Source of the DNA: a virus
Virus record (IMG/VR): IMGVR_UViG_3300010149_000010
Strand: one strand, 5' to 3'
Length of the DNA: 64,000 nt
In this document: one piece after another, positions 1-64,000 of the stretch
Position numbering within the stretch: position 1 is the first letter of the stretch
Layout of the letters: every line of letters begins with the position of its first letter
Translations under genes and position numbers: made by a program
The notes under the pieces: generated by a model
Seen by the model: the letters and a program-made list of their open reading frames with translations, nothing else
Told to the model about the DNA's origin: nothing
Databases searched by the model: none

Positions 1-2
1 TT

Positions 3-3000
3 GCTTTAGTCGACTCAACTCTACAACAAAAGGTATGCGGCGACAATGATGGCGACCGTAACATGATCAGCTTCGACAAGATGCTCGTTGCAATCGCCAA
101 GCATATCACCCGTAAGCATCCTACTACATTCCCTGCGCGCGAGCAGTCAAAGAAGTTCGTTCTCAATACCTTTGATGATGTGGTCTTGGAGAAGGGCGGC
201 TGGCTTCGTAGCTTTAACAAGTACATGAAAACAGGTGACTCTTCGGAGTTGCTTCTCATTTCCAAGTTCCTTTCTGCCCCCGGTGGGACTCCAGGGCAAG
301 GGAACGTGGGTGGTGTGACGCAATGTGCTGCTGCACCAATGCTTTTCTGTGACTGGCACTGGGTCAAGAAGGATGGCAAAGATGTCTACGAGCCAGTCAA
401 TCCAGCCGCTCGCAAGTTGGTCAATTATCTTTACTTGTGCCAGCAGATCGCCATTGACCGCCAAAAGTATTACTATTTGGCGCCTTCGCTGCTGCATTGG
501 TTCTTTGCTGACCTTGAGGTTGGTGACGCAGTCATCAAAGAGTTGAAGGCAGGCGGCCATGCGGACACTAATTGGCTTCACAGTCACTACCCAATTCAGG
601 GTGCTGCTGATATGTCGTTCGAAGAATACCAAGCCGCTTGGAAAAATGGTACATTGCCTGTGATCTCAGAGATCATCCCAGGCATGGGTAAAGGCGCTAT
701 GGGCGGTCAATCTGTCGCTCCGATGATGTACTCCAACGGCCCGCTTTACGTGTGGACCGCGTGGCAGGTTAACGGTATTAACCTCGGCTTTGATTACTTC
801 GATAAAGACAGGATGGTTGAGCTTTCTGGGTTCTTTGACGAAGAGATTGCTCAGACTGCTGACTGGCAGGGTATCATTGACCACCTCAATCTCAGTGTCT
901 CAGCTGAACAGCTCGAGGAAAGCTGGGTGTGGCCTGGCTACATCACGGGTTGGGTCAACACCAACTTCCGTGAGTCTCAAGATCTCTCTCCAGAGACCTT
1001 CCAGTCTGCTCGCATCCATGCCAACAATGTGTGGCTCGAGAAAATGGAGCAGGCAGGTATCGATGCTGACCCAGCCGTAACTCTCGTTGAGAGTGGGTTG
1101 GCTGACGTTCTCAAGGAAAAAGCTGGCGATTATGCAGTGGAAATGCCTGCATGGGGCACACGCCTGCTAGCAACTACAATCTACCGCAGCTATGTTGCAG
1201 GTAGCTCTGAGGCTGCTGAGGCTATGAGCCAAAGCGCTCGTCTGCAAACCGACCATCACGCGTCAGGCTCCGACAAACTTTCATTCCTCCGACAAGCTCT
1301 TACGTCACGCGACATGGACGTTTCTGTTGGGGATATGAAGATTATGGAGTCCATAAAGGATCTTCGTTTCGTTTGGGCTAAAGCGTTGCAGAATGACAAA
1401 ATGTCGGACGAGCGTCGACTGCAAGTCCTCTGCGCAATGATGCACTTCGGCATTACTGTCATCGCAGACTGCATCGAGGAGCTTGAGAACGATAAGACTT
1501 CTCAGATTGCTCAGAACTTCATCTGGGCACTTGAGGACCACGCAATTGCTGATATTGCCGCTCTAACTACCGCTGATAAGTGGAAAGAGTGGCGTGACGC
1601 TAATGATGCTACCTACAGCGGGCTAGAAGCAAAAAATCGCCGTGAGATGATGGATACCTGCCGAAAGCTCATGAATCGCGATGGATTTTACCACTGGATT
1701 AGCCAACAGAACCTCAACTCCCTCAAGGCAGAGGATATCGCTACCTGGTTGGTGATGGATGGTGAGGAAGCTCACAGCAAGATCATAGACTTTATCGGTT
1801 CTGACTTCTTCGGTGCAATTGGTGAGGCTTGGTCTCGTCAAGAGCTCAAGGGCTCGCGCAACAGCGTTGAGGATGAACTGATGGATATCATCACCGATCT
1901 TATGGAACTTCCAGTTGACGACAACTTCATGGGTTGTGTAGAGGGATACTCTCGTGACTTAATCCAAGAAATCAGGGACGATGAGCTGAGGCTCCAGTCT
2001 GAAGAGGTTTCGGATGAAGCACAGATGGCATGGTACTCGCTTAATGCGAGTGAGTATGAGCGGCATGTTGCCGCGATCACTCGCCCAATCACATCGTTGA
2101 TCCGCTTGGTAAAACACCAGATGCGTGTGCTTGAGCACAACGTTGACAACGGTGCAAACCAGGAAGACGAGATTGATGTTTTCTGGCCAACCATCAAAGC
2201 CGCTCTCTTTGGCTCCCACAAAGAGCTCGATGATGAAACTGGTGAGTGGACTGACGTCACCCACGTCGAAAGTCGTATTGTTTACGAGCTACCCGTTCAG
2301 CACATCGCGACCATGAACCTTGCGGCTCTCGAGCAGGGCTATGACGTCGAGATTCTCGTTGATATGATTGACAATCCAAAGTCTTTTTACGAAGACGAGG
2401 ACGGTAATGTAGAGCTGCCTTCGGAGCCAGAGGGTTACTATTACACTCGCAAGGGGTACATCCACCTCAGCGCAATCATGACAAAAATGGCGCTTGAGGT
2501 CGAGTCTCGTGACGATGTATTGCAGTGGCTGATCGCTCAGTTCAAAGGCGGTGTTGGTCACGTCACAACCAGCAAGCACTTAACCATGGCGTATGGTTCA
2601 GCTGAGGGTCGTGATCACTTCTGGTTCGTTCCAGAGGAGGAAGCTTACCCTCAGTACCACAACGACCCGCAGGTGCTCCAGGTCCAAAAGACCTTCGAGT
2701 CTTGTTACGCTGAGACCGTCACAGTCAGCTACCTCCATGACGATGCTGAAGAAACCCTTGAGGCGCTAGAGTGTTTCGAGAATCCTGAAGCATTTTCGCC
2801 AGGGGATGTTCAATACTATGAGGACTATATGAAGGAGATGTTTGAGGTGCAGATGTATCTCCCACCTCTCTTCGGCGGCCGCTCTAACTGGGACGAGCTA
2901 TATGATGGTAAGTATAGTAAGTTCTATGACGAGCAGCTAATTATGTCACCATACAAGTTGTTGCGCACTTACAGCTTCATGATGGAGGGCCAAGATGTTA

Positions 3001-3626
3001 GCCAGATGTCTCTTCCAGCTACGGTGCGTGACTTCCAGAATCTAGTCTATGGTTACACTGTTGGAGACAGCAAAGGCCAAAGCCAGGGTGTGCGCAGCAA
3101 AGAGGCCTATAAGCGCTCTGGTCGCCAGCCTAGAAACACAGCGCTTAAGGATAACATGACTAAGAAGTCATGTGAGGATTGGACTTGGGCTGGTGTGCAG
3201 AAACCAATTACCTCACAGCTCGAGGTCAAGTTCAATGGTTCTGAAGTTGTTGGTGCTGAGAACAACTTGTGCGACATCAGCATCCGTGGCTACCAAAACC
3301 ACACCTTTGATGAGTGTTGGCGCGGTGCGTACTCGTTGGTTCGTTTCACACCTAGCCTTCTCTGGAGCTTTGCCAACGTGATGGAACCTGGTGAATTCCA
3401 AGAGATTAACGCTAAGAGCATCGCTAAGGTTGGCGCTTCTTCTATCCGTCGTCACTGTATTGGTTTCCGCAAAGCCAACTTTACAGAGATGGTTGAGGGA
3501 GTAAAAGTTACGTCGTTAAAGATGGACCCAGCAATGGTTCCCTACCTTTTCGGCATCCTTGCGGATCAAGAGGAGATCGAGATCGGCATGGACGCTCTCA
3601 ATAGTCCTGACCGTCCTAACGACTAA
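3..3626 (+). CDS. Large protein, 5'-truncated by the window edge; probable single-chain two-barrel (YonO/cellular RdRP-like) RNA polymerase, C-terminal part
   Basis: The frame of the 63..3626 ORF is open back to nt 3 and reads ALVDSTLQQKVCGDNDGDRNMISF. The DxDGD motif (nt 42-56) is followed by GNVGGVTQ and LCQQIAIDRQK, which resemble the 'lG.i.n' and 'aVD..K' motifs downstream of the catalytic loop in RdRP/YonO enzymes. Confidence 0.6.
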   Translation, partial: ALVDSTLQQKVCGDNDGDRNMISFDKMLVAIAKHITRKHPTTFPAREQSKKFVLNTFDDVVLEKGGWLRSFNKYMKTGDSSELLLISKFLSAPGGTPGQGNVGGVTQCAAAPMLFCDWHWVKKDGKDVYEPVNPAARKLVNYLYLCQQIAIDRQKYYYLAPSLLHWFFADLEVGDAVIKELKAGGHADTNWLHSHYPIQGAADMSFEEYQAAWKNGTLPVISEIIPGMGKGAMGGQSVAPMMYSNGPLYVWTAWQVNGINLGFDYFDKDRMVELSGFFDEEIAQTADWQGIIDHLNLSVSAEQLEESWVWPGYITGWVNTNFRESQDLSPETFQSARIHANNVWLEKMEQAGIDADPAVTLVESGLADVLKEKAGDYAVEMPAWGTRLLATTIYRSYVAGSSEAAEAMSQSARLQTDHHASGSDKLSFLRQALTSRDMDVSVGDMKIMESIKDLRFVWAKALQNDKMSDERRLQVLCAMMHFGITVIADCIEELENDKTSQIAQNFIWALEDHAIADIAALTTADKWKEWRDANDATYSGLEAKNRREMMDTCRKLMNRDGFYHWISQQNLNSLKAEDIATWLVMDGEEAHSKIIDFIGSDFFGAIGEAWSRQELKGSRNSVEDELMDIITDLMELPVDDNFMGCVEGYSRDLIQEIRDDELRLQSEEVSDEAQMAWYSLNASEYERHVAAITRPITSLIRLVKHQMRVLEHNVDNGANQEDEIDVFWPTIKAALFGSHKELDDETGEWTDVTHVESRIVYELPVQHIATMNLAALEQGYDVEILVDMIDNPKSFYEDEDGNVELPSEPEGYYYTRKGYIHLSAIMTKMALEVESRDDVLQWLIAQFKGGVGHVTTSKHLTMAYGSAEGRDHFWFVPEEEAYPQYHNDPQVLQVQKTFESCYAETVTVSYLHDDAEETLEALECFENPEAFSPGDVQYYEDYMKEMFEVQMYLPPLFGGRSNWDELYDGKYSKFYDEQLIMSPYKLLRTYSFMMEGQDVSQMSLPATVRDFQNLVYGYTVGDSKGQSQGVRSKEAYKRSGRQPRNTALKDNMTKKSCEDWTWAGVQKPITSQLEVKFNGSEVVGAENNLCDISIRGYQNHTFDECWRGAYSLVRFTPSLLWSFANVMEPGEFQEINAKSIAKVGASSIRRHCIGFRKANFTEMVEGVKVTSLKMDPAMVPYLFGILADQEEIEIGMDALNSPDRPND

Positions 3627-3794
3627 TTTTGATAGGGGTTGAAATCCCCCTTTAGCTGTATCAGGTCATATACCACTGATCTGTTAGTAAAATGCTTGGC
3701 ACGAGTAAGGGGTTCACGTCCCGCTAAGCGTCTAATGCAGACTTACTCAAAAAACAACCCTACCCCCATTATCAATTGCAAGAAAGGAAAAATC

Positions 3795-4211
3795 ATGCAA
3801 GAGATGCAAGACAAAACTCTCGTCGAGATCGTAAAGGCCTATAAGGGGGCCTTTATATATGCTCCAGGCGGCACAGTCAACATTGGCTGTGTTATGTTCG
3901 ATGGCCCCTCAAACGCGAAGAAGGCTGTTCCTAAAAAAGCAGGGTCAGCAGAAGCCGAGAAACCCAAGGCTGTTCGTCGTCGCAAGGCTACTACCAAAGT
4001 TGATGAGAAGGCTGAGCCACCTAAGGGTGATTCAGCTTCGCCTCCACCAGTTGACACTAATGACGGTGACGATAACGAAGGTGATGGTTCAGCGCCCGAC
4101 CCAGCAGCGGCCACGAGTTGGGGCTCTCGTGGTGCGGGGCCTGCTGACTCAGCGACACCCACCTCCCCATTTTCTCGCCCTCGTCGTCGGGAACCCAACA
4201 ACGGGGCTTGA
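3795..4211 (+). CDS. Hypothetical protein with a low-complexity basic/acidic/Pro-rich tail
   Basis: ATG at 3795 follows AAAGGA; codon style matches the upstream GC-rich gene. Confidence 0.5.
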   Translation: MQEMQDKTLVEIVKAYKGAFIYAPGGTVNIGCVMFDGPSNAKKAVPKKAGSAEAEKPKAVRRRKATTKVDEKAEPPKGDSASPPPVDTNDGDDNEGDGSAPDPAAATSWGSRGAGPADSATPTSPFSRPRRREPNNGA

Positions 4212-4365
4212 CCCCCGTCTTGGGTTTCTGCCCTCCCCTCTAACCGTTCCACCTTCACAATTCTATAGGCTTTATAACTAGCTATTATCCTGTAGTCTTA
4301 TCTTCAATAGCTCATTGCCCCGCCAGTTGACTCCTTCTACCTAGTTACTCCGCCAAGCAAGTTGA

Positions 4366-4421
4366 CTCCGCGCGCGGAGCCAGGGGCTGCAAGCAGCCCT
4401 GCGAGCAAGCTCGCTGCCTGG
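4366..4421. repeat. Cluster of short palindromes/hairpins (CTCCGCGCGCGGAG; GGGCTG-CAAG-CAGCCC; GCGAG-CAAG-CTCGC inside CCAGG/CCTGG)
   Basis: Inverted repeats read directly from the sequence; intergenic. Confidence 0.6.
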
Positions 4422-4509
4422 TGATCAAACAAGGTGATTATTAATCTTTTTTTTAATTTGCTCATGCAATTATTAAGAAGATTCAAACTTTGTTAAAGAA
4501 GGAGCCGAC

Positions 4510-4983
4510 ATGGCTAATCAAGAACTAAAACTTCACGACGACGCTTCCGAGCTTAGTCTGCCTGAGGCACGCCTAGCGCGCCTTAAGGTTCTCCGTGATA
4601 AAGTAGACGAAAAAGCCGCTTGGAGCGGGCGAGGCGATAAAAAGCCTGCCCGTTCCCTACTTGTAGTGGACGGTGCAGATGCGAGTCAAATCGCTTCGTA
4701 CCTGACCAGCAAGGGCCAATCATCTAGAGTGACCTTCGAGGTCACCGAGCATAAGTTACGCGGGATCTTTGACGATCATATCCGTGAGCTTGAGCGCGAG
4801 ATCGCAGAGGCGGAGAAGGCAGCAATGCCCGATCCGATGCAGGCCGTTCGAGAGATGCAAGCAGCAATGCAAGCACAGCAAGCCCAATTCATGCAAATGA
4901 TGGTGGGCATGATGAGTGGTAACACTTCTCCCGAGGCTCCTGCTCCTGCCGAGACTGCTCCTGAGGCTCCTGCTGAGTCGTGA
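4510..4983 (+). CDS. Hypothetical protein (coiled coil, M/Q-rich segment, PAET/PEA tail)
   Basis: AAGGAG RBS upstream of the ATG; 157 aa ORF. Confidence 0.75.
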   Translation: MANQELKLHDDASELSLPEARLARLKVLRDKVDEKAAWSGRGDKKPARSLLVVDGADASQIASYLTSKGQSSRVTFEVTEHKLRGIFDDHIRELEREIAEAEKAAMPDPMQAVREMQAAMQAQQAQFMQMMVGMMSGNTSPEAPAPAETAPEAPAES

Positions 4984-5371
4984 TTTTAAGTGAAAGCTGT
5001 TCTTCGGAGCAGTTAGTAGCAAACTCGTTAACCGAAAGGTGTGACGAGACGAGACGTAGTGTCTCAAGCCTAATTCCCCTTGGCGTAAAAATGGGGCGAA
5101 AAACTTTTCCTGTCGGAACGAAAGGATCTTCATCATGACCTACTGGGTTGATGAAAGAGGTGTTGTGCACTTCGAAAATCCACGAGCTCAATAAAAGCTT
5201 TATGGTCGCAGCTATGCGTAAATAGTGGGTAGCTATACCCTTGAAATAGCCGGAGCTATGATAGCTTCGTTAGTCAGAGAATGACAAACAATCTGATTTA
5301 GACTTTTATTATAAAAAAGTCGGCAGCCTTATTAACGGACGGACGTAATGTCGCCAGTTTCAATAATAAGC

Positions 5372-5474
5372 AGTGTCGTCGGAAGCCCTTAGGGGTGGAA
5401 GACCTGATGAGTCTAGTAGTTCATTCTGCTAGCATCGCTTTAATTAGTGATGTCCTTTAGGGGAACGAAACACT
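5372..5474 (+). ncRNA. Hammerhead ribozyme (type III topology), predicted cleavage after GUC at 5377
   Basis: Stem III AGTGT(5372-76)/ACACT(5470-74); cleavage residue C5377; stem I GTC/GAC capped by GCCC-TTAG-GGGT; core CTGATGA (5404-10); stem II G-C and T-A pairs carrying three sub-hairpins; CGAAA (5466-70). Confidence 0.8.
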
Positions 5475-6132
5475 TTTCTCATCAAGACAGCTAACGCTGG
5501 GCCCAGTGATTTTCTAAACACTTAAAAAAAAGAACATTAGAATTTTCAACGGAAGCCAGATGCGCCTTCGTAAAGAAAAGCATAGTGCTCGCTTAGACCT
5601 TCGGGTCTTACCTGCGGAAATGAATGATAAGTTCATGTTCTAAAGGATACCAATGAGAAATGGTAAGCGGGTTACTGGCACAAGGTCGCAACTTGTGTCG
5701 CTGGAGATAAAACCAGTACCCTTAGACAAGGGGTGTGCGCGGTTTGTAGAAAAAACAAACCCATATGCGCCTCATGTCAGCAGGTCAAAATACAGTGGCT
5801 ATTATCAGGCATGGTAAGTAAGTCAATAAAGAATTTCTCGGGGCTGTTCTCCCCACTTCAGTAATGTAGTACTTACTGTAATAATAGGGAACCAAGGGTC
5901 AGCCAAATAAGGCCCTGGCATGGAAGCTCCTTAGCGGGAGTGGGAAAATGCAAAACCAGCAAATCGATTAGCTAGCCTTAGCGGGCAAGTTACCGAAGAG
6001 CCGGGGATCTGTAATAGTGGTGTATTACAGACACAGTGCGAATTCCAAAAGGGGGAGCTGCCGTAGATATCTGCGGTAACGAACTTGATTAGGTGTTGCG
6101 TATTTGTGCCTTGTACGATTATATTGTGCAAG

Positions 6133-6232
6133 GGTTGTGAGGAATTGGAACGCCTCGCCTGATGAAGAGATCATTAAAAATCTGCGATCTCTCTTGGACA
6201 TCCTTTGTACTTCGGTACATAAAGTCGAAACC
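6133..6232 (+). ncRNA. Hammerhead-like ribozyme variant with an extra hairpin after CUGAUGA, predicted cleavage after GUU at 6136
   Basis: Stem III GGT/ACC; stem I GTGAGG/CCTCGC; CTGATGA 6159-65; inserted AGAGATC/GATCTCT hairpin; stem II GAC...GTC with a UUCG loop; GAAA 6227-30. Confidence 0.5.
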
Positions 6233-6412
6233 AGCAGTCGTCTATCCAGCTATGTCAAATCCACTGCGACATATTAGAGGGATATAAAATATTAAGTGGT
6301 ACCTTCAGCCTACAATGCGTTTCAGGCCGGTGTAAAAATAAGAAACGAAATACGGTTAGCGTTAGAAAGTGCGTCCGTTCTTCAGTAATTTACTGGAGTG
6401 ACTTTCATTTAT

Positions 6413-6539
6413 GGCTTGCTTTGGTAGAGCCGTGGGATTCTAGGAGATGTGTGAACCTGCTTGCATGGCAGGTGGTCATTGATCCATCGGGAAGCTGCAA
6501 CTTCCTGCCACGGTTTATGGTTCGATTCCGTAACAAGCT
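6413..6539 (+). ncRNA. tRNA-like element with an enlarged, branched arm in place of the anticodon arm
   Basis: Acceptor-like GGCTTG/CAAGCT; D-loop-like CTTTGGTAGAG; long helix GCCGTGG/CCACGGT; T-arm TTATGG-TTCGATT-CCGTAA. Confidence 0.45.
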
Positions 6540-6912
6540 TTAGTCTCTCAGCACAGAGACAATCACAAGCCCTGTAGAAAGGAATATACAGGCCAGGGTA
6601 GACTCCCAATAATGGTAGAGTCCCCTGAATTAAAAGCGCGATTAAAGCGCTCAAGACTACTTTTCCTAAGGGTACAACACTTATTATTTTGACAAAAGAC
6701 GAGACGAGACGAGACAGAAACGTCTGCTGGCCACAATAGTCAAATAAATATGCGTAATAAAACTAATAAATACTTAATATATATAGTGTTTTTAGAAAAA
6801 GACATAAATAGTGAGAGTGGACCTAGTATAATAATGTTAATCGGGAAGAAAAACATTAACTAGGTAAACAATAAGCCACCCTAAAACAATCTTGCTGTGA
6901 AGCAGATCACGC

Positions 6913-6960
6913 TGCCAGGGCTCGAAAGGTCATTGTAGGTTCAAGTCCTACCCGCTGGTA
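6913..6960 (+). ncRNA. Minimal tRNA-like fold (acceptor-like stem plus T-arm, no anticodon arm)
   Basis: TGCCAG/CTGGTA closing stem; perfect T-arm GTAGG-TTCAAGT-CCTAC. Confidence 0.35.
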
Positions 6961-6965
6961 AGCAA

Positions 6966-7032
6966 TCGCGTATAGTGTAAAGGTACACGCCATAGTGATA
7001 TGGAAATGTAGGTTCAAGTCCTTCTACGTGGG
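6966..7032 (+). pseudogene. Degenerate tRNA or tRNA-like RNA with an abnormal anticodon loop
   Basis: Acceptor TCGCGTA/TACGTGG; D-arm GTGT-AAAGGT-ACAC; anticodon arm CCATA-GTGA-TATGG with only a 4-6 nt loop; T-arm GTAGG-TTCAAGT-CCTTC. Confidence 0.5.
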
Positions 7033-7082
7033 TTAGATTCGTTCCAGTAAAAAATAGATTCAAAGCATATAGGAATAAATAT

Positions 7083-7627
7083 ATGCGCCGCGAAAACAGA
7101 AAGAGAATACTAATGATAACCAATAGGACTAAAGACGTGCAGAGAGCAGAGCGCCGCCAATGCTGGCAGGTATTCGGTTTGTTACAACCCCTACTGATGG
7201 TGTTGTGCATCCTCCTGGGAAACAATGATCCCAACTCACTGTGGTCATGTGCTGGCTTATTGCTGGCCGTGACCTTCGGGATTAGTTTCCCTTTTCTACT
7301 CTACCAAGAATATTTTTATCAGTTAGGGTATGGGTGGGAATGATGGAGCTCAAACAAATCGCAGAAAGCCTAGCCAGAGAGCTAGGGACGTCGCATCAGG
7401 TACTCTCGTCCTACGTGGTAAAGCAAACACCACAGAGAACGATGCCACTACTGCAACTCATTGAGTTGTACATAAAGGTGAAAGGTGAGCAGGCCTTCAT
7501 TAAGAATTATCTTGACCAAGACTCTCTTTATAAGGAGCATGGTGGTTTTTTACAGAGATCAGCTGATTCAGCTGGCAACACTTGGATTTCATTTGTCCAA
7601 AGCGTAATAGCTTTCGGTCAAATCTAA
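7083..7627 (+). other. Two small overlapping hypothetical ORFs (7083..7343 membrane protein; 7334..7627)
   Basis: ORF track; the first follows AGGA and has two hydrophobic segments. Confidence 0.5.
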
Positions 7628-7659
7628 AACAGTCAATTCTTCGGTAGACTATAAAAGCC

Positions 7660-7870
7660 GACTTAAGCCACAACATGGTGTTGCTTACCCACTGTCTAAT
7701 ATTGGTATACTTACGGAGATATCAGTAGAAGACGAGTCAAAGCTAGATACGACCGTAATCGTTATCTGGTGGAGATAGGTAAGTAAGAGGTTCTATTCCT
7801 CTATGTGGTAGCCCCTCATGAGAACTACTTCTTCGTAGTTGGGGTTCAGGCAATTTCAGTAGCCTATATG
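7660..7870 (+). ncRNA. Candidate structured intergenic RNA
   Basis: Nested pairings GCCACA(7667)/TGTGGT(7804), TTGCTTACC(7681)/GGTAAGTAA(7778), CTAGATACGA/TCGTTATCTGG, AACTAC/GTAGTT; no ORF. Confidence 0.4.
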
Positions 7871-8077
7871 GTTGTGCGTAAAGCACCTATACTGATAGCA
7901 GAGGTTCTCAAAAAAAAGAATAATGCGCGCGATATTAAGCAACTGATTTGCTATTGCGTTCAGAAACTCTTTTTTCTCCTTTAGTAACAATAACTTAAAA
8001 GTTTGACAAGGCGAAACTTTTAAAGTTGTTATATAAAAGATTGACTTAATACACACATTCTCTAGAAAGAGCAAAAA

Positions 8078-8794
8078 ATGATGAAATTAATATCATCGAT
8101 AATTCTCACCCTTCAATCTTCCTTATCCTTCTTATTCAGTGGTGGTGAAGTAGCGATGAACTTAGCAGACAGCAATAAGCTATCAGTTGAGGCTAAAAAG
8201 TTCGTCGACGGCGGAACTCGCAGTTTAGGAACTTGTGCATTAGCTAACCACTTAGCCAATGCTGGGTTCAGCATGTTAAACGGCTTCCTCGTAGGTTCTT
8301 ACTGCGGATGGCAATGGGGACTGTTTACGACAGTCTTCTCTCTGCTTGGATTATGGTATCTTGGTGAGCTGTTACCAAAGATGACTGCAGCCAAAGCGCC
8401 AGAAAAGTTCTTAAACACTCATGCAAAAAAACTCCTCGCTGCAAAATCTCTACTATCTCCCATAGTGGACAGGATTGTGAAAGAAGAGCCAAGATGCGAA
8501 GTAAAAGAGAATGAGAAGGAATTAGTATCTGCCGCCCGTATGGCAGATGAAAAATGGAGCATCCTCTTACTACCTTTGTACGATGAACCAAAAGGAGGTA
8601 AAGCCCCATCTCTGATTCATAAAATTTCTTCATTGAGCTCCATAGAGGAGGTCATGTTGGCGGTGTGCTTGAAGAAAGAAGACAAAATAGTAGAATACCA
8701 AGTGATCGATGCCTACCACTTAAATGTAGTAGGATATTTCAACCCAATCACCATCATTCGTTGGATGATGGATCATAAAGAATTGAAAAAATGA
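8078..8794 (+). CDS. Hypothetical membrane protein
   Basis: 238 aa ORF with hydrophobic segments. Confidence 0.6.
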   Translation: MMKLISSIILTLQSSLSFLFSGGEVAMNLADSNKLSVEAKKFVDGGTRSLGTCALANHLANAGFSMLNGFLVGSYCGWQWGLFTTVFSLLGLWYLGELLPKMTAAKAPEKFLNTHAKKLLAAKSLLSPIVDRIVKEEPRCEVKENEKELVSAARMADEKWSILLLPLYDEPKGGKAPSLIHKISSLSSIEEVMLAVCLKKEDKIVEYQVIDAYHLNVVGYFNPITIIRWMMDHKELKK

Positions 8795-8926
8795 TAATTA
8801 TAATTCTATTAAGCATTACTCTAGTTCTAGGTTGGGCAGCCATAGAACTAGGAAAACTACAATGATCTTTCTAATTATTGTTGCAACTACAGTAGCAACG
8901 TTAATGTTTACATCGCTTTTTTTATA

Positions 8927-11900
8927 ATGAGGTCGGGGGAGAACGCAATTATCGAATCATATGGGGCATACGTAAAAGGTATTAAATTATTCCCGCCAGC
9001 AAATATAAAAGTGATGCGAGAAGAACTAAAAGAACTCGTCGAAGACAAAACGTTAGAAGAATTCTTCGATGTTCTGCACACTGCGTGCAGGATATTTAAA
9101 ATACCAAATTTCATAACATATTTTGTAGCCTATCCAACTGCAAGAAAGCACGCAAAACGTGTGATGCAGTACGGTTGCCCACGTTCACGCCGGGCTCACA
9201 GTGAGGCAGGGAAAAGATGCGTATGCAATATGTCATAATAAATGAAGAATACGGTTACCGGATCTGGATGTCAAAAGTCACACCAGAAAAAACCAAAGAA
9301 CTATTAGCATGGTGGAAGTCATTAGAGACTGTGACGGGTATGTTTTACGACCCAAGCAGCAAGTTTCCAGTACCACTTACAGAACTGACAGAAAACAACA
9401 GAGACGACTACCCTGACCTAATCAAGGAAAATGTCGCTATCTACGTTGAACTTCATGAAGACCATGACTCAAGATTCAAAGTCATGGGAGACCAGGTGTA
9501 TTACCACCGTGGTTATTTTAACATTAATTCACTACAAAAGTAAAAAAACATGTCAAATGTAGAATTTTTTACCAATTCACCTTTCTCAGACCGCAATGAT
9601 GACAGCAAAAAAGTCACAGAAACTTTATGTCGTCACTACAACGTCGAATTACCACCAGTTGGTGCTCGACACTTTCTGTCACACCTAGATGAATTGACAC
9701 CCCTTGCGATTGAGAAAGCCTTCTCCCTATTCGACCAAGCTGGTATCAGTGCAGGAGCCCACACGTTTCAAATCGACAATCCGTTTTTAGCGGTAACTCG
9801 ATTGTGCGGAGTGAAGGTTGGTGACGAGTCTCTAGAGAATGAAGTCAGAACGCAACACTACAGAGGAGAAGATCGCCCTCTTCAACCAGTAGTAATCCGT
9901 GAGAAACCCTTTAGAGAAACAAATAAAGTAACACTTATCGTCTTTCCTAACAAGGAAGGTAATTTAACCCTTTACACAATGCACTCAGGACCTGCAATGA
10001 ATCCAGATTTTTCTCATGAAGACTGGAAGACCAACGCTTTAGCGTTTAAGTCTGAGGAGGTGAACCATGTCGTGTAATAACTGCGTAGACCAGAATAGAG
10101 AAATCTCCGAGGACATCTATATGTTTTCAAGAGACACATCAGGAATTCATGAGATCGACGATGAGATCTTCTGCCCTGACTGCTCACCCTGGAGTCGTCA
10201 GGAAAGAAAGTCTCGATGGGACGACAATGATGACTGGGGTGGAGACCCCAACGATGTAGCAGGCAAAGCATTCGCAGGCTACTAACTTTACAATCAGACC
10301 ATTACTTCATTGTAATGCAAACCCTCTAGTAGGGGATTCTTTCAAAAGAAGAATCTTAAAAGTGTCGAAATCAAATAACAGAACTTGTGTTATTCCTTTC
10401 TGGAGTTTTGTTATAGAGCTAATGATATGCTCTCGCCTCTGTTGTGTGCGGCGTGATAGGGTGTGTACCCCTGATGACTCCATGATGGAGTGATTGTATT
10501 TTTCTAATGACGTAACGTCAGGAGACAACATGAATAGTAAAACTATGCACTGGATCATTTACGACCTGTTGGTTCAAACAGGCCATATAAAATCAATAGG
10601 ATATGGTCTTGGAGACCAGGACGGATGTTTAGTAGAGAGGAATCTAAATGTTTACAACTCTCACACTAACAAAACCCCAGCGAAAACCCCTAAAAGGAGC
10701 CGAAATGTCTAACATCCCACAAGTACATCAACAAGTCTATGAACTGTTAACAGTTCAACAAAAAAACTTCTTCTACATCCACTCCCTGTGGCAGGGTGTT
10801 TCATGCATCCGCTTGAAAAGTGGAGTAATGAAAGAATTCGCAGCCAGCGGAAACGAATGTCAAATGCAAACGTTTCTAACTTATGCACAACACATCGTCG
10901 CGCTAGCACATGCTAAAAATATCTGGACCTGTGTAAGGTTCAGTAACAATGGGTACCAATCAGTACTCGTTTACCTTGGGACAAGAAATATAGACGAATT
11001 CATGCGGTTGTCAAAGATTCGTCAAGCAGCTGCAGCTGAAAATGCTGAGGCAAAAGCAAACTGGCCGGATGGAATTCTGGATAAACACGGAGAACCGTAC
11101 GGGAGTCGAACATGATCAATCAAATTAAAGATGACTACAATAATTTACCATCGTGGGCTAGGATGCTCATTGGGATAGGAGTCTTATTCAGCATCATTAA
11201 GTGGTTTCCAATAGTTGAGCTGCTTGAGTTATTTTCTTATGTTGTCATCATACCCCTAGGGTTCCTAACGTTCCTAGGGCTAGTTTCAAAAGAAACTACC
11301 AATGGGGTAGTAGAAGCCTGGAATACCGTATGTAACACAATAAGAGAAAGAGCAGCAGAAGTAGCTACTGCAGAAACACCTAATGTAGAAACAGAAACCA
11401 CAAACGAAGCAACGGGATCATAATATGGAAGAAGCACTCTTCTGTCGTCTCTGCATCGTGATCATATCAATGGCTGCATTCCTTTAAAAGGAGACTAAAA
11501 ATGAAATCATTGTCACTTATATTTGTGTTTATTTTAACACTACCAACATTAGCTCAAGCCAAGCCAACATGCAAAGAACAGATTGCTTTTGTTAGAGCCA
11601 CTATCAAAGTTCTAGAAAAAACAATTCAAGAATGTAAAGAGCAATGGGATGGAACATGTAACATGGCCATTTCAAGTAACCATGAAGCCGTACTAGACGG
11701 TCTTGATTATGCATACCAAATCTGCCCAAAAGAATGGGTAGAAAAACTAAAAAAAGTAGAAAAGGCTTTTGACAATGGTAAGTAATGTACTAGAAGCACT
11801 TCAAGAAATATCAGCTCGAGAAGAACAATTGCCAAAAGCAGTAGATGCTGTAAGCGAAATAATAAAAGACTGCGTAATACCCGACCTGGTAGCACTAGCT

Positions 11901-12065
11901 TCTAGAGTCGACACAGCAAAGTCCACCCACTCACGAGCACTAACAGCAATAAGTATATTACTGCCAAGAACAGCAGCCAACTTAAAATCGCTTGACAAAA
12001 AAATGACAAAACTACTAGATCCAGAAAAAACCCAAAAAAAATACAGAATGAAAAAAATCAAGTAA
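8927..12065 (+). other. Run of small tandem hypothetical ORFs (8927, 9217, 9550, 10067, 10494/10648, 11112, 11501, 11769), typical of a phage early region
   Basis: Closely packed or overlapping + strand ORFs, several with AGGAG-type RBS; no recognisable motifs. Confidence 0.6.
10358..10505 (+). ncRNA. Possible circularly permuted (type II) hammerhead-like variant
   Basis: GTC-GAAA-TCA (10364-73) could pair with TGAT-A (10454-58); stem I GGGT/ACCC; CTGATGA 10471-77; then an extra CTCC/GGAG hairpin. Stem II is weak. Confidence 0.3.
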
Positions 12066-12133
12066 CGTAAACGTTTAAAAAGTTAATTCTTCTCTATTAA
12101 ACCAATGCAGAAACAATCAATGTAAAACGCTTT

Positions 12134-12207
12134 GGGCCTATAGCTCAGTTGGTTAGAGCACCCGACTCATAATCGGTAGGTCCCAGGTTCAAGTCCTGGT
12201 GGGCCCA
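12134..12207 (+). tRNA. tRNA with CAT anticodon, most like tRNA-Ile2 (lysidine type); no encoded CCA
   Basis: Cloverleaf with GGGCCTA/TGGGCCC acceptor, CCGA-CTCATAA-TCGG anticodon arm and GGTTCAAGTCC T-arm. Confidence 0.9.
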
Positions 12208-12217
12208 TAAAAATTTT

Positions 12218-12290
12218 GGACTTTTAGCTCAGTTGGTAGAGCATCGGACTTTTAATCCGCAGGTCCTGGGTTCGAACCCCAGAAGGTCCA
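12218..12290 (+). tRNA. tRNA-Lys(TTT); no encoded CCA
   Basis: GGACTTT/AAGGTCC acceptor; CGGA-CTTTTAA-TCCG anticodon arm; GGTTCGAACCC T-arm. Confidence 0.95.
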
Positions 12291-12314
12291 TTTAAAAAAG
12301 GAGAAAATAAAGAA

Positions 12315-14561
12315 ATGAAGATATCAGCAATATTATTAACCTTAACCAGCTTGGCATTGCTGACAAGTATTGCCAATAATCCCAATAGCAGCATCCATAT
12401 TATATCTCCCTCAGCAGTATACATTGAAGGAGAAGCCTGCGTAATAAATGCAGGTAAAGAGAGAGAACCAGAGGAGCTTGAAAACGATTGGCAAGGTTGT
12501 CTTGCAATTCACGAGCTTGTCCGGTGAGCTACGCAATAGAGTTCATTATCTATTTCGTATGGACGTTTTATGCTCTCACGTTCTGGATGAACCTGAATTT
12601 TAAAAATTTTTAACGATTATGCACTGCTAAAGGCTAAAAAATGACAAAAAAAATTTCAGAAGCAGAAGCAAAAAAAATAGCAAAAGTTGCAAAAAAACGC
12701 AACTATAAAGGCAACCTAGAAGCAATGGCATTGTATCAAATTCTTACCAACATTGGTGGAGAATTCGGCATGATCATGAGGCACGTCGTAGAAGAATACA
12801 ATGACATAGAACACGGAAGTGAAGAAGAATCATTCGCGTTCCTCAACTGGTTGCCAAATCACATGGTTGAATGGCTAGTAAATTCAGCTAAAAACGATTT
12901 AGTGAAAGCCTCATTTGTAACAAATATCAACTGTCAATGGCATAACCACTGGCATATAGTAGCAGACTCAGCAAAAAAAGTTGTGATCGAAACAAAGATT
13001 CGCAGATGGTGCAAAACGCCTGAAGCTAAAAAATTCATAAAGCGCAACGAACATCGTAATGACTGCATAACAACATACCACTGGCTTTGAACACAAGGAC
13101 AAAAAAGTAATATGCAAGAACTATCGGGCGAACAAAGAATCAAACACATAGCTATAAACCACGTCATGAGAAACATAGACATGGAAATCATTACTTCCGA
13201 AAAAAAAACAAACTTAGCATTCCTGCTAATTGCAACAGTGATAAGAGCAGTAGGTGATACATGTCACGCGTACTTCTCTACAGAAGAAAATGTTCTAGCC
13301 CCACTACCACTATCTTTGAATTCATACACCATGGCAAAAGCAAAAGGATATAAACTTATACAAAGCTATGAAGTAGATGAAGAAGAAGTAGTACATCTAG
13401 CCCTTAACATCAACGAATGCAAAGCATTCATAAAAGAGATAGACCTCTTCATTGATCAAAATAAAGACTCACTCATAAAACAGCTGATACATAACAATAG
13501 AAACTGTGAATTCACAACCGTAACATATTTTTAAAAAAAGGGTGGCGCAATGACACACAACACAGCAGTACACAACAGCACACAAGAATTAATACTCAAC
13601 AACATGTTTGACTCAAGCATGTTGGTCATGAAACCTTCTTTTGACATGATAAAAAAAGGCAATAACGAAGAATACCAAAAGATGTTCGACGATTTTTTAG
13701 AAGTAGCAAAACAAGAGTGGCTTTTAATGATGCGAGAGTACCTCTCAACAGAAGAGATCGACTACCTGGTGCAATCATTCTTCTATAGTAGTAAGATTGA
13801 CGTGCAGAAGTTACTGCTCTTCAATACTGTCTTCACACAAAAAGTATCAGAACTAGCAGAGACCCACTTGAAGTAATGATAAAACTGATCTTCCTGTTGT
13901 TGTTATTCGTGATAGTGATGAGATTATACGGAGACATAATACTAAGATCATCACTAGACTTACTATCTCTAATTACAATCCTGACGTTAATTAAAATAAT
14001 TGGAGGCTAATATGCCAGCTACAGTTACCGCAGACAACAATGTTATCACCTACTTCTTCAGTAACTACGACGAGTTCGCAAAGCAAGCAGCAGAATTCGA
14101 ACAGCGACACAAGTTATACAAATACGAATATCGCTATAGCCTATTTAATGACCCGCAAGATTTCAATGAGCTCATTCTTGTCGGCTATGATAAGAACACA
14201 GAACAAGAAATCGAACGAATCTCAATCTACGAAAAAGGATACTAAAATGCAAATCATCAACCTAACCCCGCACACTATCAACATACACAGTAACGGCAGC
14301 GTCACAAACGTAACCCCTTCAGGCAACATTGCACGTGTAAGCACAAACTATCAACATTTTAACACAGTATCAGGTATTAATATCTACAATTGTGTCTATG
14401 GAGATGTTGATGGTCTTCCTGACTCACAAGACAACGCCATTTACATCGTAAATGGCGTTGTTAAATCAGCAGTGCCAACGCGAAAAGACGTAATGTCTCC
14501 AGGAGAGCTTATCCGTGATGATAGCGGCAAGCCAATTGGATGTAATGGACTTCGCCAGTAA
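12315..14561 (+). other. Run of small hypothetical ORFs (12315, 12641, 13112, 13550, 14000, and 14247..14561 beginning MQIINLTPH)
   Basis: Tandem + strand ORFs with phage-like A-rich codons. Confidence 0.6.
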
Positions 14562-14586
14562 TAATTAGCAATCCTAAACAACAAGT

Positions 14587-14632
14587 GACAATCCCCCCGC
14601 AAGGGGGGAATTAGCCCCCGCAAGGGGGCGTC
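14587..14632. repeat. Twin GC hairpins with GCAA loops (TCCCCCC-GCAA-GGGGGGA; GCCCCC-GCAA-GGGGGC)
   Basis: Two adjacent perfect inverted repeats in an AT-rich intergenic region, flanked by GAC/GTC. Confidence 0.7.
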
Positions 14633-14835
14633 TATAACCGTCTCCATAAAGTGTAAAACACTTTAAAAAACCTTAAAGATGTGACGAGACCTAGAATTGT
14701 ACGAACTAATATTCAAAAGCAAAACAATTAAATGCAATTCAATACAAGAATGGCATAAAGCAGTAATACAATTAGAAAAAAAGGGACAAATGTTCGACAA
14801 CTTTGTAAAAAAAGGGTCAACATATAAATTCTATT

Positions 14836-15342
14836 ATGAAAAATAAATATCTCATACTAGTAAAAGAGTACTGGAACGACAAACTTGTAGAAGAATGGTA
14901 CGAAGAAAACAATGGCCATTCAGGAATGTTAACGTTTACGAGCTTTGTAGAAGCGAAAGAGTATGCAGATGAAAACTCATATAAAATAAAACTAAAAAAC
15001 GACACACACAGATATGAACTCACAGTAATAGAGCACAACCAACAAACTCAAAAGTATAAAATGATCAAAGATTACGAAGAAGTAGGAAAGCAAATAGGCG
15101 GTCTACTAAATGAAAAGCAACAATCTTACGGAGACGCTTTTGGAAAAATGGAACAAATATTTAAGATACTGTATCCAGAAAACATTCAAAAACACCAATA
15201 CAAAGACGTCTTAACACTTGCAAGAATACTAGACAAGATTTTTAGAATAGCCAACCTCCCTGAGGACCAAAAAGATACTATGGGAGAAGAGCCCTACAAA
15301 GACATTGCAGGCTATGCAATATTAGCGCTATTGAAAGACTAA
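14836..15342 (+). CDS. Protein whose C-terminal half resembles nucleotide-modification-associated / all-alpha NTP-PPase-like phage domains
   Basis: KQQSYGDAF ... DKIFR ... DIAGYAIL pattern. Confidence 0.5.
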   Translation: MKNKYLILVKEYWNDKLVEEWYEENNGHSGMLTFTSFVEAKEYADENSYKIKLKNDTHRYELTVIEHNQQTQKYKMIKDYEEVGKQIGGLLNEKQQSYGDAFGKMEQIFKILYPENIQKHQYKDVLTLARILDKIFRIANLPEDQKDTMGEEPYKDIAGYAILALLKD

Positions 15343-15343
15343 A

Positions 15344-16462
15344 ATGATTATATATTATGCAGGAATATACGGAATATGCTGGAGCTTGATGTATGCCCGG
15401 CCTTTGCAGCCTTTAAGATTTTTCCTCCAAAATGTACCATTTTTAAACGAACTACTAGAGTGCATAGTCTGCCTAAGCTTTTGGGTTGGACTCCCGTTTT
15501 TATATTACTATTTCAACCAAACGCCATGGCCAACCCAAATTCTAATACACTTTAGCACCATTACATTCACATGGTGTTTAGCTTACCTTTTAGAGGACTA
15601 AAAAAATTGACAAACACTTACACAAAAAAACAACAATCAGTACTAAATCTAGTTAACAAACTAAACAAAACAGTCTTTTCTCCAAATGAACTTTATACAG
15701 CACAAGGTAAAGACAAGCCGTTCTCAAGAAAAGCCATATCCGTGCACCTAAGTACCCTGAGAACAAACAACCCCTCACTCCTCACTAGAGTTAAAAAAGG
15801 CCAATACATGTTAACAGAAACCATTAACGCAGTTTCAACTAATCAATTTTCAATCACACCCAAAGAAGAGCTTCCTGGTTTTTTAGCTTACGAAGATATT
15901 GACAAATTAATTGAATGGAAAAACGCTTCAATTACCGACACCAATGCAACTATCGACTTTCTAAAGTTAAAAATTGTAAAGCTAGAAAAACAAAAACAAT
16001 TGTTAAACAATATTCAAAACAAGTTCTGTTAGAGGTGTAAACATGTACATACAAAAACACTTACTTGACATAAAGTTGATCAAAAAGTATCTTTCCGACA
16101 ACGAAGACAGTACAAACTCAAACCTACACAATTCCTTTACAAGAAAAGAATTTGTAAGAAATACCAGTTCAACAAACTATTATTTTAAAGAAATGCTAAA
16201 CTCAGGTCTAATTATAGACACAGGAATGGTCTATGCAAACAAGAGGGGAAGCCCCGTCGTATACCGATTGAATGAAGTTTTTTTACAAGCTGGACAAAAA
16301 GAAACATACTCTCTAACAAAAGAAGACATCGAATTGCTTCTAAAAGTAAAGAGCAGTAACCTCAAAAACATAAGTGAAGAAATTAACATTATGAAAAAGC
16401 GCGTCGAATCTCTGCAATCAGAACACACTTCTTTAATTGCTTTAAAAAAGAAAACACTTTGA
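15344..16462 (+). other. Small membrane protein (15344..15601) and two similar putative winged-helix plus coiled-coil proteins (15571..16032, 16043..16462)
   Basis: The last two ORFs both contain 'L..EDI..L...K' followed by a heptad tail. Confidence 0.45.
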
Positions 16463-16615
16463 AAAAGTATGAAAATATAAAAGCGTTTGAATTAGAACTA
16501 CTTCTAAACGCTGAAAAAATGAAAATTGAATTATTAAAAAGAATTGCCAACTCTTTAGAAACTATTGCTGCTAAAAAAGAAGTAGAAAAAGATAAAAATG
16601 ATTTTTTAAATTTTA

Positions 16616-17200
16616 ATGACTCTAATAATTAACGACATAAACTACGAATACCACAAAGATTTTTTACTTCCTCAAGACGAACTTTTTTTAAAGCAAAAGT
16701 TAACTTCAGTTCCCTGGAGGCAAGTAAAATACTTTAAAAAACATAGAGGTAAAATTGTAACTCCAAGATTATCTTGGGTTTCTGGGGGTCTTTCAACTAC
16801 AGTTAATAAACATCCAAATTGGATTTTGCCTCTACTACAATATGCAAAAGAAACATTTCACGAAGAGTTCAATTATATCCTTTATTTTAAATATGATTCC
16901 CCTAAACACTCAATATCACCACATTCAGACAACGAATTTTTTCTAGGACCAAATCCTAAAATAGCGGTGTTAACCATAGGGGATTCAATTAAATTCAAAC
17001 TTATAAACAAGATAACAAGACAGAAAATCTGTTTTAATTTCCAGTCAAACGATTTGATCTTGATGAAAGCAAACTGTCAGAAAGAACTACTTCATACGGT
17101 TCCTAAAGATAAAACTTTTGTTAATAAGACAAGGTATTCGCTTTCGTTTAGAAAAGTAATCCACCCTTACGGTGATTTAAATTACAATAAATACAATTAA
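16616..17200 (+). CDS. AlkB-family 2OG-Fe(II) dioxygenase
   Basis: PRL, HSDNE (HxD), HTVPK, RYSLSFR (RxxxxxR) motifs. Confidence 0.85.
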   Translation: MTLIINDINYEYHKDFLLPQDELFLKQKLTSVPWRQVKYFKKHRGKIVTPRLSWVSGGLSTTVNKHPNWILPLLQYAKETFHEEFNYILYFKYDSPKHSISPHSDNEFFLGPNPKIAVLTIGDSIKFKLINKITRQKICFNFQSNDLILMKANCQKELLHTVPKDKTFVNKTRYSLSFRKVIHPYGDLNYNKYN

Positions 17201-17212
17201 AAAAATGCATCT

Positions 17213-18543
17213 TTGCGCACAGCAACAGGCAAAACCTTACAAAAGGACAACACCATGAAAGATATGTTAGGACAAGAAATAGTTCCCGGTGACATTTTTA
17301 CAATAGCAGGCGGTAACGCAAGGTTTGGAGGTCTAACAATAGAAGTTGGAATAGTCATTTCAAACACTCAAAAAATGTTAAAAACATACACTACAAAATT
17401 TGACAAAATCAAACTTAAACCAACAAACAAGACCCCCAGAAAAGTGCTTAAAATTGAAACTCCTTCTGAAATATTTCTCAAAACTGACGCGGTTCAGTTA
17501 TTGCTAAAAACTTATCAAAAACATGTTGATTTCAATAAACCTTAAGTACAAATAAAATGCATCCAATACCAACAATACTGCTAACCATATATATACTTTT
17601 AACTTTAATAATTTTAATTGTAGCAGCTTGGTTTTTTCCTTATCAAGCTTTAATTATAACTGTTTTTTTAGCATTAATATCTATACTGGACGGATTATGA
17701 AAAACTTTTTAATAGCTTTTTCTGTTGTCGCACTTCTGCTTTTTTTTATTTCTAGCGCAGACAGCGATTATAGAAATGCAAAACGACTCTATTACGACTG
17801 CTCAAGTGCGACGCACAAGCTAGTCCCACTCACACCTTACGAGCATAAAACCCTTCTTGAATCGGGTTCAATCGATAACTTTACTTGCACAAGTAATAAG
17901 TATACTAGATTTTACGTTAATCTTTTAAGAAGGAAAATAAAATGAAAACTTTCAACTTCACGGATGAAGAAAGTCTTTTTGCTGCAAAAACTTATACAGT
18001 TGAAGCTTCAACTCCAGGCAACTGCAAAGTTAGCGTCAGGGGCGCTTTCTTAGGAAATTGGACTTTCAACTTAAAGCTAGATTACAATGTAGCATGTGAA
18101 CGATTAAATACTTACTGCCAAACTAACGACAAATACATACAGAACATATTTCCAGAACTCTCCCTTCAAGAAAGCAAAAAGTTCTTAACCAACCCTAGAA
18201 TGAATTTTTCAAAACCTAAATGAAGTACTTACTTTTATTTAATCTAACTGTTCCCCTGTGGTTTTTTTCAGCAAAATTGATTTTTTTAAATCATTCTTTT
18301 GCTCAAGAAAGTTATGCTAACGAGTTCAACTTGAACAAAAGAGACCTGAGATTAATTGAATATTACTTTTCTATTCAAGAAAACGCTAATAGCTTCGATA
18401 AGCTCCCTAAAGTAACTTCTAGCTCTAGGGTCAACACATTTTTTAAAATCTTGAAGAATACAGACCACCCCAAATGGATTCCTGCTTACTTACTTTTGCT
18501 GGAAATAATACCTTCTTTGATTACAGAAGATATTGGATGTTAA
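17213..18543 (+). other. Small hypothetical ORFs (17213, 17628, 17942, 18220)
   Basis: Tandem ORFs; 17942 shares an IQNI.P.L motif with 41970 and 42746. Confidence 0.55.
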
Positions 18544-18644
18544 TAAAAAATGCCTAGCCAAGAATGTTTAAGCTCTAATTTTTTTTACATTTACCTTTCT
18601 ATTCAAATTTACATGTTATATAAAGTTTTTAGTTCTATTTGATC

Positions 18645-18717
18645 GCACTAATAGCTCAGTTGGAAGAGCAGGGGCCTTCTAAGCCCAAGGTCGCAGGTTC
18701 GAGCCCTGCTTGGTGCA
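18645..18717 (+). tRNA. tRNA-Arg(TCT); no encoded CCA
   Basis: GCACTAA/TTGGTGC acceptor; GGGC-CTTCTAA-GCCC anticodon arm; GGTTCGAGCCC T-arm. Confidence 0.92.
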
Positions 18718-18940
18718 TTAAACACTAACAAATTAAAATCTTCTTAATTTTTTTACACCTACTTGAATTATACTCGTGCATTTTGGTATTTAATTTTTTT
18801 AAAAAGGAGGTTCAAATGATTAACGAAGCCACAGTTATTCTTGCATACAACGTTGCACTTTTAATTATGTGCTTAATCTTTTTATAGCACTAGAAAAAAA
18901 ATATTCGAAGCAGATATAATTAAACTACAGGAGTTTAATT

Positions 18941-19810
18941 ATGGAAATAATAAAGCAAGATGAGATGGTTAAAGCTAACATAGCCATTGTTCTAACTGAT
19001 ATTATAGGCTCAACTAAGTTCGTTGAACGCAATGGAAACTTGAATGCAGCCAAGTGGTTCAAAGTTCACGACAAACATTGCATATCTTTAATATATAGAT
19101 TCAACGGAATACTTTGTGATGCTTCAGATGGGTTCTTAATGTATTTTAATACAGTTCAAGATGCTTTAGCGTTTTCGTTTGCTTACAAAAAATCCCTCTT
19201 AAAACACAAATTCCCTTTCGCTACAAGAATAGGGATACATTATGATAGTATGTTAATATTAAAAACTCCTCAAAGTTTAATCGACATCAATCATAAGAGA
19301 ATATCATTAGAAGGCATTGGTAAGAACGTCGCAGCAAGAACAATGAGCATATGCGGCTCTCAACAAATATTGCTTACGACTAACGCTTACAACCAATACG
19401 CAAGAAGACTTTACTCTCATTCACATATACCTAAAGGAGCTTTAATAGCTTCTGCAGGCTTGTATGAATTTAAAGGTGTCAAGAACCCAGAACAAATTTG
19501 GGTAGCTGCTTTAAACGCTTTAGATCTTACACCACCTTTAAGTGGAGAAAAAGTTAAAAGACTAGCAGGGCCTAAAAAAATAAACATTAAACTTAGAAAT
19601 AGAAAATTAAAACAAAAAATAGAATTTTATTTTTGGAAAATTTCTTTTTTATACATCTTTTTTTTAATATGTTCTTTTTGGAACCTTATTTCCTCACCTA
19701 CTCAAAAGAAGATGTGGAATCTAGATTATTGGTTTTTAAAACCTTTCGATTATCTAAACTTTTTCTTTTCAATCATGTATGACTACCTAAGGTATCTTTA
19801 TGTTAGTTAA
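18941..19810 (+). CDS. Class III nucleotide cyclase (adenylate/guanylate cyclase fold) with a C-terminal membrane anchor
   Basis: IVLTDIIGST, SDGFLMYF, RIGIH, NVAART and FKGV motifs; hydrophobic C-terminus. Confidence 0.85.
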   Translation: MEIIKQDEMVKANIAIVLTDIIGSTKFVERNGNLNAAKWFKVHDKHCISLIYRFNGILCDASDGFLMYFNTVQDALAFSFAYKKSLLKHKFPFATRIGIHYDSMLILKTPQSLIDINHKRISLEGIGKNVAARTMSICGSQQILLTTNAYNQYARRLYSHSHIPKGALIASAGLYEFKGVKNPEQIWVAALNALDLTPPLSGEKVKRLAGPKKINIKLRNRKLKQKIEFYFWKISFLYIFFLICSFWNLISSPTQKKMWNLDYWFLKPFDYLNFFFSIMYDYLRYLYVS

Positions 19811-20273
19811 CGAAATTAAAAAAAACGCTCAAAACGATAAAGCTAAACGTGGCTGGTGGTTTTCTGTTTTCTTCATGATACTTGTAGTAGCACTAATAAT
19901 GTTTCTTTCTTTTGTAGAAATACAAGAAAAGAATAGAGATGTTCTGGTGGGTTTGATAGGCATGATAACTGGCGCTATAAGCTCAATGCTAGCCATAGCT
20001 AGTGGCAGAGACCCTAGCGAAGTCGAGCAGTTAAAAGATGATCTGTCTAATGCAAATGCAGACAGGCAAGCACTCATAGGTAGGCTTCGAGACAGCCAGA
20101 TACAAATGCAGCTTTTAAGAGAGCAAATATTCGAACTTCAAAATGCAGTAATAAACAAACTCTCGTTGTTTGTAAATGAACAACCTATAAAAACAAAAAG
20201 TGAAAACGATGTAACCCTTGACAAGCATGTCGTAGAATGGTTACCCGTTGATCGTAAAAATAATTTAAAATAA
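19800..20273 (+). CDS. Two-TM membrane protein with a coiled-coil tail, overlapping the cyclase stop
   Basis: Two hydrophobic helices followed by heptad repeats. Confidence 0.65.
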   Translation: MLVNEIKKNAQNDKAKRGWWFSVFFMILVVALIMFLSFVEIQEKNRDVLVGLIGMITGAISSMLAIASGRDPSEVEQLKDDLSNANADRQALIGRLRDSQIQMQLLREQIFELQNAVINKLSLFVNEQPIKTKSENDVTLDKHVVEWLPVDRKNNLK

Positions 20274-20282
20274 GGAATTATC

Positions 20283-22105
20283 ATGCTCAACAAGCAATTC
20301 AAAAGACTCATTCTCGTTTCTCTAGCAGCTTTCTTCTCTTTCTCATGCCAAAAGCAAGAAAAATCAAAACAAAGCTCTTTCAAACAAGAGCTCCAAGACT
20401 CTAGTGTCCCTATCCAATTCCTAGATTTCGACACAATTGATATAGAGCCAAGTCACAATTTAGTTTTAGATATGGATTAAAAATGAAAAAATGTTTAGTA
20501 GATTATTATATTGACTCTGAAACCGGTAAAGCAATGTGGTCTTGCAATGAAGGGCTATCTAAATCAGTACACCCAATAACTTCTGAGAGGTGCTGGAGGT
20601 ACAATTGTCCTGGAATTAAAAAGCAAGATTTTCTTGCAGCTAAACAATGCAATTATTTGAATTGTGTCAATTTAATTAGAAATAGTAAAAAAGCAAAATA
20701 TTGCAGTTTAAAATGCAAAAGCAAAGAATCTAGTAGAAGATACCGTTTAAAATCAAAGACTACTTTATGAAAAAAGAAACCATAATAAGTAAAGACAGGT
20801 ACAAAAAAAGAATATCAACTTGTTTAGACTGCGAATTCTATTCTGAATCGTTGAATAGATGTAAAAAATGCGGGTGTTTCCTTTTGATAAAAGCTGCATT
20901 AAGAGATACTAAATGCCCAATTAATAAATGGGCTGAAACTGAATTATCTGCAAAGTGAAGTATGTTTAAATCAATAAAAAAATGGTTCAAAAAACGAAAA
21001 CTAATAAATCGAATCGAAAAAATGTCTCCTAAAGAGATACAACATGTGAAAGATCTTTTGCATTGGTTTACCGAAGAAGAACCTTCTGTTTATTTCAGGT
21101 TAAATGAAGAAGAAATAAGATTTTTAAAAGAAGTTTATTTGATTCCTTGGCAAGAATCAAATTACGACAACAGTTTTTTGAACTGGAATCTTAATACAAA
21201 ACACATAGAATTGAACTACCTTCTTAAATGCTTTCATGGTCAGCATGGCTTCATTAAAAGCCAAGAGGCTTTTGATTATATATCCGCTATACAACCCGAC
21301 TTATTAGAGTTCCACCAAAACCTAACCGAAGAAGATATTTTATGTGGCCCATTGAAGTAATTAAAAAAATAAACTCAATCAACGAAACTACAGATCTTCA
21401 TAAACGCGTTAAGGAAGAATTAAAGAACTTTGATTATAAAAAACATTCTTTTAAAATACTTACAAATAGTATAATCTACAAAAGTAGAACATACCATTAT
21501 TTGGTCCCAAATAATGCTTCAGGCAAGCAGATTTTAGACCAAATGCTTTATGACTCATCAAGAGTTGTTTTTATTGATGAGTTAAACGTTTATATCTTTT
21601 AGGTGATTCAATGTCAGATAAATTACCATTTAAATCTAAAAAGTTTCTAGCATACTTAATTGCAGATTTAGGCTGGAAAATATTAATTTTTTATTTTATT
21701 TTTACTCACGCCAAATCAATTAAAACTTATGAATTTGGTATTATTCTGACTTTAGTCATAGTTTCAGGGTTCATACAGGTAGGTTACATACTTGGACAAG
21801 CCGCCTTAGATAAATACACTTACATTTCAACCACCATAATAAATGATCAAAAAAATCAAATCAAAAAGGATTAAATTTTGTCTTCTTACCACCTAGATAA
21901 AGAGCGCTTCGCTAAACTAACACATTTTATTAATTCTTTGAACAAACTGCTAAGAGAGCACAAGATGTCTATAGAATTTAGTGACGGAGCTTTATTTTCA
22001 AATCTTTCAGGCTACCTAGGCCAGCTTGAAGATAACGCGGATCACTTAATTTTAAGTGATGGAGACAAAGATATAGTAACCTCGAACAAGGAGATAGATG
22101 TTTAA
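20283..22105 (+). other. Small ORFs including a lipoprotein-like peptide (20283), two Cys-rich Zn-binding proteins (20483, 20767) and a 2-TM holin-like protein (21611)
   Basis: FSFSC lipobox-like signal; CxxC clusters; hydrophobic helices. Confidence 0.5.
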
Positions 22106-22577
22106 CGCCTTCTACATGTGCATGACGTTCAGTATGCTTTCAACTACTTCGCATTTTAGACTGCCACAAAATTCAGTTCAGATAGCTTGTGAGAATGCAC
22201 AATCAATAATAATCGTATCTAAAGAAGAAAAAATAAGCCCTTTCATTCTGTCAGCCTTAATTTTTCATGAAAGTAGATTTTCTCCACACGCAAAATCTAC
22301 TGCTGGAGCTTGTGGCCTCACACAAGTTTTGCCTAAATACGTACCCGCTACATGCAAACAGCTTCAATCTGACACAGGGTTATCGTTGCAAACCGGCGCT
22401 ACAATACTATCAATGTGGCTTCAAAAAAAGAAGACCTACAAAGTGGCTCTTCAATGCTATAATTCTGGATATAGATGTCGAAGTAAAACTTACTCAAAAA
22501 ACATAATTAGAACTGCTAAAGTTTTAAAACAAACTTATAATAGAACAAGGAAGACCATAGAAAATGCCATCAATTAA
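22098..22577 (+). CDS. Lytic transglycosylase (SLT domain)
   Basis: ES.F.P.A.S.AGACGLTQV and YNSG motifs. Confidence 0.85.
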   Translation: MFNAFYMCMTFSMLSTTSHFRLPQNSVQIACENAQSIIIVSKEEKISPFILSALIFHESRFSPHAKSTAGACGLTQVLPKYVPATCKQLQSDTGLSLQTGATILSMWLQKKKTYKVALQCYNSGYRCRSKTYSKNIIRTAKVLKQTYNRTRKTIENAIN

Positions 22578-23625
22578 AGGTACCCTAACTGTAACCAATA
22601 AAGATTGGAAATATGTTTATAACAGCGTTTTAAATTTTTTAAACGAAGAAGTTGAAAATGCTTACAACAAAGCTAATGCTTTTTACACTAAAATTAAAGA
22701 AGATGGTGTTTCTCAAGAGAATGCCATACAGAACTTTGATACCTTGATTGAAACTTTATCTCCATCTACTTATCAAAAATCTTTAATTAGCTCAGCTTTA
22801 TTTAGTGGAACCAACAGTTACATATACTCGCCTAAGAAAAATAATTTTAAGCGATACACAAACAGAACTGTTTTCGTTGACATAGGAAGCATCAAACTCG
22901 ACATTGATAAAAAGAATTGCACTATCAACTTGGAGACTCAATCTTTTCAAGATTTTGATTCTTACATCCTCGTTAATACTTTTCTGAGTGAGTTTATAAA
23001 CATGGTAAATACCATTCCTTGGCCTACAAGGAATGGTCCCAGCAAAGCTGTGCGAGGTTGCAAGCTCTTTACAGTTGAGTCTGACGAAAGCACTATTACT
23101 GTTTTTTACAAATCAGGACCTAGACCTCCAGAGCTCAACAATTCTTACACTATTAACGACATCACTACCGGAGAGCCAAACCATCTATCCTCTACAATCA
23201 TGAAGTCTATGCAATACGTGTCTTCTTCTCAAGAAGAAACAGCCCAACCAATTCCTGAAGCTATTGATAGCTTCGATGATTTTTGAAAAAGAAAACTAAT
23301 GACCACTAAATCAACTTCTTACACTATTGATAAAGAACTTGTAGAAACTCTTGTTAATGACAATTACAATAATTCTTCATCCCCAACGAGATACGGCAAA
23401 ACTCGACTCATTTCGACTCAACTTTTATCAAAAGTTTTTAACGCCTATCTTGACATTGCAGAAAAATCTTGTAATTTTACAGAATTAGACAACCTATCAG
23501 ATGAAGAAGAGCGCACCTTCAACAAAGCGATAGCAAAAAACTTTCTTTTTATATTAAGTCTTATTCATGCAAATGACTCTTCCGTTGAAGATGTTCTAAA
23601 GTCAGTAGACAACTTTAATGACTGA
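22564..23625 (+). other. Two hypothetical proteins (22564..23286; 23299..23625)
   Basis: ORF track, tightly coupled to neighbours. Confidence 0.6.
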
Positions 23626-24355
23626 AAGAAAAAGAATATTTTTATACGAAGAAGCTTCTAAAACTCCGGGATATGTAGAGCTCCTAGATTATCTAGGCGA
23701 TGATGGCTTAACCTGTGTAAACGCAGCCAGAGTCTCTTTTAATAAGAAAAGTAGCCATTTTAAAGAAAAAGATAAAAAACTTTTAAATTACTTAATTAAA
23801 GAAAAACACACTTCTGTTCTTGAGCATAATGTTTTGACTTTTTCGTTTAAGGTGCCAATCTTCGTTGCAAGACAGCACATGAGGCATCGCACTTGGAGCT
23901 TTAATGAGATATCAAGACGCTATACAGATGTCGACATTGATTTCTACACTCCTTCTAAGTTCAGAATCCAATCAGAATCTAATCGTCAAGCCTCTTTAGA
24001 AAAAGAAGATTTTGATCCTATAATTTCCGAAATTGAAGGCTTAAATGAAACATGGCCGACAACAGCATCTCAAGCGTTGTTAGATCAAACCAAAAGTAGT
24101 TTAAAAGCATTTAACCTCATGACGAGTGCAGGTGTTGCTCGAGAACAAGCTAGAATGATTTTGCCTCAAAATCTTTACACACAATACTGGGGTACAGTTA
24201 ATCTTAATAATTTTTTAAAATTCCTGTCTTCAAGAGATCATGAAGCTGCTCAATATGAAATTCAGCTAATGGCTAAAGCGTGCAAAGAATTGGCTCGGCA
24301 AGTATGGCCAAACTTAATAGAAACTTATGAAACCCAACTGGAAACTAATGCATAA
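23618..24355 (+). CDS. thyX: FAD-dependent thymidylate synthase
   Basis: AARVS, H.SVLEH, RQHMRHRTWSFNEISRRY (RHRx7SxR), REQARMILP, AQYEI. Confidence 0.95.
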   Translation: MTERKRIFLYEEASKTPGYVELLDYLGDDGLTCVNAARVSFNKKSSHFKEKDKKLLNYLIKEKHTSVLEHNVLTFSFKVPIFVARQHMRHRTWSFNEISRRYTDVDIDFYTPSKFRIQSESNRQASLEKEDFDPIISEIEGLNETWPTTASQALLDQTKSSLKAFNLMTSAGVAREQARMILPQNLYTQYWGTVNLNNFLKFLSSRDHEAAQYEIQLMAKACKELARQVWPNLIETYETQLETNA

Positions 24356-24692
24356 AAATATAAACAAGTGGTTAGGTGAGGGTCAAATTAAAGGTGATTT
24401 TACCCTTCGCCAAACTCAAAACAATTATAAAGTCACTAATTTTTTATTGAAGATCAATACAGCTTACAAAGTTGAAGATCAATATTCTGGGTTGGCTACA
24501 TATAAAGAAGAAGTGGTTTATGTTCCTGTTGTAGCATGGAACAAACTCGCTCAATCTATCGTAGAAAAATACAACTCAAACGACATTGTAAGGGTTGTTG
24601 GAAGGCTTAAAAATTCCAACAAATTTGATTCTTCAAAAGACCCTAGCTGGGAAATAGTTTTAGAAGACATATCTTTAATCAAATCTTCTTAA
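24327..24692 (+). CDS. ssb: Single-stranded DNA-binding protein (OB fold, no acidic tail)
   Basis: VPVVAWNKLA ... VRVVGRL pattern typical of SSB. Confidence 0.65.
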   Translation: MKPNWKLMHKNINKWLGEGQIKGDFTLRQTQNNYKVTNFLLKINTAYKVEDQYSGLATYKEEVVYVPVVAWNKLAQSIVEKYNSNDIVRVVGRLKNSNKFDSSKDPSWEIVLEDISLIKSS

Positions 24693-25583
24693 ACTTTTTG
24701 CTTCTTCTAAAATGCTTTCCATGTCCAATGAGGCGCAATCAATTTTGTTTCTAGTTAAGTTGTAATGATTTACAAAAGAAGGGCCACTGCACTTTTTTGC
24801 TTCTTCGCAAACTCCTTTTTCTAGATTTACGTCCAAACTCATTCCAGTAGCATTAGAAACTGCTTCCCACAAAGCGGCTAAAGCTTTTAACTGCACCGGA
24901 TAGAAGTCTAAGTGCTCTCCCAGATCTACTTCATGCACTTCAGACCTAACGACAGGTCTCTCTCCAAAACCGTTCTTTACATACCAAGATTGGTATTTTT
25001 TGTAAAACGCATTGGATATTTCAACACCTATCCCATTTACGTTCCAAAATTTAGATCCTGCCTGCCAAGCAGGATTTTGAACATCTAGCATCTGATAAAT
25101 TGTTCCATCATTATCAATCAGAAAATGCATAGACAAGCCTCTCTTATTGATAATTCTCGCGCAAGCTTCACTAGATAAAGTTGCGTCCCAGTGATTAACA
25201 AACTGAACAGGCTTCCTTAAGGGCTTGTCAGACCAATCGTAATATGTTCCTGCTTTTGATTTTAACCCTCCGCGTTCATTCCAAAGAATTATTTTATCCC
25301 AATGTATAGGATATTTTGCCCCATTGTATACAATGCTTTTTTCACCTTTCCTTCTATTCCTTCTTGAAGGCTTAAAATCCCCTTCCGCTAAAGAATGAGT
25401 TTCTAACCTTCTGTAAGTTACAGGGCCCACAATACCATCTTTTTCCAAGGAGTACTCGTCTTGAAAAGATATAATTAATTCAATTAGTTCTTCATCAAAA
25501 TCATCATGCCCAAACCAGTTTGGTGTCCAGCCATATTTTTTAGAAGAATTTATATTTTTCTTTATTATTTTATTCATATTCAT
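24675..25583 (-). CDS. N-acetylmuramoyl-L-alanine amidase with an N-terminal peptidoglycan-binding domain (endolysin-like)
   Basis: FQ....L..DGIVGP.T PG-binding motif; VNHWD, SMHFLID.DGTIYQ, AWQAG, IGVEI, NH..D amidase motifs. Confidence 0.85.
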   Translation of the reverse strand: MNMNKIIKKNINSSKKYGWTPNWFGHDDFDEELIELIISFQDEYSLEKDGIVGPVTYRRLETHSLAEGDFKPSRRNRRKGEKSIVYNGAKYPIHWDKIILWNERGGLKSKAGTYYDWSDKPLRKPVQFVNHWDATLSSEACARIINKRGLSMHFLIDNDGTIYQMLDVQNPAWQAGSKFWNVNGIGVEISNAFYKKYQSWYVKNGFGERPVVRSEVHEVDLGEHLDFYPVQLKALAALWEAVSNATGMSLDVNLEKGVCEEAKKCSGPSFVNHYNLTRNKIDCASLDMESILEEAKSLRRFD

Positions 25584-25713
25584 ATTGTAACCAAAATTAA
25601 TTTGCTTTTATGCACAAAAAGGATTGTAATGCTTATTACAACTAACAAGCTAATAGAAACTGCTAAAATTATCTTCAACACAATCGCAATGTTGATGTTA
25701 ATATGGGTCTAAA

Positions 25714-26322
25714 ATGATTTCAATATATTTTCCTTCAATAGTTACAACTATTTTATCAAGTTTAGGGTTTATTTTTTTAAGTTTAATACTACATAAACTT
25801 TTAATATTCATTGAATGGAAAATATTCAAAAATTCTAAGCCGCAATCGCCTTTAGAATACAAAGCTTTTCTTCTTGAAAAAGAAAACGAAAACTTAAAAA
25901 CACAAATTACAAACCTGGAGCAAGAAAACTCTAAATTTGTAAACTTATTAATCAAACACATGTGAGATATAAAAATGCCAAAGTACAACATTACTTTCAA
26001 TGTAAAACTAGATGAACAATTAACTATCGCAATCAATGCAAGCAATGAAACCGATGCTTTAACTGCAGCTGATGTCATTGCTTGCGAAATTGCATCAGAT
26101 CCAGAATTCCTTGCAGATCAGCTGCAATTGCATTGCACAGATATCGAGCCGCAAGTTGCCTCTTACGTTTCGCTAACTTCCGCTCGAACCCCACATCCAA
26201 GTGCTCAGTCTAACGACGCCAGCTACACTTCTTTAGCATCTCTTCACACGCAAGCTCCTCAACCTTGCTCACCTTGTCGCAATCCGTCTACACATAACTC
26301 AGGTTACACTCGCCTAATTTAA
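25714..26322 (+). other. Two small hypothetical ORFs (25714..25965 TM plus coiled coil; 25975..26322)
   Basis: ORF track. Confidence 0.5.
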
Positions 26323-26375
26323 TCCCTTTTCCACCTGTATAAAAATAAAATGTATATAAATCAGTAAATACACAA

Positions 26376-27158
26376 GTGTACTTTTATGAAAGATACACTT
26401 TGCTTAAAAAATTTCACTACGAAGATGGCCAACTTAAGTACCATCAAAAAATAAGAAAAAAAATATTTGAAGATTTAAATTTCCTGCCCACTAGCTTTTG
26501 GGACCTCAACCCAATAATTAGCGGCAGTTACGCAATCAATCTTCTCTTTAAACCACAATCCTTTTATGATGACGTAGACTTCTACTTTGAATTTCAAGAC
26601 CAATATGATGAAGCAAAAGCTATTCTTAATGGTTTTTCAGAAGAAGCTTCTTCTTTGAATTGTCAAACTTTTACAATTGGAAATAAAAAAATACAGCTTG
26701 TTAGTAAGTTTTTTAACTCTCCGCAAAACATAATATTTGCACATGATTTTAAGAATTCTTCAATAGCAATCACGAAAGACTGGATATATATAGACTCAGT
26801 AATATTTAAATTATACTATGAGTCTTTACTTTCAATTCGTTCTACTCAAATTGACCCTACAATGACAGAAGAAGCTACAGTCAAAAAAATTGCTTTGCTT
26901 TTTAACAGAATTCTAAAATACACAAGCCGCTACGATTTAACTTTGGATGATGAATCAATTCAAATTTTAAAATCTTTGCGAACCTATCTTACTAATACTC
27001 CAATTGAAACTACCAAAAGTATTTTGATAAATACAACCATTTACTACGACGGTAACCATTCTCCTTATCAAAATAATCTTAGAACTATTCTTGAAATAAA
27101 AGAACATTTAGACGCATTTTTGTTCCCCTATGATCAGCTGCCTACTCTTTGTTTTTAA
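26376..27158 (+). CDS. Pol-beta superfamily nucleotidyltransferase (CCA/poly(A) polymerase head-like)
   Basis: IISGSYA...DVDFYF signature, then IQLV...HDF and RILKY. Confidence 0.65.
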   Translation: MYFYERYTLLKKFHYEDGQLKYHQKIRKKIFEDLNFLPTSFWDLNPIISGSYAINLLFKPQSFYDDVDFYFEFQDQYDEAKAILNGFSEEASSLNCQTFTIGNKKIQLVSKFFNSPQNIIFAHDFKNSSIAITKDWIYIDSVIFKLYYESLLSIRSTQIDPTMTEEATVKKIALLFNRILKYTSRYDLTLDDESIQILKSLRTYLTNTPIETTKSILINTTIYYDGNHSPYQNNLRTILEIKEHLDAFLFPYDQLPTLCF

Positions 27159-27385
27159 GATATCATTCCTGCAAGGACTATATGAGAATTATCTGTTTAA
27201 ATACTCAAGATTGTGGCCACACAAGAAAACTTTCTCATCAAGAAATAAAAGAAATAAACGTAAATGCTCCTTTTTCTAACTGCGAACTTTGCGGTTATTA
27301 TGCACTTACTACTACCAATAATGTAACAGAAGATTTAAATTTAAGTAAAATTGCAACTATTTTGCAAAGCTTTAAAGAAAGATAA
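27149..27385 (+). CDS. Small Zn-ribbon protein
   Basis: C....CG ... C..CG. Confidence 0.5.
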   Translation: MFLRYHSCKDYMRIICLNTQDCGHTRKLSHQEIKEINVNAPFSNCELCGYYALTTTNNVTEDLNLSKIATILQSFKER

Positions 27386-27386
27386 A

Positions 27387-30233
27387 ATGAGATTTTATAA
27401 TTTTTTCACAAATATAAAAAACAGTCCTTGCAACGAAGATAAAAAAGAAATAGCTAGGATTAAACAAATGCTAATTCATGGAGAAGACCAGACATTTTAT
27501 TCTCCTGCTACAGAATTCAATAGAATCAGCCAGGATACTGTTAATTCTATTGAATTCATGAAACAATTAAACCCCACTGTTTTCCAAACCATTGAGAGTC
27601 AAACTTTACCCTTCTTAAGCTTTTTAAATCGAAAGCAAAGTGCTGCACACTATATAAGAAGCAACAATCCGCAAACAGCTTTTCTTAGAGAGCTGCAGGC
27701 TGCTGGAAATGTAAGGGATTTAGACGCTAAGATTTCTGTAATCTATAGTTTATTTACGCACATTACACACCGCTCTTGTTTTATTTCAGATTTTTTCAAA
27801 AGTAATTCTAGAGCTCCTAATAAAAACTTTTTATATTTGTTAAAAGTTTTTGAAAACACCCATAACCTTTCAAATCAATATCATCTCAATTTAGAAGCTC
27901 ATCAACACTTTTTAGAAAATGGTCATGTTTGCTGGGTCGACTCTTTGGAGCACTGCCAGTCTCTAAACGATACGGCTTCTTCAACCCCGATAAAAGAAAT
28001 AGCTAAAATTTACATTGCTTTTTTTGAGCATTTATTAAAAAAAAAAAATAATATTGAAGATAACAATCATCATTCGCTAGGCAGCCTGATCTGGAACACT
28101 CTTTATCAAACTGACAATAATCCCAATTTCCTTCATCTAACTTTTGAAAAGCCTACTGAGGTTTTATTGAATCTTACAGAAAAGCAAATCAAAGACAAAA
28201 TAGCTATGTTTTCGTCAATTGAAATTTTCAATTACCTCCAGATGAACTCACTCGAAAGTACAGATAACGAAAAGGTATACAGCCATTTTTCTAATCAATT
28301 TTTTACTAAATTTAAAGAAAACAGCGAAGATCCCAATCTTTCAAATGAAAACAATTTGATTAAAATCGATTCCAATCCTATTGACTTGCGATTCACCTCA
28401 TCTAACCTTAATGAAACCACTTGGACCTATTCCAACTTGTTTGCTCGCAATAATCAAGACACAATACAGTGCTTCCCCCCTAAAGGTGATGGAAGAAGTA
28501 ATTCTCAATACATACCTCTAGCAGGCACTACTGGTTTGTTAATTGATGACACATCAGGCAAATATGCAAGTCTTGATGTCGCTTCTTCTCTTCAAGCTAA
28601 TCCAAATAAACGTGTTTTTGGTTTAATGCTTAATGCTTTTACCAAAGCCACACTGAAGCCTTCTTTTGAATTCATCACTCTAACTAAAAAACAGGCTTTA
28701 ATCAGAAAAGGGTTTTTCATTCCAGTTCTATTAAAATTCCTATCTTGTAATGAAGAAGGGGCAATTGAAACAGCTTACAACTTTTCTTTAATGAATTATA
28801 GCGACAATCTTAGTTCTATTATTAAAAGAAAGAGAAGCAGAGACCAAATTATAGCCTTCTACAACGCTTACGGCGAAGATGGTTTAAGGTTAATAAACTA
28901 CCAAAAGTTCTTACTTGACCAAAAAAAAAAGATAAAAAAACTAGCCGAATATTCTTTCGCTAACGCTCCTACTTTTAGCAATTATAGTTCTGTTGAAATC
29001 AACCAACTACTCTCATGCTTGAATTCAATCAAGAACAGTCACTCAAAAAAAGCTAGCCAATCTTTAGTAACTTTTAGCGATAAGCTAACCGCTAAATTAA
29101 ATCTCGAACCTTCAATAACTAAAAAGTACAACAAAGTAAGCTCCAATTACAAAAAACTTGTATCGCAAAACACTGAAGAAAGAGGTCTTGTCTCTGATTT
29201 TGCTCGCAACATAGAGCAAGGAAATATGAATATTGAAGGGCTAACCAGAACCATTCAAGAGAATCAAAACAGAATGAAGGAAATGAAAAAACAACTCTCT
29301 GAAAGCACATTACATTTGAAAACTAGCTTTAATAAAAGAGTTGACCTTATTGAAACAATATGCGCAAACAAATCATTATACTTGAAAGTTTTAAAAGATT
29401 ACAATAAAGCTACTGAAATAGCTTTAAGCCAACAAGACTACTCTCAAAACGATTTTTTTAAAAACATTTATGAAACTGAATCTGTAAAAATACTTTCAAT
29501 AGCTAGTTCTAAACAAATCATCGATTGCACAAATTCTGAGAATTACCTTGACGACTTAGCTACAAAAATTGCAGGCAAGAAGGAAAACTTTTTAATTAAA
29601 GAAGTAATTTTCCTTATAGACGCGCCTGTAAAGATAAATGTTGATGGCGGGCGCAAAGGACAAATTGTAGGTGGCCCTTATCTCGTTGCTGTCAAAAAAG
29701 ACGAACTTAAAATCAAGCTCGCCTACCCAAGCTCTATTCACGGCTATTCTGACGAATCTAAAAAAATTTACATCCACCCTCATTCAGGTTCATGTCAAGC
29801 TTTAAGTCTTATCAATTATTTTCAACAATTAGAAAGTCATGAACCTGACCATTACTGGTCAAGAGCTTGTCTTGGCGAAGCCTCTTCTTTGATCTATCGC
29901 GCTTTTGAAAAAGAAAATGACCTTAAATTAATCTTAATTTCAGCGTTAACTTGGGTTAAAAACGCAAACAGCGCTGACACTTGGGGTAAAAATTATAAGT
30001 ATTTCCCTAAATACTCTCAGATCCAAGAGGAGTTGTCAACTCCTCTCTTAAATCAACAAGAAATCACTGAAGAAGACGTAGGCGATTTCATTGAAGAGAT
30101 GATCGTTTCTGAAGAAGAAAACCTCCAAGAAGAGCCCAACCAACAACAACCACTTCAACAAGAACAAGAAAATGTAACAGAAGCTCATACTGAACCTGTC
30201 TCGCAGGTTTACGTACCGTATACACAAAGGTAA
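27387..30233 (+). CDS. Large protein with a central coiled coil and a C-terminal prokaryotic E2 (ubiquitin-conjugating)-like domain
   Basis: C-terminal IYIHPHSG...RACLGE...L.WV..AN..D.WG fits the HP[HN]...CL signature of the E2 fold; directly upstream of JAB and E1 genes. Confidence 0.6.
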   Translation: MRFYNFFTNIKNSPCNEDKKEIARIKQMLIHGEDQTFYSPATEFNRISQDTVNSIEFMKQLNPTVFQTIESQTLPFLSFLNRKQSAAHYIRSNNPQTAFLRELQAAGNVRDLDAKISVIYSLFTHITHRSCFISDFFKSNSRAPNKNFLYLLKVFENTHNLSNQYHLNLEAHQHFLENGHVCWVDSLEHCQSLNDTASSTPIKEIAKIYIAFFEHLLKKKNNIEDNNHHSLGSLIWNTLYQTDNNPNFLHLTFEKPTEVLLNLTEKQIKDKIAMFSSIEIFNYLQMNSLESTDNEKVYSHFSNQFFTKFKENSEDPNLSNENNLIKIDSNPIDLRFTSSNLNETTWTYSNLFARNNQDTIQCFPPKGDGRSNSQYIPLAGTTGLLIDDTSGKYASLDVASSLQANPNKRVFGLMLNAFTKATLKPSFEFITLTKKQALIRKGFFIPVLLKFLSCNEEGAIETAYNFSLMNYSDNLSSIIKRKRSRDQIIAFYNAYGEDGLRLINYQKFLLDQKKKIKKLAEYSFANAPTFSNYSSVEINQLLSCLNSIKNSHSKKASQSLVTFSDKLTAKLNLEPSITKKYNKVSSNYKKLVSQNTEERGLVSDFARNIEQGNMNIEGLTRTIQENQNRMKEMKKQLSESTLHLKTSFNKRVDLIETICANKSLYLKVLKDYNKATEIALSQQDYSQNDFFKNIYETESVKILSIASSKQIIDCTNSENYLDDLATKIAGKKENFLIKEVIFLIDAPVKINVDGGRKGQIVGGPYLVAVKKDELKIKLAYPSSIHGYSDESKKIYIHPHSGSCQALSLINYFQQLESHEPDHYWSRACLGEASSLIYRAFEKENDLKLILISALTWVKNANSADTWGKNYKYFPKYSQIQEELSTPLLNQQEITEEDVGDFIEEMIVSEEENLQEEPNQQQPLQQEQENVTEAHTEPVSQVYVPYTQR

Positions 30234-30236
30234 AAA

Positions 30237-31346
30237 ATGAAATCAGTAACTTCCCACAATATATTAAATAACATCCCTATTATTTCTATAACCCACAAAG
30301 GGCTAGAAGCTATTAAAGAGATTGTTAGAATCGCTCCCCAAGAAGCGCAATGGTTTCATACTGTTGAACCAGTTATTTATAAACAATCTCCTAATGAAAT
30401 CCACCTACACCTTTCGGAAAAGATATACATACCTACTCAAAATACTTCTGCTGCTCAAGTCGACACTACTTCGTCAATGATGATGGATTTTTATCGTGAG
30501 CTTAAGAAAGATTATGAAGACCAGGAAACTGTTAACAGTAAATTATCTGCAATGACTTGTTGGTGTCATAGTCACCACAATATGTCACCTAATCCAAGTA
30601 ATCAGGATGATTTACAGTTTAACTCCTTCATTACTTTAGCAGAAGACCAGGGTACAAAAGCTTGGCAGGTCATGCTTATTTTTAATAAGAAAGATCAATT
30701 TTACAGTCGAGTTTACGATCCTACCACAGACACAGTACACGAAGGTGTTCCAATCCGCGTAGTTCGCGACTATGACTTTTCTTATATTCATCAAGCTGCA
30801 AGAACCAAGTTTATCAAACCCAAGCCAAAGATGAAAAAAAAGAATGCTTCAGGATGGAATCTTGGAAGATTTACATCGTCAAAAAGTTTCGAAAGCTCTT
30901 TTTTTGCAAATTCCAAAGATGATAAAGTCCTTTCAAATGATCTTAACGAAGAAATTGTAATCGGAGTTTTAAATGATATTTTCGATAACTACAATGTTTA
31001 CATGCCGCCTACTCAACAATTTACCAAAACCATAAGCCTTCATTCTAGTAACTTACAAAAGCTCCAAGAAGCTCTTTACGCAACTTTTGATGAGAGAGAA
31101 ATAGCATTCTTTACCTTTTTCATTACAGGTAAGCAGAAACAAATTCCTAGCTTTTTTTCAGATTCCGCTTTTACCAAAAAGTTCCCTACAATAGATAAAT
31201 GCCTCACCTTTTTTAAAGAGACTTTAAAGAATAATACTTTTTCTATTCAAGACATGTACGAAGCCTTAACATCTACTTTAGAAATAGTAGACCTAGAAAC
31301 CAGAAAACAATGCAAGGACTATATTGACAATGACGGAATCATTTAA
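30237..31346 (+). CDS. JAB/MPN+ (JAMM) metalloprotease
   Basis: Upstream E (PQEAQW), IPTQ, and WCHSHHNMSPNPSNQDD = HxHx7SxxD. Confidence 0.85.
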   Translation: MKSVTSHNILNNIPIISITHKGLEAIKEIVRIAPQEAQWFHTVEPVIYKQSPNEIHLHLSEKIYIPTQNTSAAQVDTTSSMMMDFYRELKKDYEDQETVNSKLSAMTCWCHSHHNMSPNPSNQDDLQFNSFITLAEDQGTKAWQVMLIFNKKDQFYSRVYDPTTDTVHEGVPIRVVRDYDFSYIHQAARTKFIKPKPKMKKKNASGWNLGRFTSSKSFESSFFANSKDDKVLSNDLNEEIVIGVLNDIFDNYNVYMPPTQQFTKTISLHSSNLQKLQEALYATFDEREIAFFTFFITGKQKQIPSFFSDSAFTKKFPTIDKCLTFFKETLKNNTFSIQDMYEALTSTLEIVDLETRKQCKDYIDNDGII

Positions 31347-32064
31347 CGCAACTAATGTATCTTTTTTACGACATGGTGCTTTTTTTGGACCAGAAGACTC
31401 TCAAGATAAAGTTTTAAATATCATTGGAGTTGGTGCTACTGGCAGTTGGGTTGGACTTTTAGCTGCTAAAATGGGTTGGCAACATTTTCGTGTTTGGGAC
31501 GCTGATATAGTCGAATCTCACAACTTGCCTAATCAAATTTACGATTTAGAACAAGTTGGCTTACCTAAAGTAACCGCTTTTAAACAAAAACTACTTCAGT
31601 TCAATCCAGAGGTAGTAGTCGAAACAAATAATAAGTTCTTTCTTTCTGAACAAGACAAAGACAACCTTGAAGATTATGTTTTTGTTGCAGTCGATTCTCT
31701 TTCAGCAAGAAAAGATATTATCGAAGGGGTCCGCTCTCACCTTCTCCTTGACTACGTCATTGAAACAAGGATGGGTTTCGAACATGCAGAAATCAATATT
31801 ATCGATCCAGCCTACTCTGCACAGATTGACTCTTATTTAAGCACCTTAAAAACAGATGAAGAAGTGACTGAAAGCGCTTGTGATGCACGTATTATTACGA
31901 CTTTAACTTGCATCGTTTCCTCTTCTGTTGTACACACTTTGTGTGGTTTAGCTGCTCAAGACAGGCATGGAGAAACTTACACTCCTCAACCTAAACAAAT
32001 ATTCTCTTTACCCTCCAACATCAACACTACTTTATCTACATTTACAATAGGGTCAAAAACATGA
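31324..32064 (+). CDS. E1-like ThiF/MoeB-family activating enzyme
   Basis: IIGVGATGS, WDADIVESHNLPNQ, K, VDS..AR, ETRMG; candidate catalytic Cys in TESACD; no CxxC Zn sites. Confidence 0.9.
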   Translation: MTMTESFNATNVSFLRHGAFFGPEDSQDKVLNIIGVGATGSWVGLLAAKMGWQHFRVWDADIVESHNLPNQIYDLEQVGLPKVTAFKQKLLQFNPEVVVETNNKFFLSEQDKDNLEDYVFVAVDSLSARKDIIEGVRSHLLLDYVIETRMGFEHAEINIIDPAYSAQIDSYLSTLKTDEEVTESACDARIITTLTCIVSSSVVHTLCGLAAQDRHGETYTPQPKQIFSLPSNINTTLSTFTIGSKT

Positions 32065-32246
32065 CAAAACAAAAAATTAATGAAATTATTACAAATCTAA
32101 CTGATGCTCTAACCGATGCTGAGAAATTTGACTCTGGCAATGATGCTGCTGGACGTCGGATTAGAAATGCAGCCCAAACAGCAAAAGCCGATCTGCAAGA
32201 ACTTCGAAAGCTAGTTCAAGAAGAAAGAAATTCTCGAAAAGCTTAA
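32061..32246 (+). CDS. Small helical protein resembling bacterial histone H1-like Hc1 family members
   Basis: DAEKFDSGNDAAGRRIR...LQELRK pattern. Confidence 0.55.
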   Translation: MTKQKINEIITNLTDALTDAEKFDSGNDAAGRRIRNAAQTAKADLQELRKLVQEERNSRKA

Positions 32247-32296
32247 AATAAACAATCCGTTTTCAACATTAACAAAACATCATCATTCAAAAAACC

Positions 32297-32317
32297 GGGG
32301 GCTTTGCCCCCTTTTTT
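32297..32317 (+). terminator. Rho-independent terminator-like hairpin just before the di-Ubl gene
   Basis: GGGGGC-TTT-GCCCCC-TTTTTT. Confidence 0.6.
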
Positions 32318-32336
32318 ATTTAAAAAGAGAAAAAAA

Positions 32337-32783
32337 ATGACTAACATCACACTTATTGTAATTCCTGGATCTGGCGCTCGCCAAACTTCTTTAAACTCTA
32401 GCGCTACTGTTTCAGATCTTGCCTGCCAAGAGAACCTACACGGCCGCGATATTATCATTGACGGTGTGGGTGTCCCTGCAGATCAATGGGCAACCACACC
32501 AGTTCCTAACGGAGCAGAAGTCTTTGCTACCGGTAGCGTCAAGGGTAATAATTCATCTTTTACTTTGATCGTTATTCCTGGATCTGGCGCTCGCCAAATT
32601 TCAATGGCTGGCTCAACTTCAACCCTTACAGTTGCAGCTCTGGTTTGCCAAGAAAACTTACATGGCCGCGATATTATTGTTGATGGCCGTGGTGTACCCC
32701 CTGCTGAGTGGGAAACTACAACCATTTCTTCCGGAAATGAAGTCTTCGCCACTGGTAGCGTTAAGGGCAATAATGGTATCTGA
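32337..32783 (+). CDS. Tandem di-ubiquitin-like (beta-grasp) precursor, 148 aa
   Basis: Two units of 70 and 74 aa (TLIVIPGSGARQ...QENLHGRDII..G...EVFATGSVKG), each followed by N; final tail NNGI; adjacent to E1 and JAB. Confidence 0.75.
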   Translation: MTNITLIVIPGSGARQTSLNSSATVSDLACQENLHGRDIIIDGVGVPADQWATTPVPNGAEVFATGSVKGNNSSFTLIVIPGSGARQISMAGSTSTLTVAALVCQENLHGRDIIVDGRGVPPAEWETTTISSGNEVFATGSVKGNNGI

Positions 32784-33057
32784 TTTAAAATATTCTATCT
32801 CTTCTGGTGACGGCGCTAAACAAGCGTTTTTAAATCTCCTCGAACAAGAAGCAGCTTGGCAAGACAATTATCAAATTCAAGGCTTTTTTGCCCCTTATAA
32901 AAGGTATAAAATTGTTTCTCTTGATGAGTTTCCTTCTAAAGAAGAGGCGGTTTCTTTTATTAATTCAAATAGACCATTTAAGTTGCGTCCAAAAACACTA
33001 GGTTGCGTTTTTATAAAAAATGACACCAACACTAAATATCTGTTTTTTATTCAATAG
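32773..33057 (+). CDS. Hypothetical protein, paralogue of 33071..33376
   Basis: Shared S...A.QAF.NL ... GC ... K[YF]LFF pattern. Confidence 0.55.
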   Translation: MVSDLKYSISSGDGAKQAFLNLLEQEAAWQDNYQIQGFFAPYKRYKIVSLDEFPSKEEAVSFINSNRPFKLRPKTLGCVFIKNDTNTKYLFFIQ

Positions 33058-33070
33058 TATAAGGAAACCT

Positions 33071-33376
33071 ATGGGCTCTTCTACTTTTTATTTATCTACT
33101 TCAGCAGAAAATGCTTCTCAAGCTTTCAGCAACTTAGTCTTTGAAGCAAAACACGACTACGGATCTGCCGGTTATACCGGCACTATAGCTGAAAAAGAGT
33201 ATTATACTATGGCTTCTTCAGAGCCACTAGAAATTTCTGCAGCCGACTCTTTAGCCGCAAATTTATTAAACACTCGTTATTCAGACAAATACGGCCCTGC
33301 TGGCTGTATAGAATTAAAAAAAGAACATTCTGCCCAACTCAAAAAGTTTTTATTTTTTGGTTGGGCCGCTGAATAA
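33071..33376 (+). CDS. Hypothetical protein, paralogue of 32773..33057
   Basis: AAGGA RBS; A.QAF.NL, GC.., KFLFFGW. Confidence 0.65.
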   Translation: MGSSTFYLSTSAENASQAFSNLVFEAKHDYGSAGYTGTIAEKEYYTMASSEPLEISAADSLAANLLNTRYSDKYGPAGCIELKKEHSAQLKKFLFFGWAAE

Positions 33377-33432
33377 CAATTCACTTTATCTAAAAACAAC
33401 TACTTACTCTCCCTTTACTCGAAAGAGAAAAA

Positions 33433-33696
33433 ATGACCAACATTACACTCATTGTTATCCCCGGATCTGGCGCTCGCCAAGTCACCCTTTCATCTGATGC
33501 GACCGTTGCCAATTTGATTTCACAAGAAAATTTACATGGCCGAGATATCATCATTAATGGCGCAGGCGTTCCTGCAGCAACCTACTCTGATACTACTGTG
33601 CCTCACAATGCAGAAGTTTTTGCTACTGGCAGTGTTAAAGGTAATGGCAGCTCCCTAAGAAATGCTCCAAGCGAAACCTCGCCTGGAAGTAAGTAA
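33433..33696 (+). CDS. Ubiquitin-like (beta-grasp) protein, 70 aa plus a 17 aa C-terminal extension
   Basis: Third copy of the same unit, ending EVFATGSVKG then NGSSLRNAPSETSPGSK. Confidence 0.75.
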   Translation: MTNITLIVIPGSGARQVTLSSDATVANLISQENLHGRDIIINGAGVPAATYSDTTVPHNAEVFATGSVKGNGSSLRNAPSETSPGSK

Positions 33697-33846
33697 GCAA
33701 CAGCCTTACAGCAACCCTGCTTGTCACCACACTAAGCTTCAACCATTTCAATTAGTTTTTACTCAGCAATTCCCGCTTACTTGCTATATCCTTCTTCTTT
33801 ACTCTACTATTAAAGTACTTCTTTTTTAACTTAAAGGGTCAGCTTT

Positions 33847-34731
33847 ATGAGTAGCAAGAAACCTATTAAAGAAATAGTCATTCCAGACTCCTCTTTTGAA
33901 TCATTATATGAGTTGAATTTCTTAAATGAAGAAATAGCGCAGCTTTTAAAACTAAAAAATGGCGATTTCTGCTTTGTAACAAACAGTCAAAATAAAAAAA
34001 CAGTCGTTTTGTCTATCAATGGAACAGTTAAGCTTATAGACTCTTTTAAAAACAAATCTATTAACGGATTCGCTCCAAAAGATTTAAAACAAGTGGTTTA
34101 TTGCAATTTATTGGAAGAACCCTCTGTTTCTATTATAGCAGCCTTAGGTGCTGCTGGGACTGGTAAAACGACATTGGCTTTAGCAAAAGCAATTAGTAAC
34201 TACTTTTCTAACAAGAAGAAAATCTATTTGTGCAAGCCAACCCACCTAGTTTCCTCTCATGAAAACCAAGTGTTTGGTCCTGTTCCAGGAGATATGCAAG
34301 AAAAATATGCTCCATATATAGGTAGTTTTGAGATAATTTTAAATAAAATGTTAGGTGCATCTGGCAGAGATTATTTACAAACCATGTTAGACAAAAAGCA
34401 CATAGAATTTATGCCAGTTGAATTCACTCGAGGGTGCACTTTCGAAAACTGCACTTTTGTGCTTGATGAATGTCAAAATTTAACTTGGCACGAACTTAAG
34501 ACAGTGTTATCTAGGATAGGCGCTAACAGCAAAATTATACTTTGTGGAGATCCAAATCAGATTGATGCAGGATTTAAATATTCAGAAAGTGGTCTTTATA
34601 CACTTTTGAACTCAGAATCATTTCAAAATTCAAAATTTACCTCAAAAATTGAATTAACAAAACAATATAGAGGTCTCATTCCTGACCTTATATACAATAT
34701 TGACAAAGAATTAAACAAGGACAAAATATGA
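33847..34731 (+). CDS. phoH: PhoH-family ATPase
   Basis: GAAGTGKT, GPVPGD..EK..PY, RGCTF, LDECQN, SRIG..SK...GD..Q.D. Confidence 0.92.
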   Translation: MSSKKPIKEIVIPDSSFESLYELNFLNEEIAQLLKLKNGDFCFVTNSQNKKTVVLSINGTVKLIDSFKNKSINGFAPKDLKQVVYCNLLEEPSVSIIAALGAAGTGKTTLALAKAISNYFSNKKKIYLCKPTHLVSSHENQVFGPVPGDMQEKYAPYIGSFEIILNKMLGASGRDYLQTMLDKKHIEFMPVEFTRGCTFENCTFVLDECQNLTWHELKTVLSRIGANSKIILCGDPNQIDAGFKYSESGLYTLLNSESFQNSKFTSKIELTKQYRGLIPDLIYNIDKELNKDKI

Positions 34732-35165
34732 ATTACCCTTCAAGCTTTAACATCTATAAGAAGACAGCCGCTGCTCAATTCACAGTATTGCCACCTAGGA
34801 GAGATGACAATGGTAGAATTAGCAAGAACGGTGCAGTGCTTTTAGAAATGGCACCTTCTGTAGGTGATAAAACTTACGATTGGAGAAACCAGAAAGTAAC
34901 TTTTGCTTTTGGTATTAACGATCTCTGCTTATTTTTCGATGACCCAAACAATCCAAAATGGGGATCTTTTTTCCATGTTAACGATTCGACTAATAAGAAG
35001 CTCACCTTCTCTCACGGGGAAGGTAAATACACCGGCACTTACATGATGACCCTGAATATGGGTGATAACCGAGTTAGCGTAAGTCTTACTGGTGGTGAAT
35101 TTAATGTGCTAGGTAGACTTTTCTCTAGCGCCATTCCAATCATTCTTGGATGGAATAATGTTTGA
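34728..35165 (+). CDS. Whirly-like single-stranded nucleic-acid-binding protein
   Basis: IYKKTAA, G.VLLEMAP..G...YDW..QKVTF and LT.GEF.VL..LF...IP.ILGW parallel the plant Whirly motifs IYKGKAAL, LLQFAP..G.RQYDW..KQ.F and VT.AEF.VL...F...LP.LLGW (recalled from memory). Confidence 0.7.
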   Translation: MNYPSSFNIYKKTAAAQFTVLPPRRDDNGRISKNGAVLLEMAPSVGDKTYDWRNQKVTFAFGINDLCLFFDDPNNPKWGSFFHVNDSTNKKLTFSHGEGKYTGTYMMTLNMGDNRVSVSLTGGEFNVLGRLFSSAIPIILGWNNV

Positions 35166-35427
35166 AATAAAAACTAAAGAAGGCTTATTAAACATGTCTT
35201 CTGAACAGTTATTTCAAACCATACTCAAGCAATGTTTTGCTGATCAAGAAAACGAAAACCTACAGCACATAGATGATTATATTCAAGTAATCACGAAAAC
35301 TGTAAAAAGCAATTTACTTGAAGCTAATTTAAGTCAATTGTTCTCTATATACTTTATGGCAGGTTACTACTACAAAGTATTTTTAAATCAAAACGAAGTA
35401 ACAATTAATAAGAAAAACAAGGAATAA
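35146..35427 (+). CDS. Hypothetical protein
   Basis: ORF track. Confidence 0.55.
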   Translation: MDGIMFEIKTKEGLLNMSSEQLFQTILKQCFADQENENLQHIDDYIQVITKTVKSNLLEANLSQLFSIYFMAGYYYKVFLNQNEVTINKKNKE

Positions 35428-35431
35428 ATAA

Positions 35432-35842
35432 ATGTTTTCATACTCTATTTCAGTACGCCCTTTAAATAACCAGAACAGCAAGCTTAAAGCTTTTGTTACC
35501 GTAACTATCGACGACATCATGGACATCGAAGGCTTTAAGATTATAGATGGCTCTAATGGTCTTTTTGTTTCTGTACCTTCCCATAAGGGTACAGTTACTG
35601 AAGATGGCGTTTCAGTAGAAAAATACTTTGATGACGTTAGATTCAAGGGTGAGGACGGCACTTCTTTTGCAGAAGAGCTTAAGTCTTCAATTATAAATCA
35701 ATACAACAATCGTTCTCAATCTTCGAGTAACCATTCTAATTCTAGTCGAGCAGCTACAGCTGCAGTAAATGCAAAAGCTGCACCTGCAGCTTCTGCAAAT
35801 TCAAAGCCACCTCGTGATCGCAAACCACTCTGGGGGTACTGA
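35432..35842 (+). CDS. SpoVG-family nucleic-acid-binding protein with a low-complexity tail
   Basis: LKAFVTVTIDD...IEGFKIIDGSNGLFVSVPS. Confidence 0.85.
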   Translation: MFSYSISVRPLNNQNSKLKAFVTVTIDDIMDIEGFKIIDGSNGLFVSVPSHKGTVTEDGVSVEKYFDDVRFKGEDGTSFAEELKSSIINQYNNRSQSSSNHSNSSRAATAAVNAKAAPAASANSKPPRDRKPLWGY

Positions 35843-35847
35843 GAAGC

Positions 35848-36999
35848 ATGTCTGATGATACGGTAGAGGAAATACCTCAAACCACCGCTGAAGATATCAT
35901 TGACTCCTTAACTGAGGGTGCTGAACTTTACACTCAGATCACGCAAGCCTTTGTAAAAGATTTTATTTTTTATGAAAAAACACTCTATGAGTGGGCTACC
36001 AGTTTGATGATTGAAATACCCTCCAATAAAGATCTCACTCTGGTTAAGTTTAGAAGCCTTCTTCTTCAATTGGGGAGTAATATACAGATAGCTTCCAACT
36101 ATTATTCCGTAGCATGCTCTATGGCAGATACTATAGGCGGTGGAAACACAATTAGGAAAGCAGACATTATTAGTGTGATAGTTTCAAATTATGCTAAGCG
36201 AGGCGCTAAACGTCCAGCAGCTTCAGTTATCGAAAAGATGGCAGAATCTTATTTAGTAAACACCGTTTCAGCAGAACGTGCAGCAAAAATTGTTAAATCT
36301 TTTTGGAAACAACGGATAGACACTTTGCTGGACTTGAGAAAAGTTTTTGAACAAATTGGCTTATCACTTTCTGTTGAAATGAAATTCACATCTTCTTAAG
36401 GAAATAAAATGTCTTTAGATCTTTTCTGGTCTCTTCCTTCCGACTCTCTCCCTCCAACTTTCGATCCTCCCCTTTTGATAGATTCTAGCTCTTATACAAA
36501 AGATGCTTCCGCTTTTAAAGGCACGAGGTATAGCACTTTTTTAGAAAATGAATTTTCTTTAACTTTGTTCAGAAAAAAAATATCTCCAGAAGAAATAAAA
36601 ACTTTATCAAAAAAACTGAAAAATTTTGTAGAAACGAATGAAAAAAAGAAACACACTTGGAGCGTTCATCTCTCCAACAAAGATATCATTCACTTTTCCA
36701 GAATGCTTTCTGCTTACGCAGACCTAAATGCCAGTTTGTCTGGCTGGTGGTGACTTGTGGAGAGTGGAATCACATTAGGAATAATATCTTACATTTCTTT
36801 TTTTTTCTCTTTTTTACATTTTCCTGCAGTGGTAAAAAGATTTTTACTAAAAAATCCATTTCTTACTGATTGCTTATCAGTTATTATTTCCTTCTTCCTT
36901 TTAACAGGCATATCTAAATCTATAGTTGCTGTTATAGCAGCCATGCTATGCGGACTGCTTGTTAACATAACCTTGGTTTTACGCAATTACTTTTTTTAA
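35848..36999 (+). other. Three hypothetical ORFs (35848 helical; 36409; 36757 membrane)
   Basis: ORF track. Confidence 0.55.
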
Positions 37000-37078
37000 A
37001 GCTACTTTAAAGTCATATTTTAGGCCTTAATGTAAAATTATTGCTTTTTAAACTAATATTTTGCAGAAAGAAGACTAT

Positions 37079-38827
37079 ATGACTTTCCAATTATCTACTC
37101 ACGCACAAAAATTATTAAAAAACTACTACCTCAAAGATACCGAATCAGATCCTAAAGAAGCTTTTAAACGCGCTGCGTACACGTATGCTTCTTCCTCTGA
37201 ATTAGCAGAGAGGATATACCAGTACGCTTCTAATGGTTGGTTTATGTTTAGTAGTCCAATCCTATCTAATGCAGGAACAAAAAGCCTTCCTATTTCATGT
37301 TTCTTAACTTACGTCCCAGACACAGTCGAGGGATTAATTCAACATTCTGAAGAGTTAAGATGGATGAGCGTTATGGGAGGTGGTGTTGGTGGCCACTGGT
37401 CTGATGTAAGATCCGTGTCTAACAAGAGCCCCGGACCAATGCCCTTTATAAAGACCGTTGATGCAGATATGGTTGCTTATAGGCAGGGTAGCACAAGAAA
37501 AGGTAGCTATGCTGCTTATCTTGATATATCTCATCCTGATATCGTCGAATTCTTAAATATGAGAATGCCAACTGGCGGCGATGCTAATCGCAAATGTTTC
37601 AACCTCAATAATGCAATCAATATTACTGATAAATTCATGGAAGCGGTTATTGCTGCTAAATCTTGGGACTTACTTGATCCAAAAGACGGCACTATCACAG
37701 ATACGCTTGACGCAAGAGATTTGTGGCAAAGAGTTCTTGAGGTACGTTTTCGTACCGGAGAACCTTATTTAAACTTTATTGATGAAGCTAATCGCAAGTT
37801 GCCCCAACCTTTAAAAGATAAAGGTTTTAAAATAAATGGCAGTAACTTATGTAACGAAATTCACTTACCTACGTCTATTGATCGGTCTGCTGTTTGTTGT
37901 TTATCTTCACTCAACTTAGAACTCTTTGATGAGTGGAAAGACTCTCAAATTGTAAAAGATTTAATTTATTTTTTAGACGATGTTTTGCAACATTTTATCG
38001 ATCATGCTCCAACTGCTTTATCAAAAGCTGTCTATTCGGCTACTAGGGAGCGCTCGCTCGGCCTTGGTGCTATGGGTTTTCATTCTTATTTGCAGAAAAA
38101 AAACCTGTCTTTTGAATCAGTTTTTGCTGTTTCGACAAATATTAAAATGTTTACGCATATAAAGAGTGAAGCTTTTAAAGCCACAACCCTACTAGCTGAA
38201 ACCAAAGGCGAATACCTCGATGGTATTGGTTCAGGGGTTAGAAATAGTCATTTACTTGCTATTGCTCCAAATGCTAATTCTTCCATAATTCTTTCTACTT
38301 CCCCCAGTATAGAGCCCTGGAAAAGTAACGCTTTTACTCATAGAACTAGGGCTGGCTCTTTTTTACAAATTAATAAATACTTGCTAGCAGCTTTAGAACA
38401 ACATGCTGAATCGTTACCTCCTGAAACTCTTGGTACTGATGATGTCTCTCTTGCTAGAGACGCATGGTTGCAAGAACAGATTCAATCTGTAATTCTCTCT
38501 CAAGGCTCAGTTCAACATTTAGAATGTTTATCTCTTCATCAAAAAGAAGTTTTTAAAACAGCATTTGAGATTGATCAAATGTGGATTATAGATCACGCTG
38601 CCACTAGACAGGAATTTATTTGCCAGGGGCAATCAGTTAACCTTTTCTTTCCAGCTGGTTCTGATATAAACTATGTAAGCCTTGTGCATCTGGCTGCTTG
38701 GAAAAAGTCTTTGAAAGGACTTTATTACTTGAGGACTAGCGCAGGCGTAACTGGGGAGAAAGTATCAACGAAAGTTGAACGCAGGACGCTTAAAGACATA
38801 GAGGAGTGTTTATCGTGTCAAGGTTGA
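37079..38827 (+). CDS. nrdA: Ribonucleotide reductase class Ia alpha subunit
   Basis: SSPILSNAG, PISCF, GGGVG, SNLCNEI, AIAPNA, QGQSVNL, LYYLR, C-terminal CLSCQG. Confidence 0.96.
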   Translation: MTFQLSTHAQKLLKNYYLKDTESDPKEAFKRAAYTYASSSELAERIYQYASNGWFMFSSPILSNAGTKSLPISCFLTYVPDTVEGLIQHSEELRWMSVMGGGVGGHWSDVRSVSNKSPGPMPFIKTVDADMVAYRQGSTRKGSYAAYLDISHPDIVEFLNMRMPTGGDANRKCFNLNNAINITDKFMEAVIAAKSWDLLDPKDGTITDTLDARDLWQRVLEVRFRTGEPYLNFIDEANRKLPQPLKDKGFKINGSNLCNEIHLPTSIDRSAVCCLSSLNLELFDEWKDSQIVKDLIYFLDDVLQHFIDHAPTALSKAVYSATRERSLGLGAMGFHSYLQKKNLSFESVFAVSTNIKMFTHIKSEAFKATTLLAETKGEYLDGIGSGVRNSHLLAIAPNANSSIILSTSPSIEPWKSNAFTHRTRAGSFLQINKYLLAALEQHAESLPPETLGTDDVSLARDAWLQEQIQSVILSQGSVQHLECLSLHQKEVFKTAFEIDQMWIIDHAATRQEFICQGQSVNLFFPAGSDINYVSLVHLAAWKKSLKGLYYLRTSAGVTGEKVSTKVERRTLKDIEECLSCQG

Positions 38828-39783
38828 CAGAATATTCAAAAACATACAAGCCCTTTGCATACCCTTGGGCTATGCAATATGCAGAAGATCATGAAAAAAT
38901 ACACTGGGGAAGCTGGGAGGCAAAACTCCAAGAAGATCTAAACCAATGGAAATCCAACAAGCTTTCAAAATCTGAAAAAGATCATATTACTAATATTTTG
39001 CGCATTTTCACTCAGTCAGACGTGGCTGTTGGTGGAAATTATTGTGATATTTTCATACATTCTTTTAAAAATAACGAAATCAGAAACATGTTATTATCCT
39101 TTGCTAACAGGGAAGGTACTCATCAACGCTCTTATGCGTTATTGAACGATACCTTAGGTATACCTGAAGGAGAGTACTCTATCTTTCTAAAGTACAAAGA
39201 AATGGCTACTAAAATCGAGTTCATGACTGCCCCTCCAAAAAGCATGAAAAAACATGATCAAAATTTAGCTTTCGAGCTTGCTAGATCGGTTTGCAATGAG
39301 GGAATGAGTCTTTTTAGTGCTTTCGTCATGCTTTTAAATTTCCAAAGGTTTGGAAAAATGAAAGGTATGTGCGAAATCGTAGAATGGTCTATTAGAGATG
39401 AAACTATGCATGTGGAAGCAATGACTAAACTTTTTCATACTTATCTTGAAGAAAATCCCAATTTAGTTACTGACACTTTAAAAAGTTACATTTATACTAA
39501 CTTCACGAAAGCTGTTGAGCTAGAAGAATCATTGATCAATTTTATTTATGCTGACTCTGACTCTATTAACGACCTTAGTAAAAACGATGTTATAAAATAC
39601 ATCAAATACCTAGCTGATAGAAGACTTCTTCAGTTAGGTTTAAAACCAATTTTTAAACAAAAAACCAACCCTATACCCTGGTTGGACTGGATTGTCTCTG
39701 GAGACTCTTTTAAAAACTTTTTTGAAGGAGCCGTTACGGACTACAATGCGTCTGGTATGGTTGGTCAAATTAAATGGGAGTAA
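38806..39783 (+). CDS. nrdB: Ribonucleotide reductase class Ia beta subunit
   Basis: FTQSD, EGTHQRSY, EGMSLF, RDETMH, NFFE..VTDY. Confidence 0.96.
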   Translation: MFIVSRLTEYSKTYKPFAYPWAMQYAEDHEKIHWGSWEAKLQEDLNQWKSNKLSKSEKDHITNILRIFTQSDVAVGGNYCDIFIHSFKNNEIRNMLLSFANREGTHQRSYALLNDTLGIPEGEYSIFLKYKEMATKIEFMTAPPKSMKKHDQNLAFELARSVCNEGMSLFSAFVMLLNFQRFGKMKGMCEIVEWSIRDETMHVEAMTKLFHTYLEENPNLVTDTLKSYIYTNFTKAVELEESLINFIYADSDSINDLSKNDVIKYIKYLADRRLLQLGLKPIFKQKTNPIPWLDWIVSGDSFKNFFEGAVTDYNASGMVGQIKWE

Positions 39784-39786
39784 TAT

Positions 39787-40122
39787 ATGAAAATTAACGA
39801 TGCTGTACAATCAGCTTATAATAATGCAAAAGAACATGGCTGGCACGATGAACCTAGAACTGTAGGTGATTTAATTTGCTTGATGCACTCAGAGCTTTCA
39901 GAAGCCCTAGAAGAACACCGAAATGGCCACAAGCCTGAGCATATTTATTATAATGAAAACAAGCCTTCCAAACCCGAAGGAATACCAATTGAACTTGCAG
40001 ATTGTATCATAAGAATTTTTGATTTTTGTGGTAAATATAATATTGATTTGCAAAATGCCATTGAGGAAAAAATGGAATATAACAAAACACGCCCCTATCG
40101 ACATGGTAACAAGGTAGTGTAA
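39787..40122 (+). CDS. MazG-like nucleotide pyrophosphohydrolase
   Basis: LMHSELSEALEE, ELADCIIR, KMEYN..R...HG. Confidence 0.85.
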   Translation: MKINDAVQSAYNNAKEHGWHDEPRTVGDLICLMHSELSEALEEHRNGHKPEHIYYNENKPSKPEGIPIELADCIIRIFDFCGKYNIDLQNAIEEKMEYNKTRPYRHGNKVV

Positions 40123-40123
40123 T

Positions 40124-40705
40124 ATGCTTGACGAAGAGGAGCTTGATCATGATGTAGATTATAAACGTATAGTTAGAGCAGTTATCGAAAGCTCAATAAC
40201 TGATTACGTAAAATTATCTCATCCTAAAAATCGTAATAAAAAATATTTACAGCAAACTTTTTTAAATTCTGTTGATGTATTTTTTGATGATAATTATAAA
40301 TTTGAAGCTTTCACTTCAATAATAGATCAAACCCCTCTTACAAGTAAAGATCTCATTTCTATAATGATTTCAAGTTCAGGAGTATCAATGGATAATGCTC
40401 GTCAGCATGTAATAGAAGAGTCAATAAAATATTGGTGGGATAAGAATTTCAACGATATTTCAATACCTAGCTCTATTAACATATTTGGTAAAGTTTATTT
40501 TATCCATAATGCTTCTACTGAGCATATTGATTTAGAAAAAAACAAAATCTTTTTTCCAGTTAAAAAGAGCGGTTCAGACAGAATCTTTTTTAAATTGTGT
40601 TTAAAAATTATTTTGATTGACTCTAACATTGAATTGGACGAAGAAACATTTAATAAATTACACAAAGTATTTTATTTATTCCTTAAAATAAATAATGCTT
40701 TCTAG
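40124..40705 (+). CDS. Hypothetical protein
   Basis: ORF track. Confidence 0.6.
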   Translation: MLDEEELDHDVDYKRIVRAVIESSITDYVKLSHPKNRNKKYLQQTFLNSVDVFFDDNYKFEAFTSIIDQTPLTSKDLISIMISSSGVSMDNARQHVIEESIKYWWDKNFNDISIPSSINIFGKVYFIHNASTEHIDLEKNKIFFPVKKSGSDRIFFKLCLKIILIDSNIELDEETFNKLHKVFYLFLKINNAF

Positions 40706-40713
40706 GCTAACAA

Positions 40714-41379
40714 ATGACATATATTTTTAATATAGTACTGTTTGCAGCTTATGCATACGCTGCTTATACATTGCATATTCAAACTCTTAGAAAAATAAAA
40801 TTACAAAAAAGAATAGACGCGCTTCTTTTTGAAAAAGAAGAGAACTTCACAAAAATTGAAGATTTTCAAAAAGAAATCAAATCCATGAAACTACTTGTTC
40901 AAAAGATTGAATCAGACCATAAGATTCAAATCCATGAAAATTATGAAATGAAACTTGAGAATAGCTCTTTGTTGAATAGGATTGAAGTCGCTCAGACTGA
41001 ACTCCACAATGAAAAGAAATTTCATCAGACAGAAATAAAAAAAGTCCAAAAAGAAACAAGAACTGACGCTCTGAAACGTTCCAGGTCAATATTGAGAGGC
41101 CAAGCTTCAGAACATCTCGCCCCTTATGTTGTCAAAGGTACTAACCCTAAAGATTACAGGTTTATGGGCAATCCTATAGACTATATTTGTTTTGACGGCC
41201 TCTCAGATATTATTGATGGCGTATCTTCTGAAATGAATTCAGTTCGATTTATAGATATAAAAACTGGAAAATCTTCCTTAAATAAAAGTCAAAGAAGAAT
41301 AAGAGACGCAATACTCGCCAGTAAGGTAACTTTTGAAGTTATAAATTTAGATGAAAATATTGATAATGAAAAAAAATAA
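40714..41379 (+). CDS. PD-(D/E)xK endonuclease of the Holliday-junction-resolvase-like family, with N-terminal TM and coiled coil
   Basis: RSRSILRGQ..EHLAP, RFMGNPIDYI.FDG, FIDIKTG.S.L...QRRIRD. Confidence 0.8.
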   Translation: MTYIFNIVLFAAYAYAAYTLHIQTLRKIKLQKRIDALLFEKEENFTKIEDFQKEIKSMKLLVQKIESDHKIQIHENYEMKLENSSLLNRIEVAQTELHNEKKFHQTEIKKVQKETRTDALKRSRSILRGQASEHLAPYVVKGTNPKDYRFMGNPIDYICFDGLSDIIDGVSSEMNSVRFIDIKTGKSSLNKSQRRIRDAILASKVTFEVINLDENIDNEKK

Positions 41380-41468
41380 ATTTGCTTACACGATTCATAA
41401 CCTTATAGCACATCCGCTCATGGAAATCTTCCATTTGTTAGGTATGAAAGAAACTGGAAATAAAATTC

Positions 41469-41936
41469 ATGACTACACTCTTCCCAGGAGTCACGAAAAG
41501 TAATACAGCTCCAATTCGCCAAAGTTGGGATGACTATTTTATGAGCATAGCCATTCAAGCGGCCACAAGATCTACTTGCCCCAGAAAGCAAGTAGGCTGC
41601 GTAATAGTGAAAGCTAAAGCAATTGTAGCTACTGGCTATAACGGCTCCCTTCCAGCACAAGCTCATTGCCATACCAATGGCTGTTTTTTGCAAGATTCTC
41701 ATTGCGTCCGTACAATACATGCAGAAACCAATGCAATCAATCAAGCTGCAAAAAATGGCATTTCTCTTAATGGCGCTACAATTTATTGCAATGTCGAACC
41801 TTGTTGGAACTGTTATAAAAACATTCTTAGCGTTGGTATTGATTCTATCTTCTTTCAAGAATCGTACGGATCTAAGCTTGCCATACACCAACAATGCATA
41901 TCACACAATCTTACCAAATATAAAAAAGTAAAATAA
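41469..41936 (+). CDS. dCMP deaminase family protein
   Basis: WDDYFM, RSTC...QVG, TGYNG, HAETNA, PCWNC. Confidence 0.92.
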   Translation: MTTLFPGVTKSNTAPIRQSWDDYFMSIAIQAATRSTCPRKQVGCVIVKAKAIVATGYNGSLPAQAHCHTNGCFLQDSHCVRTIHAETNAINQAAKNGISLNGATIYCNVEPCWNCYKNILSVGIDSIFFQESYGSKLAIHQQCISHNLTKYKKVK

Positions 41937-41969
41937 ATTTTTTTACTTTTTGAAAGTCCAGCAAAAAAA

Positions 41970-43054
41970 ATGCTTGTTACAAAAAAATGTATCTTAACTT
42001 TAAAGTTCAACACTTTAGATCTCAATGTAACTCAATCTCAATTAGACAGAGTTGATAATAGACATTCCACAGACGAATATATTCAAAACATAGTTCCACA
42101 ATTGTCTGCTTCAGAACGTGAATTTTTAATCACAGGAATAGTAGAAGACGTGTGGCAGGAACATTTTAAAGGTATAGAATGAAAACCACTAAAATTTTTA
42201 ACTTTTGCCTTGATGCTTTTCAAGCTGCAAAGTCACAATACCCTTATGATACTTCTGATGTTTGTGAATTTGCGCATAATCTACTTATAGAACTTCATCC
42301 TAAGGTCAATCATGACGTGCAAGACCCCGAAGGGGTCTTTCGATATACAGACTCGTCACAATTACTTTTTGATAAAATCTTTGAAGGGGTTGAATTAGCC
42401 TTGATTCAATCCGGCTTACAACGCGACCAAAATTCAACCTGGACGCTCGCCACAACATCTAATCAATCCCCCTTTCCTAAAAGGATATCAATTGAAAATC
42501 ATTGCTGAATACACGGAACCCAAGTATTATCATTATCGCAAGCTAGTAGGAATAAACACTTACGCAAATCGCTCCGAGCCAGACGGGTTTGAGACTAGAT
42601 ATATATACGCCCAAAGTATTGAAGAGTTAGCATTCATCATTAAGAATAAGACTTTTCGTAATTCACACGTCGGCTTGGGCCGACCAATGAGTCTATCCGA
42701 TTTAACAATCAAGATTGAAGAAGGATCTCATGAGTAATATACCTGATGATTGGCACCTTTATTGGAGGACTTGTGAAAACGGCCACCAATATCATGCTAG
42801 CGAAAATTACTGCGATAAATGCCCTGACACCGAAGAAAAAGAAGAAGATGAACATAACTAAATTTGATCCCATTTTAGGTAAAGACGTCACTATATATGT
42901 GCCAATTACTCAGGAAGAATACGCAGCTATTCTTTCTAGAACACACCCAATACAAAATATAGTTCCCAACCTTCCTTCAGCTTATAGAGAGTTCCTTATT
43001 TCAGGTATCTCTCCTCAAGGCTGGGAACTTTACGAATCTACTAATCAAAATTAA
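41970..43054 (+). other. Four small hypothetical ORFs (41970, 42179, 42492, 42746)
   Basis: 41970 and 42746 share IQNIVP.L....REFLI.GI; 42492 resembles 59133. Confidence 0.55.
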
Positions 43055-43119
43055 AAAATAAAAATTTTTTTTTACAAAAGCATTCAACTGAACAATCAAG
43101 AAATAAGCATCAAAACAAT

Positions 43120-44193
43120 ATGGCAAATAAAAAAATTACAGGCATACCTGAAATTGACATGATAGCAGCTTCCATTGCAAAGAAATTTGGTAAAGAAAAT
43201 ATAATGAGCTTGGGTCCCAGGTATGAAAAAGTGAAGCCTATTTCTACCGGTTCCATAAGTCTTGACGCTACACTTGGGGTCGGCGGCTTACCTAGCGACA
43301 GGGTGGTAGAAATTTATGGTCCTCCTTCTGCAGGAAAAACTTCTTTATGTCTGCAGATAGCTCATCAGTATGTCTCAAAGTTTGGTTATGATAGACCTCC
43401 AGTTTACATAGATCTAGAGAGAACAACAGGGCTTGATCTTGTTACATCTATGGGTCTTGAGTCAGAAAAAATGATTTTCTGTTATCCTGACACTGCAGAA
43501 GAAGCGTTGCAGCTCTGCCAAGACCTTGGCAAAACAGGCAAAGTAGGTGTGATAATTTTTGATTCCATCGATGCTGCTCAAAGTGAAAGAGACACTAAGC
43601 GTCTAATGAACGAAACAGGTGTTGGCGATTTGCCAAGACTTCTTTCTAAAGCTTTACGAGCAATATCAAAGATAAGTGTTGATAATGACTGCTTGTATCT
43701 CTTTATTAATCAAGTTCGCATTAACATTGGCGTAATGTACGGAAATCCAGAAACAACTTCAGGTGGCAATGCTATTCCATTCTATTCCTCTGTTAGGCTC
43801 AGAGTAAGTAGTAAACCTTCTAAAGATCTTGATGGCGCTATTGCCATGAAGGTTAAGATCGTAAAAAACAAAGTGGCCCCTGCTTTAAATAAAGTAGCTG
43901 AATTCGACTTTGTTTGTGGTGTTGGCACAGACCCCCACCTTGATCTTATCGGATACGCTAAAGATATAGGTTTAGTTAGGTTTGCTGGTTCTGCAGTAAA
44001 GTGGGAAAATCCAGAGACCAAAGAGCAAGAAACTTTATGTACTGGCGGTAAAAATGGGCTAAAAGATCTTCTGATTGACAGTCCACTTCATTACGACCAT
44101 TTTAAAAAATTATGTTTGAATCAAGAATCAAATTACATGGAAAATTTAAACAATGTGCAACAACCAGAACCACAACCGCAAGAGCAACCATAG
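43120..44193 (+). CDS. recA: RecA recombinase
   Basis: ISTGSISLD..LG.GGLP, EIYGPPSAGKT, DSI, FINQVR..IGVMYGNPETTSGGNA..FYSSVRL, KNKVAP. Confidence 0.95.
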   Translation: MANKKITGIPEIDMIAASIAKKFGKENIMSLGPRYEKVKPISTGSISLDATLGVGGLPSDRVVEIYGPPSAGKTSLCLQIAHQYVSKFGYDRPPVYIDLERTTGLDLVTSMGLESEKMIFCYPDTAEEALQLCQDLGKTGKVGVIIFDSIDAAQSERDTKRLMNETGVGDLPRLLSKALRAISKISVDNDCLYLFINQVRINIGVMYGNPETTSGGNAIPFYSSVRLRVSSKPSKDLDGAIAMKVKIVKNKVAPALNKVAEFDFVCGVGTDPHLDLIGYAKDIGLVRFAGSAVKWENPETKEQETLCTGGKNGLKDLLIDSPLHYDHFKKLCLNQESNYMENLNNVQQPEPQPQEQP

Positions 44194-44221
44194 AGCTTCA
44201 GCTCCTGCAGTTAATCTTGAG

Positions 44222-45508
44222 ATGAAAGAAGCACCAGCAAACGAAAACCCATATGTACACTTGCACGTACATACAGAGTATTCTTTGCTAGATGGTATTA
44301 ATAAAATTAAAAGACTTCCTCACTTTGTTAAAAATATGAATCAACCTGCTGTTGCTATGACTGATCATGGCAACATTTCAGGATGTTACAAGTTTTTTAA
44401 AGAGTGTAACAAAGCAAACATAAAACCTATTATTGGTATGGAAGCTTATTATGCAGTTAATGACAGAACGTTAAAAGAACCAGATGAACTTGGAAAAAGT
44501 TATTATCATTTAATCCTTATTGCTGAAAACAATGTTGGGTTGCACAACTTGATGAAACTTTCTTCAGATTCATACACTAGCGGTTTCTATAGGAAACCTA
44601 GGATTGATGACGCTTTGCTAGCAGATCATTCTGAAGGAATTATTGCTACCACTACTTGTCTCGGAAGCAGAGCTAGTCAACTGATATTAAATAATGAAAT
44701 TACAGCTGCTGAAAAACTAATACACCATCACAAAGCCATCTTTAAAGATAAATTTATCATAGAGTTGCAACTTCATAGAGACCATGAGCAACAAGAAGTC
44801 AATAAGGTCTTGCAAAGGATTGCTCTAGACAACGACTTCCCAATGATCGTTACAAATGATTGTCATTACGCTTATGAGCATGACAAGATGCATCACGAAG
44901 CAGCTCTATGTATGCAGACAAAAACTACTTTATCCAATCCTAAAAGATTCACTTTTGGCGAAATTAACGTCCATATGGCGAGTCATGACTGGATGTGGAA
45001 CGAAGCAAAAAATCAAAATATGCCTTATGATGTTATTAGTAATACTAAAACTTTAGCAGACATGATAGATAGCGATTCCTATTTTATGGATCGCATGAAC
45101 CGTTACCCTAAATACAAAGACCTTCCAGAAGGTTTTACTGATATTGATTTTCTTGCTTTAGAAAGTCAACATGGGTTATTTGACCGTTTCAAAGAAATGC
45201 CTCCTGAGATTTACCAGCAAAGACTTACCTATGAGTTGAGTGTTATCAAAAAAATGGGTTTTGCAGATTACTTATTAATTGTTTCTCAATTCATGAAGGG
45301 TGCAAAAGAAAGAGGCGTTCTTCACGGACCTGGTCGCGGCTCTGCCGCAGGCTCTCTCATAGCTTATGCTTTGGGCATTACAGAAGTTGACCCTATTAAG
45401 TACGGTTTAATTTTTGAAAGATTTTTAAACGAAGGTCGCGGTGCCACACCGCTCATTTTTAACAAACACATGGCTGCTCTTGCAGACAATAGCGACAAAC
45501 CTTTTTGA
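44222..45508 (+). CDS. dnaE: DNA polymerase III alpha, fragment 1 (PHP domain and start of the palm; stops before the catalytic DxD)
   Basis: HLHVHTEYSLLDG, TDHGN, TNDCHY, GPGRGSAAGSL.AY.LGIT.VDP.KYGL.FERFLN, then a stop codon. Confidence 0.92.
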   Translation: MKEAPANENPYVHLHVHTEYSLLDGINKIKRLPHFVKNMNQPAVAMTDHGNISGCYKFFKECNKANIKPIIGMEAYYAVNDRTLKEPDELGKSYYHLILIAENNVGLHNLMKLSSDSYTSGFYRKPRIDDALLADHSEGIIATTTCLGSRASQLILNNEITAAEKLIHHHKAIFKDKFIIELQLHRDHEQQEVNKVLQRIALDNDFPMIVTNDCHYAYEHDKMHHEAALCMQTKTTLSNPKRFTFGEINVHMASHDWMWNEAKNQNMPYDVISNTKTLADMIDSDSYFMDRMNRYPKYKDLPEGFTDIDFLALESQHGLFDRFKEMPPEIYQQRLTYELSVIKKMGFADYLLIVSQFMKGAKERGVLHGPGRGSAAGSLIAYALGITEVDPIKYGLIFERFLNEGRGATPLIFNKHMAALADNSDKPF

Positions 45509-45520
45509 AAGAGATTCACA

Positions 45521-46842
45521 ATGAAAACACAATTCAATAAAGAAGAAAAATACATTCAAGAAATTGCGACTAAGATTCGCAATTCTGGCAATACTACAAT
45601 GATCAATCTTTATGCAGTAATGAACAAGAATACGGGCCTTGTAATCAATTACAAAAACATTTCTTTTTACACAACTAGAAAATCTGCAAGAAGAATTAGG
45701 CTTGAGCTTTTACAAAATGGCTCCCACCTTCCTAAAGATGTAAAAATTGTTCAAGCTCAATTCGTAAATGTTGATGCTTGGAAAACTGCAAAATGAAGGA
45801 GCACTTAGTGCCTAAGTTTTGGCACTCCAACTCTTCCGCTAATTCTACCTCTGGATCTTTTTCTACCGATGGCCGCTACCTTTATTCTGGCAAAAAGGTA
45901 ATAGGCCACACTGATACTCGTGGTCAAAAGATCTTGTACAATTACACAAAAAAAGGTGGCGCTTTTATTTCTGCCTTAGTTAGCAGACACGTCAATCTGT
46001 CAATATTTTACGCAGACACTCTTGTAAAGGTAACTGATGCTTAATGACCAGAGCGCAGAAGCGCAGAACTTTTTAGAAAAGCATGTTCATGCTAGAGCTA
46101 ATCTTTTAATTAAAGAGCTTTTAGAAAAGGGTCAAAGAGATTGGGACCTCACTTCTCAACAATGGTATGAAGACTTATTCTGTCAATATGAGGAAGATTT
46201 CGACATTTGGAAAGTAGACGAAGATTACGAAGGTACAAACTATTGCCCTCCCGAACCAGACCCCAAAGTAAGAGAACCTTTTGAATTTTGGATTGTTAGC
46301 GATTATTTTGCTAACAAACTCAAAGACAATGGCCACTTGGTTACAAACCACTGGGGCTTTTGGATTTGGGGTAGAGAAACTACTGGCCAATCCATATTAA
46401 TAGACTATGTTTTTCAAAAAATATGGGAAAGTTACAACAATCCTCAATGACCTCCCTCAATGAGTCCTTTATAAAGTCAAATATAAAATCTTGTATAACT
46501 TACATGGTTTATAGAATCTACACAAACGCTTGCAAGAGTAAAATTCCTGAAGATATTCTTTGGTTTTCTGAACTATATTTAAAACCTCGCACTCAAGAGT
46601 CTACGGCGCTTCCCTCTTATGAGAATTATTCTCCCTACACCGATTACCCTTCTTTGAGAAAGCCTCTTGCTTTTTATGTTGTTTCTGATTTTTTTGCCAA
46701 AAAATTAATTCTTCAAGATGCTTTAATTACTGATCATTTTGGTTTCTGGATTTGGGGTCGAGAAACAAACCCTCTAATACCTTTAAGGCAAGATAGCCTT
46801 ATCAATAAGATCGCATCAGAAGATTCTATTCTTTGCAAATGA
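45521..46842 (+). other. Four small ORFs; 46037 and 46423 are tandem paralogues
   Basis: Shared R.P..F..VSD.FA.KL......T.H.GFWIWGRET. Confidence 0.6.
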
Positions 46843-46922
46843 ACTTGTAATGAAAATATAAATTTTGCAATTTAAGACTTTTGCTACCAACCCTTCTTTT
46901 ATATTTATACATAAGACAAAAA

Positions 46923-49457
46923 ATGACCCATTTATTTAATGCAGAAAAAGACGTTGAAGTTTTTTTTCGCAACATTTTACAAAAACAAACAGCAGCTAAC
47001 TTTATTACTGCAAAAGGTAAGGGTTGGCAAACCGACGGTATTATTGAATGGCAAGGTCCAAATAATACTATCTCACTTTTACTAGAAGCTAAATTTAATA
47101 AAGATTTAACAGATGTAAAAAACCGTTCTATTGTTTTAGCTCAAGTGTTGTATTATTACAATCGACTTAAAGAAGAAGGCAAATCTTTGCCCAACTTTAT
47201 TCTCGTTGGTGACGATGCTTACTCTTTTGTGATACCTTTCAATTCTATCGAGTTCTATTTAGATTCTGAAGTTGATTGGTCAAGACCTCCTAGTAACCCA
47301 GATCCTGAGCTTAAAATCGAGTTAGATGTTTTTCTTTACAAAACTTCTGAACTTACAGGATTAGAACTAAAACTACATTGCGAAAATCTTTCTCAAGACA
47401 CAGTTACAAAAACTAAACCCTCAAAAGAAAATCTTTCTCAAATGTATCAATACTGGGTTGACCATATCTTCCCTAAAGATAAATACTCTTCTGTTGAAAG
47501 GGCGCACATCTTTTATAATTGTATCTGTTATTCTGAAACAGACGACAATTGTGCTTACTTGCACCCAACTAAAAAAAACATATTAGTAATAGACTCTAAA
47601 GAATATCAAATATCTCTATCGGCAACAAATGGTTTTTTTGATAAAGTTCAAAGAGGTTTGCCTGCTATTGAAATTGACGAACTTGTTTCAATGAGAGACA
47701 GGATTATTGAAGACGACACCCGTCGTCGTCAAGGCGTCTTTTATACACCGACTTTATGGGTAGATGAAGCTAACTCTCAAATAGATGAAGTACTTGGCGA
47801 AACATGGCGTGACGATTGTATCGTTTGGGACTGTTGCGCAGGCACTGGCAATTTAACCCGCGACTATCAATTTGCAAACCTTATTCTTTCTACAGCAGAG
47901 CTAACGGACATTCAAGTTATCAAAAGAGAAGATTATAATGAAGGAGCACAAATCTTTCAGTACGACTTTCTAAATCCTGAATCACACAGTCCATTCTTTG
48001 ACGGAACTGACAATGTGCTTCCACTTTCAGTGAAGAAACTCTTAAAAGAGGGTGCAAAAAATGGAAAAAGGTTGGTATTTCTGATCAACCCTCCCTATGC
48101 AGAAGACGGTATTGCAGGAGCAAAAGGTGAAACCCGAAAAGGTGTAGCATCAAAAACCCTTGTCAATAACACCATGCCCAAATTAGGTAGGGCGAATCGA
48201 CAACTATACACTCAGTTTCTTTACCAGTGTGAGCAACTAGCTTCACATTATGGGTTCAAGAAAAAAACCATAGGAGTATTTTGCAATCCCAATTTTATAA
48301 CTTCAGCTTCTTTCTTTAAATTTCGAACTTTTTGGTACGATCGTTATTCTTATTATTCAGGCTTTATGTTTCAAGCCTCTCATTTTGCAGATGTCAGTGA
48401 TAGGTGGGGTATAACCTTTACTATCTGGAATGAGGGTGTTACTGAAGCTAACCAAGACCTTCCCTTCACTCTGAAAGATACGATAGAAGAAAGCGTTATT
48501 TCTCTTGGAGAAAAAAACTTATACTCGGCAAAGGGCAGAGAGGCCTCTGTTTGGGTGTCTGCTCTTTCTTCGAAGCCATCAGTTATTGATACACCTAAAT
48601 TTTCTAGCGGACTAAAAACAAAAGAAGTGCTAGGGAATGATAAAGGTATGATTCTTAATAGTCTAGGGATCATGTGTAACAAAGGAAATAACTTTGTAGA
48701 TTCCACTACAGGCGTAGCTCTATTAAGTGGGAAACCTACAGATAAAGGCAGATGCAATTTTGATCTTACAATAGGCGAAACTTGGCGTAGAACTATCGCA
48801 CTTTTTTCAACACGAAAACTCGTAAAGAGTAGTTGGACAAACCAAAAAGACGAATATCTAGCACCTCAGGTTGAAAAAGAAGGCTACGAGCAGTGGGTAG
48901 ACGACTGCCACGTTTATGCTTTACTTCATACTTCTAACAACATGACCTCCATGAGAGATGTTGAGTATAAAGGTAAAGCTCATAACATCCACAACCATTT
49001 CTTTTGGTTGACTCGTAAAGAAGCTCTTGATCTTTATGGAACTAATCGTGAAACAAGAAGCCTTTATAGAGACGCAAAAAGAAACTCAATACCTTTTGTC
49101 CTTCAAACGAAAGACGGAGTAGACATCACGCCTCAATGGCGTAAAAATGGCGACCCCTATTTTTCTTCTATACTTCCTGATTTAAATCTCTCACCTTTGG
49201 CTTTAGAAATACTTCAAAACCTTAACGATCTTTTTTTAGAAAGCCTACCTTTAAGAAAACAAACCACCCACGTAAATGAAAAAGGCACTTCCATAAAGCT
49301 TCATCTAGAAGCTTGGGACGCAGGCGTTTATCAGCATAAAAAACTCTGGTACACAAGCCCTGCTCTAAAGGCCAAATGGGAACTGATACGTCTCAAGCAT
49401 TCACGTTTAGCAAACCAGCTCCAACCTGGCGTATATAAATATGGGTTCTTAAAATAA
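46923..49457 (+). CDS. Fused restriction-modification-like enzyme (N-terminal PD-(D/E)xK nuclease plus amino-methyltransferase; Type IIG/IIL-like)
   Basis: TDGII...LLEAK nuclease motif; G.FYTP, WDCCAGTGNL (motif I), YDFL, INPPY (motif IV). Confidence 0.75.
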   Translation: MTHLFNAEKDVEVFFRNILQKQTAANFITAKGKGWQTDGIIEWQGPNNTISLLLEAKFNKDLTDVKNRSIVLAQVLYYYNRLKEEGKSLPNFILVGDDAYSFVIPFNSIEFYLDSEVDWSRPPSNPDPELKIELDVFLYKTSELTGLELKLHCENLSQDTVTKTKPSKENLSQMYQYWVDHIFPKDKYSSVERAHIFYNCICYSETDDNCAYLHPTKKNILVIDSKEYQISLSATNGFFDKVQRGLPAIEIDELVSMRDRIIEDDTRRRQGVFYTPTLWVDEANSQIDEVLGETWRDDCIVWDCCAGTGNLTRDYQFANLILSTAELTDIQVIKREDYNEGAQIFQYDFLNPESHSPFFDGTDNVLPLSVKKLLKEGAKNGKRLVFLINPPYAEDGIAGAKGETRKGVASKTLVNNTMPKLGRANRQLYTQFLYQCEQLASHYGFKKKTIGVFCNPNFITSASFFKFRTFWYDRYSYYSGFMFQASHFADVSDRWGITFTIWNEGVTEANQDLPFTLKDTIEESVISLGEKNLYSAKGREASVWVSALSSKPSVIDTPKFSSGLKTKEVLGNDKGMILNSLGIMCNKGNNFVDSTTGVALLSGKPTDKGRCNFDLTIGETWRRTIALFSTRKLVKSSWTNQKDEYLAPQVEKEGYEQWVDDCHVYALLHTSNNMTSMRDVEYKGKAHNIHNHFFWLTRKEALDLYGTNRETRSLYRDAKRNSIPFVLQTKDGVDITPQWRKNGDPYFSSILPDLNLSPLALEILQNLNDLFLESLPLRKQTTHVNEKGTSIKLHLEAWDAGVYQHKKLWYTSPALKAKWELIRLKHSRLANQLQPGVYKYGFLK

Positions 49458-49528
49458 CCCTAACAACCATTTTTACATCTACGTACAGTAGGTAACATCC
49501 ACCTTCTAAACATTAGGGCTCCTTACAT

Positions 49529-51136
49529 ATGGATCAAAAAAGAAAAAAAATATTACAAAGCATAGACTCTTTTATAATAGACACAAGATATAATCAAGTC
49601 GATCCAGATTATTTAGAATTTGAAATTAAAATGTCTTCTATTGAAGATTTGGAAAGAATGAACAGCTGTTTAATTAACGGTGCTTATTCTAAAAACGAAA
49701 CCTTCTTCAACCATAATCCTCATAATAGTATCTTACTTTATGTTACCGGCTTAACGTCTGAATTTGACTTTAAAAAAGCTCGATCAGACACTATCGGAGG
49801 CAGCCCCCCAGATATCGACATAGACCATGATGCTTTAGACCGTGAGACTGCAATTGACTGGTGTATTGACTATTGGGGTCAAGATAATGTTGCTAATATT
49901 ATTACTCATGGAACATTTAAACCTAAATCTTTAGCGAGAAGTTTCTATAGAATTACTGACGGTGATACGAATCACCTTTCAGAACTCTTAGATTATATTC
50001 CTCCACCTAAATTTGGAAAAGAATCAACTCTTGAAGAAATTCTAGATCAACATCCAGAACTAGAAGAAACTGAAAAGTTTTCTGAGTTTTTACATTTTGC
50101 AGACAGAATAGAGGGCATGGTGTCCAACTTTGGTATTCACGCCGCAGGATTGATTATATCCGACAACCCAATAAAAAACACTGTACCCCTTTGGAAAAAT
50201 AAGAAATCTGAAAGAATAACTCAGTTTGACAAAGACGAATGTGAAGAACTTGGGCTTATTAAGTTCGATTTCTTAGGCATTGACACTCTCTCTATTGTTA
50301 AAGAATGTACTAAACTTATTTATGACAATCACGAAATTCAATTAAACCCATACGCAATTCCTGATTTTGATACAGAAACTTATTTAACTTTAGAAAAAGG
50401 TTTGCTTACTGGGGTTTTTCAAATGGAAACTTCAGGTATGGCCAAGGAATTGATTATAAAAATCAAACCTAAATCTATAGAAGATTTATCTGCTATTTCT
50501 GCTTTAAATCGACCAGGACCGCTTCAAGCTGGCCTTGACAAACAGTACATTTTGAACAAATACAACAATTTTGCTCCTGAAGATCTTCCTGATCCCGTTG
50601 CAGAAATACTTAAAAACTCTTACTGGACTCTTGTTTACCAAGAGCAAGTGATGGAAATTTGTTCCAAAATCGCAGGTTTTACTCCTAAAGAATCTGATGA
50701 TATTAGACGTGCAATGGGCAAAAAAAAGGTTGAGGTTTTGAATGTTTATAAAACTCAATTTATAAGTGGTTGCATCAATACTGGCGGTTTGTCCGAAACG
50801 TACAGTAATGAACTTTGGGATAACCTTGTTGGGTTTGCTGATTACTGTCTAGCAGCGACTACTAAAATCAATACTTCTCAAGGAGTTTTGACAATTAAAG
50901 ACATCGTTGATAACAAAATGCAAGTCGAAATCACTTCGTACAACAAAGTTACTGATACAAAATATTCACAGCAAGTAACCCAATGGCACGAAAGAGGCAT
51001 TCAAGATGTGTTTAAATATACTCTTAAAGATGGCTCTGAAATCAAAGCTACTGAAGATCATAAATTTTTAACAAATGATAACGAAATGCTTGAAATCGAG
51101 ACCATCTATAAACGAAACTTACAATTAAAAAAGTAA
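49529..51136 (+). CDS. dnaE: DNA polymerase III alpha, fragment 2 (catalytic palm/fingers) fused to a split-intein N-half
   Basis: PDIDID, GIHAAG, GLIKFDFLG, GVFQME, ALNRPGP, YQEQVM, RRAMGKK, FADY, then intein CLAATT... Confidence 0.93.
   Translation: MDQKRKKILQSIDSFIIDTRYNQVDPDYLEFEIKMSSIEDLERMNSCLINGAYSKNETFFNHNPHNSILLYVTGLTSEFDFKKARSDTIGGSPPDIDIDHDALDRETAIDWCIDYWGQDNVANIITHGTFKPKSLARSFYRITDGDTNHLSELLDYIPPPKFGKESTLEEILDQHPELEETEKFSEFLHFADRIEGMVSNFGIHAAGLIISDNPIKNTVPLWKNKKSERITQFDKDECEELGLIKFDFLGIDTLSIVKECTKLIYDNHEIQLNPYAIPDFDTETYLTLEKGLLTGVFQMETSGMAKELIIKIKPKSIEDLSAISALNRPGPLQAGLDKQYILNKYNNFAPEDLPDPVAEILKNSYWTLVYQEQVMEICSKIAGFTPKESDDIRRAMGKKKVEVLNVYKTQFISGCINTGGLSETYSNELWDNLVGFADYCLAATTKINTSQGVLTIKDIVDNKMQVEITSYNKVTDTKYSQQVTQWHERGIQDVFKYTLKDGSEIKATEDHKFLTNDNEMLEIETIYKRNLQLKK
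50846..51136 (+). other. Split intein N-fragment (96 aa)
   Basis: CL...T.I.T..G...I..IV...QWHERG.Q.VF.Y.L.DGS.I.AT.DHKF.T...ML.I..I..R.L.L, closely matching cyanobacterial DnaE-N inteins. Confidence 0.92.
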
Positions 51137-51147
51137 AAGGATTCTTT

Positions 51148-51967
51148 ATGACTACGCATTCTACAAATTCCTCTCACTCTACCTTTATAAAAGACAGCAA
51201 TGTATCTATAGATGTCCTCAATGTTAACAAAACAAGCACTCATGAAGAAATCATACGATCTCTACCTTCATACCATGATATAGATTCAACGTTATTCCAA
51301 GATGGAAATACCATAGCTTTGACGCCTCCAGTCGATCCAGCTCATGCACAAAACTCCATGTTTTTTGTAGATGGTGTTTCTTTGTCCAGGGTAGAGTCTG
51401 AACAATCTGTTCAGCAAGGTTATTATTTAACCCCAGATGGGTTGCATTTAACGTTAACTGCTTTTGAAGACTTAGTCTCAAAACAGATTCATGCATTGTA
51501 TACTCATCAGTCATAATGTTATATTAAATTCAAAACAATAACTTCAATTTTGCAACTTGCAGGAGGTAATTATGACTGTTGTGTACCCCGGCTTAGTAAA
51601 TATAGACGGCTCTACAATTACTGTCAATACGGTAAACGTTTATGACGATAACCAAAGAACTTATACTTACGACCTAACTGATCAGATTCCTCAATGGCAA
51701 TCTTTTTCTGAGCTCTCTCTAGAGGATGAAATCTTAGCTCAAGATTTTTTAAAAACTATCAATCTGCCTTCTTCAGCAAGAATCAACACTCTTATAATAA
51801 TTCTAGACGGTTTGACACTGTCGCCCCAGCTTTCACCTGGCTCTCCTGGTGATTATAAAGTTATCAATTCAACTACACTTGAGTTGTTGTGGCCTGACAA
51901 TCAACTGCCTCGAATGCACAGTGAGACTGATACTCCAGTCTTACTCGCTCGTTATACTCTGGCTTAA
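51148..51967 (+). other. Two small putative structural-accessory proteins (51148..51516; 51557..51967)
   Basis: Both carry a '..DG..L....G..Y' pattern and precede the fibre genes. Confidence 0.45.
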
Positions 51968-51978
51968 GGATTTAAAAA

Positions 51979-54900
51979 ATGGCTACAAGAAGAACAGATA
52001 ATCGAAAAGGGTCTCTAGATCCATCAGTAGTTAATAATATAAAAGAAAAAGTACTGTTAGAAGTTCAACAAGGTATTATTGGACCAGCTGGACCTCAGGG
52101 TCCTCAGGGGCCTCAGGGTAGTGATGGTGCCGCAGGAAGTCCCGGAGAAAGCGTTAACTTTTCTACTACTTCTACATCTATGCATTCCAATGATTCAAAT
52201 GGCACTTTAACCGTTACTAGTGGGTTGTCATATGTTGGCGGAGAATATATTTCAATTGCCCCATCAACAGATTTAACCAAGGTGCAAATAGCAACCGTCA
52301 CTAGTTATTCGACGGATCAACTATCATTTTCTCATGTATCTAACAATGCTAGCGAATTATATTACGATTCTTGGGTAATTAATTTAAGCTCAGCTCCAGG
52401 CGTTCAAGGTCTTACTGGGATTCAAGGTCTTCAAGGGGATGTTGGAGCCACTGGCCCTCAAGGTCCCATCGGTTTGACTGGCCCTCAAGGGCCAACAGGC
52501 TTAACTGGAGCTCAAGGTCCCGCCGGAGTTGATGGACCTCAAGGCCCCCAAGGAAATCCTGGGCAAACAGGAGCCCAAGGTGTTCAAGGGAACCCTGGAG
52601 CGACTGGCCCTCAAGGTCCTGCCGGAGCAGACGGCGCTGACGGAATCCAAGGGTTAAAAGGGGATACCGGTGATGCCGGTTCGCAAGGTGTAGCTGGTAG
52701 CTCTGCATACCAAACCTGGATTCTTGCTGGAAATACTGGCAACGAACAAGATTTTTTAGATAGTTTAATAGGCGCAACTGGAAGCGCTGGTGTTCAAGGC
52801 CCTGCAGGTCCAGAGGGAGTTGCAGGTACTGATGGAGTTGATGGGAGCCAAGGAATACAGGGGCCTCAAGGGATCCAAGGCCCACAAGGGGTTGCCGGTT
52901 TAGGTATTAACCTCAAGGGCAATGAAAGTACTTTCAGTAGTTTAACCCAATATGAAAGTAGCGCAGCATCTGGAGACGCTTACACTATTACTGATGAGAA
53001 CTACACCTTATATGTATGGAACTCTTCCACTAGTACTTGGGTAGATGGTGGTTCTATCCAAGGCCCTGCGGGCCCTGCAGGCGTTGCAGGACCTAGTGGG
53101 GCAGATGGGGCAGATGGATCGACCGGCCCAAAAGGAGACGATGGTGATCAAGGGTTGCAGGGTCTTGCAGGAGTAAATGGTCAAAATGGTTCTGATGGCT
53201 CTTCAGCTTATCAAATATGGATCTCTAATGGAAATTCTGGTACTGAAGCCCAATTCTTAGAATCACTTATTGGTCAAGACGGTCAGGATGGTCAAGATGG
53301 CGCTCTTGGTGCAACCGGTCCGCAAGGAGTTTCTGGAGATACGGGCCCACAAGGAATTCAAGGCCCACAGGGGCTACAGGGAACAGAAGGTCCCGCCGGA
53401 CCTCAAGGTGCTCAAGGAGACGCTGGCCCTACAGGGGCGGCTGGTTCAAACGGTTCAGACGGTGTTGCGGGCCCTACCGGACCTCAAGGTGCTGCCGGCG
53501 CTGCCGGTGCGGCTGGACCTCAAGGTGATGTCGGTCAACAAGGCCCTACAGGGCTAACCGGGCCGCAAGGCGAAACTGGACCACAAGGTGAACAAGGAAT
53601 TCAAGGTCAACAAGGAGCAGCTGGCTCGGTTGGTTCTCAAGGACCCGCAGGCACAGGGATTACCTTTAAAGGTTCCGTAGCTGATGTAAATGCGCTAAGC
53701 ATTATTTCATCTCCCACTCAAGGAGATGCTTATCTTGTTGAATCTAATGATTCCCTCCACATACATGATGGGAGCGTTTTTGTCTCTGGAGGATCCATAC
53801 AAGGCCCTCAAGGCGTAAAAGGCGATACTGGCGATCAAGGAATTCAAGGAATTCAAGGCGTTGCTGGACAAACAGGCTCTCAAGGCGCAGCTGGACCTGC
53901 TGGTTCTGACGGCATTGATGGTTCTGACGGAATTCAAGGCGCCCAAGGCATTAAGGGCGACACTGGAGACCAAGGTTCAACCGGCCCTCAGGGTGCAGCA
54001 GGAAGTACTGGTCCTCAAGGAGAGCAAGGTCCAATTGGCCAAACTGGTCAACAAGGCATTCAAGGTGTTCAAGGTGAAACAGGGGATCAAGGTCTTCAAG
54101 GTCCAGCTGGACCTCAAGGCGAAACTGGTTCGCAAGGAATACAAGGAGCAACTGGCCCACAGGGTGTTGCCGGCCCTACCGGACCTAAAGGCGACACTGG
54201 AGACACTGGTATCCAGGGCCCAACTGGAGCTGCTGGAGCAGATGCAGTTAACAGCGTTATTGCTAGTTCATTAAGCACAAACGCTAGTTTCATCTCTTCT
54301 GTTTCTTCAGATTCAACTTTAGCAACTAATGTTGCTTCTGAATTAGGCACCTCCTCTGCAATTACTGGATTGCAAACCCAAATTACAGCAAATGATGGAG
54401 ACATCACTAGCAACTTAGCGGCAATTCAGAGTAATGATACTGACATCGCAGGTCTTGGTACCAGGATGACAGCGGCTGAAGGTGATATAGATGACCTAGA
54501 GTCTGATGTGGCTACTAATACATCGAGTATCAGTACCAACGCCAGTTCAATCAGCACTAATGCTAGTAACATCTCGACCAATACGAGCAACATCAGTGCG
54601 AATGACTCTGATATAGCCTCTAACTTGGCCGCCATCCAAAGTAATGATACTGACATTGCAGGTCTTACGACTCGTATAAGTTCTGCTGAAAGCAACATCA
54701 GTTCAAACGATACGGATATATCAAATCTCGGTACCAGGATGACTGCTGCTGAGAGCGACATTGATGATCTTGAAACAGATGTAGCCTCCAATACTAGCAG
54801 TATCGGATCTCACACAACGAGCATTAACAGCCTTACCTCTACTCAGTCTTCTCACGCTTCAACGCTCACGAGTCTACAGAGTCAGATTACAGGTAATGAT

Positions 54901-55392
54901 GGTGACATCAGCACGAATACTTCTGGTATATCCTCCAATGCGAGCAACATCAGTTCGAATGATACTGATATCACAGCTCTTCAAGCATTATCCCACACGC
55001 ATGAAACCGCAATTGGACTTAATAGTAATGGCACTTACACTGTTATAGCTGATGCTAACTATGCTGATGGAACCAATTTAAAAACTGCAGTCACTCAACT
55101 TGATACACAAGCCAAAAACAATGCTGACAACATTGACCTCCTAGAAGTAAGAGACGGTGGACTATTTGAGCAGCAAGATCATGGTTCTAGTGTTTATTCT
55201 GTCATCATGCCTTCAACCATAAAAATTAGCTCACATCTCGGTCCGTTCGAAATTGACATGGCCGATATTATAACCAATAGTGGCGCAGGTGACATCATTT
55301 TTTACGGCTGCAAAGCCAAGACACACGAAGACGCCCATTTCGAAGTAGATACCACTAATGGTGATTCAATCTTTACAGGATATCGAAACTAA
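51979..55392 (+). CDS. Collagen triple-helix fibre protein with a C-terminal trimeric coiled coil (tail fibre/spike)
   Basis: Long Gly-X-Y runs; duplicated SSAYQ.W...GN.G.E..FL.SL and KG...GDAY...GGSIQGP modules; NDTDI/NTSSI heptads. Confidence 0.85.
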   Translation: MATRRTDNRKGSLDPSVVNNIKEKVLLEVQQGIIGPAGPQGPQGPQGSDGAAGSPGESVNFSTTSTSMHSNDSNGTLTVTSGLSYVGGEYISIAPSTDLTKVQIATVTSYSTDQLSFSHVSNNASELYYDSWVINLSSAPGVQGLTGIQGLQGDVGATGPQGPIGLTGPQGPTGLTGAQGPAGVDGPQGPQGNPGQTGAQGVQGNPGATGPQGPAGADGADGIQGLKGDTGDAGSQGVAGSSAYQTWILAGNTGNEQDFLDSLIGATGSAGVQGPAGPEGVAGTDGVDGSQGIQGPQGIQGPQGVAGLGINLKGNESTFSSLTQYESSAASGDAYTITDENYTLYVWNSSTSTWVDGGSIQGPAGPAGVAGPSGADGADGSTGPKGDDGDQGLQGLAGVNGQNGSDGSSAYQIWISNGNSGTEAQFLESLIGQDGQDGQDGALGATGPQGVSGDTGPQGIQGPQGLQGTEGPAGPQGAQGDAGPTGAAGSNGSDGVAGPTGPQGAAGAAGAAGPQGDVGQQGPTGLTGPQGETGPQGEQGIQGQQGAAGSVGSQGPAGTGITFKGSVADVNALSIISSPTQGDAYLVESNDSLHIHDGSVFVSGGSIQGPQGVKGDTGDQGIQGIQGVAGQTGSQGAAGPAGSDGIDGSDGIQGAQGIKGDTGDQGSTGPQGAAGSTGPQGEQGPIGQTGQQGIQGVQGETGDQGLQGPAGPQGETGSQGIQGATGPQGVAGPTGPKGDTGDTGIQGPTGAAGADAVNSVIASSLSTNASFISSVSSDSTLATNVASELGTSSAITGLQTQITANDGDITSNLAAIQSNDTDIAGLGTRMTAAEGDIDDLESDVATNTSSISTNASSISTNASNISTNTSNISANDSDIASNLAAIQSNDTDIAGLTTRISSAESNISSNDTDISNLGTRMTAAESDIDDLETDVASNTSSIGSHTTSINSLTSTQSSHASTLTSLQSQITGNDGDISTNTSGISSNASNISSNDTDITALQALSHTHETAIGLNSNGTYTVIADANYADGTNLKTAVTQLDTQAKNNADNIDLLEVRDGGLFEQQDHGSSVYSVIMPSTIKISSHLGPFEIDMADIITNSGAGDIIFYGCKAKTHEDAHFEVDTTNGDSIFTGYRN

Positions 55393-55417
55393 AAAATTTT
55401 ACACAGGAGATTAAATT

Positions 55418-58400
55418 ATGGCTTCTAGCTTAAGACAAAAAGACGCCCCTACTGGGGGGGACTTCTCAGCAGGCGGACAAGATACCTTAGGTACCTCAAT
55501 AGTACCATGGAAAGACGTCCAAACCGTCAATATGACTGCTAAAGGCAATGTTGTAATTGAAGGCAACTTGACCGTTACTGGAAATGCTACAGAAGTTACC
55601 GTAGACAAGCTTAGCGTTGAGGAACCGATGGTTAAGCTTGCTAAAATTAATACTGGTGCTGGTACCTCCAGTGCAGATATTGGCTTATATGGTGTAGAAG
55701 ACACTGACGGTACGCCTAAGTACCACGGTCTTGTTCGTGACGCTGATGATGCAACCTGGAAGCTTTTTGAAGGCAATCAAGACGCACCCGGAGACACTAC
55801 TGTCGATTTTAATGGAAGTGGCAGCGTTGACGGCACCTTGCAAGCTAAACTAAACCTTCCAGCTGCTGGCGACCTTAAGATCGCTGGAGTTGTAGTAGGT
55901 GCAGATGCAGCCGAGTTGAATGTACTCGATGGCGTTACTGCTGGTACTGCTTCCGCTAGTAAAGCAGTTGTGCTTGATACTAATAAAGATATAACAGGCA
56001 TCAGCACTATTACTGCTGGCACCTTGCTTGCTGGTAACGTTACTATCGCTGGCAATGATATTACCGTAAGTGGTGGCGCTCCCTCCTTCTCTTCTGTTGA
56101 TATCAATGGCGGCACTATTGATGGTACTACTATTGCAACATCAAATATCACTGTTGGTGTTGGTAAAACTTTGGACGTTTCTGCAGGTACCTTTTCTACT
56201 TCGGCAGCACAAAAACTTGCTATCCTGCAAGGCGCTGCCTCAGATGTAGATGTCGGTGCATTTGATTTAAGAGCTAAAACTCTAACTGCAGATGATTTAA
56301 CAGCTACACAAGTAGTATTTGCAGGTACTGATGGTGTGCTTTCAGATAGTGCAGATCTCACTTTTGTAGCCGACACTTTAACAGCCACCAAGATTGGTGC
56401 TTTTGAAGCAGCTGGTGCTATCGATTTTGCTAGCCAAGCAATGACCAATGTAGATATAAATAGTGGTGCAATCGATGGTGTCTCTATTGCAACTTCTGAT
56501 ATCACTATTGGCGCAGGCAAAACTCTAGATGTTTCTGCTGGTACGATTACTTTTGCTGCAGGTCAAATTGCTAATGTTTCACTTGTTAATGATAGCGTAA
56601 GTTTTGGTGGCGTATCTTTAGACCTTGGTCAATCTGACGTAACTCCTGCATTTGATCTAACAGATGCTACAAACTACCCTACTTCGAGCCTTGTTGGTAC
56701 TATTACCAACGATCAACTAGCTGGTTCCATTGAAGATTCAAAACTTAATACAATTACTGCTGGAGATAAAGTTTCTGGTTCGGCTGTTCAATTAGCAACA
56801 GCTTCAGCACTTGAAGATTCTACCGGACTTCGATTAAAGTCAGCTGTAGCTGGTGATGGTCTAGATCTTTCTGCTGGACAGATACTGTCAGTCAATGTTG
56901 ATGACTCTTCTATTGAAACTAATTCTGATACTTTGAGAGTAAAAGCTGAAGGCGTTACAAATGCAATGCTTGCTGGCAGCATTGCGAATGCTAAGTTGTT
57001 AAATTCAGCAGTAACAATTACTGCTGGAAGTGGGTTACAAACTGGTGGCTCTGTATCTTTAGGAAGCTCTGTTACTGTTAATGCTAAAGTCGACGATAGC
57101 TCAATAGAAGTTGATTCTACTTCTAACGAGTTGCAAGTTAAAGCCGCTGGTATTACAAATGCAATGTTAGCAGGTTCCATTGAAAACGTTAAGCTAGCTA
57201 ACAGCACTATTTCTTTCGGTGGTGTTCAACTCGCTTTGGGTGCTTCTGACGCTACACCTGCTTTTGATCTTGCCGATGCTACTAACTTGCCTACTACCTC
57301 ATTAACAGGCACAGTTACAAATGCGCAACTAGCTGGCAGCATTGCCAATGCAAAACTTGCGAATAGTACTATTTCTGGAATTTCTTTAGGAGCCGATCTA
57401 AGCAGTCTCGCTGTTGATAACAGCAGTATTAAGCTTAGTTCTGGTACTACATATAATGGTAGCACTGGTCTTACCATTTCTGTAAAAGATGCTGGCATCA
57501 CAAATGCTATGCTTGCTGGGAGTATTGAAAACGCAAAGCTCTCTAACAGTACTATAAGTTTTGGTGGTGTCTCATTGGCGCTTGGTGCTTCTGATGCCAC
57601 CCCAGCATTTGATCTTGCAGATGCAACCAATTACCCTACCGCAAGCCTTGTTGGAACTATCACTAATGCACAGCTTGCAGGCAGCATCGAAAACGCAAAG
57701 CTTTCTAACAGCACACTAAATCTAGCAGCTGATTCTGGCAGCTCTGATGCTGTCAATTTAGGCGAATCAATCACCTTTACTGGTGGAGATAGTATAAGTA
57801 CTGTTGTTTCAAACAATACTATTACCATTAATGCCGATGATGCTTCTGGCTCAATTAAAGGTGTAGCGTCTTTTCATTCTGACGATTTTTCTGTTTCAAA
57901 CGGCATGGTTCAAATAAAATCAGAGGCCATAACTAACTCCCAGCTTGAAGGGTCTATTGCTGACAGTAAACTAAGTCAAATCTTTACCGCAGGTAAAGTT
58001 GCCCTTAGTGCTCTTGAAATCGATGGCGAATCTAATAATTGTGCCGTTTTAATGGATGACGACCTGTTCATTGTAGACGATGGAGCCGATGGAACTAACA
58101 GTAAGCTGGCAGCCTCAGTATTGAAGATATACTCACGAGGAGCCATCTCAGCCACTGATGCAGGTGGAGATGGAAGCTTTGCTTATAACGCCTCTACTGG
58201 TGCATTTACTTACACTGGTCCAAGTGCATCTGAAGTAAGAGCTCATGTTTCTGGCGGTACTGGTGTTACTATTACTGATGGTAGTATTGCTATCGGTCAA
58301 GCTGTAGGTACAACTGATAGTGTTACTTTTGGTCAACTTACTCTCGGAACCAACGCTGTAATTACTGAAGCAGATGCAGAAAAAATTGACGATATTACTA

Positions 58401-59002
58401 ATGGTACTGCTGCCGCAAACAAAGCTCTTGTTCTCGATGGTAGCAGTGATATTGCAAGTATTAACAGCTTAACAGCGTCTACTCTTACAGATGGTACTGC
58501 TACTTTAACTGGTGGCCAACTCACTGGATTGTTAAATCTTCGCGTTGACAACTTGCAATTAAATGGCAACGATCTTAAATCTACCTCTGGAGATTTAAAT
58601 TTAAATTCTGCAAGTGGCGACGTCAAGATAGCAGCTGGAGATAATCTTGTATTAGCGTCTGCCGGTAATATTACTGCTGATGGCGATGTTTTAATTAACG
58701 GCCTTTTAGAAACTGACGGAATTAGAAGAAAAATAGATATAAAAGCAGACAACTATCAAGTTACTGGTGATGATCATATTGTTTTCTTCAACGTTTCTTC
58801 TGATAAAACTTGCACCCTTCCTGCTTCAGATGATTCTGATATGGTTTCTAAAGAATACGTGATTAAAAATGTTGGTTCCAATACTATAACTTTTGCTTCT
58901 GATAGTCAGGTTGACGGAGCTACCGCTAGTAGCACAACGCTTACTGCAGGGCAAAAAATAAAAGTCGTAGGCACGTCATCTTTTGGTTGGCAATCAATTT
59001 AA
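55418..59002 (+). CDS. Large repetitive beta-rich virion fibre/adhesin-like protein
   Basis: Repeats TNA.LAGSI.NAKL.NS and ISFGGV.L.LG.SD.TPAFDL.DATN.PT; rich in G/A/S/T/D. Confidence 0.7.
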   Translation: MASSLRQKDAPTGGDFSAGGQDTLGTSIVPWKDVQTVNMTAKGNVVIEGNLTVTGNATEVTVDKLSVEEPMVKLAKINTGAGTSSADIGLYGVEDTDGTPKYHGLVRDADDATWKLFEGNQDAPGDTTVDFNGSGSVDGTLQAKLNLPAAGDLKIAGVVVGADAAELNVLDGVTAGTASASKAVVLDTNKDITGISTITAGTLLAGNVTIAGNDITVSGGAPSFSSVDINGGTIDGTTIATSNITVGVGKTLDVSAGTFSTSAAQKLAILQGAASDVDVGAFDLRAKTLTADDLTATQVVFAGTDGVLSDSADLTFVADTLTATKIGAFEAAGAIDFASQAMTNVDINSGAIDGVSIATSDITIGAGKTLDVSAGTITFAAGQIANVSLVNDSVSFGGVSLDLGQSDVTPAFDLTDATNYPTSSLVGTITNDQLAGSIEDSKLNTITAGDKVSGSAVQLATASALEDSTGLRLKSAVAGDGLDLSAGQILSVNVDDSSIETNSDTLRVKAEGVTNAMLAGSIANAKLLNSAVTITAGSGLQTGGSVSLGSSVTVNAKVDDSSIEVDSTSNELQVKAAGITNAMLAGSIENVKLANSTISFGGVQLALGASDATPAFDLADATNLPTTSLTGTVTNAQLAGSIANAKLANSTISGISLGADLSSLAVDNSSIKLSSGTTYNGSTGLTISVKDAGITNAMLAGSIENAKLSNSTISFGGVSLALGASDATPAFDLADATNYPTASLVGTITNAQLAGSIENAKLSNSTLNLAADSGSSDAVNLGESITFTGGDSISTVVSNNTITINADDASGSIKGVASFHSDDFSVSNGMVQIKSEAITNSQLEGSIADSKLSQIFTAGKVALSALEIDGESNNCAVLMDDDLFIVDDGADGTNSKLAASVLKIYSRGAISATDAGGDGSFAYNASTGAFTYTGPSASEVRAHVSGGTGVTITDGSIAIGQAVGTTDSVTFGQLTLGTNAVITEADAEKIDDITNGTAAANKALVLDGSSDIASINSLTASTLTDGTATLTGGQLTGLLNLRVDNLQLNGNDLKSTSGDLNLNSASGDVKIAAGDNLVLASAGNITADGDVLINGLLETDGIRRKIDIKADNYQVTGDDHIVFFNVSSDKTCTLPASDDSDMVSKEYVIKNVGSNTITFASDSQVDGATASSTTLTAGQKIKVVGTSSFGWQSI

Positions 59003-59047
59003 TCAAAACCAATATACAGTAACAAATAAAGTAATCTCTTGTTTTTG

Positions 59048-59083
59048 AGGGGTGGTTCGCATTAGCGGGCTACCCCTTTTTTT
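59048..59083 (+). terminator. Rho-independent terminator after the fibre genes
   Basis: AGGGGTGGTTCGC-ATTA-GCGGGCTACCCCT followed by a T-run. Confidence 0.75.
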
Positions 59084-59132
59084 ATATATAAAAAATTCAC
59101 TACAATAAATAACAAAACCTCAAGGAATTTAA

Positions 59133-59369
59133 ATGCGTATAGTCGCAACCTATGAAACCCCAAAATTCTGTAATTTTTTCAATTCTTCAAATATTGAAAC
59201 CAATCAAAACAGATTTAATTTTGACGGATTTGAAAGCTCAACCATTTATGCTTCAGACCTGATAGATTTAAAACAACAAGTCGAATCAATAAGTCTTCAA
59301 AAAACCTCTCAACGAGGGTTTACCAGACCCTTGAAGCTTAGCGACCTTACAATTAGGATAAGTGATTGA
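59133..59369 (+). CDS. Hypothetical protein, paralogue of 42492..42737
   Basis: M.I.A.Y..PK...DGFE...IYA...RP..LSDLTI.I in both. Confidence 0.6.
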   Translation: MRIVATYETPKFCNFFNSSNIETNQNRFNFDGFESSTIYASDLIDLKQQVESISLQKTSQRGFTRPLKLSDLTIRISD

Positions 59370-59372
59370 TCT

Positions 59373-59486
59373 ATGAAGATAATTTCAAAAGAATATATCG
59401 GAAAACAAGAAGTATACGATATTGGTGTAACCTCTCTAGAAGGAAATCATAACTTTGTTTTAGAAAATGGCGCAATCGCTTCTAAT
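59373..59486 (+). other. Split intein C-fragment (38 aa), Cys+1 at 59487
   Basis: VYDIGV...HNF.L.NG.IASN|CFN, as in cyanobacterial DnaE-C inteins. Confidence 0.92.
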
Positions 59487-60617
59487 TGTTTTAACAAAGC
59501 ACATAGTGTTAGCTACTCCATACTTACCTATGTAAGCGCATACATGAAAACACATTATCCTGTAGAATTTTTCACAGCATTAATGTCTACACGAAGCAAA
59601 ACTTTGCAACCTAAAAGCTGGGCTCTTAAAGCCCCAGAATACATTGAAGAAGCTAAAAAATTTAATGTGACTGTAAATCCACCTTATGTAAATCAGTCTG
59701 GATTTGAATTCACCATTGCAGACAAAGAAATTTATTTTGGTTTAAATGCAATAAGAGATGTTGGTCGCACAGCAGCAAGAATGATTATTAAAGCTAGACA
59801 AAAAACACCTTTTAAATCTGTAAAAGATTTTGTTAGCCGCGTCAATTTGCAAAAAGTAAATACAAAAACTTTCGAAGCTCTCGTCAAAGCAGGGGCTTTC
59901 GACAAGCTTGGTTACGATAGAGCAGATCTCCTTGAAAAATGTCCTCAAATATACTCTTATGTTAAGAGTATGGAGGATTATAAACAAAGAGAACTAGACG
60001 TAATCGAAAGAAATGCTTACAATGCTAGGATCATTCCGCTCATAGAAAGACGAAATTTCCTTAGAAAAGAATTAAAAAAAATTCAAAATCGAATTGATAA
60101 AGATAAGATCAAAGAAGGCGACATGGATAATTTTCATATTCTTTCTTCAGAGCTTGAACCTCTCGAAGACCAAGAGTTGAAAAAAAAAGTTACTTTAAAA
60201 TCTAAAGAAAAAACTGACTTTCCAGAATTATTAAAAGATAATTTTGTAGAGCTTGGAATGAAAGAAATCTTAGATCAAGCAAATTACATAGGGTGCTATA
60301 TTGGAGGCCACCCTATGGATTTAATTAAAATTAATAGCGATAAAATTTCATTTCTAAACGAATCGCAATATGCTAACGTTGCTGGCGTCATACTTTCCAT
60401 AAAGAACATAGTCACTAGGAAGGGTAAGAATATGGCCTTCATTGAAATCAATGACAAAACTGCTACTGCAGAAATTGTTATTTTTCCTCAAATGTGGTCT
60501 AAAATTTCTAAACTCAATCTTAAAGAGACTGACATTGTTTGCTGCAAGGTCAAAGTAGAACGTACAGAACCTGATATAAAATTAATTTTAAATTCAATTG
60601 TGCTATACGAGGTGTAG
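59373..60617 (+). CDS. dnaE: DNA polymerase III alpha, fragment 3: split-intein C-half plus C-terminal HhH/OB domains
   Basis: MKIISKEYIGKQEVYDIGV....NHNFVLENGAIASN|CFNKAHS..Y, YMKTHYPVEF, GL.AI..VG, L.KAGAFD, GKNMAF. Confidence 0.93.
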   Translation: MKIISKEYIGKQEVYDIGVTSLEGNHNFVLENGAIASNCFNKAHSVSYSILTYVSAYMKTHYPVEFFTALMSTRSKTLQPKSWALKAPEYIEEAKKFNVTVNPPYVNQSGFEFTIADKEIYFGLNAIRDVGRTAARMIIKARQKTPFKSVKDFVSRVNLQKVNTKTFEALVKAGAFDKLGYDRADLLEKCPQIYSYVKSMEDYKQRELDVIERNAYNARIIPLIERRNFLRKELKKIQNRIDKDKIKEGDMDNFHILSSELEPLEDQELKKKVTLKSKEKTDFPELLKDNFVELGMKEILDQANYIGCYIGGHPMDLIKINSDKISFLNESQYANVAGVILSIKNIVTRKGKNMAFIEINDKTATAEIVIFPQMWSKISKLNLKETDIVCCKVKVERTEPDIKLILNSIVLYEV

Positions 60618-60619
60618 AT

Positions 60620-61687
60620 ATGAGATGGACCCCTGAAGAAGAATATTTATTGCAACTCTTTACAGGTGAAAAAACTTTTAAAGAAATAGCTGAATTAATC
60701 TCTTTAAAGCATACCAATGGAACTCCTGGCTTCCCAGTTAAAAGAACCTTTCATGCTGTTAGGACTAAGATTTCTAGAGATAATATTTCTGAATCAACAA
60801 TTCCAGAATACGATAACGCTTGGCGCTCCATTATAGACGCCGCTAAAGAGTTTAGGTCGAGCAGCGAAAAACTTGATTTGGGTCTTACTACTAGTAAAAA
60901 AAGAAAGATCATATCTTTCAGCGATCTTCACATCCCCTTTTTCTTGTGGGAAGATATGAAAATTGCGTTAGAACAACATAAAGACGCTGATATCGTTGTT
61001 TTAAACGGAGACATCTTGGACGCTTACATGTTTAGTACTTTTTCTAAAAGTAAAAACATTGCAGCAATAAAAGAATACAAGGCAGCTTTTGATTTAGTTC
61101 ATTACCTTTCCAGTAAATTCCCTATGGTTGTTTTGGTTTCAGGGAATCATGATTATCGTACTACTCGTGCCATTAAAAATAGTGGAATATCTTCAGATGT
61201 CATGAACGTTTATCGCCCTGACCTATTATGCAGAATAGCAAATGGTGAGCGTTTAAATTCATTTGGAGATTTAGAAAAAATGCACGATTTTTCTAATGTC
61301 CATTATCAAAAAAATGACTCTTGGTACGTGCGAATTGGTAAAACTATTTTTACGCATCCAAGTGGTTTTGCAAGCAAGTACCCTGGCGCTACAGTAGTAA
61401 AACTACTTGACCATTTTTCTAACAGAATGGATCAAGATGATTTTGATTCTATTGTAGTAGGCCATACACATAAAGTGTATAAAGGCATAGTGGCTGGAAA
61501 GATGCTTATCGAGCAAGGCGCTATGGCTCACAAACTACCTTATCAATTCAGGGCAGATTTGAGATTCAAAAATGCAATGAATGGCTACGCAGTCATCTAT
61601 CAAGACTCAGAAGGTAACACCAACTTTAACGATTCACATCCTATTTATTTAGGATCCCATTTACCCACAAAAAAAGGCGTAATTTAA
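60620..61687 (+). CDS. Calcineurin-like metallophosphoesterase with an N-terminal HTH-like extension
   Basis: SDLH, NGDILD, GNHD, THP, GHTH. Confidence 0.85.
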   Translation: MRWTPEEEYLLQLFTGEKTFKEIAELISLKHTNGTPGFPVKRTFHAVRTKISRDNISESTIPEYDNAWRSIIDAAKEFRSSSEKLDLGLTTSKKRKIISFSDLHIPFFLWEDMKIALEQHKDADIVVLNGDILDAYMFSTFSKSKNIAAIKEYKAAFDLVHYLSSKFPMVVLVSGNHDYRTTRAIKNSGISSDVMNVYRPDLLCRIANGERLNSFGDLEKMHDFSNVHYQKNDSWYVRIGKTIFTHPSGFASKYPGATVVKLLDHFSNRMDQDDFDSIVVGHTHKVYKGIVAGKMLIEQGAMAHKLPYQFRADLRFKNAMNGYAVIYQDSEGNTNFNDSHPIYLGSHLPTKKGVI

Positions 61688-61987
61688 ATGTCAGAAGAAC
61701 AACTAAACCCTGAAATGCAAGAGCAGTCTGTACCTTTCGGATTCTTAATTCCACTAACTCAAGCTTTGGAAGCTCGAATTGATTATAATTTCAATTCAAT
61801 GATTCAGCTTTCTCTACTGGTAGAGTATCTTTACCAAGAACTAGAAGAAAAAGGCATGGAGGTTGAAATGGGCGACAAATTCCAAACTTTTCAAGATGAA
61901 CGTGTCGCAGAGATTAAAAAGCAATTCGAATTACAAAAAGCTGAAGCTGAAAATGAAGAAGCAGAAATAAACTTAGAGGATAATTAA
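61688..61987 (+). CDS. Acidic hypothetical protein
   Basis: ORF track. Confidence 0.6.
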   Translation: MSEEQLNPEMQEQSVPFGFLIPLTQALEARIDYNFNSMIQLSLLVEYLYQELEEKGMEVEMGDKFQTFQDERVAEIKKQFELQKAEAENEEAEINLEDN

Positions 61988-63000
61988 TGACTTGGTCTTT
62001 TATTAAACATATTTCAAAATACCTTGAACGCCCAAAACTTGATGAACAAAAAGCACCTACGCTTTGGCCTTCTTCAGCTACTTCAATTATTGAAGGACAG
62101 GTTATTGGAAAGTGTAAAAGGCAATCTTATTTCAGGTTCGCTACAGATAGCTATTACTTTGACAAGAAGTATGAACATCTTGAACCTTTAATAAATGTCC
62201 TTCATGAAAACAAGCTTGCTCCAAGTAAATATTTGCGCTGGATTTGGATACAAGGCCAGCTTTATGAAGATTATTGCGTAAACATGGCAAAAGAGTCCGG
62301 CGTCTTTATTGCTGGTCAAACTAGTGTTTACATTCCTCAATATAATGTTTCTGGTAAAATTGATCTAATTGTAATCAATCCAGAAACCACCAAAATGCAT
62401 ATTGTAGAAGTCAAATCCGTTTATGGGTTCAATGCTAATACTGTACTCGGTACAGAGTCTCAATATAAGAAAAATCTCATTGGCACTCCTAGAGATTCTC
62501 ACTTGATGCAATTAGGTATATATCAGTGGTGGTACGCTAATAATAATGAAGAATTTGGTGAAGGCCTGCTTACTTACGGGGCTAGAGATACAGGCAGGTA
62601 TGCAGAATATTTGGTCACTGTAGAACAAGAAGAGGATGGTCTAGACTACATTTATTATCAAGGTCACACTCCAATCCTTGGTGAGAAGATTAATTCAGGC
62701 ATTACTATCCAAAGTATACTCGAGGCTTACAAGCTAGTCTCAGATTCTGTTGGTTCTGAAACAATATCTATACCTCCTCCTGATTATGAATTGAATTATT
62801 CAGAAGAAAAGATCACTGACCTTTATGACAAAGGTCTCCTAAGCAAGACAGATACAACCCAGTACGAGAAGCGTAAAAAGCAACTAGAGGAGGGCAAAAA
62901 ACGTATCGTCAAAGCTGTCGAAAAAGGTGATTGGCAGTGTCGTTTCTGCGACTATAAGAATGTTTGCACCGACAAGGAAATGTTAAAAGACTTCTTATGA
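61987..63000 (+). CDS. Cas4/AddB-like PD-(D/E)xK exonuclease with Fe-S cysteines
   Basis: N-terminal C.R; SGKIDL, VEVKS, QLGIY; C-terminal C.FC.Y..VC. Confidence 0.75.
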   Translation: MTWSFIKHISKYLERPKLDEQKAPTLWPSSATSIIEGQVIGKCKRQSYFRFATDSYYFDKKYEHLEPLINVLHENKLAPSKYLRWIWIQGQLYEDYCVNMAKESGVFIAGQTSVYIPQYNVSGKIDLIVINPETTKMHIVEVKSVYGFNANTVLGTESQYKKNLIGTPRDSHLMQLGIYQWWYANNNEEFGEGLLTYGARDTGRYAEYLVTVEQEEDGLDYIYYQGHTPILGEKINSGITIQSILEAYKLVSDSVGSETISIPPPDYELNYSEEKITDLYDKGLLSKTDTTQYEKRKKQLEEGKKRIVKAVEKGDWQCRFCDYKNVCTDKEMLKDFL

Positions 63001-64000
63001 AATCAAAAGACCATCTTTTACATAACGATTCAGTTCTTAACGGTGAAGTCAAGATTTCAACTGATGATGTTTTACTCCAACCGCGTGCTGGGGTATTAAA
63101 AAGCAGGTCAGATGCAGATATAGATTTTACTTATATTTATAGCAGCCCAATGGACACCGTCACTGGTCTTGAGTTTGCTAAAACGTTTTTAGAATTAAAC
63201 CAGGCACCTGTTTTCTGCAGGTACCTTGACGAAAAGCACCTTGTCACTTCTTTAGAGCTTTACAGTTCCTCTGAAAATTATTGGTTTTCAGTAGGTGCTA
63301 GCATCACATATTTTTCATTTTTAAATGATTGGATAAAAATTAATAAACCTAATGCTTCTATAAATATTTCCGTTGATGTTGCTCATGGAGACATGGTTGA
63401 GCTTTATAAAGTTTATAATAAGTATTCAAACGTTTCTTGGTGCAATAACTTAATGTCAGGAACTGTAGCTACTTATAAGTCAGCTTACAATGTTTATAGA
63501 GCAGGCTGCTCTCATATAAGAGTCGGCATGGGCCCCGGCTCAGCTTCTACAACTAGAACAGTTACTGGTTGCGGCGTTCCAAATCTTTCTGCTGTCTATG
63601 AGACTTGGTTTGGATTTTATACTCAAGGTATAAAAGATAACGTTACCATAATCGCAGACGGTGGAATAAGAAATACTGGAGACGCAGTAAAGTATCTTTC
63701 CGCAGGTGCGGATGCAATCATGCTCGGAAATTTACTTAGTAAAACTGTTGAAAGCCATGGGTGGAAAGAATCAAAACTTTTAAAGTTTTTCAATAAAATT
63801 TCTTTTGGTACGCTCTTTAAAAATCAATACAGATATAAAAATTACAGAGGTAAGGCTTCTGAATCTTTTCAACAAGAGTTTTTTTATAAAAAAACCATCA
63901 CCCATATTGAAGGGGAGCAAGGTGTTAAACAATACCCTGAAACTACTTTGAATCAGTTTGTCACTAATTTCAACAACTCTATTGCATCTTCTTTATCATA
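62997..64000 (+). CDS. IMP dehydrogenase/GMP reductase family protein, 3'-truncated by the window edge and absent from the ORF track
   Basis: Open frame from ATG 62997: DDVLLQP, SSPMDTVT, VDVAHG, RVGMGPGSASTTR..TG.GVP, IADGGI...GD..K...AGAD..MLG, YRG.AS, EG. Confidence 0.88.
   Translation, partial: MKSKDHLLHNDSVLNGEVKISTDDVLLQPRAGVLKSRSDADIDFTYIYSSPMDTVTGLEFAKTFLELNQAPVFCRYLDEKHLVTSLELYSSSENYWFSVGASITYFSFLNDWIKINKPNASINISVDVAHGDMVELYKVYNKYSNVSWCNNLMSGTVATYKSAYNVYRAGCSHIRVGMGPGSASTTRTVTGCGVPNLSAVYETWFGFYTQGIKDNVTIIADGGIRNTGDAVKYLSAGADAIMLGNLLSKTVESHGWKESKLLKFFNKISFGTLFKNQYRYKNYRGKASESFQQEFFYKKTITHIEGEQGVKQYPETTLNQFVTNFNNSIASSLS

Follow-up and report, generated by a model that had tools for sequence, protein, structure and literature searches.

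A candidate non-coding RNA gene cluster with a predicted hammerhead ribozyme and exchangeable RNA cargo beside a phage RNA polymerase gene

In a marine tailed phage with a genome of about 160 kb, a + strand island (4984-7083) just downstream of the RNA polymerase gene is best read as a processed, stable non-coding RNA unit. We interpret this island, with a probability of about 0.6, as a + strand cluster of non-coding RNA genes, in which a hammerhead unit framed by cassettes carries an exchangeable cargo and is accompanied by tRNA mimics that do not decode. The window, i.e. the whole stretch of phage DNA analyzed, is 64,000 nucleotides long. Protein, alignment and DNA-pattern scans of IMG/VR, metagenomes and GTDB genomes identified two related phages in all: L003, with a polymerase 76% identical to that of the window, and G001, in which the C-terminal part of the polymerase is 26-28% identical. 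The candidates L008, L010, L011, L021 and L023-L026 were rejected as chance matches. All comparisons rest on the window, L003 and the complete G001 genome, and those of cargo module C (Table 1) effectively on two haplotypes. The unit occupies the same genomic position in the three phages.

The island is non-coding, because no open reading frame (ORF) of note exists in it under any genetic code and because its conserved blocks lack the three-base periodicity found in the flanking genes. The earlier note on this DNA had described about 2 kb without a credible ORF, and indeed the longest + strand ORF within 4984-7083 encodes 57 aa, and with TGA, TAG or TAA read as sense, no frame exceeds 157 codons. 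Mismatches among the three phages showed no 3-periodicity in the conserved blocks (p 0.37-0.98), whereas the same test returned p values of 5e-12, 1e-77 and 2e-19 for the flanking genes. The 157-aa protein encoded immediately upstream has 13 homologues, and the hairpin behind its gene is terminator-like but has no U tract. A blastn search of 4990-7035 against GenBank phages gave no match. A permissive Rfam search of 4800-7300, 7000-9000 and L003 6300-10800 gave a tRNA-like match, a weak hammerhead and otherwise noise, in agreement with the view that the island fits no known family. No tmRNA was detected by ARAGORN at the 90% threshold in the window, L003 or G001 locus.

Table 1 Features of the island (window positions)
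Feature	Position	Strand	Description
UUCG hairpin, 8-bp	4995-5014	+	directly 3' of the stop codon of the 157-aa gene; kept in L003
Cassette 1	5041-5070	+	GTGACGAGACGAGACGTA, then 5-bp hairpin (GAGAC/GUCUC), AAGCC; 5' frame of unit
Variable leader	5077-5290	+	specific to this phage; absent from L003, other sequence in G001
Conserved pre-ribozyme leader	5291-5369	+	hairpin GACUUUU..AAAAGUC (5301-5321); invariant 21-mer ACGGACGTAATGTCGCCAGTT (5339-5359)
Type III hammerhead ribozyme (predicted)	5370-5476	+	Rfam RF00008 17.8 bits; custom model R1 125.1 bits
Cargo module C	5477-5990	+	structured RNA, no Rfam match; fold z-score -4.1
Cargo module D	5991-6412	+	specific to this phage; holds the non-canonical 'second hammerhead' (6094-6237)
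tRNA-scaffold-like element 1	6413-6539	+	T arm UAUGG-UUCGAUU-CCGUA (6516-6532); read directly from sequence
Module E	6566-6694	+	two hairpins plus GCGC hairpin; conserved structured element; 3' frame of unit
Cassette 2	6695-6740	+	second GACGAGAC motif copy (AGACG x3.8), then hairpin
AT-rich conserved element	6741-6860		ATAAATACYTAATATATA ... GTGSACCTAGT; kept in 3/3 phages; GC ~0.38
tRNA-like element 2	6911-6963	+	acceptor-like stem, short hairpin, perfect T arm (6935-6951)
tRNA-like element 3	6966-7032	+	full cloverleaf, T arm 7008-7024; Rfam tRNA (RF00005) 37.2 bits vs cut-off 29

Judged from its sequence, the hammerhead at 5370-5476 is a genuine conserved ribozyme with compensatory changes, predicted to cleave itself between C5377 and G5378 (GUC/G at 5375-5378). 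The core reads CUGAUGA and GAAA in the window and in G001; L003 has UUGAUGA, i.e. a U for C at core position 3, which may weaken the ribozyme. The pairs A5470-U5376 (A15.1-U16.1) and G5411-C5466 (G10.1-C11.1) are present and are the same in both relatives. Stem III is open and stems I and II are closed, with a symmetric internal loop and a distal hairpin in stem I. From the 2-bp base of stem II, three hairpins (5413-5432, 5433-5452 and 5453-5464) branch off without linkers, forming a four-way junction; such a branched stem II is unusual. The Rfam score (E 2.6) lies far below the 48.5-bit gathering threshold because of inserts of 20 nt and 52 nt in stems I and II, not because of the core. Our custom model R1 scored 130.6 bits in G001 and 108.5 bits in L003, so that the first core and 5377 cut put forward in the earlier note fall in an element conserved in 3/3 phages at 108-131 bits.

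A helix-by-helix check across the three phages found all seven hammerhead helices kept, with 8 pairs altered on both sides and a single mismatch in total. In the unrefined alignment 84% of cells were paired, against 37-48% when the partners were slid. Covariation among three sequences has little statistical power, and 19 of 500 shuffles reached the observed score. The three-phage consensus fold of module E showed the same kind of change, 12 of its 33 pairs being altered on both sides and still paired, and its mismatches lack codon periodicity. Because of these compensatory changes, the data indicate that both the hammerhead and module E are under probable RNA-level constraint.

The unit is bounded by two cassettes, whose GACGAGAC motif was found only at its two ends, both in the window and in the complete G001 genome. 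These direct repeats lie 1,660 bp apart in the window and flank the unit in 3/3 phages. An 18-nt core of cassette 1 is invariant in all three, and this cassette is possibly a promoter or operator. Behind the AT-rich element, L003 has 6.4 tandem copies of an 11-bp repeat. The element probably acts at the level of DNA, as a promoter or origin-like signal, rather than within the folded RNA. It had been suggested that the whole island gives rise to one precursor; this is doubtful, because cassette 2 and the AT-rich element split the island at ~6695-6860 into at least two units.

Inside this conserved frame the RNA cargo is exchanged, because cargo C is 99% identical in G001 (over the 374 nt of 5470-5843), a phage so distant in its polymerase, but is absent from the closer relative L003. 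In the latter, the frame holds 1.57 kb of unrelated cargo, and module D has no similarity to either phage. Recent transfer best accounts for the near-identity of cargo C, which therefore cannot by itself be taken as a sign of selection. The sole three differences between the window and G001 in 5470-5843 keep the predicted structure: C5681T and G5695A form a compensatory pair, and T5641C changes a G-U to a G-C pair. The first two would amount to two non-synonymous changes in a 54-aa ORF (5653-5817). Cargo C has a domain of variable hairpins, closed by a long-range helix (~5772-5786 with 5911-5923); whole-hairpin insertions differ in this domain, and the closing helix is retained. An exact-pattern search for cargo C in 185,579 species genomes (GTDB) returned no match, leaving a host origin unsupported.

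The two halves of the island gave fold z-scores of -4.1 and -3.5, a folding excess that is modest beside coding windows (mean z -2.4 vs -1.5). The reported abundance of UUCG/GNRA hairpins, all on the + strand, was borne out: seven were counted on the + strand (two of them overlapping) and none on the - strand, at a density ~4 times that elsewhere (Poisson P ~0.002). Apparent enrichment of CCUUAG-type and ATAGTG motifs was also followed and led nowhere.

Contigs of the G001-type unit were present in three metatranscriptome libraries from a single study, where they covered 5020-5058 and 5404-5957 at a depth of 4-30; the uncovered parts of the stretch are not interpretable. These contigs, which are compatible with DNA carry-over and cannot show RNA ends, weakly suggest that the G001-type unit is expressed. 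Only this type, and not the variant carried by the window itself, appeared in the RNA libraries examined. The end of one contig falls just a few bases from the equivalent of 5378 and bears four non-matching G's; as with any contig, it is not to be read as the end of an RNA. Directly 3' of the ribozyme lie a hairpin that weakly resembles a terminator (5495-5508) and a sigma-70-like site at 5515-5543, and for this reason the cargo might be a separate transcript.

The three T-loop-bearing + strand elements listed in the earlier note were all recovered, and by their predicted folds they are tRNA-like and non-decoding rather than tRNAs, since the anticodon loop of element 3 is replaced by a 4-nt tetraloop, GUGA, and the anticodon arm of element 1 by a 72-nt branched insert. 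This insert is borne by the helix CCGUGG/CCACGG (6430-6435 with 6508-6513); element 1 further contains an acceptor-like stem (6414-6418 with 6534-6538) and a D-like segment, GGUAGAG. In G001, the corresponding position is likewise occupied by a T-arm element. ARAGORN called a Cys-like fold in element 1 at the 85% threshold only and, with default settings, did not call element 3. Neither element 1 nor element 2 had an Rfam tRNA match at E≤10. Elements 2 and 3 have a 16-nt T arm in common. A strict T-arm motif occurs six times on the + strand of the 64 kb and never on the - strand, three of these being real tRNAs and two lying within the island. Processing of the mimics by RNase P/Z is plausible.

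Under our preferred reading as an RNA gene cluster, transcription would pass between the two cassettes, through the leader and into the hammerhead, which would cut itself at 5377/5378 in vivo, so that the leader would be discarded. The product would be a long folded RNA, presumably stable, with a 5'-hydroxyl end and beginning with the ribozyme fold itself; it would run on via cargo C and D (~0.9 kb), the tRNA-like scaffold and module E. The cassettes, leader, hammerhead and module E would form the conserved frame, within which recombination would swap the cargo between phages, and the second group of non-decoding tRNA mimics (6911-7032) would follow. Such an RNA may act in host takeover, as an anti-defence decoy, or as an RNA-only assembly like those of GOLLD and ROOL.

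A competing account holds that hammerheads at 5377 and 6136 together excise an RNA of ~760 nt that carries 5'-OH and 2',3'-cyclic phosphate termini and is circularized by an RtcB-type ligase. We consider this very unlikely: of the two cores proposed in the earlier note, the first is real but the second is not sustained. The sequence at 6140-6236 does hold a 6-bp stem I, CUGAUGA, GAC..GUC and GAAAC, but in the 6094-6237 element an insert of 31 nt separates A9 from G10.1 and stem III is 3 bp long; the element draws no Rfam match at E≤10, scores 5.5 bits with R1 (E 1.3, among noise matches), folds with a z-score of -0.35, and sits in a window-specific segment with no homologue in L003 or G001. 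It is not supported as a hammerhead, given its non-canonical core, noise-level score and restriction to one lineage. Since cleavage at 6136/6137 is unsupported, the excised or circular RNA is unsupported as well. A hammerhead-like relic in L003 (7406-7486; 29.8 bits, E 5e-5), ~738 nt past that phage's own first site, speaks for a two-site arrangement, and U15.1-A16.1 variants can keep some activity (PMC3088659), but the relic deviates from the core in two places (U9 and U15.1-A16.1). G001 shares cargo C yet has a single hammerhead in its whole genome, and it encodes neither RtcB nor an Rnl2-type ligase. A twin-ribozyme circular RNA of viroid-like or retrozyme-like kind is likewise unsupported, the window and the whole G001 genome having one hammerhead each. 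A layout resembling the second hammerhead near 10.4 kb proved to be just CUGAUGA and a hairpin, with no Rfam or R1 match, and was dismissed.

Another possibility, which deserves weight although we find it doubtful, is that the locus is a regulatory or recombination spacer, in which the conserved pieces serve at the level of DNA as promoters, terminators, an origin or swap points, separated by decaying tRNA genes and hitch-hikers; the hammerhead would then trim a leader or be a neutral passenger, and the long RNA would be functionless. The failure of cargo to be conserved between close relatives, the tRNA-derived appearance of many fragments, the AT-rich element inside the island with its iteron-like repeats in L003, and the modest folding excess are all consistent with such a spacer. 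However, the hammerhead and module E both show compensatory changes that point to constraint on RNA, 3/3 substitutions in cargo C preserve pairs, its hairpins vary by insertion of whole hairpins with the closing helix retained, and the G001-type unit was found in RNA libraries. The repeats flanking the unit in 3/3 phages, which occur nowhere else in G001, and the near-identical cargo of very distant phages could also suggest a mobile or satellite-like RNA/DNA element, a self-contained phage parasite inserted at the GACGAGAC repeats by a site-specific or homologous route. This seems unlikely, given that no gene for a recombinase, a reverse transcriptase or anything else is present within the unit or next to it and that its genomic position is constant (3/3 phages); moreover, homologous exchange fits better than transposition, because the frame diverges in step with the genomes and the cargo alone is swapped. 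Least probable of all are hidden genes, either for small proteins or in an alternative genetic code. The 54-aa ORF has AGGA five bases 5' of its ATG, but both substitutions within it are non-synonymous yet compensatory in a hairpin, no reassignment yields long frames, and codon periodicity is absent from every conserved block.

The RNA gene cluster that we favor has partial counterparts among known systems. Phage tRNA clusters can also encode stable RNAs that are not tRNAs, the species 1 and 2 RNAs of the T4 tRNA region being an example. Like T4-type clusters, the island is free of ORFs and confined to one strand, with tRNA shapes punctuating small RNAs that RNase P/Z could release; it differs in that its tRNA shapes are non-decoding and a ribozyme is also involved. 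Large phage RNAs near tRNAs are known from GOLLD (RF01998) and ROOL (RF03087), structured RNAs of 0.6-0.8 kb that are often phage-borne and tRNA-adjacent (PMC5737381; 10.1101/2024.12.08.627333), and the island matches them in size class and context. With permissive filters, the GOLLD, ROOL, HEARO and OLE covariance models gave no match in 4800-7300 at E≤10. In contrast to the window unit, GOLLD and ROOL are not reported to start with a hammerhead, and the cargo described here is interchangeable between phages rather than one conserved family.

The ribozyme itself has relatives among the RF00008 hammerheads of phages and prophages (Perreault et al. 2011, PMC3088659), with which it shares the core, the GUC triplet, the open stem III, the 2-bp stem II base, the phage intergenic setting and the presumed cutting of a long phage transcript; cleavage of polycistronic transcripts is known for phage hammerheads whose stem II has 2 bp (PMC3088659). 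It departs from those examples in its branched stem II, its stem I internal loop and its sub-threshold Rfam score, and it heads a long non-coding RNA, whereas they flank protein genes. Theta (HDV-like) ribozymes adjoin phage tRNAs and process functional suppressor tRNAs (PMC10879173). These, too, are self-cleaving ribozymes within a phage RNA-gene cluster that define RNA ends, but they belong to the HDV-like class and serve suppressor tRNAs, whereas the island has a hammerhead and no recoding.

A further, more tentative proposal is that phages possess an 'RNA cassette' system, in which a conserved frame, here comprising the two cassettes, leader, branched hammerhead, tRNA-like scaffold and module E, carries interchangeable large structured RNA cargos that move horizontally between very distant phages; the ribozyme's 5'-OH and the protected or processed 3' side of the tRNA-like scaffold would together give a stable early RNA acting on the host. 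If so, such cargos would move much as accessory protein genes do, and the RNA could, for example, serve as a decoy for defences that target RNA or tRNA, or form an assembly made of RNA only, in the manner of GOLLD and ROOL. The locus links the hammerheads of bacteria and phages with large ornate phage RNAs. Here a branched, conserved hammerhead would head at least 1 kb of folded cargo that is near-identical across phages whose proteins have only ~26% identity, whereas a close relative has other cargo in its place. Exchange of this sort is typical of accessory (arms-race) genes, and in the present case the cargo is RNA. With a defined predicted cleavage site, a defined frame and a swappable cargo, the locus offers a testable system for what long structured phage RNAs do, and it could show whether natural tRNA scaffolds stabilize or process RNAs as they do in synthetic biology.

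The ~2-kb island (4984-7083, + strand) downstream of the putative RNA polymerase ORF is a one-strand, non-coding locus with a conserved frame, exchangeable cargo and tRNA-shaped elements that do not decode. The + strand carries every long ORF of the window; from the stop codon at 4983, which ends the preceding 157-aa gene, to the ATG at 7083 its longest ORF is 57 aa, and no long frame appears in the island when TGA, TAG or TAA is read as sense. The strongest test of non-coding status was a comparative phase count, in which conserved blocks were aligned with two related phages, L003 and G001, and mismatches were tallied by phase alongside three coding controls. All three controls gave a third-position excess: 20/8/61 for the 157-aa gene (p 5e-12), 252/155/622 for the polymerase (p 1e-77) and 56/28/136 for a CNNM-like gene (p 2e-19). 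The counts of the non-coding blocks were flat in 9 of 9 comparisons (p 0.37 to 0.98). The claim of the earlier note that the island holds no credible ORF is thus borne out.

These two phages were the only relatives returned by our protein- and DNA-based scans. L003 is a 161.7-kb metagenome contig, and the C-terminal part of its polymerase is 76% identical to that of the window. G001 (IMGVR_UViG_3300020385_000005; 161,781 bp, direct terminal repeats, rated complete) has a polymerase part only 26-28% identical. The putative polymerase ORF, which ends at 3626, has no match in Pfam or PHROGs. The 157-aa protein (4510-4983), whose C-terminus is a variable Pro/Ala/Glu repeat with a 15-nt period, has a single relative in IMG/VR and 13 homologue clusters (71-91% identity) in Logan/ENA/JGI data, which indicates that many more relatives of this phage exist than the two compared.

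Modules of the island, delimited by local alignments of the window, L003 and G001, and ordinary tRNAs of the window
Feature	Window	L003	G001
Cassette 1 (GTGACGAGACGAGACGTA + 5-bp hairpin)	5041-5070	core invariant	core invariant
Variable leader	5077-5290	absent	other sequence in its place
Conserved leader + hammerhead	5291-5476	71% identical	83% identical
Cargo C	5477-5990	absent; a 1.57-kb cargo of its own instead	shared
Cargo D	5991-6412	absent	absent
T-arm element (element 1)	6413-6539	not found 5' of module E	T arm at same relative place
Module E	6566-6694	present	present
Cassette 2	6695-6740	present	present
AT-rich conserved element	6741-6860	present	present
Two further tRNA-like elements (2 and 3)	6911-7032	unrelated sequence	unrelated sequence
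tRNAs Met and Lys	12133-12291		
tRNA Arg	18645-18717		

Cassette 1, the conserved leader, the hammerhead, module E and cassette 2 make up the conserved frame. In the window as in the complete G001 genome, the GACGAGAC motif is confined to the two ends of the unit; it is thus a signal specific to this unit rather than a general promoter. Module E gives the best covariation signal of the island after the hammerhead: in 12 of the 33 pairs of its three-phage consensus fold, both partners differ in one phage or more and pairing is retained. Directly after the AT-rich element and GTGCACCTAGT, L003 carries an 11-bp tandem array (8681-8770; CCTAGTCCAAC, 6.4 copies) that looks like iterons or a protein-binding array. 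A looser version lies at the same place in G001, and window 6830-6900 has no such array; the AT-rich element may act at the level of DNA, for example as a promoter or an origin. The relatives also share a ~230-nt block (L003 8760-8990, G001 reverse strand 10250-10468; ~95% identical) without counterpart in the window. This block contains hairpins such as GGGGCUCUAAAAGCCCC and GCGCGCCC and is probably another conserved non-coding module of the island.

The hammerhead at 5370-5476 matches Rfam weakly (17.8 bits, E 2.6) because 20-nt and 52-nt inserts occupy stems I and II; the core itself aligns perfectly. A covariance model built from the copies in the three phages scores them at 125, 131 and 108 bits; a search with it yields a single copy in the window and a single one in the whole G001 genome. 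When parsed helix by helix, every helix is kept in all three phages with one A-C mismatch in total, and eight pairs carry substitutions in both partners: pair 2 of stem III (GC to AU), pairs 1 (GC to CG) and 3 (CG to GU) of stem I, and, in the stem II hairpins, the fourth and fifth pairs of IIa, the fifth and sixth of IIb and the third of IIc. An automatic count, made on an alignment that was not indel-refined, found 84% of cells paired versus 37-48% in slid controls, and four double changes. The architecture is unusual: the stem II pairs G10.1-C11.1 and U10.2-A11.2 lead straight into three hairpins, and a symmetric internal loop interrupts stem I. Both a 2-bp stem II and phage intergenic hammerheads have precedent (PMC3088659). 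The L003 copy has U at core position 3, which may weaken it. On this comparative evidence we predict an active ribozyme, with a probability of about 0.85.

The earlier note had proposed two hammerhead cores, with cuts at 5377 and 6136 freeing a ~760-nt RNA that an RtcB-type ligase could circularise. The first core stands, conserved in three phages; the second has the required letters but failed every test. It carries a 31-nt hairpin plus linker between A9 and G10.1 and a stem III of 3 bp, has no Rfam match at E<=10, scores 5.5 bits (E 1.3) with the three-copy model amid ~20 noise matches, and folds no better than shuffles (z -0.35). The segment that holds it has no homologue in L003 or G001, and G001, which shares cargo C, has no second hammerhead in its whole genome. 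The second cut is therefore unsupported, and with it the release of the ~760-nt RNA; the complete G001 genome encodes neither RtcB nor an Rnl2-type ligase. We do not wholly dismiss a second site, because a hammerhead-like relic (7406-7486; 29.8 bits, E ~5e-5 with the same model) lies within the unrelated cargo of L003, ~738 nt past its first cleavage site. Its stems I, II and III are intact and its core deviates by U9 and a swapped U15.1-A16.1 pair, a type of swap that can keep low activity (PMC3088659), so that it could be a weak second ribozyme in L003. Excision by two hammerheads and closure into a circle is very improbable.

Of the 374 positions of 5470-5843, three distinguish the window from G001, although elsewhere the two genomes reach 60-72% identity at best, and their polymerases 26-28%. 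This disparity points to recent horizontal exchange of the cargo C tract, whose 5' boundary falls within the hammerhead. All three differences preserve the consensus fold: C5681T and G5695A change both partners of a single pair in hairpin CACAAG/CUUGUG, and T5641C replaces a G-U pair by G-C. Read in the only ORF of any size in this stretch (54 aa, 5653-5817), C5681T and G5695A would both be non-synonymous. Between 5844 and 5990 whole hairpins are replaced, G001 having an extra UUCG hairpin, with a long-range helix (~5772-5786 with 5911-5923) and a 47-nt identical block kept, a mode of variation typical of structured RNAs. Folding was stronger than in shuffled controls, a check set out in the earlier note, with z -4.1 for 5378-5995 and -3.5 for 5996-6700; a sliding scan gave a modest excess (mean z -2.4 in the island versus -1.5 in coding sequence; Mann-Whitney p 0.005, overlapping windows). 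That note could assign the island to no known family; cargo C has no Rfam match, and a search of 185,579 species genomes for its exact pattern gave none either.

A strict pattern for T arms, defined by a 5-bp stem, a UUYRANN loop and a G-C closing pair, has six matches on the + strand of the 64 kb and none on the - strand: in three real tRNAs, at 6516 and 6935 in the island, and at 51806, outside both groups. With a copy at 7008 that has one mismatch, the three T-loop-bearing elements noticed earlier are confirmed; none of them can decode. In element 1, an acceptor-like stem and a T arm accompany a GGUAGAG D-like segment, and a CCGUGG/CCACGG helix bears a 72-nt branched insert at the anticodon-arm position. 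Element 2 (6911-6963) is made up of an acceptor-like stem, one short hairpin and a T arm; this 16-nt T arm recurs in element 3 (6966-7032), which scores 37.2 bits, above the Rfam tRNA threshold, with the tetraloop GUGA as its anticodon loop. The relatives share a conserved, well-formed cloverleaf (L003 9437-9640, G001 reverse strand 11200-11403) with acceptor GGAGAG/CUCUCC, a D arm and T arm GAAGG-UUCGAAU-CCUUC. Its anticodon loop, in an ARAGORN search that allows introns, holds an insert of 126-130 nt; it is either a natural 'tRNA scaffold' with an RNA insert or an intron-bearing tRNA. Engineered 'tRNA scaffolds' stabilise recombinant RNAs, and the insert-bearing element 1 and the relatives' cloverleaf resemble these constructs.

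Past the tRNA-like elements lie two small overlapping + strand ORFs, 7083-7343 (86 aa, membrane-like in appearance) and 7334-7627 (97 aa), without tblastn match in G001 or match in Pfam or PHROGs. They are followed by a 320-nt block that is 83-84% identical in the three phages (window 7777-8098, L003 9618-9932, G001 reverse strand 11369-11669), above the surrounding coding sequence and free of codon periodicity. Located upstream of the CNNM-like gene (8078-8794), it starts with a T-arm-like hairpin (AGAGG-UUCUAUU-CCUCU) and has a GCCCC...GGGGU helix and a long AU-rich hairpin right before the start codon. The block could represent a conserved leader or an additional RNA gene; L003 retains it though it lacks the CNNM gene. 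In window 10078-10647 lie a small Cys-rich ORF (from 10068) and, at 10315-10577, a block 72% identical to G001; a CUGAUGA plus hairpin at ~10470 is not a hammerhead.

In a sequencing-run search, the exact window sequence was found in DNA runs from which it may derive, and shorter shared stretches in other runs. Expression was checked with one DNA run and with three metatranscriptome runs that belong to a single study. The RNA libraries held contigs of the G001-type unit (5020-5058, 5404-5618 and 5630-5957; contig depth 4-30) with the G001 haplotype at 5641, 5681 and 5695. This lends weak support to transcription, because DNA carry-over is possible and the contigs give no ends or strand. In our working model, transcription would start at or near cassette 1 and the hammerhead would remove the leader, leaving a 5'-OH on a stable folded RNA of ~1.3 kb (5378 to ~6694), with the tRNA-like scaffold aiding 3'-side processing or stability; a second unit would begin after cassette 2 and the AT-rich element. 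A single precursor for the entire 2 kb, as formerly suggested, is not our reading, because the ribozyme is closely followed by a hairpin that weakly resembles a terminator (5495-5508) and by a sigma-70-like site (5515-5543), and because the AT-rich element, with the L003 array, may be a DNA-level signal. Given this hairpin and site, the cargo may be transcribed separately.

The components have precedents in phage hammerheads, in GOLLD and ROOL near tRNAs and in theta ribozymes beside phage tRNAs. Structurally, the hammerhead is a novel variant within a known class; the cargo fits no family described so far, and we found no description in the literature searched of the layout as a whole, with its ribozyme cap, conserved frame, swapped cargo and tRNA-scaffold punctuation. 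Given the position beside the polymerase gene and an exchange like that of accessory genes, the most attractive guess is that the island makes a host-directed or anti-defence RNA; alternatively, it may form an RNA-only assembly like GOLLD or ROOL.

Follow-up and report, generated by a model that had tools for sequence, protein, structure and literature searches.

The window, i.e., the complete stretch of 64,000 nt of viral DNA which was analysed (IMG/VR record IMGVR_UViG_3300010149_000010), carries two genes for ubiquitin-like (Ubl) proteins, di-Ubl and Ubl3. Four genes precede them, which encode a large protein ending in an E2-like domain, a JAB peptidase, an E1-like enzyme and a small basic protein (Table 1). 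Coordinates and sequences of both Ubl genes are as the sequence-only reading had described them.

Table 1. Features of the Ubl cassette (nucleotide positions in the window)
Feature	Position	Strand	Description
Large protein	27351..30233	+	960 aa; last ~200 structured residues (~nt 29451-30050) form an E2/UBC-like domain
JAB/JAMM metallopeptidase	30237..31346	+	369 aa; JAB domain in first ~195 aa, C-terminal half variable
Minimal E1-like adenylating enzyme	31324..32064	+	246 aa, single ThiF domain; start overlaps JAB gene by 23 nt
Hc1-like (histone H1-like) small basic protein	32061..32246	+	Pfam PF07432, 3e-13; between E1 and Ubl genes
GC hairpin followed by T run	32297..32311	+	terminator-like; between enzyme genes and Ubl genes
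di-Ubl ORF	32337-32783	+	148 aa; two units head to tail
Ubl unit 1	32337..32549	+	aa 1-71 of di-Ubl; C-terminal motif EVFATGSVKGN, then NSSF...
Ubl unit 2	32550..32783	+	aa 72-145 of di-Ubl (nt 32550-32771); EVFATGSVKGN, then 3-residue tail NGI and stop
X1, divergent copy of domain X	32773..33057	+	94 aa; ATG overlaps end of di-Ubl gene, +1 frame
X2, domain X	33071..33376	+	101 aa; ends FFGWAAE
Ubl3	33433..33696	+	87 aa; one unit, aa 1-71 (nt 33433-33645), and 16-aa tail starting GSSL

The Ubl genes adjoin an intact JAMM peptidase and a ThiF-type E1, as had been read from the letters. In the JAB protein E36, H111, H113, S121 and D124 are invariant in 11 loci and together constitute the full JAMM motif, E...HxHx7Sx2D. 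Matches to JAB families are weak (Pfam Prok-JAB, E 0.008; PADLOC JAB, E ~0.01), and a comparison of the JAB profile with PDB sequences retrieved no related chain at all. The E1 matches Pfam ThiF at 5e-21. Invariant across the 11 loci are GxGxxG, D124 and a single Cys186 in ESAC(N/D)xRIITTLT; in most loci the enzyme is 229-246 aa long and consists of one ThiF domain that includes the Cys in line. Its PDB matches are all weak and confined to the N-terminal, nucleotide-binding half: PaaA, 9EGB, TcdA, UBA5, MoeB, Cap2, MccB and BubCD. The best of these, PaaA, is an enzyme which does not act on Ubls. PHROGs yielded unnamed E1 families only.

The large protein varies between 727 and 1115 aa across loci. 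Towards its end comes the E2-like domain, in which a long insert separates HPH from the Cys; an acidic tail follows, and YVPY is the conserved terminus. The motifs HPH, C-L-G-E and ANSxDxWG are invariant in the alignment of 11 loci and are kept in the distant locus L016. An AF2 model of the region (pLDDT 75) was used in a wide search with VIA-align; about 35 of the top 50 matches are E2, UEV or RWD chains with low Z-scores of 3.3-5.6, and BilB (8tyz_C) and the E2 domain of Cap2 are in these top 50. Foldseek and an Atlas shape search with the same model returned nothing significant and no named fold, and the sequence profile found no related chain at all in the PDB. The putative E2 assignment is based on motifs and on low Z-scores (at most 5.6).

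The cassette is syntenic across 11 distinct phage loci. Its members are the large E2-like-ended protein, the JAB, the minimal ThiF-type E1, the Hc1-like protein, 2-5 Ubl units and often a domain X. The Hc1-like gene occupies the same position in all close loci (10/10) and is absent from the distant locus L016. Probably, the phage encodes a ubiquitin-like conjugation system of which the Ubl genes supply the modifiers, made as precursors. A role in virion assembly without conjugation, after the pattern of lambda tail assembly protein I and its JAB partner K, is highly improbable. The pairing of a Ubl with a JAB was described for lambda I/K (Iyer 2006), and there too a phage-encoded beta-grasp protein possesses a conserved C-terminal Gly. 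Further, the two-unit protein matches Pfam Lambda_tail_I (PF06805) with E 9.6e-5, yet its 23.2 bits are below the cut-off of 23.8, and a single unit is weaker still (14.1 bits). The cassette is surrounded by genes of replication and nucleotide metabolism (PhoH, Whirly, SpoVG, RNR) and lies outside any tail module; it has no NlpC/P60 domain, which accompanies the JAB in protein K, and it possesses multi-unit arrays, an E2-like protein and an E1, which lambda lacks.

The AF2 model of di-Ubl (pLDDT 80) consists of two domains, each with the order beta-beta-alpha-beta-beta-beta of a beta-grasp. Strand beta5 corresponds to EVFAT; it is followed by a flexible 6-residue tail containing GSVKG. A structure search with this model gave 59 PDB matches at E <= 0.001. 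The top matches listed are mainly ISG15, linear di-ubiquitin, polyubiquitin and FAT10; ISG15 and linear di-ubiquitin are the best, and these two and polyubiquitin match at E 8e-6 and below. Judged by the model, the units are real beta-grasp Ubls. When the Ubl alignment profile was compared with PDB sequences, no related chain emerged, solely two chance matches to dehydrogenases/reductases.

The three units of the window share on average ~77% DNA identity (mean column identity), and a stretch, GGATCTGGCGCTCGCCAA, is identical in all of them. The di-Ubl and Ubl3 genes have a common 5' context, A(A/G)AGA(A/G)AAAAAATGAC(T/C)AACAT(C/T)ACACT(T/C)ATTGT. Both observations bear out the duplication which the sequence-only reading had proposed. 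In each of the three units the only Lys is that of VKG, next to the terminal Gly. This peculiarity extends to the relatives: a second Lys is present in merely 14 of 335 units, compared with 7.1% Lys in the ORFs of the window. Clearly, Lys is strongly avoided in the Ubl units.

All three units of the window terminate in EVFATGSVKG followed by Asn, and the KGN is present in 338/338 units, internal ones included, from 226 distinct homologous proteins. Thus, the claim of a uniform KG-N junction holds far outside the window. The same applies to the claim that no unit has a free C-terminal Gly, which is correct in the window and in every relative: KG is the C-terminal end in 0/226 close proteins, 58 of the 226 end exactly at the Asn, and the majority carry further residues after it. 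The 16-aa tail of Ubl3 is a degenerate version of a Gly/Arg-rich tail found in this family. Across 335 units the C-terminal 11 residues show little or no variation. The codons of this motif vary synonymously, i.e., Ser is encoded by AGY and by TCN, Asn by AAT (26 times) and AAC (8 times), which demonstrates that the conservation reflects selection on the protein and not recent gene conversion. The conservation of KGN is far beyond chance.

The comparison extends to a distant set of ~99 clusters. Again none ends at KG, whereas in 77 exactly one more residue precedes the stop. This cap is an Ala in 53 of the clusters and an Asn in 41; KGG is the end of one distant protein. The Ala-capped form sits in a homologous cassette with the JAMM motif, the E1 Cys and HPH...CPGE. 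The replacement of Asn by Ala in a homologous cassette indicates that Asn chemistry is not required. For this reason Asn-specific reactions were rated low, i.e., intein- or capsid-like Asn cyclisation, Lys-Asn isopeptide bonds and an MccB-type succinimide. A modification of the C-terminal Asn of the MccA/MccB type disagrees with the Ala in 53 distant clusters, with the residues that follow the Asn in most proteins and with an E1 lacking the extra N-terminal domain. An N-x-S/T sequon at the junction was rejected because its presence is inconsistent. The alignments to Pfam ThiS and Lambda_tail_I were dropped as a means to equate the Asn with the last Gly of GG; the matches end 8-9 residues short and extrapolations conflict between units.

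Which bond would be cut? The best reading, and a reasonably probable one, is that the JAB trims the precursors at G|N. BilC cuts BilA at Gly97|Ala98, i.e., in front of a one-residue Ala cap, and the JAB domain of BubCD cuts the BubAB fusion after G229. These trimming reactions are the direct experimental analogue and support a cut at G|N. On the other hand, the Asn is as strongly conserved as the Gly, and 58/226 proteins end there; the mature end thus could be the Asn. Accordingly formulated, the last residue of the 71-aa unit (Asn, or Ala in the distant relatives) would be the reactive end, the JAB would cut N|X, proteins ending in Asn would need no trimming, and the E1 would adenylate Asn or Ala, in the extreme by an MccB-like chemistry on a C-terminal Asn. 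We regard this as unlikely. The duplicating unit comprises 71 aa with the Asn included, and the exact stops in the close and distant sets are at the cap residue and never at the Gly. The residue after the Asn is of 17 kinds in the close set, as expected for the prime side of a deubiquitinase-type site. L, F, R or K follow the Asn in 1/112 internal junctions versus 31/168 terminal tails. This rarity is a hint of a cut at N|X; it is equally well explained by constraints which the structure of the following unit imposes, and the sequences are non-independent. ThiF-family enzymes can act on ends other than Gly: MccB and PaaA are among the PDB matches of the E1, and Cap2 accepts Ala. An activated C-terminal Asn, however, tends to cyclise, and this is difficult to reconcile with a thioester relay such as the conserved Cys residues of the E1 and of the E2-like domain imply. 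Across the superfamily Asn and Ala replace each other, the E1 with 246 aa in all has no N-terminal peptide-clamp domain as in MccB, and BilA, the nearest tested protein with a one-residue Ala end, is cut before the Ala. The sequences as such are compatible with G|N and with N|X as the scissile bond.

The arrays pose a second question. Di-, tri- and tetra-unit proteins exist, and 112/112 internal junctions carry the full motif. The number of units is 2-5 per phage and 1 to 4 per gene and changes freely between close relatives; in a tree the units cluster mostly by phage lineage and not by array position. The three distinct modifiers of the sequence-only reading thus are not supported as a conserved set. 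Conceivably, the arrays stay whole as multi-domain modifiers of which only the last end is trimmed and conjugated, as in ISG15, FAT10 or the two- and three-domain Ubls of Bil and Bub. Bacterial Ubls with 1-3 beta-grasp domains which remain intact are indeed known (PMC11601603). ISG15 and FAT10 are among the best structural matches, and the units of one array differ in sequence. Nevertheless, we consider whole arrays quite unlikely. All internal units retain the 11-residue C-terminal motif under purifying selection, whereas the internal domains of ISG15 and FAT10 are not known to possess a reactive tail. Moreover, single-unit genes with the same motif adjoin arrays in the same phages, and the shifting number of units also argues against a fixed multi-domain modifier.

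Finally, a sulfur carrier of the ThiS/MoaD type, or an E1-only system like SAMP/TtuB, must be weighed. In this case the JAB would act like QbsD or Mec+ and uncover the Gly, and the E1 would generate a thiocarboxylate for thio-modification of tRNA, DNA or a cofactor. QbsE/QbsD and CysO/Mec+ likewise comprise a small beta-grasp protein, an adenylating enzyme of MoeB/ThiF size, and a JAB, which there clips off whatever follows the reactive Gly; sulfur carriers trimmed by a JAB have been described (Iyer 2006). The Ubl has sub-threshold ThiS matches (Pfam, E 0.016; TIGR01683, E 3.7e-4), JGI automatic annotation uses the name 'ThiS', and the best NCBIfam matches of the E1 are ThiF models. None of the ThiS and ThiF scores reaches its curated cut-off, however; the Ubl has 16.2 bits versus 22.5 (Pfam ThiS) and 20.8 versus 37.45 (TIGR01683). 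The C-terminal end is G-N and not GG, and the Pfam-annotated genes of the loci include no rhodanese, cysteine desulfurase or thiolation enzyme. The E2-like partner with its conserved Cys, the avoidance of Lys, the arrays and the cargo fusions, features which set the cassette apart from ThiS/MoaD carriers, all fit conjugation better. A sulfur carrier thus is very unlikely.

The beta-grasp fold, the motifs, their conservation, the synteny and purifying selection are established. A conjugation pathway with trimming at G|N might operate as follows. The tags would first be synthesised in inactive form, as one of three precursor types: individual units with an Asn cap or with Asn and a short tail, arrays of 2-4 units, and arrays fused to domain X. 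The JAB would cut after the invariant Gly of ...GSVKG|N; each beta-grasp unit of ~70 residues would then end in a free Gly, and any tail or X domain would be detached. The minimal ThiF-type E1 would adenylate the Gly and load the unit on Cys186, from where it would move to the conserved Cys of the E2-like domain that terminates the 960-aa protein. Target choice may fall to the long N-terminal portion of this protein, and the unit would be joined to a Lys of a phage or host protein. Being almost devoid of Lys, the units themselves would be protected from chain formation and self-modification, and the array layout would yield several tags per translation event.

How far does the comparison with polyubiquitin carry? 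As claimed earlier, the arrays contain complete units in one frame, each with its full tail; in this respect they are polyubiquitin-style precursors. The analogy fails in that the units differ in protein sequence. As in yeast UBI4 and human UBB/UBC, beta-grasp units are arranged head to tail without a spacer domain, each with a reactive tail, and a short cap follows the last unit; in yeast UBI4 the cap residue is also an Asn. The phage versions fused to domain X, an unrelated small protein, resemble ubiquitin-ribosomal protein fusions. The di-Ubl model matches linear di-ubiquitin and polyubiquitin structurally; a sequence relation is undetectable. The phage tail has a single Gly (VKG), ubiquitin has LRGG. 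Within one array the phage units are ~55-65% identical and clearly diverged in the tree, whereas eukaryotic polyubiquitin units are identical. Further, the cap residue is invariant in the phage clade, the putative processing enzyme is the adjoining JAMM peptidase and the system is phage-encoded.

Comparable in composition are Bil (BilABCD) and Bub. These likewise comprise a Ubl, an E1, an E2 or E2-like protein and a JAB peptidase; the Ubl as translated extends beyond the Gly, which the JAB there exposes by trimming, and Ubls with 1-3 beta-grasp domains exist. There are differences as well. Bil and, probably, Bub are anti-phage systems of the host, while the present cassette is carried by phages. 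Their E1s have an IAD-AAD-CYS architecture, the phage E1 is a single adenylation domain; unlike in Bil and Bub, the E2-like domain ends a very large protein and has a long HPH-Cys insert, and every unit bears a reactive tail. Comparisons with the solved Bil and Bub proteins gave no significant sequence match, except that the E1 matches over the nucleotide-binding half.

To date, bacterial Ubl conjugation has been portrayed as a weapon of the host against phages (CBASS type II, Bil, probably Bub). The literature searched contains no account of a phage-borne E1/E2-like/JAB set with its own tags, and the tag is absent from all records of isolated phages. In DNA and protein searches 50,697 deposited phage records contained no match to the cassette DNA or to the Ubl; for the E1 there were only distant ThiF genes with ~26-32% identity, e.g., in crAss-like, Flavobacterium, Xanthomonas and Erwinia phages. 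The chances are about even that a widespread clade of large aquatic phages possesses a full Ubl pathway of its own, with an E1, an E2-like domain on a giant adaptor, a JAB and 2-5 Lys-free tags. The tags would come from true polyubiquitin-style arrays and tag-cargo fusions, an architecture that would have arisen independently of eukaryotes, and would modify host or phage proteins, e.g., the Hc1-like protein of the cassette or host defence proteins. Should the arrays be processed to monomers, the gene layout of polyubiquitin is no eukaryotic invention. It then would be a solution for the fast production of many tags which was reached at least twice. With a cap that is a fixed single residue, Asn or Ala, the family also poses a clean question concerning the specificity of JAMM peptidases. 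A small E1 and a Lys-free tag of 70 residues could serve as a compact orthogonal tagging system.

Domain X occurs both as a separate protein and as a fusion partner. The ESM Atlas model of X2 has a pTM of 0.79 and is without a named structural neighbour. A domain of the X2 type directly follows KGN in the proteins P0056, P0076, P0227 and P0229 and in the four-unit protein of L011. X1 has its own ATG with AAGGG five bases upstream, and a programmed frameshift from di-Ubl into X1 need not be invoked. When X1 is aligned to the naturally fused Ubl-X proteins, its Met falls on the Asn of KGN.

All three ubiquitin-like (Ubl) units of the window, two fused and one encoded by a separate gene, end with EVFATGSVKG followed by Asn. 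The single Lys of each unit is the residue preceding Gly. The GGATCTGGCGCTCGCCAA stretch is identical in all three, and the ribosome-binding region and first codons of both genes are nearly base-identical. The fused and separate units, these ends, the lone Lys and the common gene starts had been described correctly throughout in the sequence-only reading.

Features of the Ubl cassette and of other regions of the window
Feature	Position	Strand	Remarks
tRNA genes	12133-12291 and 18645-18717		three genes
Gene upstream of cassette	26376-27158		260 aa
Hc1-like gene	32061-32246		chlamydial-type histone H1-like (Hc1) domain
Hairpin	32297-32311		terminator-like, perfect 6-bp GC stem and T run
di-Ubl ORF	32337-32783	+	148 aa; similar units aa 1-71 and aa 72-145
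X1	32773-33057		family ending ...FFGWA
X2	33071-33376		family ending ...FFGWA
Ubl3 ORF	33433-33696	+	third unit and 16-aa tail
Ubl3 tail	33646-33693		degenerate copy of a Gly/Arg-rich tail
Collagen-repeat protein	51979-55392		1137 aa

An AlphaFold2 model (38-sequence alignment, mean pLDDT 80) shows two beta-grasp domains in which EVFAT forms strand beta5, followed by a flexible tail. Foldseek returned 59 PDB matches at E <= 0.001, with ISG15, linear di-ubiquitin, polyubiquitin and FAT10 at the top. In sequence, the Ubl family stands alone. Matches to Pfam ThiS, SAMP2 and Lambda_tail_I and to NCBIfam ThiS were all below cut-offs, and a unit profile run against solved chains matched no related chain.

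When 5.8 billion proteins were searched with a word index, the di-unit protein had 184 relatives and a single unit 259. The 226 distinct sequences returned carry one (123 proteins), two (94) or three units (9); four-unit forms come from the related loci. Asn follows KG in 338 of 338 units, and none of the 226 proteins ends at Gly. The C-terminus is exactly at Asn in 58 and one to four residues further on in 106, and 17 kinds of residue occur directly after Asn. The eleven C-terminal residues, E-[VI]-F-A-T-G-S-V-K-G-N, vary little or not at all across 335 units, just 14 of which possess a second Lys, compared with 7.1% Lys in the window ORFs. In 34 units read as DNA, synonymous changes occur at every codon of this motif: Ser is encoded from both of its codon families, and Asn by AAT as well as AAC. 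The motif, internal junctions included, has therefore been kept by selection at the protein level and not by recent copying.

Where would such a precursor be cut? A cut before Asn (G|N) and one after it (N|X) are both compatible with the sequence taken alone: within the clade of the window Asn is no less fixed than Gly and is often the final residue. The evidence that tips the balance comes from a profile run exhaustively against 1.84 billion representatives. About 99 more distant single-unit clusters have KG-Ala (53), KG-Asn (41) or KG-Gly (1); in 77 the exact C-terminus is one residue past KG, and none stops at KG. P0236, a KG-Ala protein, sits in a homologous cassette with a large protein bearing HPH...CPGE...DSWG, a JAB metallopeptidase with full motif and an E1 with the same Cys, followed by PhoH, Whirly and SpoVG. 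The residue after KG is thus a small and interchangeable one, and chemistry requiring Asn is unlikely. BilC, a JAB peptidase, cuts BilA at Gly97/Ala98, exposing the reactive Gly, and BubCD uses its JAB domain to cut the BubAB fusion after Gly229 (PMC10557695, PMC11601596). As in BilA, where JAB removes a single Ala cap, the phage proteins have Gly plus one capping residue. The interchangeable cap and these precedents make cleavage between Gly and Asn, as proposed in the sequence-only reading, the favoured prediction, and a reasonably probable one. A reactive end formed by Asn or Ala itself is much less probable, though still a live alternative.

Some bacterial Ubls comprise two or three beta-grasp domains and remain intact (PMC11601603; Iyer et al. 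2006), and the phage arrays might likewise act uncut, as multi-domain tags. In contrast to the bacterial proteins, however, a complete reactive tail is kept under selection in every internal unit, single-unit genes with the same tail adjoin the arrays, and unit number differs between close relatives. For these reasons uncut tags are not favoured, and cutting of the arrays into monomers is the preferred prediction. In a maximum-likelihood tree of 34 units these cluster mostly by phage lineage, orthologous pairs being only local, which indicates that arrays grow and shrink repeatedly. The proposal of three distinct modifiers, taken as a conserved set, is unsupported by this tree. P0313, a distant, Lys-rich four-unit array with KKIKGN at the end of every unit, shows that arrays have more than one origin.

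What follows KGN differs. X1 and X2 are paralogous small genes of a domain family, X, which in other phages directly follows KGN in one-, two-, three- and four-unit proteins. The Met of free-standing X aligns with the Asn of these fusions, and the start codon (ATG) of X1 falls, in the +1 frame, within the end of the di-Ubl gene. Taken together, this looks like fission of an ancestral tag-cargo fusion. Domain X has a confident Atlas model, for which no structural neighbour with a name was found. Many relatives (e.g., P0083, P0107, P0114) instead carry a conserved Gly/Arg/Pro-rich basic tail after KGN (RPANGPS.TGRPSGGGRGNN.PR.K), which may be released as a peptide or serve as an extension that binds nucleic acid. 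P0240, a predicted protein of 212 aa from the phage species of the related locus L001, consists of an unrelated N-terminus of ~160 aa, capsid-protein-like by eye, and the 52 C-terminal residues of the mono-Ubl; this chimera may be an artefact of assembly or gene calling.

The Ubl genes terminate a cassette which is syntenic in 11 distinct loci (contigs up to ~160 kb): a Gad2-like gene, a ~70-aa ORF, a large protein (727-1115 aa), JAB, E1, an Hc1-like small basic protein, one to three Ubl genes (2-5 units in total), often the ~100-aa domain X, then PhoH, Whirly, SpoVG and ribonucleotide reductase. JAB has the complete JAMM signature (E36, H111, H113, S121, D124). E1 consists of one ThiF domain (Pfam 5e-21) with GxGxxG, a Mg-binding Asp and a single invariant Cys186; its likeness to known enzymes is confined to the nucleotide-binding half, and it falls short of the cut-off in every ThiF/MoeB/Cap2 model.

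Invariant GGPY, HPH, C-L-G-E and ANSxDxWG motifs mark the final ~200 structured residues of the large protein. Their order, GPY...HP(N/H)...C-L-(D/G)...helix...N-x-x-D, corresponds to that of the UBC core, apart from a 20-28-residue insert preceding Cys. Exhaustive structural comparison of an AF2 model (pLDDT 75) placed E2/UEV/RWD chains, Cap2 E2 domain and BilB among them, at ~35 of the top 50, with Z of only 3.3-5.6; Foldseek and Atlas searches found nothing named. E2-like is a likely, though still putative, assignment for this domain. In L016, a distant locus, the large protein (3447-5783) ends in a WGR domain where that of the window clade has an acidic tail with a YVPY motif. L015 (contig from the L001 sample) encodes a 71-aa mono-Ubl ending KGN (8001-8216); E1, JAB and large protein were undetected within 8 kb either side.

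The strong hairpin between the Hc1-like and di-Ubl genes divides enzyme genes from Ubl genes and suggests that they are transcribed or regulated separately. The Hc1-like gene is part of the cassette in every close relative but missing from L016, and its product is a possible substrate or partner. Homologues of the 260-aa upstream gene in related loci have a precomputed Pfam Gad2 (anti-Gabija) label; a Pfam search of the window's own protein gave no match. From the position among early/replication genes, the Gad2-like neighbour and the Hc1-like protein we conjecture that the system modifies nucleoid or defence proteins of the host or the phage. No description of a phage-borne system of this kind was found in the literature searched, and the tag was not found in isolated phage records.

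Elsewhere in the window, a DnaE polymerase gene is split, and between its parts lies the gene of a protein with ten matched collagen triple-helix repeat stretches (Pfam Collagen, 3.6e-74). The tRNA genes are Met-CAT, Lys-TTT and Arg-TCT.

Follow-up and report, generated by a model that had tools for sequence, protein, structure and literature searches.

The DnaE split intein of cyanobacteria, in its Npu and Ssp forms, is the workhorse of protein trans-splicing, and to our knowledge the origin of the cyanobacterial split DnaE has been put down to one break, irreversible and limited to cyanobacteria. The locus described here lies in a window of 64,000 nt (the whole stretch of DNA that was analysed, from IMG/VR record IMGVR_UViG_3300010149_000010) and raises the question whether the same intein occurs in a phage, whether it can be expected to splice there, and how it is related to its cyanobacterial counterparts. 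The source phage is uncultured and marine, has a genome of about 159 kb, and its DNA polymerase is encoded by three genes, all on the + strand (Table 1).

Two of these genes carry intein sequence. The ORF at 49529-51136 (+, 535 aa) ends in ...LVGFADY/CLAATTKINTS...KATEDHKFLTNDNEMLEIETIYKRNLQLKK before its stop codon (the slash marks an intein boundary), and the ORF at 59373-60617 (+, 414 aa) begins MKIISKEYIGKQEVYDIGVTSLEGNHNFVLENGAIASN/CFNKAHS; the translations of both halves quoted in the initial annotation are as read from these ORFs. The Cys1 codon lies at nt 50846; IntN terminates with a stop codon at 51134-51136, and IntC starts with an ATG at 59373 that has AGGA upstream. Compared by phmmer with the solved Npu and Ssp DnaE inteins in the PDB, IntN gave E-values of 1.2e-21 to 1e-16 and IntC of 3e-10 to 4e-8, which is far beyond chance. 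The NCBIfam model intein_Nterm (TIGR01445) scored 52 bits against a curated cut-off of 24.5 and intein_Cterm (TIGR01443) 30 bits against 15.6, while the cyanobacterial split-half models NF007079 and NF005616 were matched through their intein parts. The insertion lies between Tyr and Cys, reading GFADY/C...SN/CFNKAHS in the window versus KFAEY/C...SN/CFNKSHS in cyanobacteria. All class-1 splicing residues are present (Cys1, block B T-x-x-H, block F Asp and His, the terminal Asn and Cys+1), and the break between blocks B and F leaves two separately translated halves. The phage intein thus has the same host protein and insertion point (Y/CFNK.HS) as the inteins of Ssp PCC6803 and Npu, the same split position with half sizes of ~96-102 aa and 35-38 aa, and the same catalytic residues, with Ser-Asn as an unusual C-terminus in both. 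The family, insertion site and split position proposed in the initial annotation are confirmed by the E-values, the junction and the alignment. From its sequence we consider it very probable that this is a canonical class-1 split intein of the Npu/Ssp DnaE type, at the site named 'PolIII-alpha insertion point a' (Novikova et al. 2016, PMC4760082; site a below), in large uncultured marine phages, and that it is able to splice. Site-a inteins in the searchable literature come from cyanobacteria without exception (PMC4760082; PMC2677866), and no published report of one outside cyanobacteria was found in the literature searched.

Table 1. Features of the dnaE locus in the window (positions in nt).
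Feature	Position	Strand	Remarks
dnaE piece 1, 451 aa	44153..45508	+	PHP domain and first part of palm
Insert between pieces 1 and 2	45521..49457	+	four small ORFs of 91, 88, 137 and 139 aa; one ORF of 858 aa
dnaE piece 2, N-extein, 439 aa	49529..50845	+	palm (PDIDIDHD), thumb, fingers to ...GFADY
IntN, 96 aa (Cys1, block B TEDH), and stop codon	50846..51136	+	phmmer, TIGR01445
Cassette between the halves	51148..59002	+	four ORFs
122-aa ORF	51148-51516	+	
136-aa ORF	51557-51967	+	
1137-aa ORF, collagen repeats, fibre-like	51979-55392	+	Collagen Pfam E 4e-74
1194-aa ORF	55418-59002	+	Mtd_N in the nearest ESM Atlas cluster (score 0.92), lead only
Intrinsic-terminator-like hairpin, 14 pairs (8 G-C), then T run	59047..59088	+	closes the cassette
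78-aa ORF directly upstream of the IntC gene	59133..59369	+	stop codon 3 nt before the IntC ATG
IntC, 38 aa (VYDIGV, HNF, terminal ASN)	59373..59486	+	phmmer, TIGR01443
dnaE piece 3, C-extein, 376 aa	59487..60617	+	starts Cys+1 FNKAHS; end of fingers, HhH, OB fold

A set of 12 related viral contigs from IMG/VR, including two complete genomes of 158-162 kb, confirms the phage context. The working homolog set came from an exhaustive HMMER search, a word-indexed search with the IntN region alone having given one relative, and the genome scan was based on the IntC/extein alignment. A more distant case is L203 (IMGVR_UViG_3300035137_000026), a complete genome of 197.7 kb with terminal repeats. Like the window it has a three-piece dnaE downstream of recA, a site-a split intein and structural-looking ORFs in the gap. 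It differs in its GC content (46% vs ~36%), in exteins only 30-33% identical to those of the window's family, and in an intein much closer to the cyanobacterial ones. In addition, its pieces 2 and 3 contain further cis inteins, and its first break a LAGLIDADG-like ORF.

The intein halves had been described as 8.2 kb apart. This distance holds, the exact value being 8,236 nt, but dnaE is further broken upstream, where piece 1 occupies 44153-45508. Piece 1 matches Pfam PHP (E 3e-47) and positions 4-102 of the DNA_pol3_alpha profile; piece 2, which starts with ~91 family-specific residues ahead of the palm, matches positions 99-260 of the same profile and the finger domain (E 2e-44), and piece 3 matches HHH_6 (E 1e-28) and contains an OB fold. 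On NCBIfam NF004226 (1146 positions) the three pieces cover 3-402, 400-748 and 745-917, that is, they tile the model. Piece 1 ends in FERFLNEGRGATPLIFNKHMAALADNSDKPF before its stop codon, with the motif GRGATPLIF kept in all relatives; intein motifs are absent from this translated tail, and no intein similarity was found at the break between pieces 1 and 2. A hidden intein or duplication at this break was considered and rejected: hhalign of piece 1 tails against piece 2 heads returned only a 15-column match with a probability of 1.3%, lying in the expected register (PHNSILLYVTGLT vs AAGSLIAYALGIT) and at best a hint. None of the ORFs inserted at the break has a match in Pfam, PHROG or NCBIfam; the 858-aa one (46881-49457) appears methyltransferase-like from NPPY and CCAGTGN motifs, read by eye only. 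In the relatives the same interval is only 0.3-1 kb long. The three-piece dnaE is the sole DnaE, and the site-a intein the sole intein detected, in the two complete relatives. A dnaE in three pieces, with an intein-free first break, is new here and distinguishes the phage gene from the cyanobacterial system.

Another difference from cyanobacteria is that the halves lie on one strand around a fibre-like cassette. The matches of its ORFs to PHROG tail and tail-fibre families are driven by the collagen repeats. The hairpin that follows is the best terminator-like site in 43000-61000, and a scan for sigma-70 promoters gave sites no more frequent than in shuffled sequence. The 78-aa ORF has a conserved copy in the relative L002. 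Gap size varies from 2.8 to 11.5 kb in the window's family and is 3.5 kb in L203, the genes being different every time, and cassette content is almost entirely different among relatives. As far as sequence tells, the gap is a fast-turnover, fibre- or receptor-binding-like cassette. The closest published parallel is the 'fractured genes' of phage-like environmental DNA, which comprise three DnaE loci, gp41-1, NrdJ-1 and IMPDH-1 (Dassa et al. 2009, PMC2677866). There too a split intein interrupts a replication gene of phage type, and both halves share one locus and one strand. However, the DnaE loci of that set have other insertion points and inteins only ~40% similar to the cyanobacterial ones (PMC2677866), and their gaps hold an independent gene for a GIY-YIG or Vsr-like endonuclease. 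The absence of a homing endonuclease between the window's halves, already stated in the initial annotation, is supported as far as domain searches tell: Pfam at E<=1, PHROGs and NCBIfam revealed no HNH, GIY-YIG, LAGLIDADG or Vsr-like domain in any ORF of the gap, although a very divergent nuclease could escape these searches.

The phage split intein is probably active, judging from its kept residues, the selection acting on it and the junction of an intein-less relative. The splicing residues are all kept in eight related viral contigs. Cys1 and T..H are present in 9/9 relatives carrying the IntN half, and Cys1, T..H and SN/C wherever the respective half was recovered, despite intein identity down to 30%. 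Values of dN/dS were 0.03-0.05 for IntC, 0.29-0.45 for IntN and 0.01-0.08 for the exteins, and inside the phage family the non-synonymous rate of IntN is ~2 to 37 times that of the exteins. In the intein-less relative, L009, pieces 2 and 3 form one 808-aa ORF with the junction GFADY-CFNKSHS, reading GFADYCFNKSHS, and this genome is nested in a well-supported clade (95/93) of intein-bearing relatives. Its junction is the predicted spliced junction, which we count as a sign of intein function. One could imagine instead that the halves merely clasp the polymerase pieces together without ligation, as the first break of the same gene works without an intein. We regard this as extremely improbable, because the full set of catalytic residues is found throughout the family, purifying selection on IntC is strong and both intein-end models score above their curated cut-offs.

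The halves of the window's subclade have features of their own. The TSLEGN stretch, noticed earlier as a short insertion in the C-half, corresponds in the alignment to 3 residues absent from cyanobacterial and other phage IntC, and is limited to the window and its relatives L001 and L002. The net charges are 0 for IntN and -2 for IntC in the window, and +3 for IntN and -4 or -5 for IntC in L001 and L002, while the cyanobacterial halves have -6 to -13 for IntN and -1 to +4 for IntC. The combination of an acidic IntN and a basic IntC, which characterizes the known members without being a formal criterion of the family, is therefore not seen in the window's halves. It belongs to the electrostatic 'capture' step described for Npu (bioRxiv 10.1101/546465); according to the same preprint, cross-activity was not lost when the charges of two strands were swapped. 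Since the window's halves are without this charge pattern, their assembly may differ or be slower. Reversal of charge relative to the cyanobacterial halves is new here, and with it cross-splicing between the two looks unlikely. The earlier suggestion of cross-splicing with a host DnaE half is accordingly doubtful, given the opposite net charges and complete relatives that, like L203, are without the cyanophage markers psbA and nblA.

The relationship with the cyanobacterial intein was examined through the distances and trees of inteins and exteins. Between the window and cyanobacteria the intein is 43-50% identical (~130 columns) and the exteins 31-34%; for L203 these values are 50-64% and 32-34%. 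Intein identity is 30-63% among the phage copies versus 62-83% among cyanobacteria. The conserved motifs may set a lower limit to intein identity, and values of 30-45% may be close to it. If both halves of a split dnaE had moved together from cyanobacteria to phages or the reverse, intein and exteins would share one history. This is very unlikely: the phage exteins, unrelated to the cyanobacterial ones beyond general DnaE similarity, are no closer to them than to other bacteria (29-34%, and 29-37% for Acidobacteria, Nitrospirota and others), free trees place them in a clade of their own that lies with other viral DnaEs and not in the bacterial cluster, apart from cyanobacteria and Melainabacteria, and the extra break and the ~91 extra residues are absent from cyanobacterial DnaE-N. 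Furthermore, similarity is higher in the intein than in the exteins, even though the intein evolves far faster inside the phage family. Such a joint transfer nevertheless agrees with the AU test, which does not reject an extein tree joining the window's family, cyanobacteria and Melainabacteria (p 0.34), and with the sequence FA[DE]Y/CFNK, whose Cys is common to both groups while the other bacteria inspected have FAGY-GFNK.

Exchange of the intein between phage and cyanobacterial lineages had been proposed from the start, with separate phylogenies of intein and extein as the check. The L203 intein groups with the cyanobacterial inteins (93/91) and the L203 extein beside the window's family (93/85), and placing this extein with cyanobacteria was weakly rejected (AU p 0.041). 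Nonetheless, the intein tree allows L203 either as the sister group of cyanobacteria or within them (AU p 0.46), and together with p 0.34 for the exteins this led us to drop topological discordance as an argument. As the AU tests are not decisive, the case for transfer rests on distances and rates and not on conflicting topology. The L203 values in particular suggest that the intein moved between phages and cyanobacteria, in one direction or the other, which is supported by the distances.

The similarity could also come from a contiguous intein with a homing endonuclease that homed to the same DnaE site in both lineages and was split independently in each, making the split state convergent; splicing would still be expected. 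We think this unlikely, although it has to be taken seriously. The break separates blocks B and F at the usual place, that of the endonuclease domain, used by nearly all natural and engineered split inteins (PMC2677866), the exteins are too divergent (~33%) for a complete split cassette to pass readily between them by homologous exchange, and intein-less alleles with Cys+1 in Melainabacteria, one cyanobacterium and L009 indicate that the site is receptive. On the other hand, no contiguous intein at exactly site a was found among the recovered homologues, all known site-a inteins are split according to published surveys (PMC4760082), and the split ends of phage and cyanobacterial copies align within 1-2 residues (IntN ...IF.R.L.L, IntC M(V)KI.S). 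Planctomycete and Patescibacteria matches beginning at residue 1 were set aside as candidates for the same allele; they are contiguous inteins at a neighbouring site, ...HN/SHS, a few residues downstream.

We propose that piece 2 (N-extein with IntN) and piece 3 (IntC with C-extein) would be made from separate transcription units, after which the intein halves would dock into one folded HINT domain. Trans-splicing would then proceed through Cys1, block B Thr and His, block F Asp and His, the terminal Asn and Cys+1, giving a predicted product of 815 residues (...GFADY-CFNKAHS...), as in the contiguous gene of L009. Presumably by non-covalent pairing, this product would form with piece 1 the only Pol III alpha of the phage. 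Inside the phage family the intein was probably inherited vertically with one clean loss, and its common ancestry with the cyanobacterial intein would be due to horizontal movement between phage and cyanobacterial dnaE. A bolder extension, which we offer as speculation and hold to be rather improbable, is that large phages are the reservoir and perhaps the source of the site-a intein, cyanobacteria having received or repeatedly traded it, and that the highly conserved flanks of intein and extein also serve in the phages as fixed recombination arms by which co-infecting relatives swap the receptor-binding or fibre cassette between the halves.

From these results it follows that the site-a split intein is not confined to cyanobacteria and that its more diverse forms are found in large phages, at a locus of unusual layout in which an essential replication gene surrounds a hypervariable cassette of structural genes. 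Exchange between phage and host becomes a testable route of intein spread, with L203 as a natural starting point. The suggestion of a new, possibly orthogonal, protein-ligation tool is plausible from the sequences. The phage copies provide a natural panel of variants, including a reversed-charge subclade that may be orthogonal to Npu.

The dnaE gene of the window lies in three pieces, a point absent from the title of the initial annotation, and pieces 2 and 3 carry the N-terminal (IntN, 96 residues) and C-terminal (IntC, 38 residues) halves of a split intein, respectively. Pol III alpha NTPase and finger domains and an intein splicing domain were found by Pfam in the open reading frame (ORF) with IntN, and HhH and OB-fold domains in that with IntC. 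Cys1 is at nt 50846 and 8,236 nt separate the IntN stop codon from the IntC ATG. Solved Npu, Ssp and consensus DnaE inteins align end to end with IntN (E 1.2e-21 to 1e-16), while Npu IntC matches the IntC of the window with E 3e-10 to 4e-8, the latter having a 3-residue insertion. Both NCBIfam intein N- and C-terminal models score above their curated cut-offs; NCBIfam coverage is best with the two models made from the cyanobacterial halves DnaE-N and DnaE-C, with scores under the equivalog cut-offs. All this bears out the initial description of a split DnaE intein with halves 8.2 kb apart and a short insertion in the C-half, and the element is a genuine member of the known split intein family of DnaE site a (Y/CFNK.HS; the slash marks the splice junction). 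According to Novikova et al. (2016, PMC4760082), site a is the one commonly used in cyanobacteria and every intein known from it is split. The phage-like DnaE split inteins of Dassa et al. (2009, PMC2677866) occupy only other insertion points, and endonuclease genes lie between their halves. In the searchable literature, which mostly excludes subscription journals, no virus was reported to carry a site-a intein; the carrier type is new for a site-a split intein and the locus is unusual. Besides the split intein itself, the present analysis covers the intein-free relative L009, the 198-kb phage contig L203 (IMGVR_UViG_3300035137_000026), evolutionary rates, charges and the terminator-like hairpin.

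Features of the dnaE locus in the window
Feature	Position	Strand	Description
dnaE piece 1	44153-45508		PHP domain; palm profile covered at positions 4-102 (piece 2: from position 99)
858-aa ORF	46881-49457	+	part of the extra DNA in the first gap
dnaE piece 2 and IntN	49529-51136	+	535 residues, C-terminal end ...LVGFADY/CLAATTKINTS...KATEDHKFLTNDNEMLEIETIYKRNLQLKK, stop
Second-gap ORFs	51148-59002		122, 136, 1137 and 1194 residues, in order; terminator-like hairpin next
Strong terminator-like hairpin	59047-59078 and T run		3' of the 1194-residue ORF
78-residue ORF	after hairpin		stop codon 3 nt upstream of the IntC ATG
IntC and dnaE piece 3	59373-60617	+	414 residues, N-terminal start MKIISKEYIGKQEVYDIGVTSLEGNHNFVLENGAIASN/CFNKAHS...

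No close GenBank phage was found, and the relatives in IMG/VR are 12 contigs (L001-L012) with piece 2 identity of 55-73%. Two of them are complete genomes (161.8 and 158.5 kb) with exactly one split DnaE each, and no further inteins were detected in the relatives' genomes. Since psbA and nblA are absent from the complete relatives and L203, nothing marks these phages as cyanophages, this absence being weak evidence on host type.

All relatives from which an IntN half was recovered keep Cys1 and the block B T-x-x-H, and all recovered IntC halves of relatives keep the Ser-Asn/Cys end, despite intein identity that falls to 30% overall. The dN/dS values are 0.03-0.05 for IntC, 0.29-0.45 for IntN and 0.01-0.08 for the exteins, i.e. 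the polymerase portions (0.034, 0.42 and 0.014, respectively, in the unsaturated pair L004/L010), and thus IntN is fast-evolving yet constrained and IntC tightly constrained. The sequence evidence argues that the intein is alive, and in the window it is very probably active. In L009 pieces 2 and 3 form a single ORF of 808 residues (...GFADYCFNKSHS...) with Cys still at +1, and the junction exactly matches the predicted spliced product. The careful extein tree places L009 within a supported clade (95/93) of the intein-bearing L006, L007 and L011. A clean loss of both intein and cassette is the best reading of L009, most simply by recombination with an intein-free allele.

The initial statement that no homing endonuclease lies between the halves agrees with the domain searches, as such a domain was found in none of the gap ORFs of the window by Pfam (even at E<=1) or NCBIfam. 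Pfam identifies the 1137-residue protein as collagen-like (E 4e-74), and its PHROG tail-fibre matches come through the collagen repeats. For the 1194-residue protein, the closest cluster in the ESM Atlas has an Mtd_N receptor-binding-protein domain (score 0.92), which is a lead only. Within the window's family this second gap is shortest in L006 (2.8 kb) and longest in L005 (11.5 kb); that of L203 measures 3.5 kb and has two ORFs. Gap gene content is almost wholly different between the window and L001-L011 while the flanking exteins are 55-84% identical, so gene turnover has a hot spot between the intein halves; it is speculation that the conserved flanks promote cassette exchange. Gap ORFs across the relatives are mostly singletons and a single protein family is widely common. 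One recurrent family, the 1194-residue ORF and its shorter paralogues starting MA.IK.KQI, has up to four copies in L004 and L010.

The three pieces tile the DnaE model NF004226 (positions 3-402, 400-748 and 745 onward), and dnaE is in three pieces in every relative long enough to span both breaks. No intein signal was found at the piece 1/2 break of the window. Piece 1 ends in FERFLNEGRGATPLIF..., a 22-residue tail without a nucleophile, and PDIDIDHD of piece 2 is preceded by about 91 family-specific residues; we infer that the assembly of these two pieces must be non-covalent. The first ~91 residues of piece 2 (window 49529-49801, +; conserved QVD.DFL.FE ... NPHNSILLY.TGLT.EFDF) resemble, in degenerate form, the ~85 residues at the end of piece 1 (window 45260-45508, +; ...RL.YEL..I.KMGF ... 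GSAAGSLIAYALGITEVDP...). In a profile comparison of both ends with hhalign the register was as expected, but only PHNSILLYVTGLT aligned with AAGSLIAYALGIT and the probability was only 1.3%; this is at most a hint that the break region was duplicated and has degenerated. The first gap is 4 kb in the window compared with 0.3-1 kb in relatives, which are missing the 858-aa ORF at the same position. This ORF had no match in Pfam, PHROG or NCBIfam. Visual inspection shows an NPPY motif (LINPPYAEDG) like that of N6-adenine methyltransferases, a CCAGTGNL motif and an N-terminal D...EAK motif; the ORF may be a divergent gene of restriction-modification-like or nuclease-methylase type that enlarged the first break. 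Piece 2 of the relative L008 is broken after ...DDVRRAMG by ~254 nt of group I intron match (RF00028 at L008:1190-1406, +; 60.6 bits with a gathering score of 50, E 7e-15) and the frame picks up at DNKLKKKHDVLNAYKEQF; intron, intein and intein-free break therefore occur in the same gene of one phage family. L203 has a LAGLIDADG-like ORF (9684-10103, +; GIFDGDGCVF) in its piece 1/2 gap and, in the stretch 10001-18431, extra cis inteins: a full-length LAGLIDADG intein within piece 2 (...STYGVM/CLPAG...VSHN/CFQEQ) and probably a further one within piece 3.

An exhaustive HMMER search with IntN gave 40 representatives at E<=1e-10 with two junction types, ..KFAEY/CL.., which includes named Okeania, Phormidium, Laspinema and Stigonema proteins, and ..GFADY/CL.., the proteins of which have exteins of the window's family. 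Among ~185,000 species genomes scanned no phage-type copy was found in cellular genomes, and the top matches were cyanobacterial DnaE-C genes (38-45% identity). Matches in Planctomycetota and Patescibacteria MAGs (L115, L116, L135) were rejected as the same allele: these are large contiguous DnaE inteins with endonuclease-sized inserts (~4001 in each locus), which end ...IVHN/SHSTAYAL with Ser at +1, at a distinct neighbouring point (...HN/SHS) a few residues downstream of site a. The split-intein halves are within ~1 kb of each other in L168 and L183, loci from the genomes of the cellular DnaE loci L094 and L103, respectively. Melainabacteria and one Leptolyngbyales MAG have DnaE without an intein and with Cys present at the site. 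In the latter (L148:891-4382, +) a contiguous DnaE of 1164 aa lacks the site-a intein (FEQMVQFAEY-CFNKSHS), and its extein adjoins L094, nested among split-intein cyanobacteria. The dnaE break in cyanobacteria has been called irreversible; L148 suggests that clean split-intein loss also occurs there.

Net charge is -6 to -13 in cyanobacterial IntN and -1 to +4, mostly +1 to +2, in IntC, in contrast to 0 to +3 and -2 to -5 in the window, L001 and L002. The Npu assembly model includes electrostatic steering, and a charge swap in two strands did not alone abolish cross-activity (bioRxiv 10.1101/546465). On this basis, natural orthogonality of window-type halves to Npu is a reasonable prediction; judged by charge, window-type halves would be poor partners for Npu halves and those of L203 good ones. 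Cross-splicing with a host half, which the initial annotation had considered, is unlikely for the window's subclade.

Intein exchange between phages and cyanobacteria had also been proposed, and intein and extein phylogenies were run separately. In the IntN and IntC tree the 19 inteins from cyanobacteria cluster tightly in a single clade (96/89), which joins the tree among phage branches that are long and deep. The extein trees place cyanobacteria with Melainabacteria, among bacteria, and the phage family as a separate long-branched clade weakly grouped with other viral DnaEs, but a forced phage and cyanobacterial extein clade was not rejected (AU p 0.34). Distances are a stronger signal of transfer than the trees. 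The window is 43-50% identical to cyanobacteria in the intein and 31-34% in the exteins, to which cyanobacteria are no nearer than other bacteria, while to its own distant relatives it is 40-48% and 55-64% identical, respectively. In these phages the exteins evolve much more slowly than the intein, so that co-divergence would predict far lower intein identity between phages and cyanobacteria. The IntN match P0015 is located on L203, a complete viral contig (197.7 kb, GC 46%) with the order recA, piece 1, piece 2, gap, piece 3, as in the window. The L203 intein groups with those of cyanobacteria (93/91) at 50-64% identity, approaching the 62-83% seen among cyanobacterial inteins. The L203 exteins share 32-34% identity with cyanobacterial DnaE and stand beside the window's family (93/85); forcing this extein with cyanobacteria was weakly rejected (AU p 0.041). 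Two metagenomic fragments, P0014 and P0012, likewise have cyanobacteria-like IntN with non-cyanobacterial exteins. The proposed exchange is thus favoured by the identities of the window and L203, but its direction is not given by the trees. The element may have travelled in the split state, or as a contiguous homing intein with two later splits at the canonical point. In either case, these contrasts between intein and extein imply at least one passage of the element between the dnaE genes of phages and cyanobacteria.
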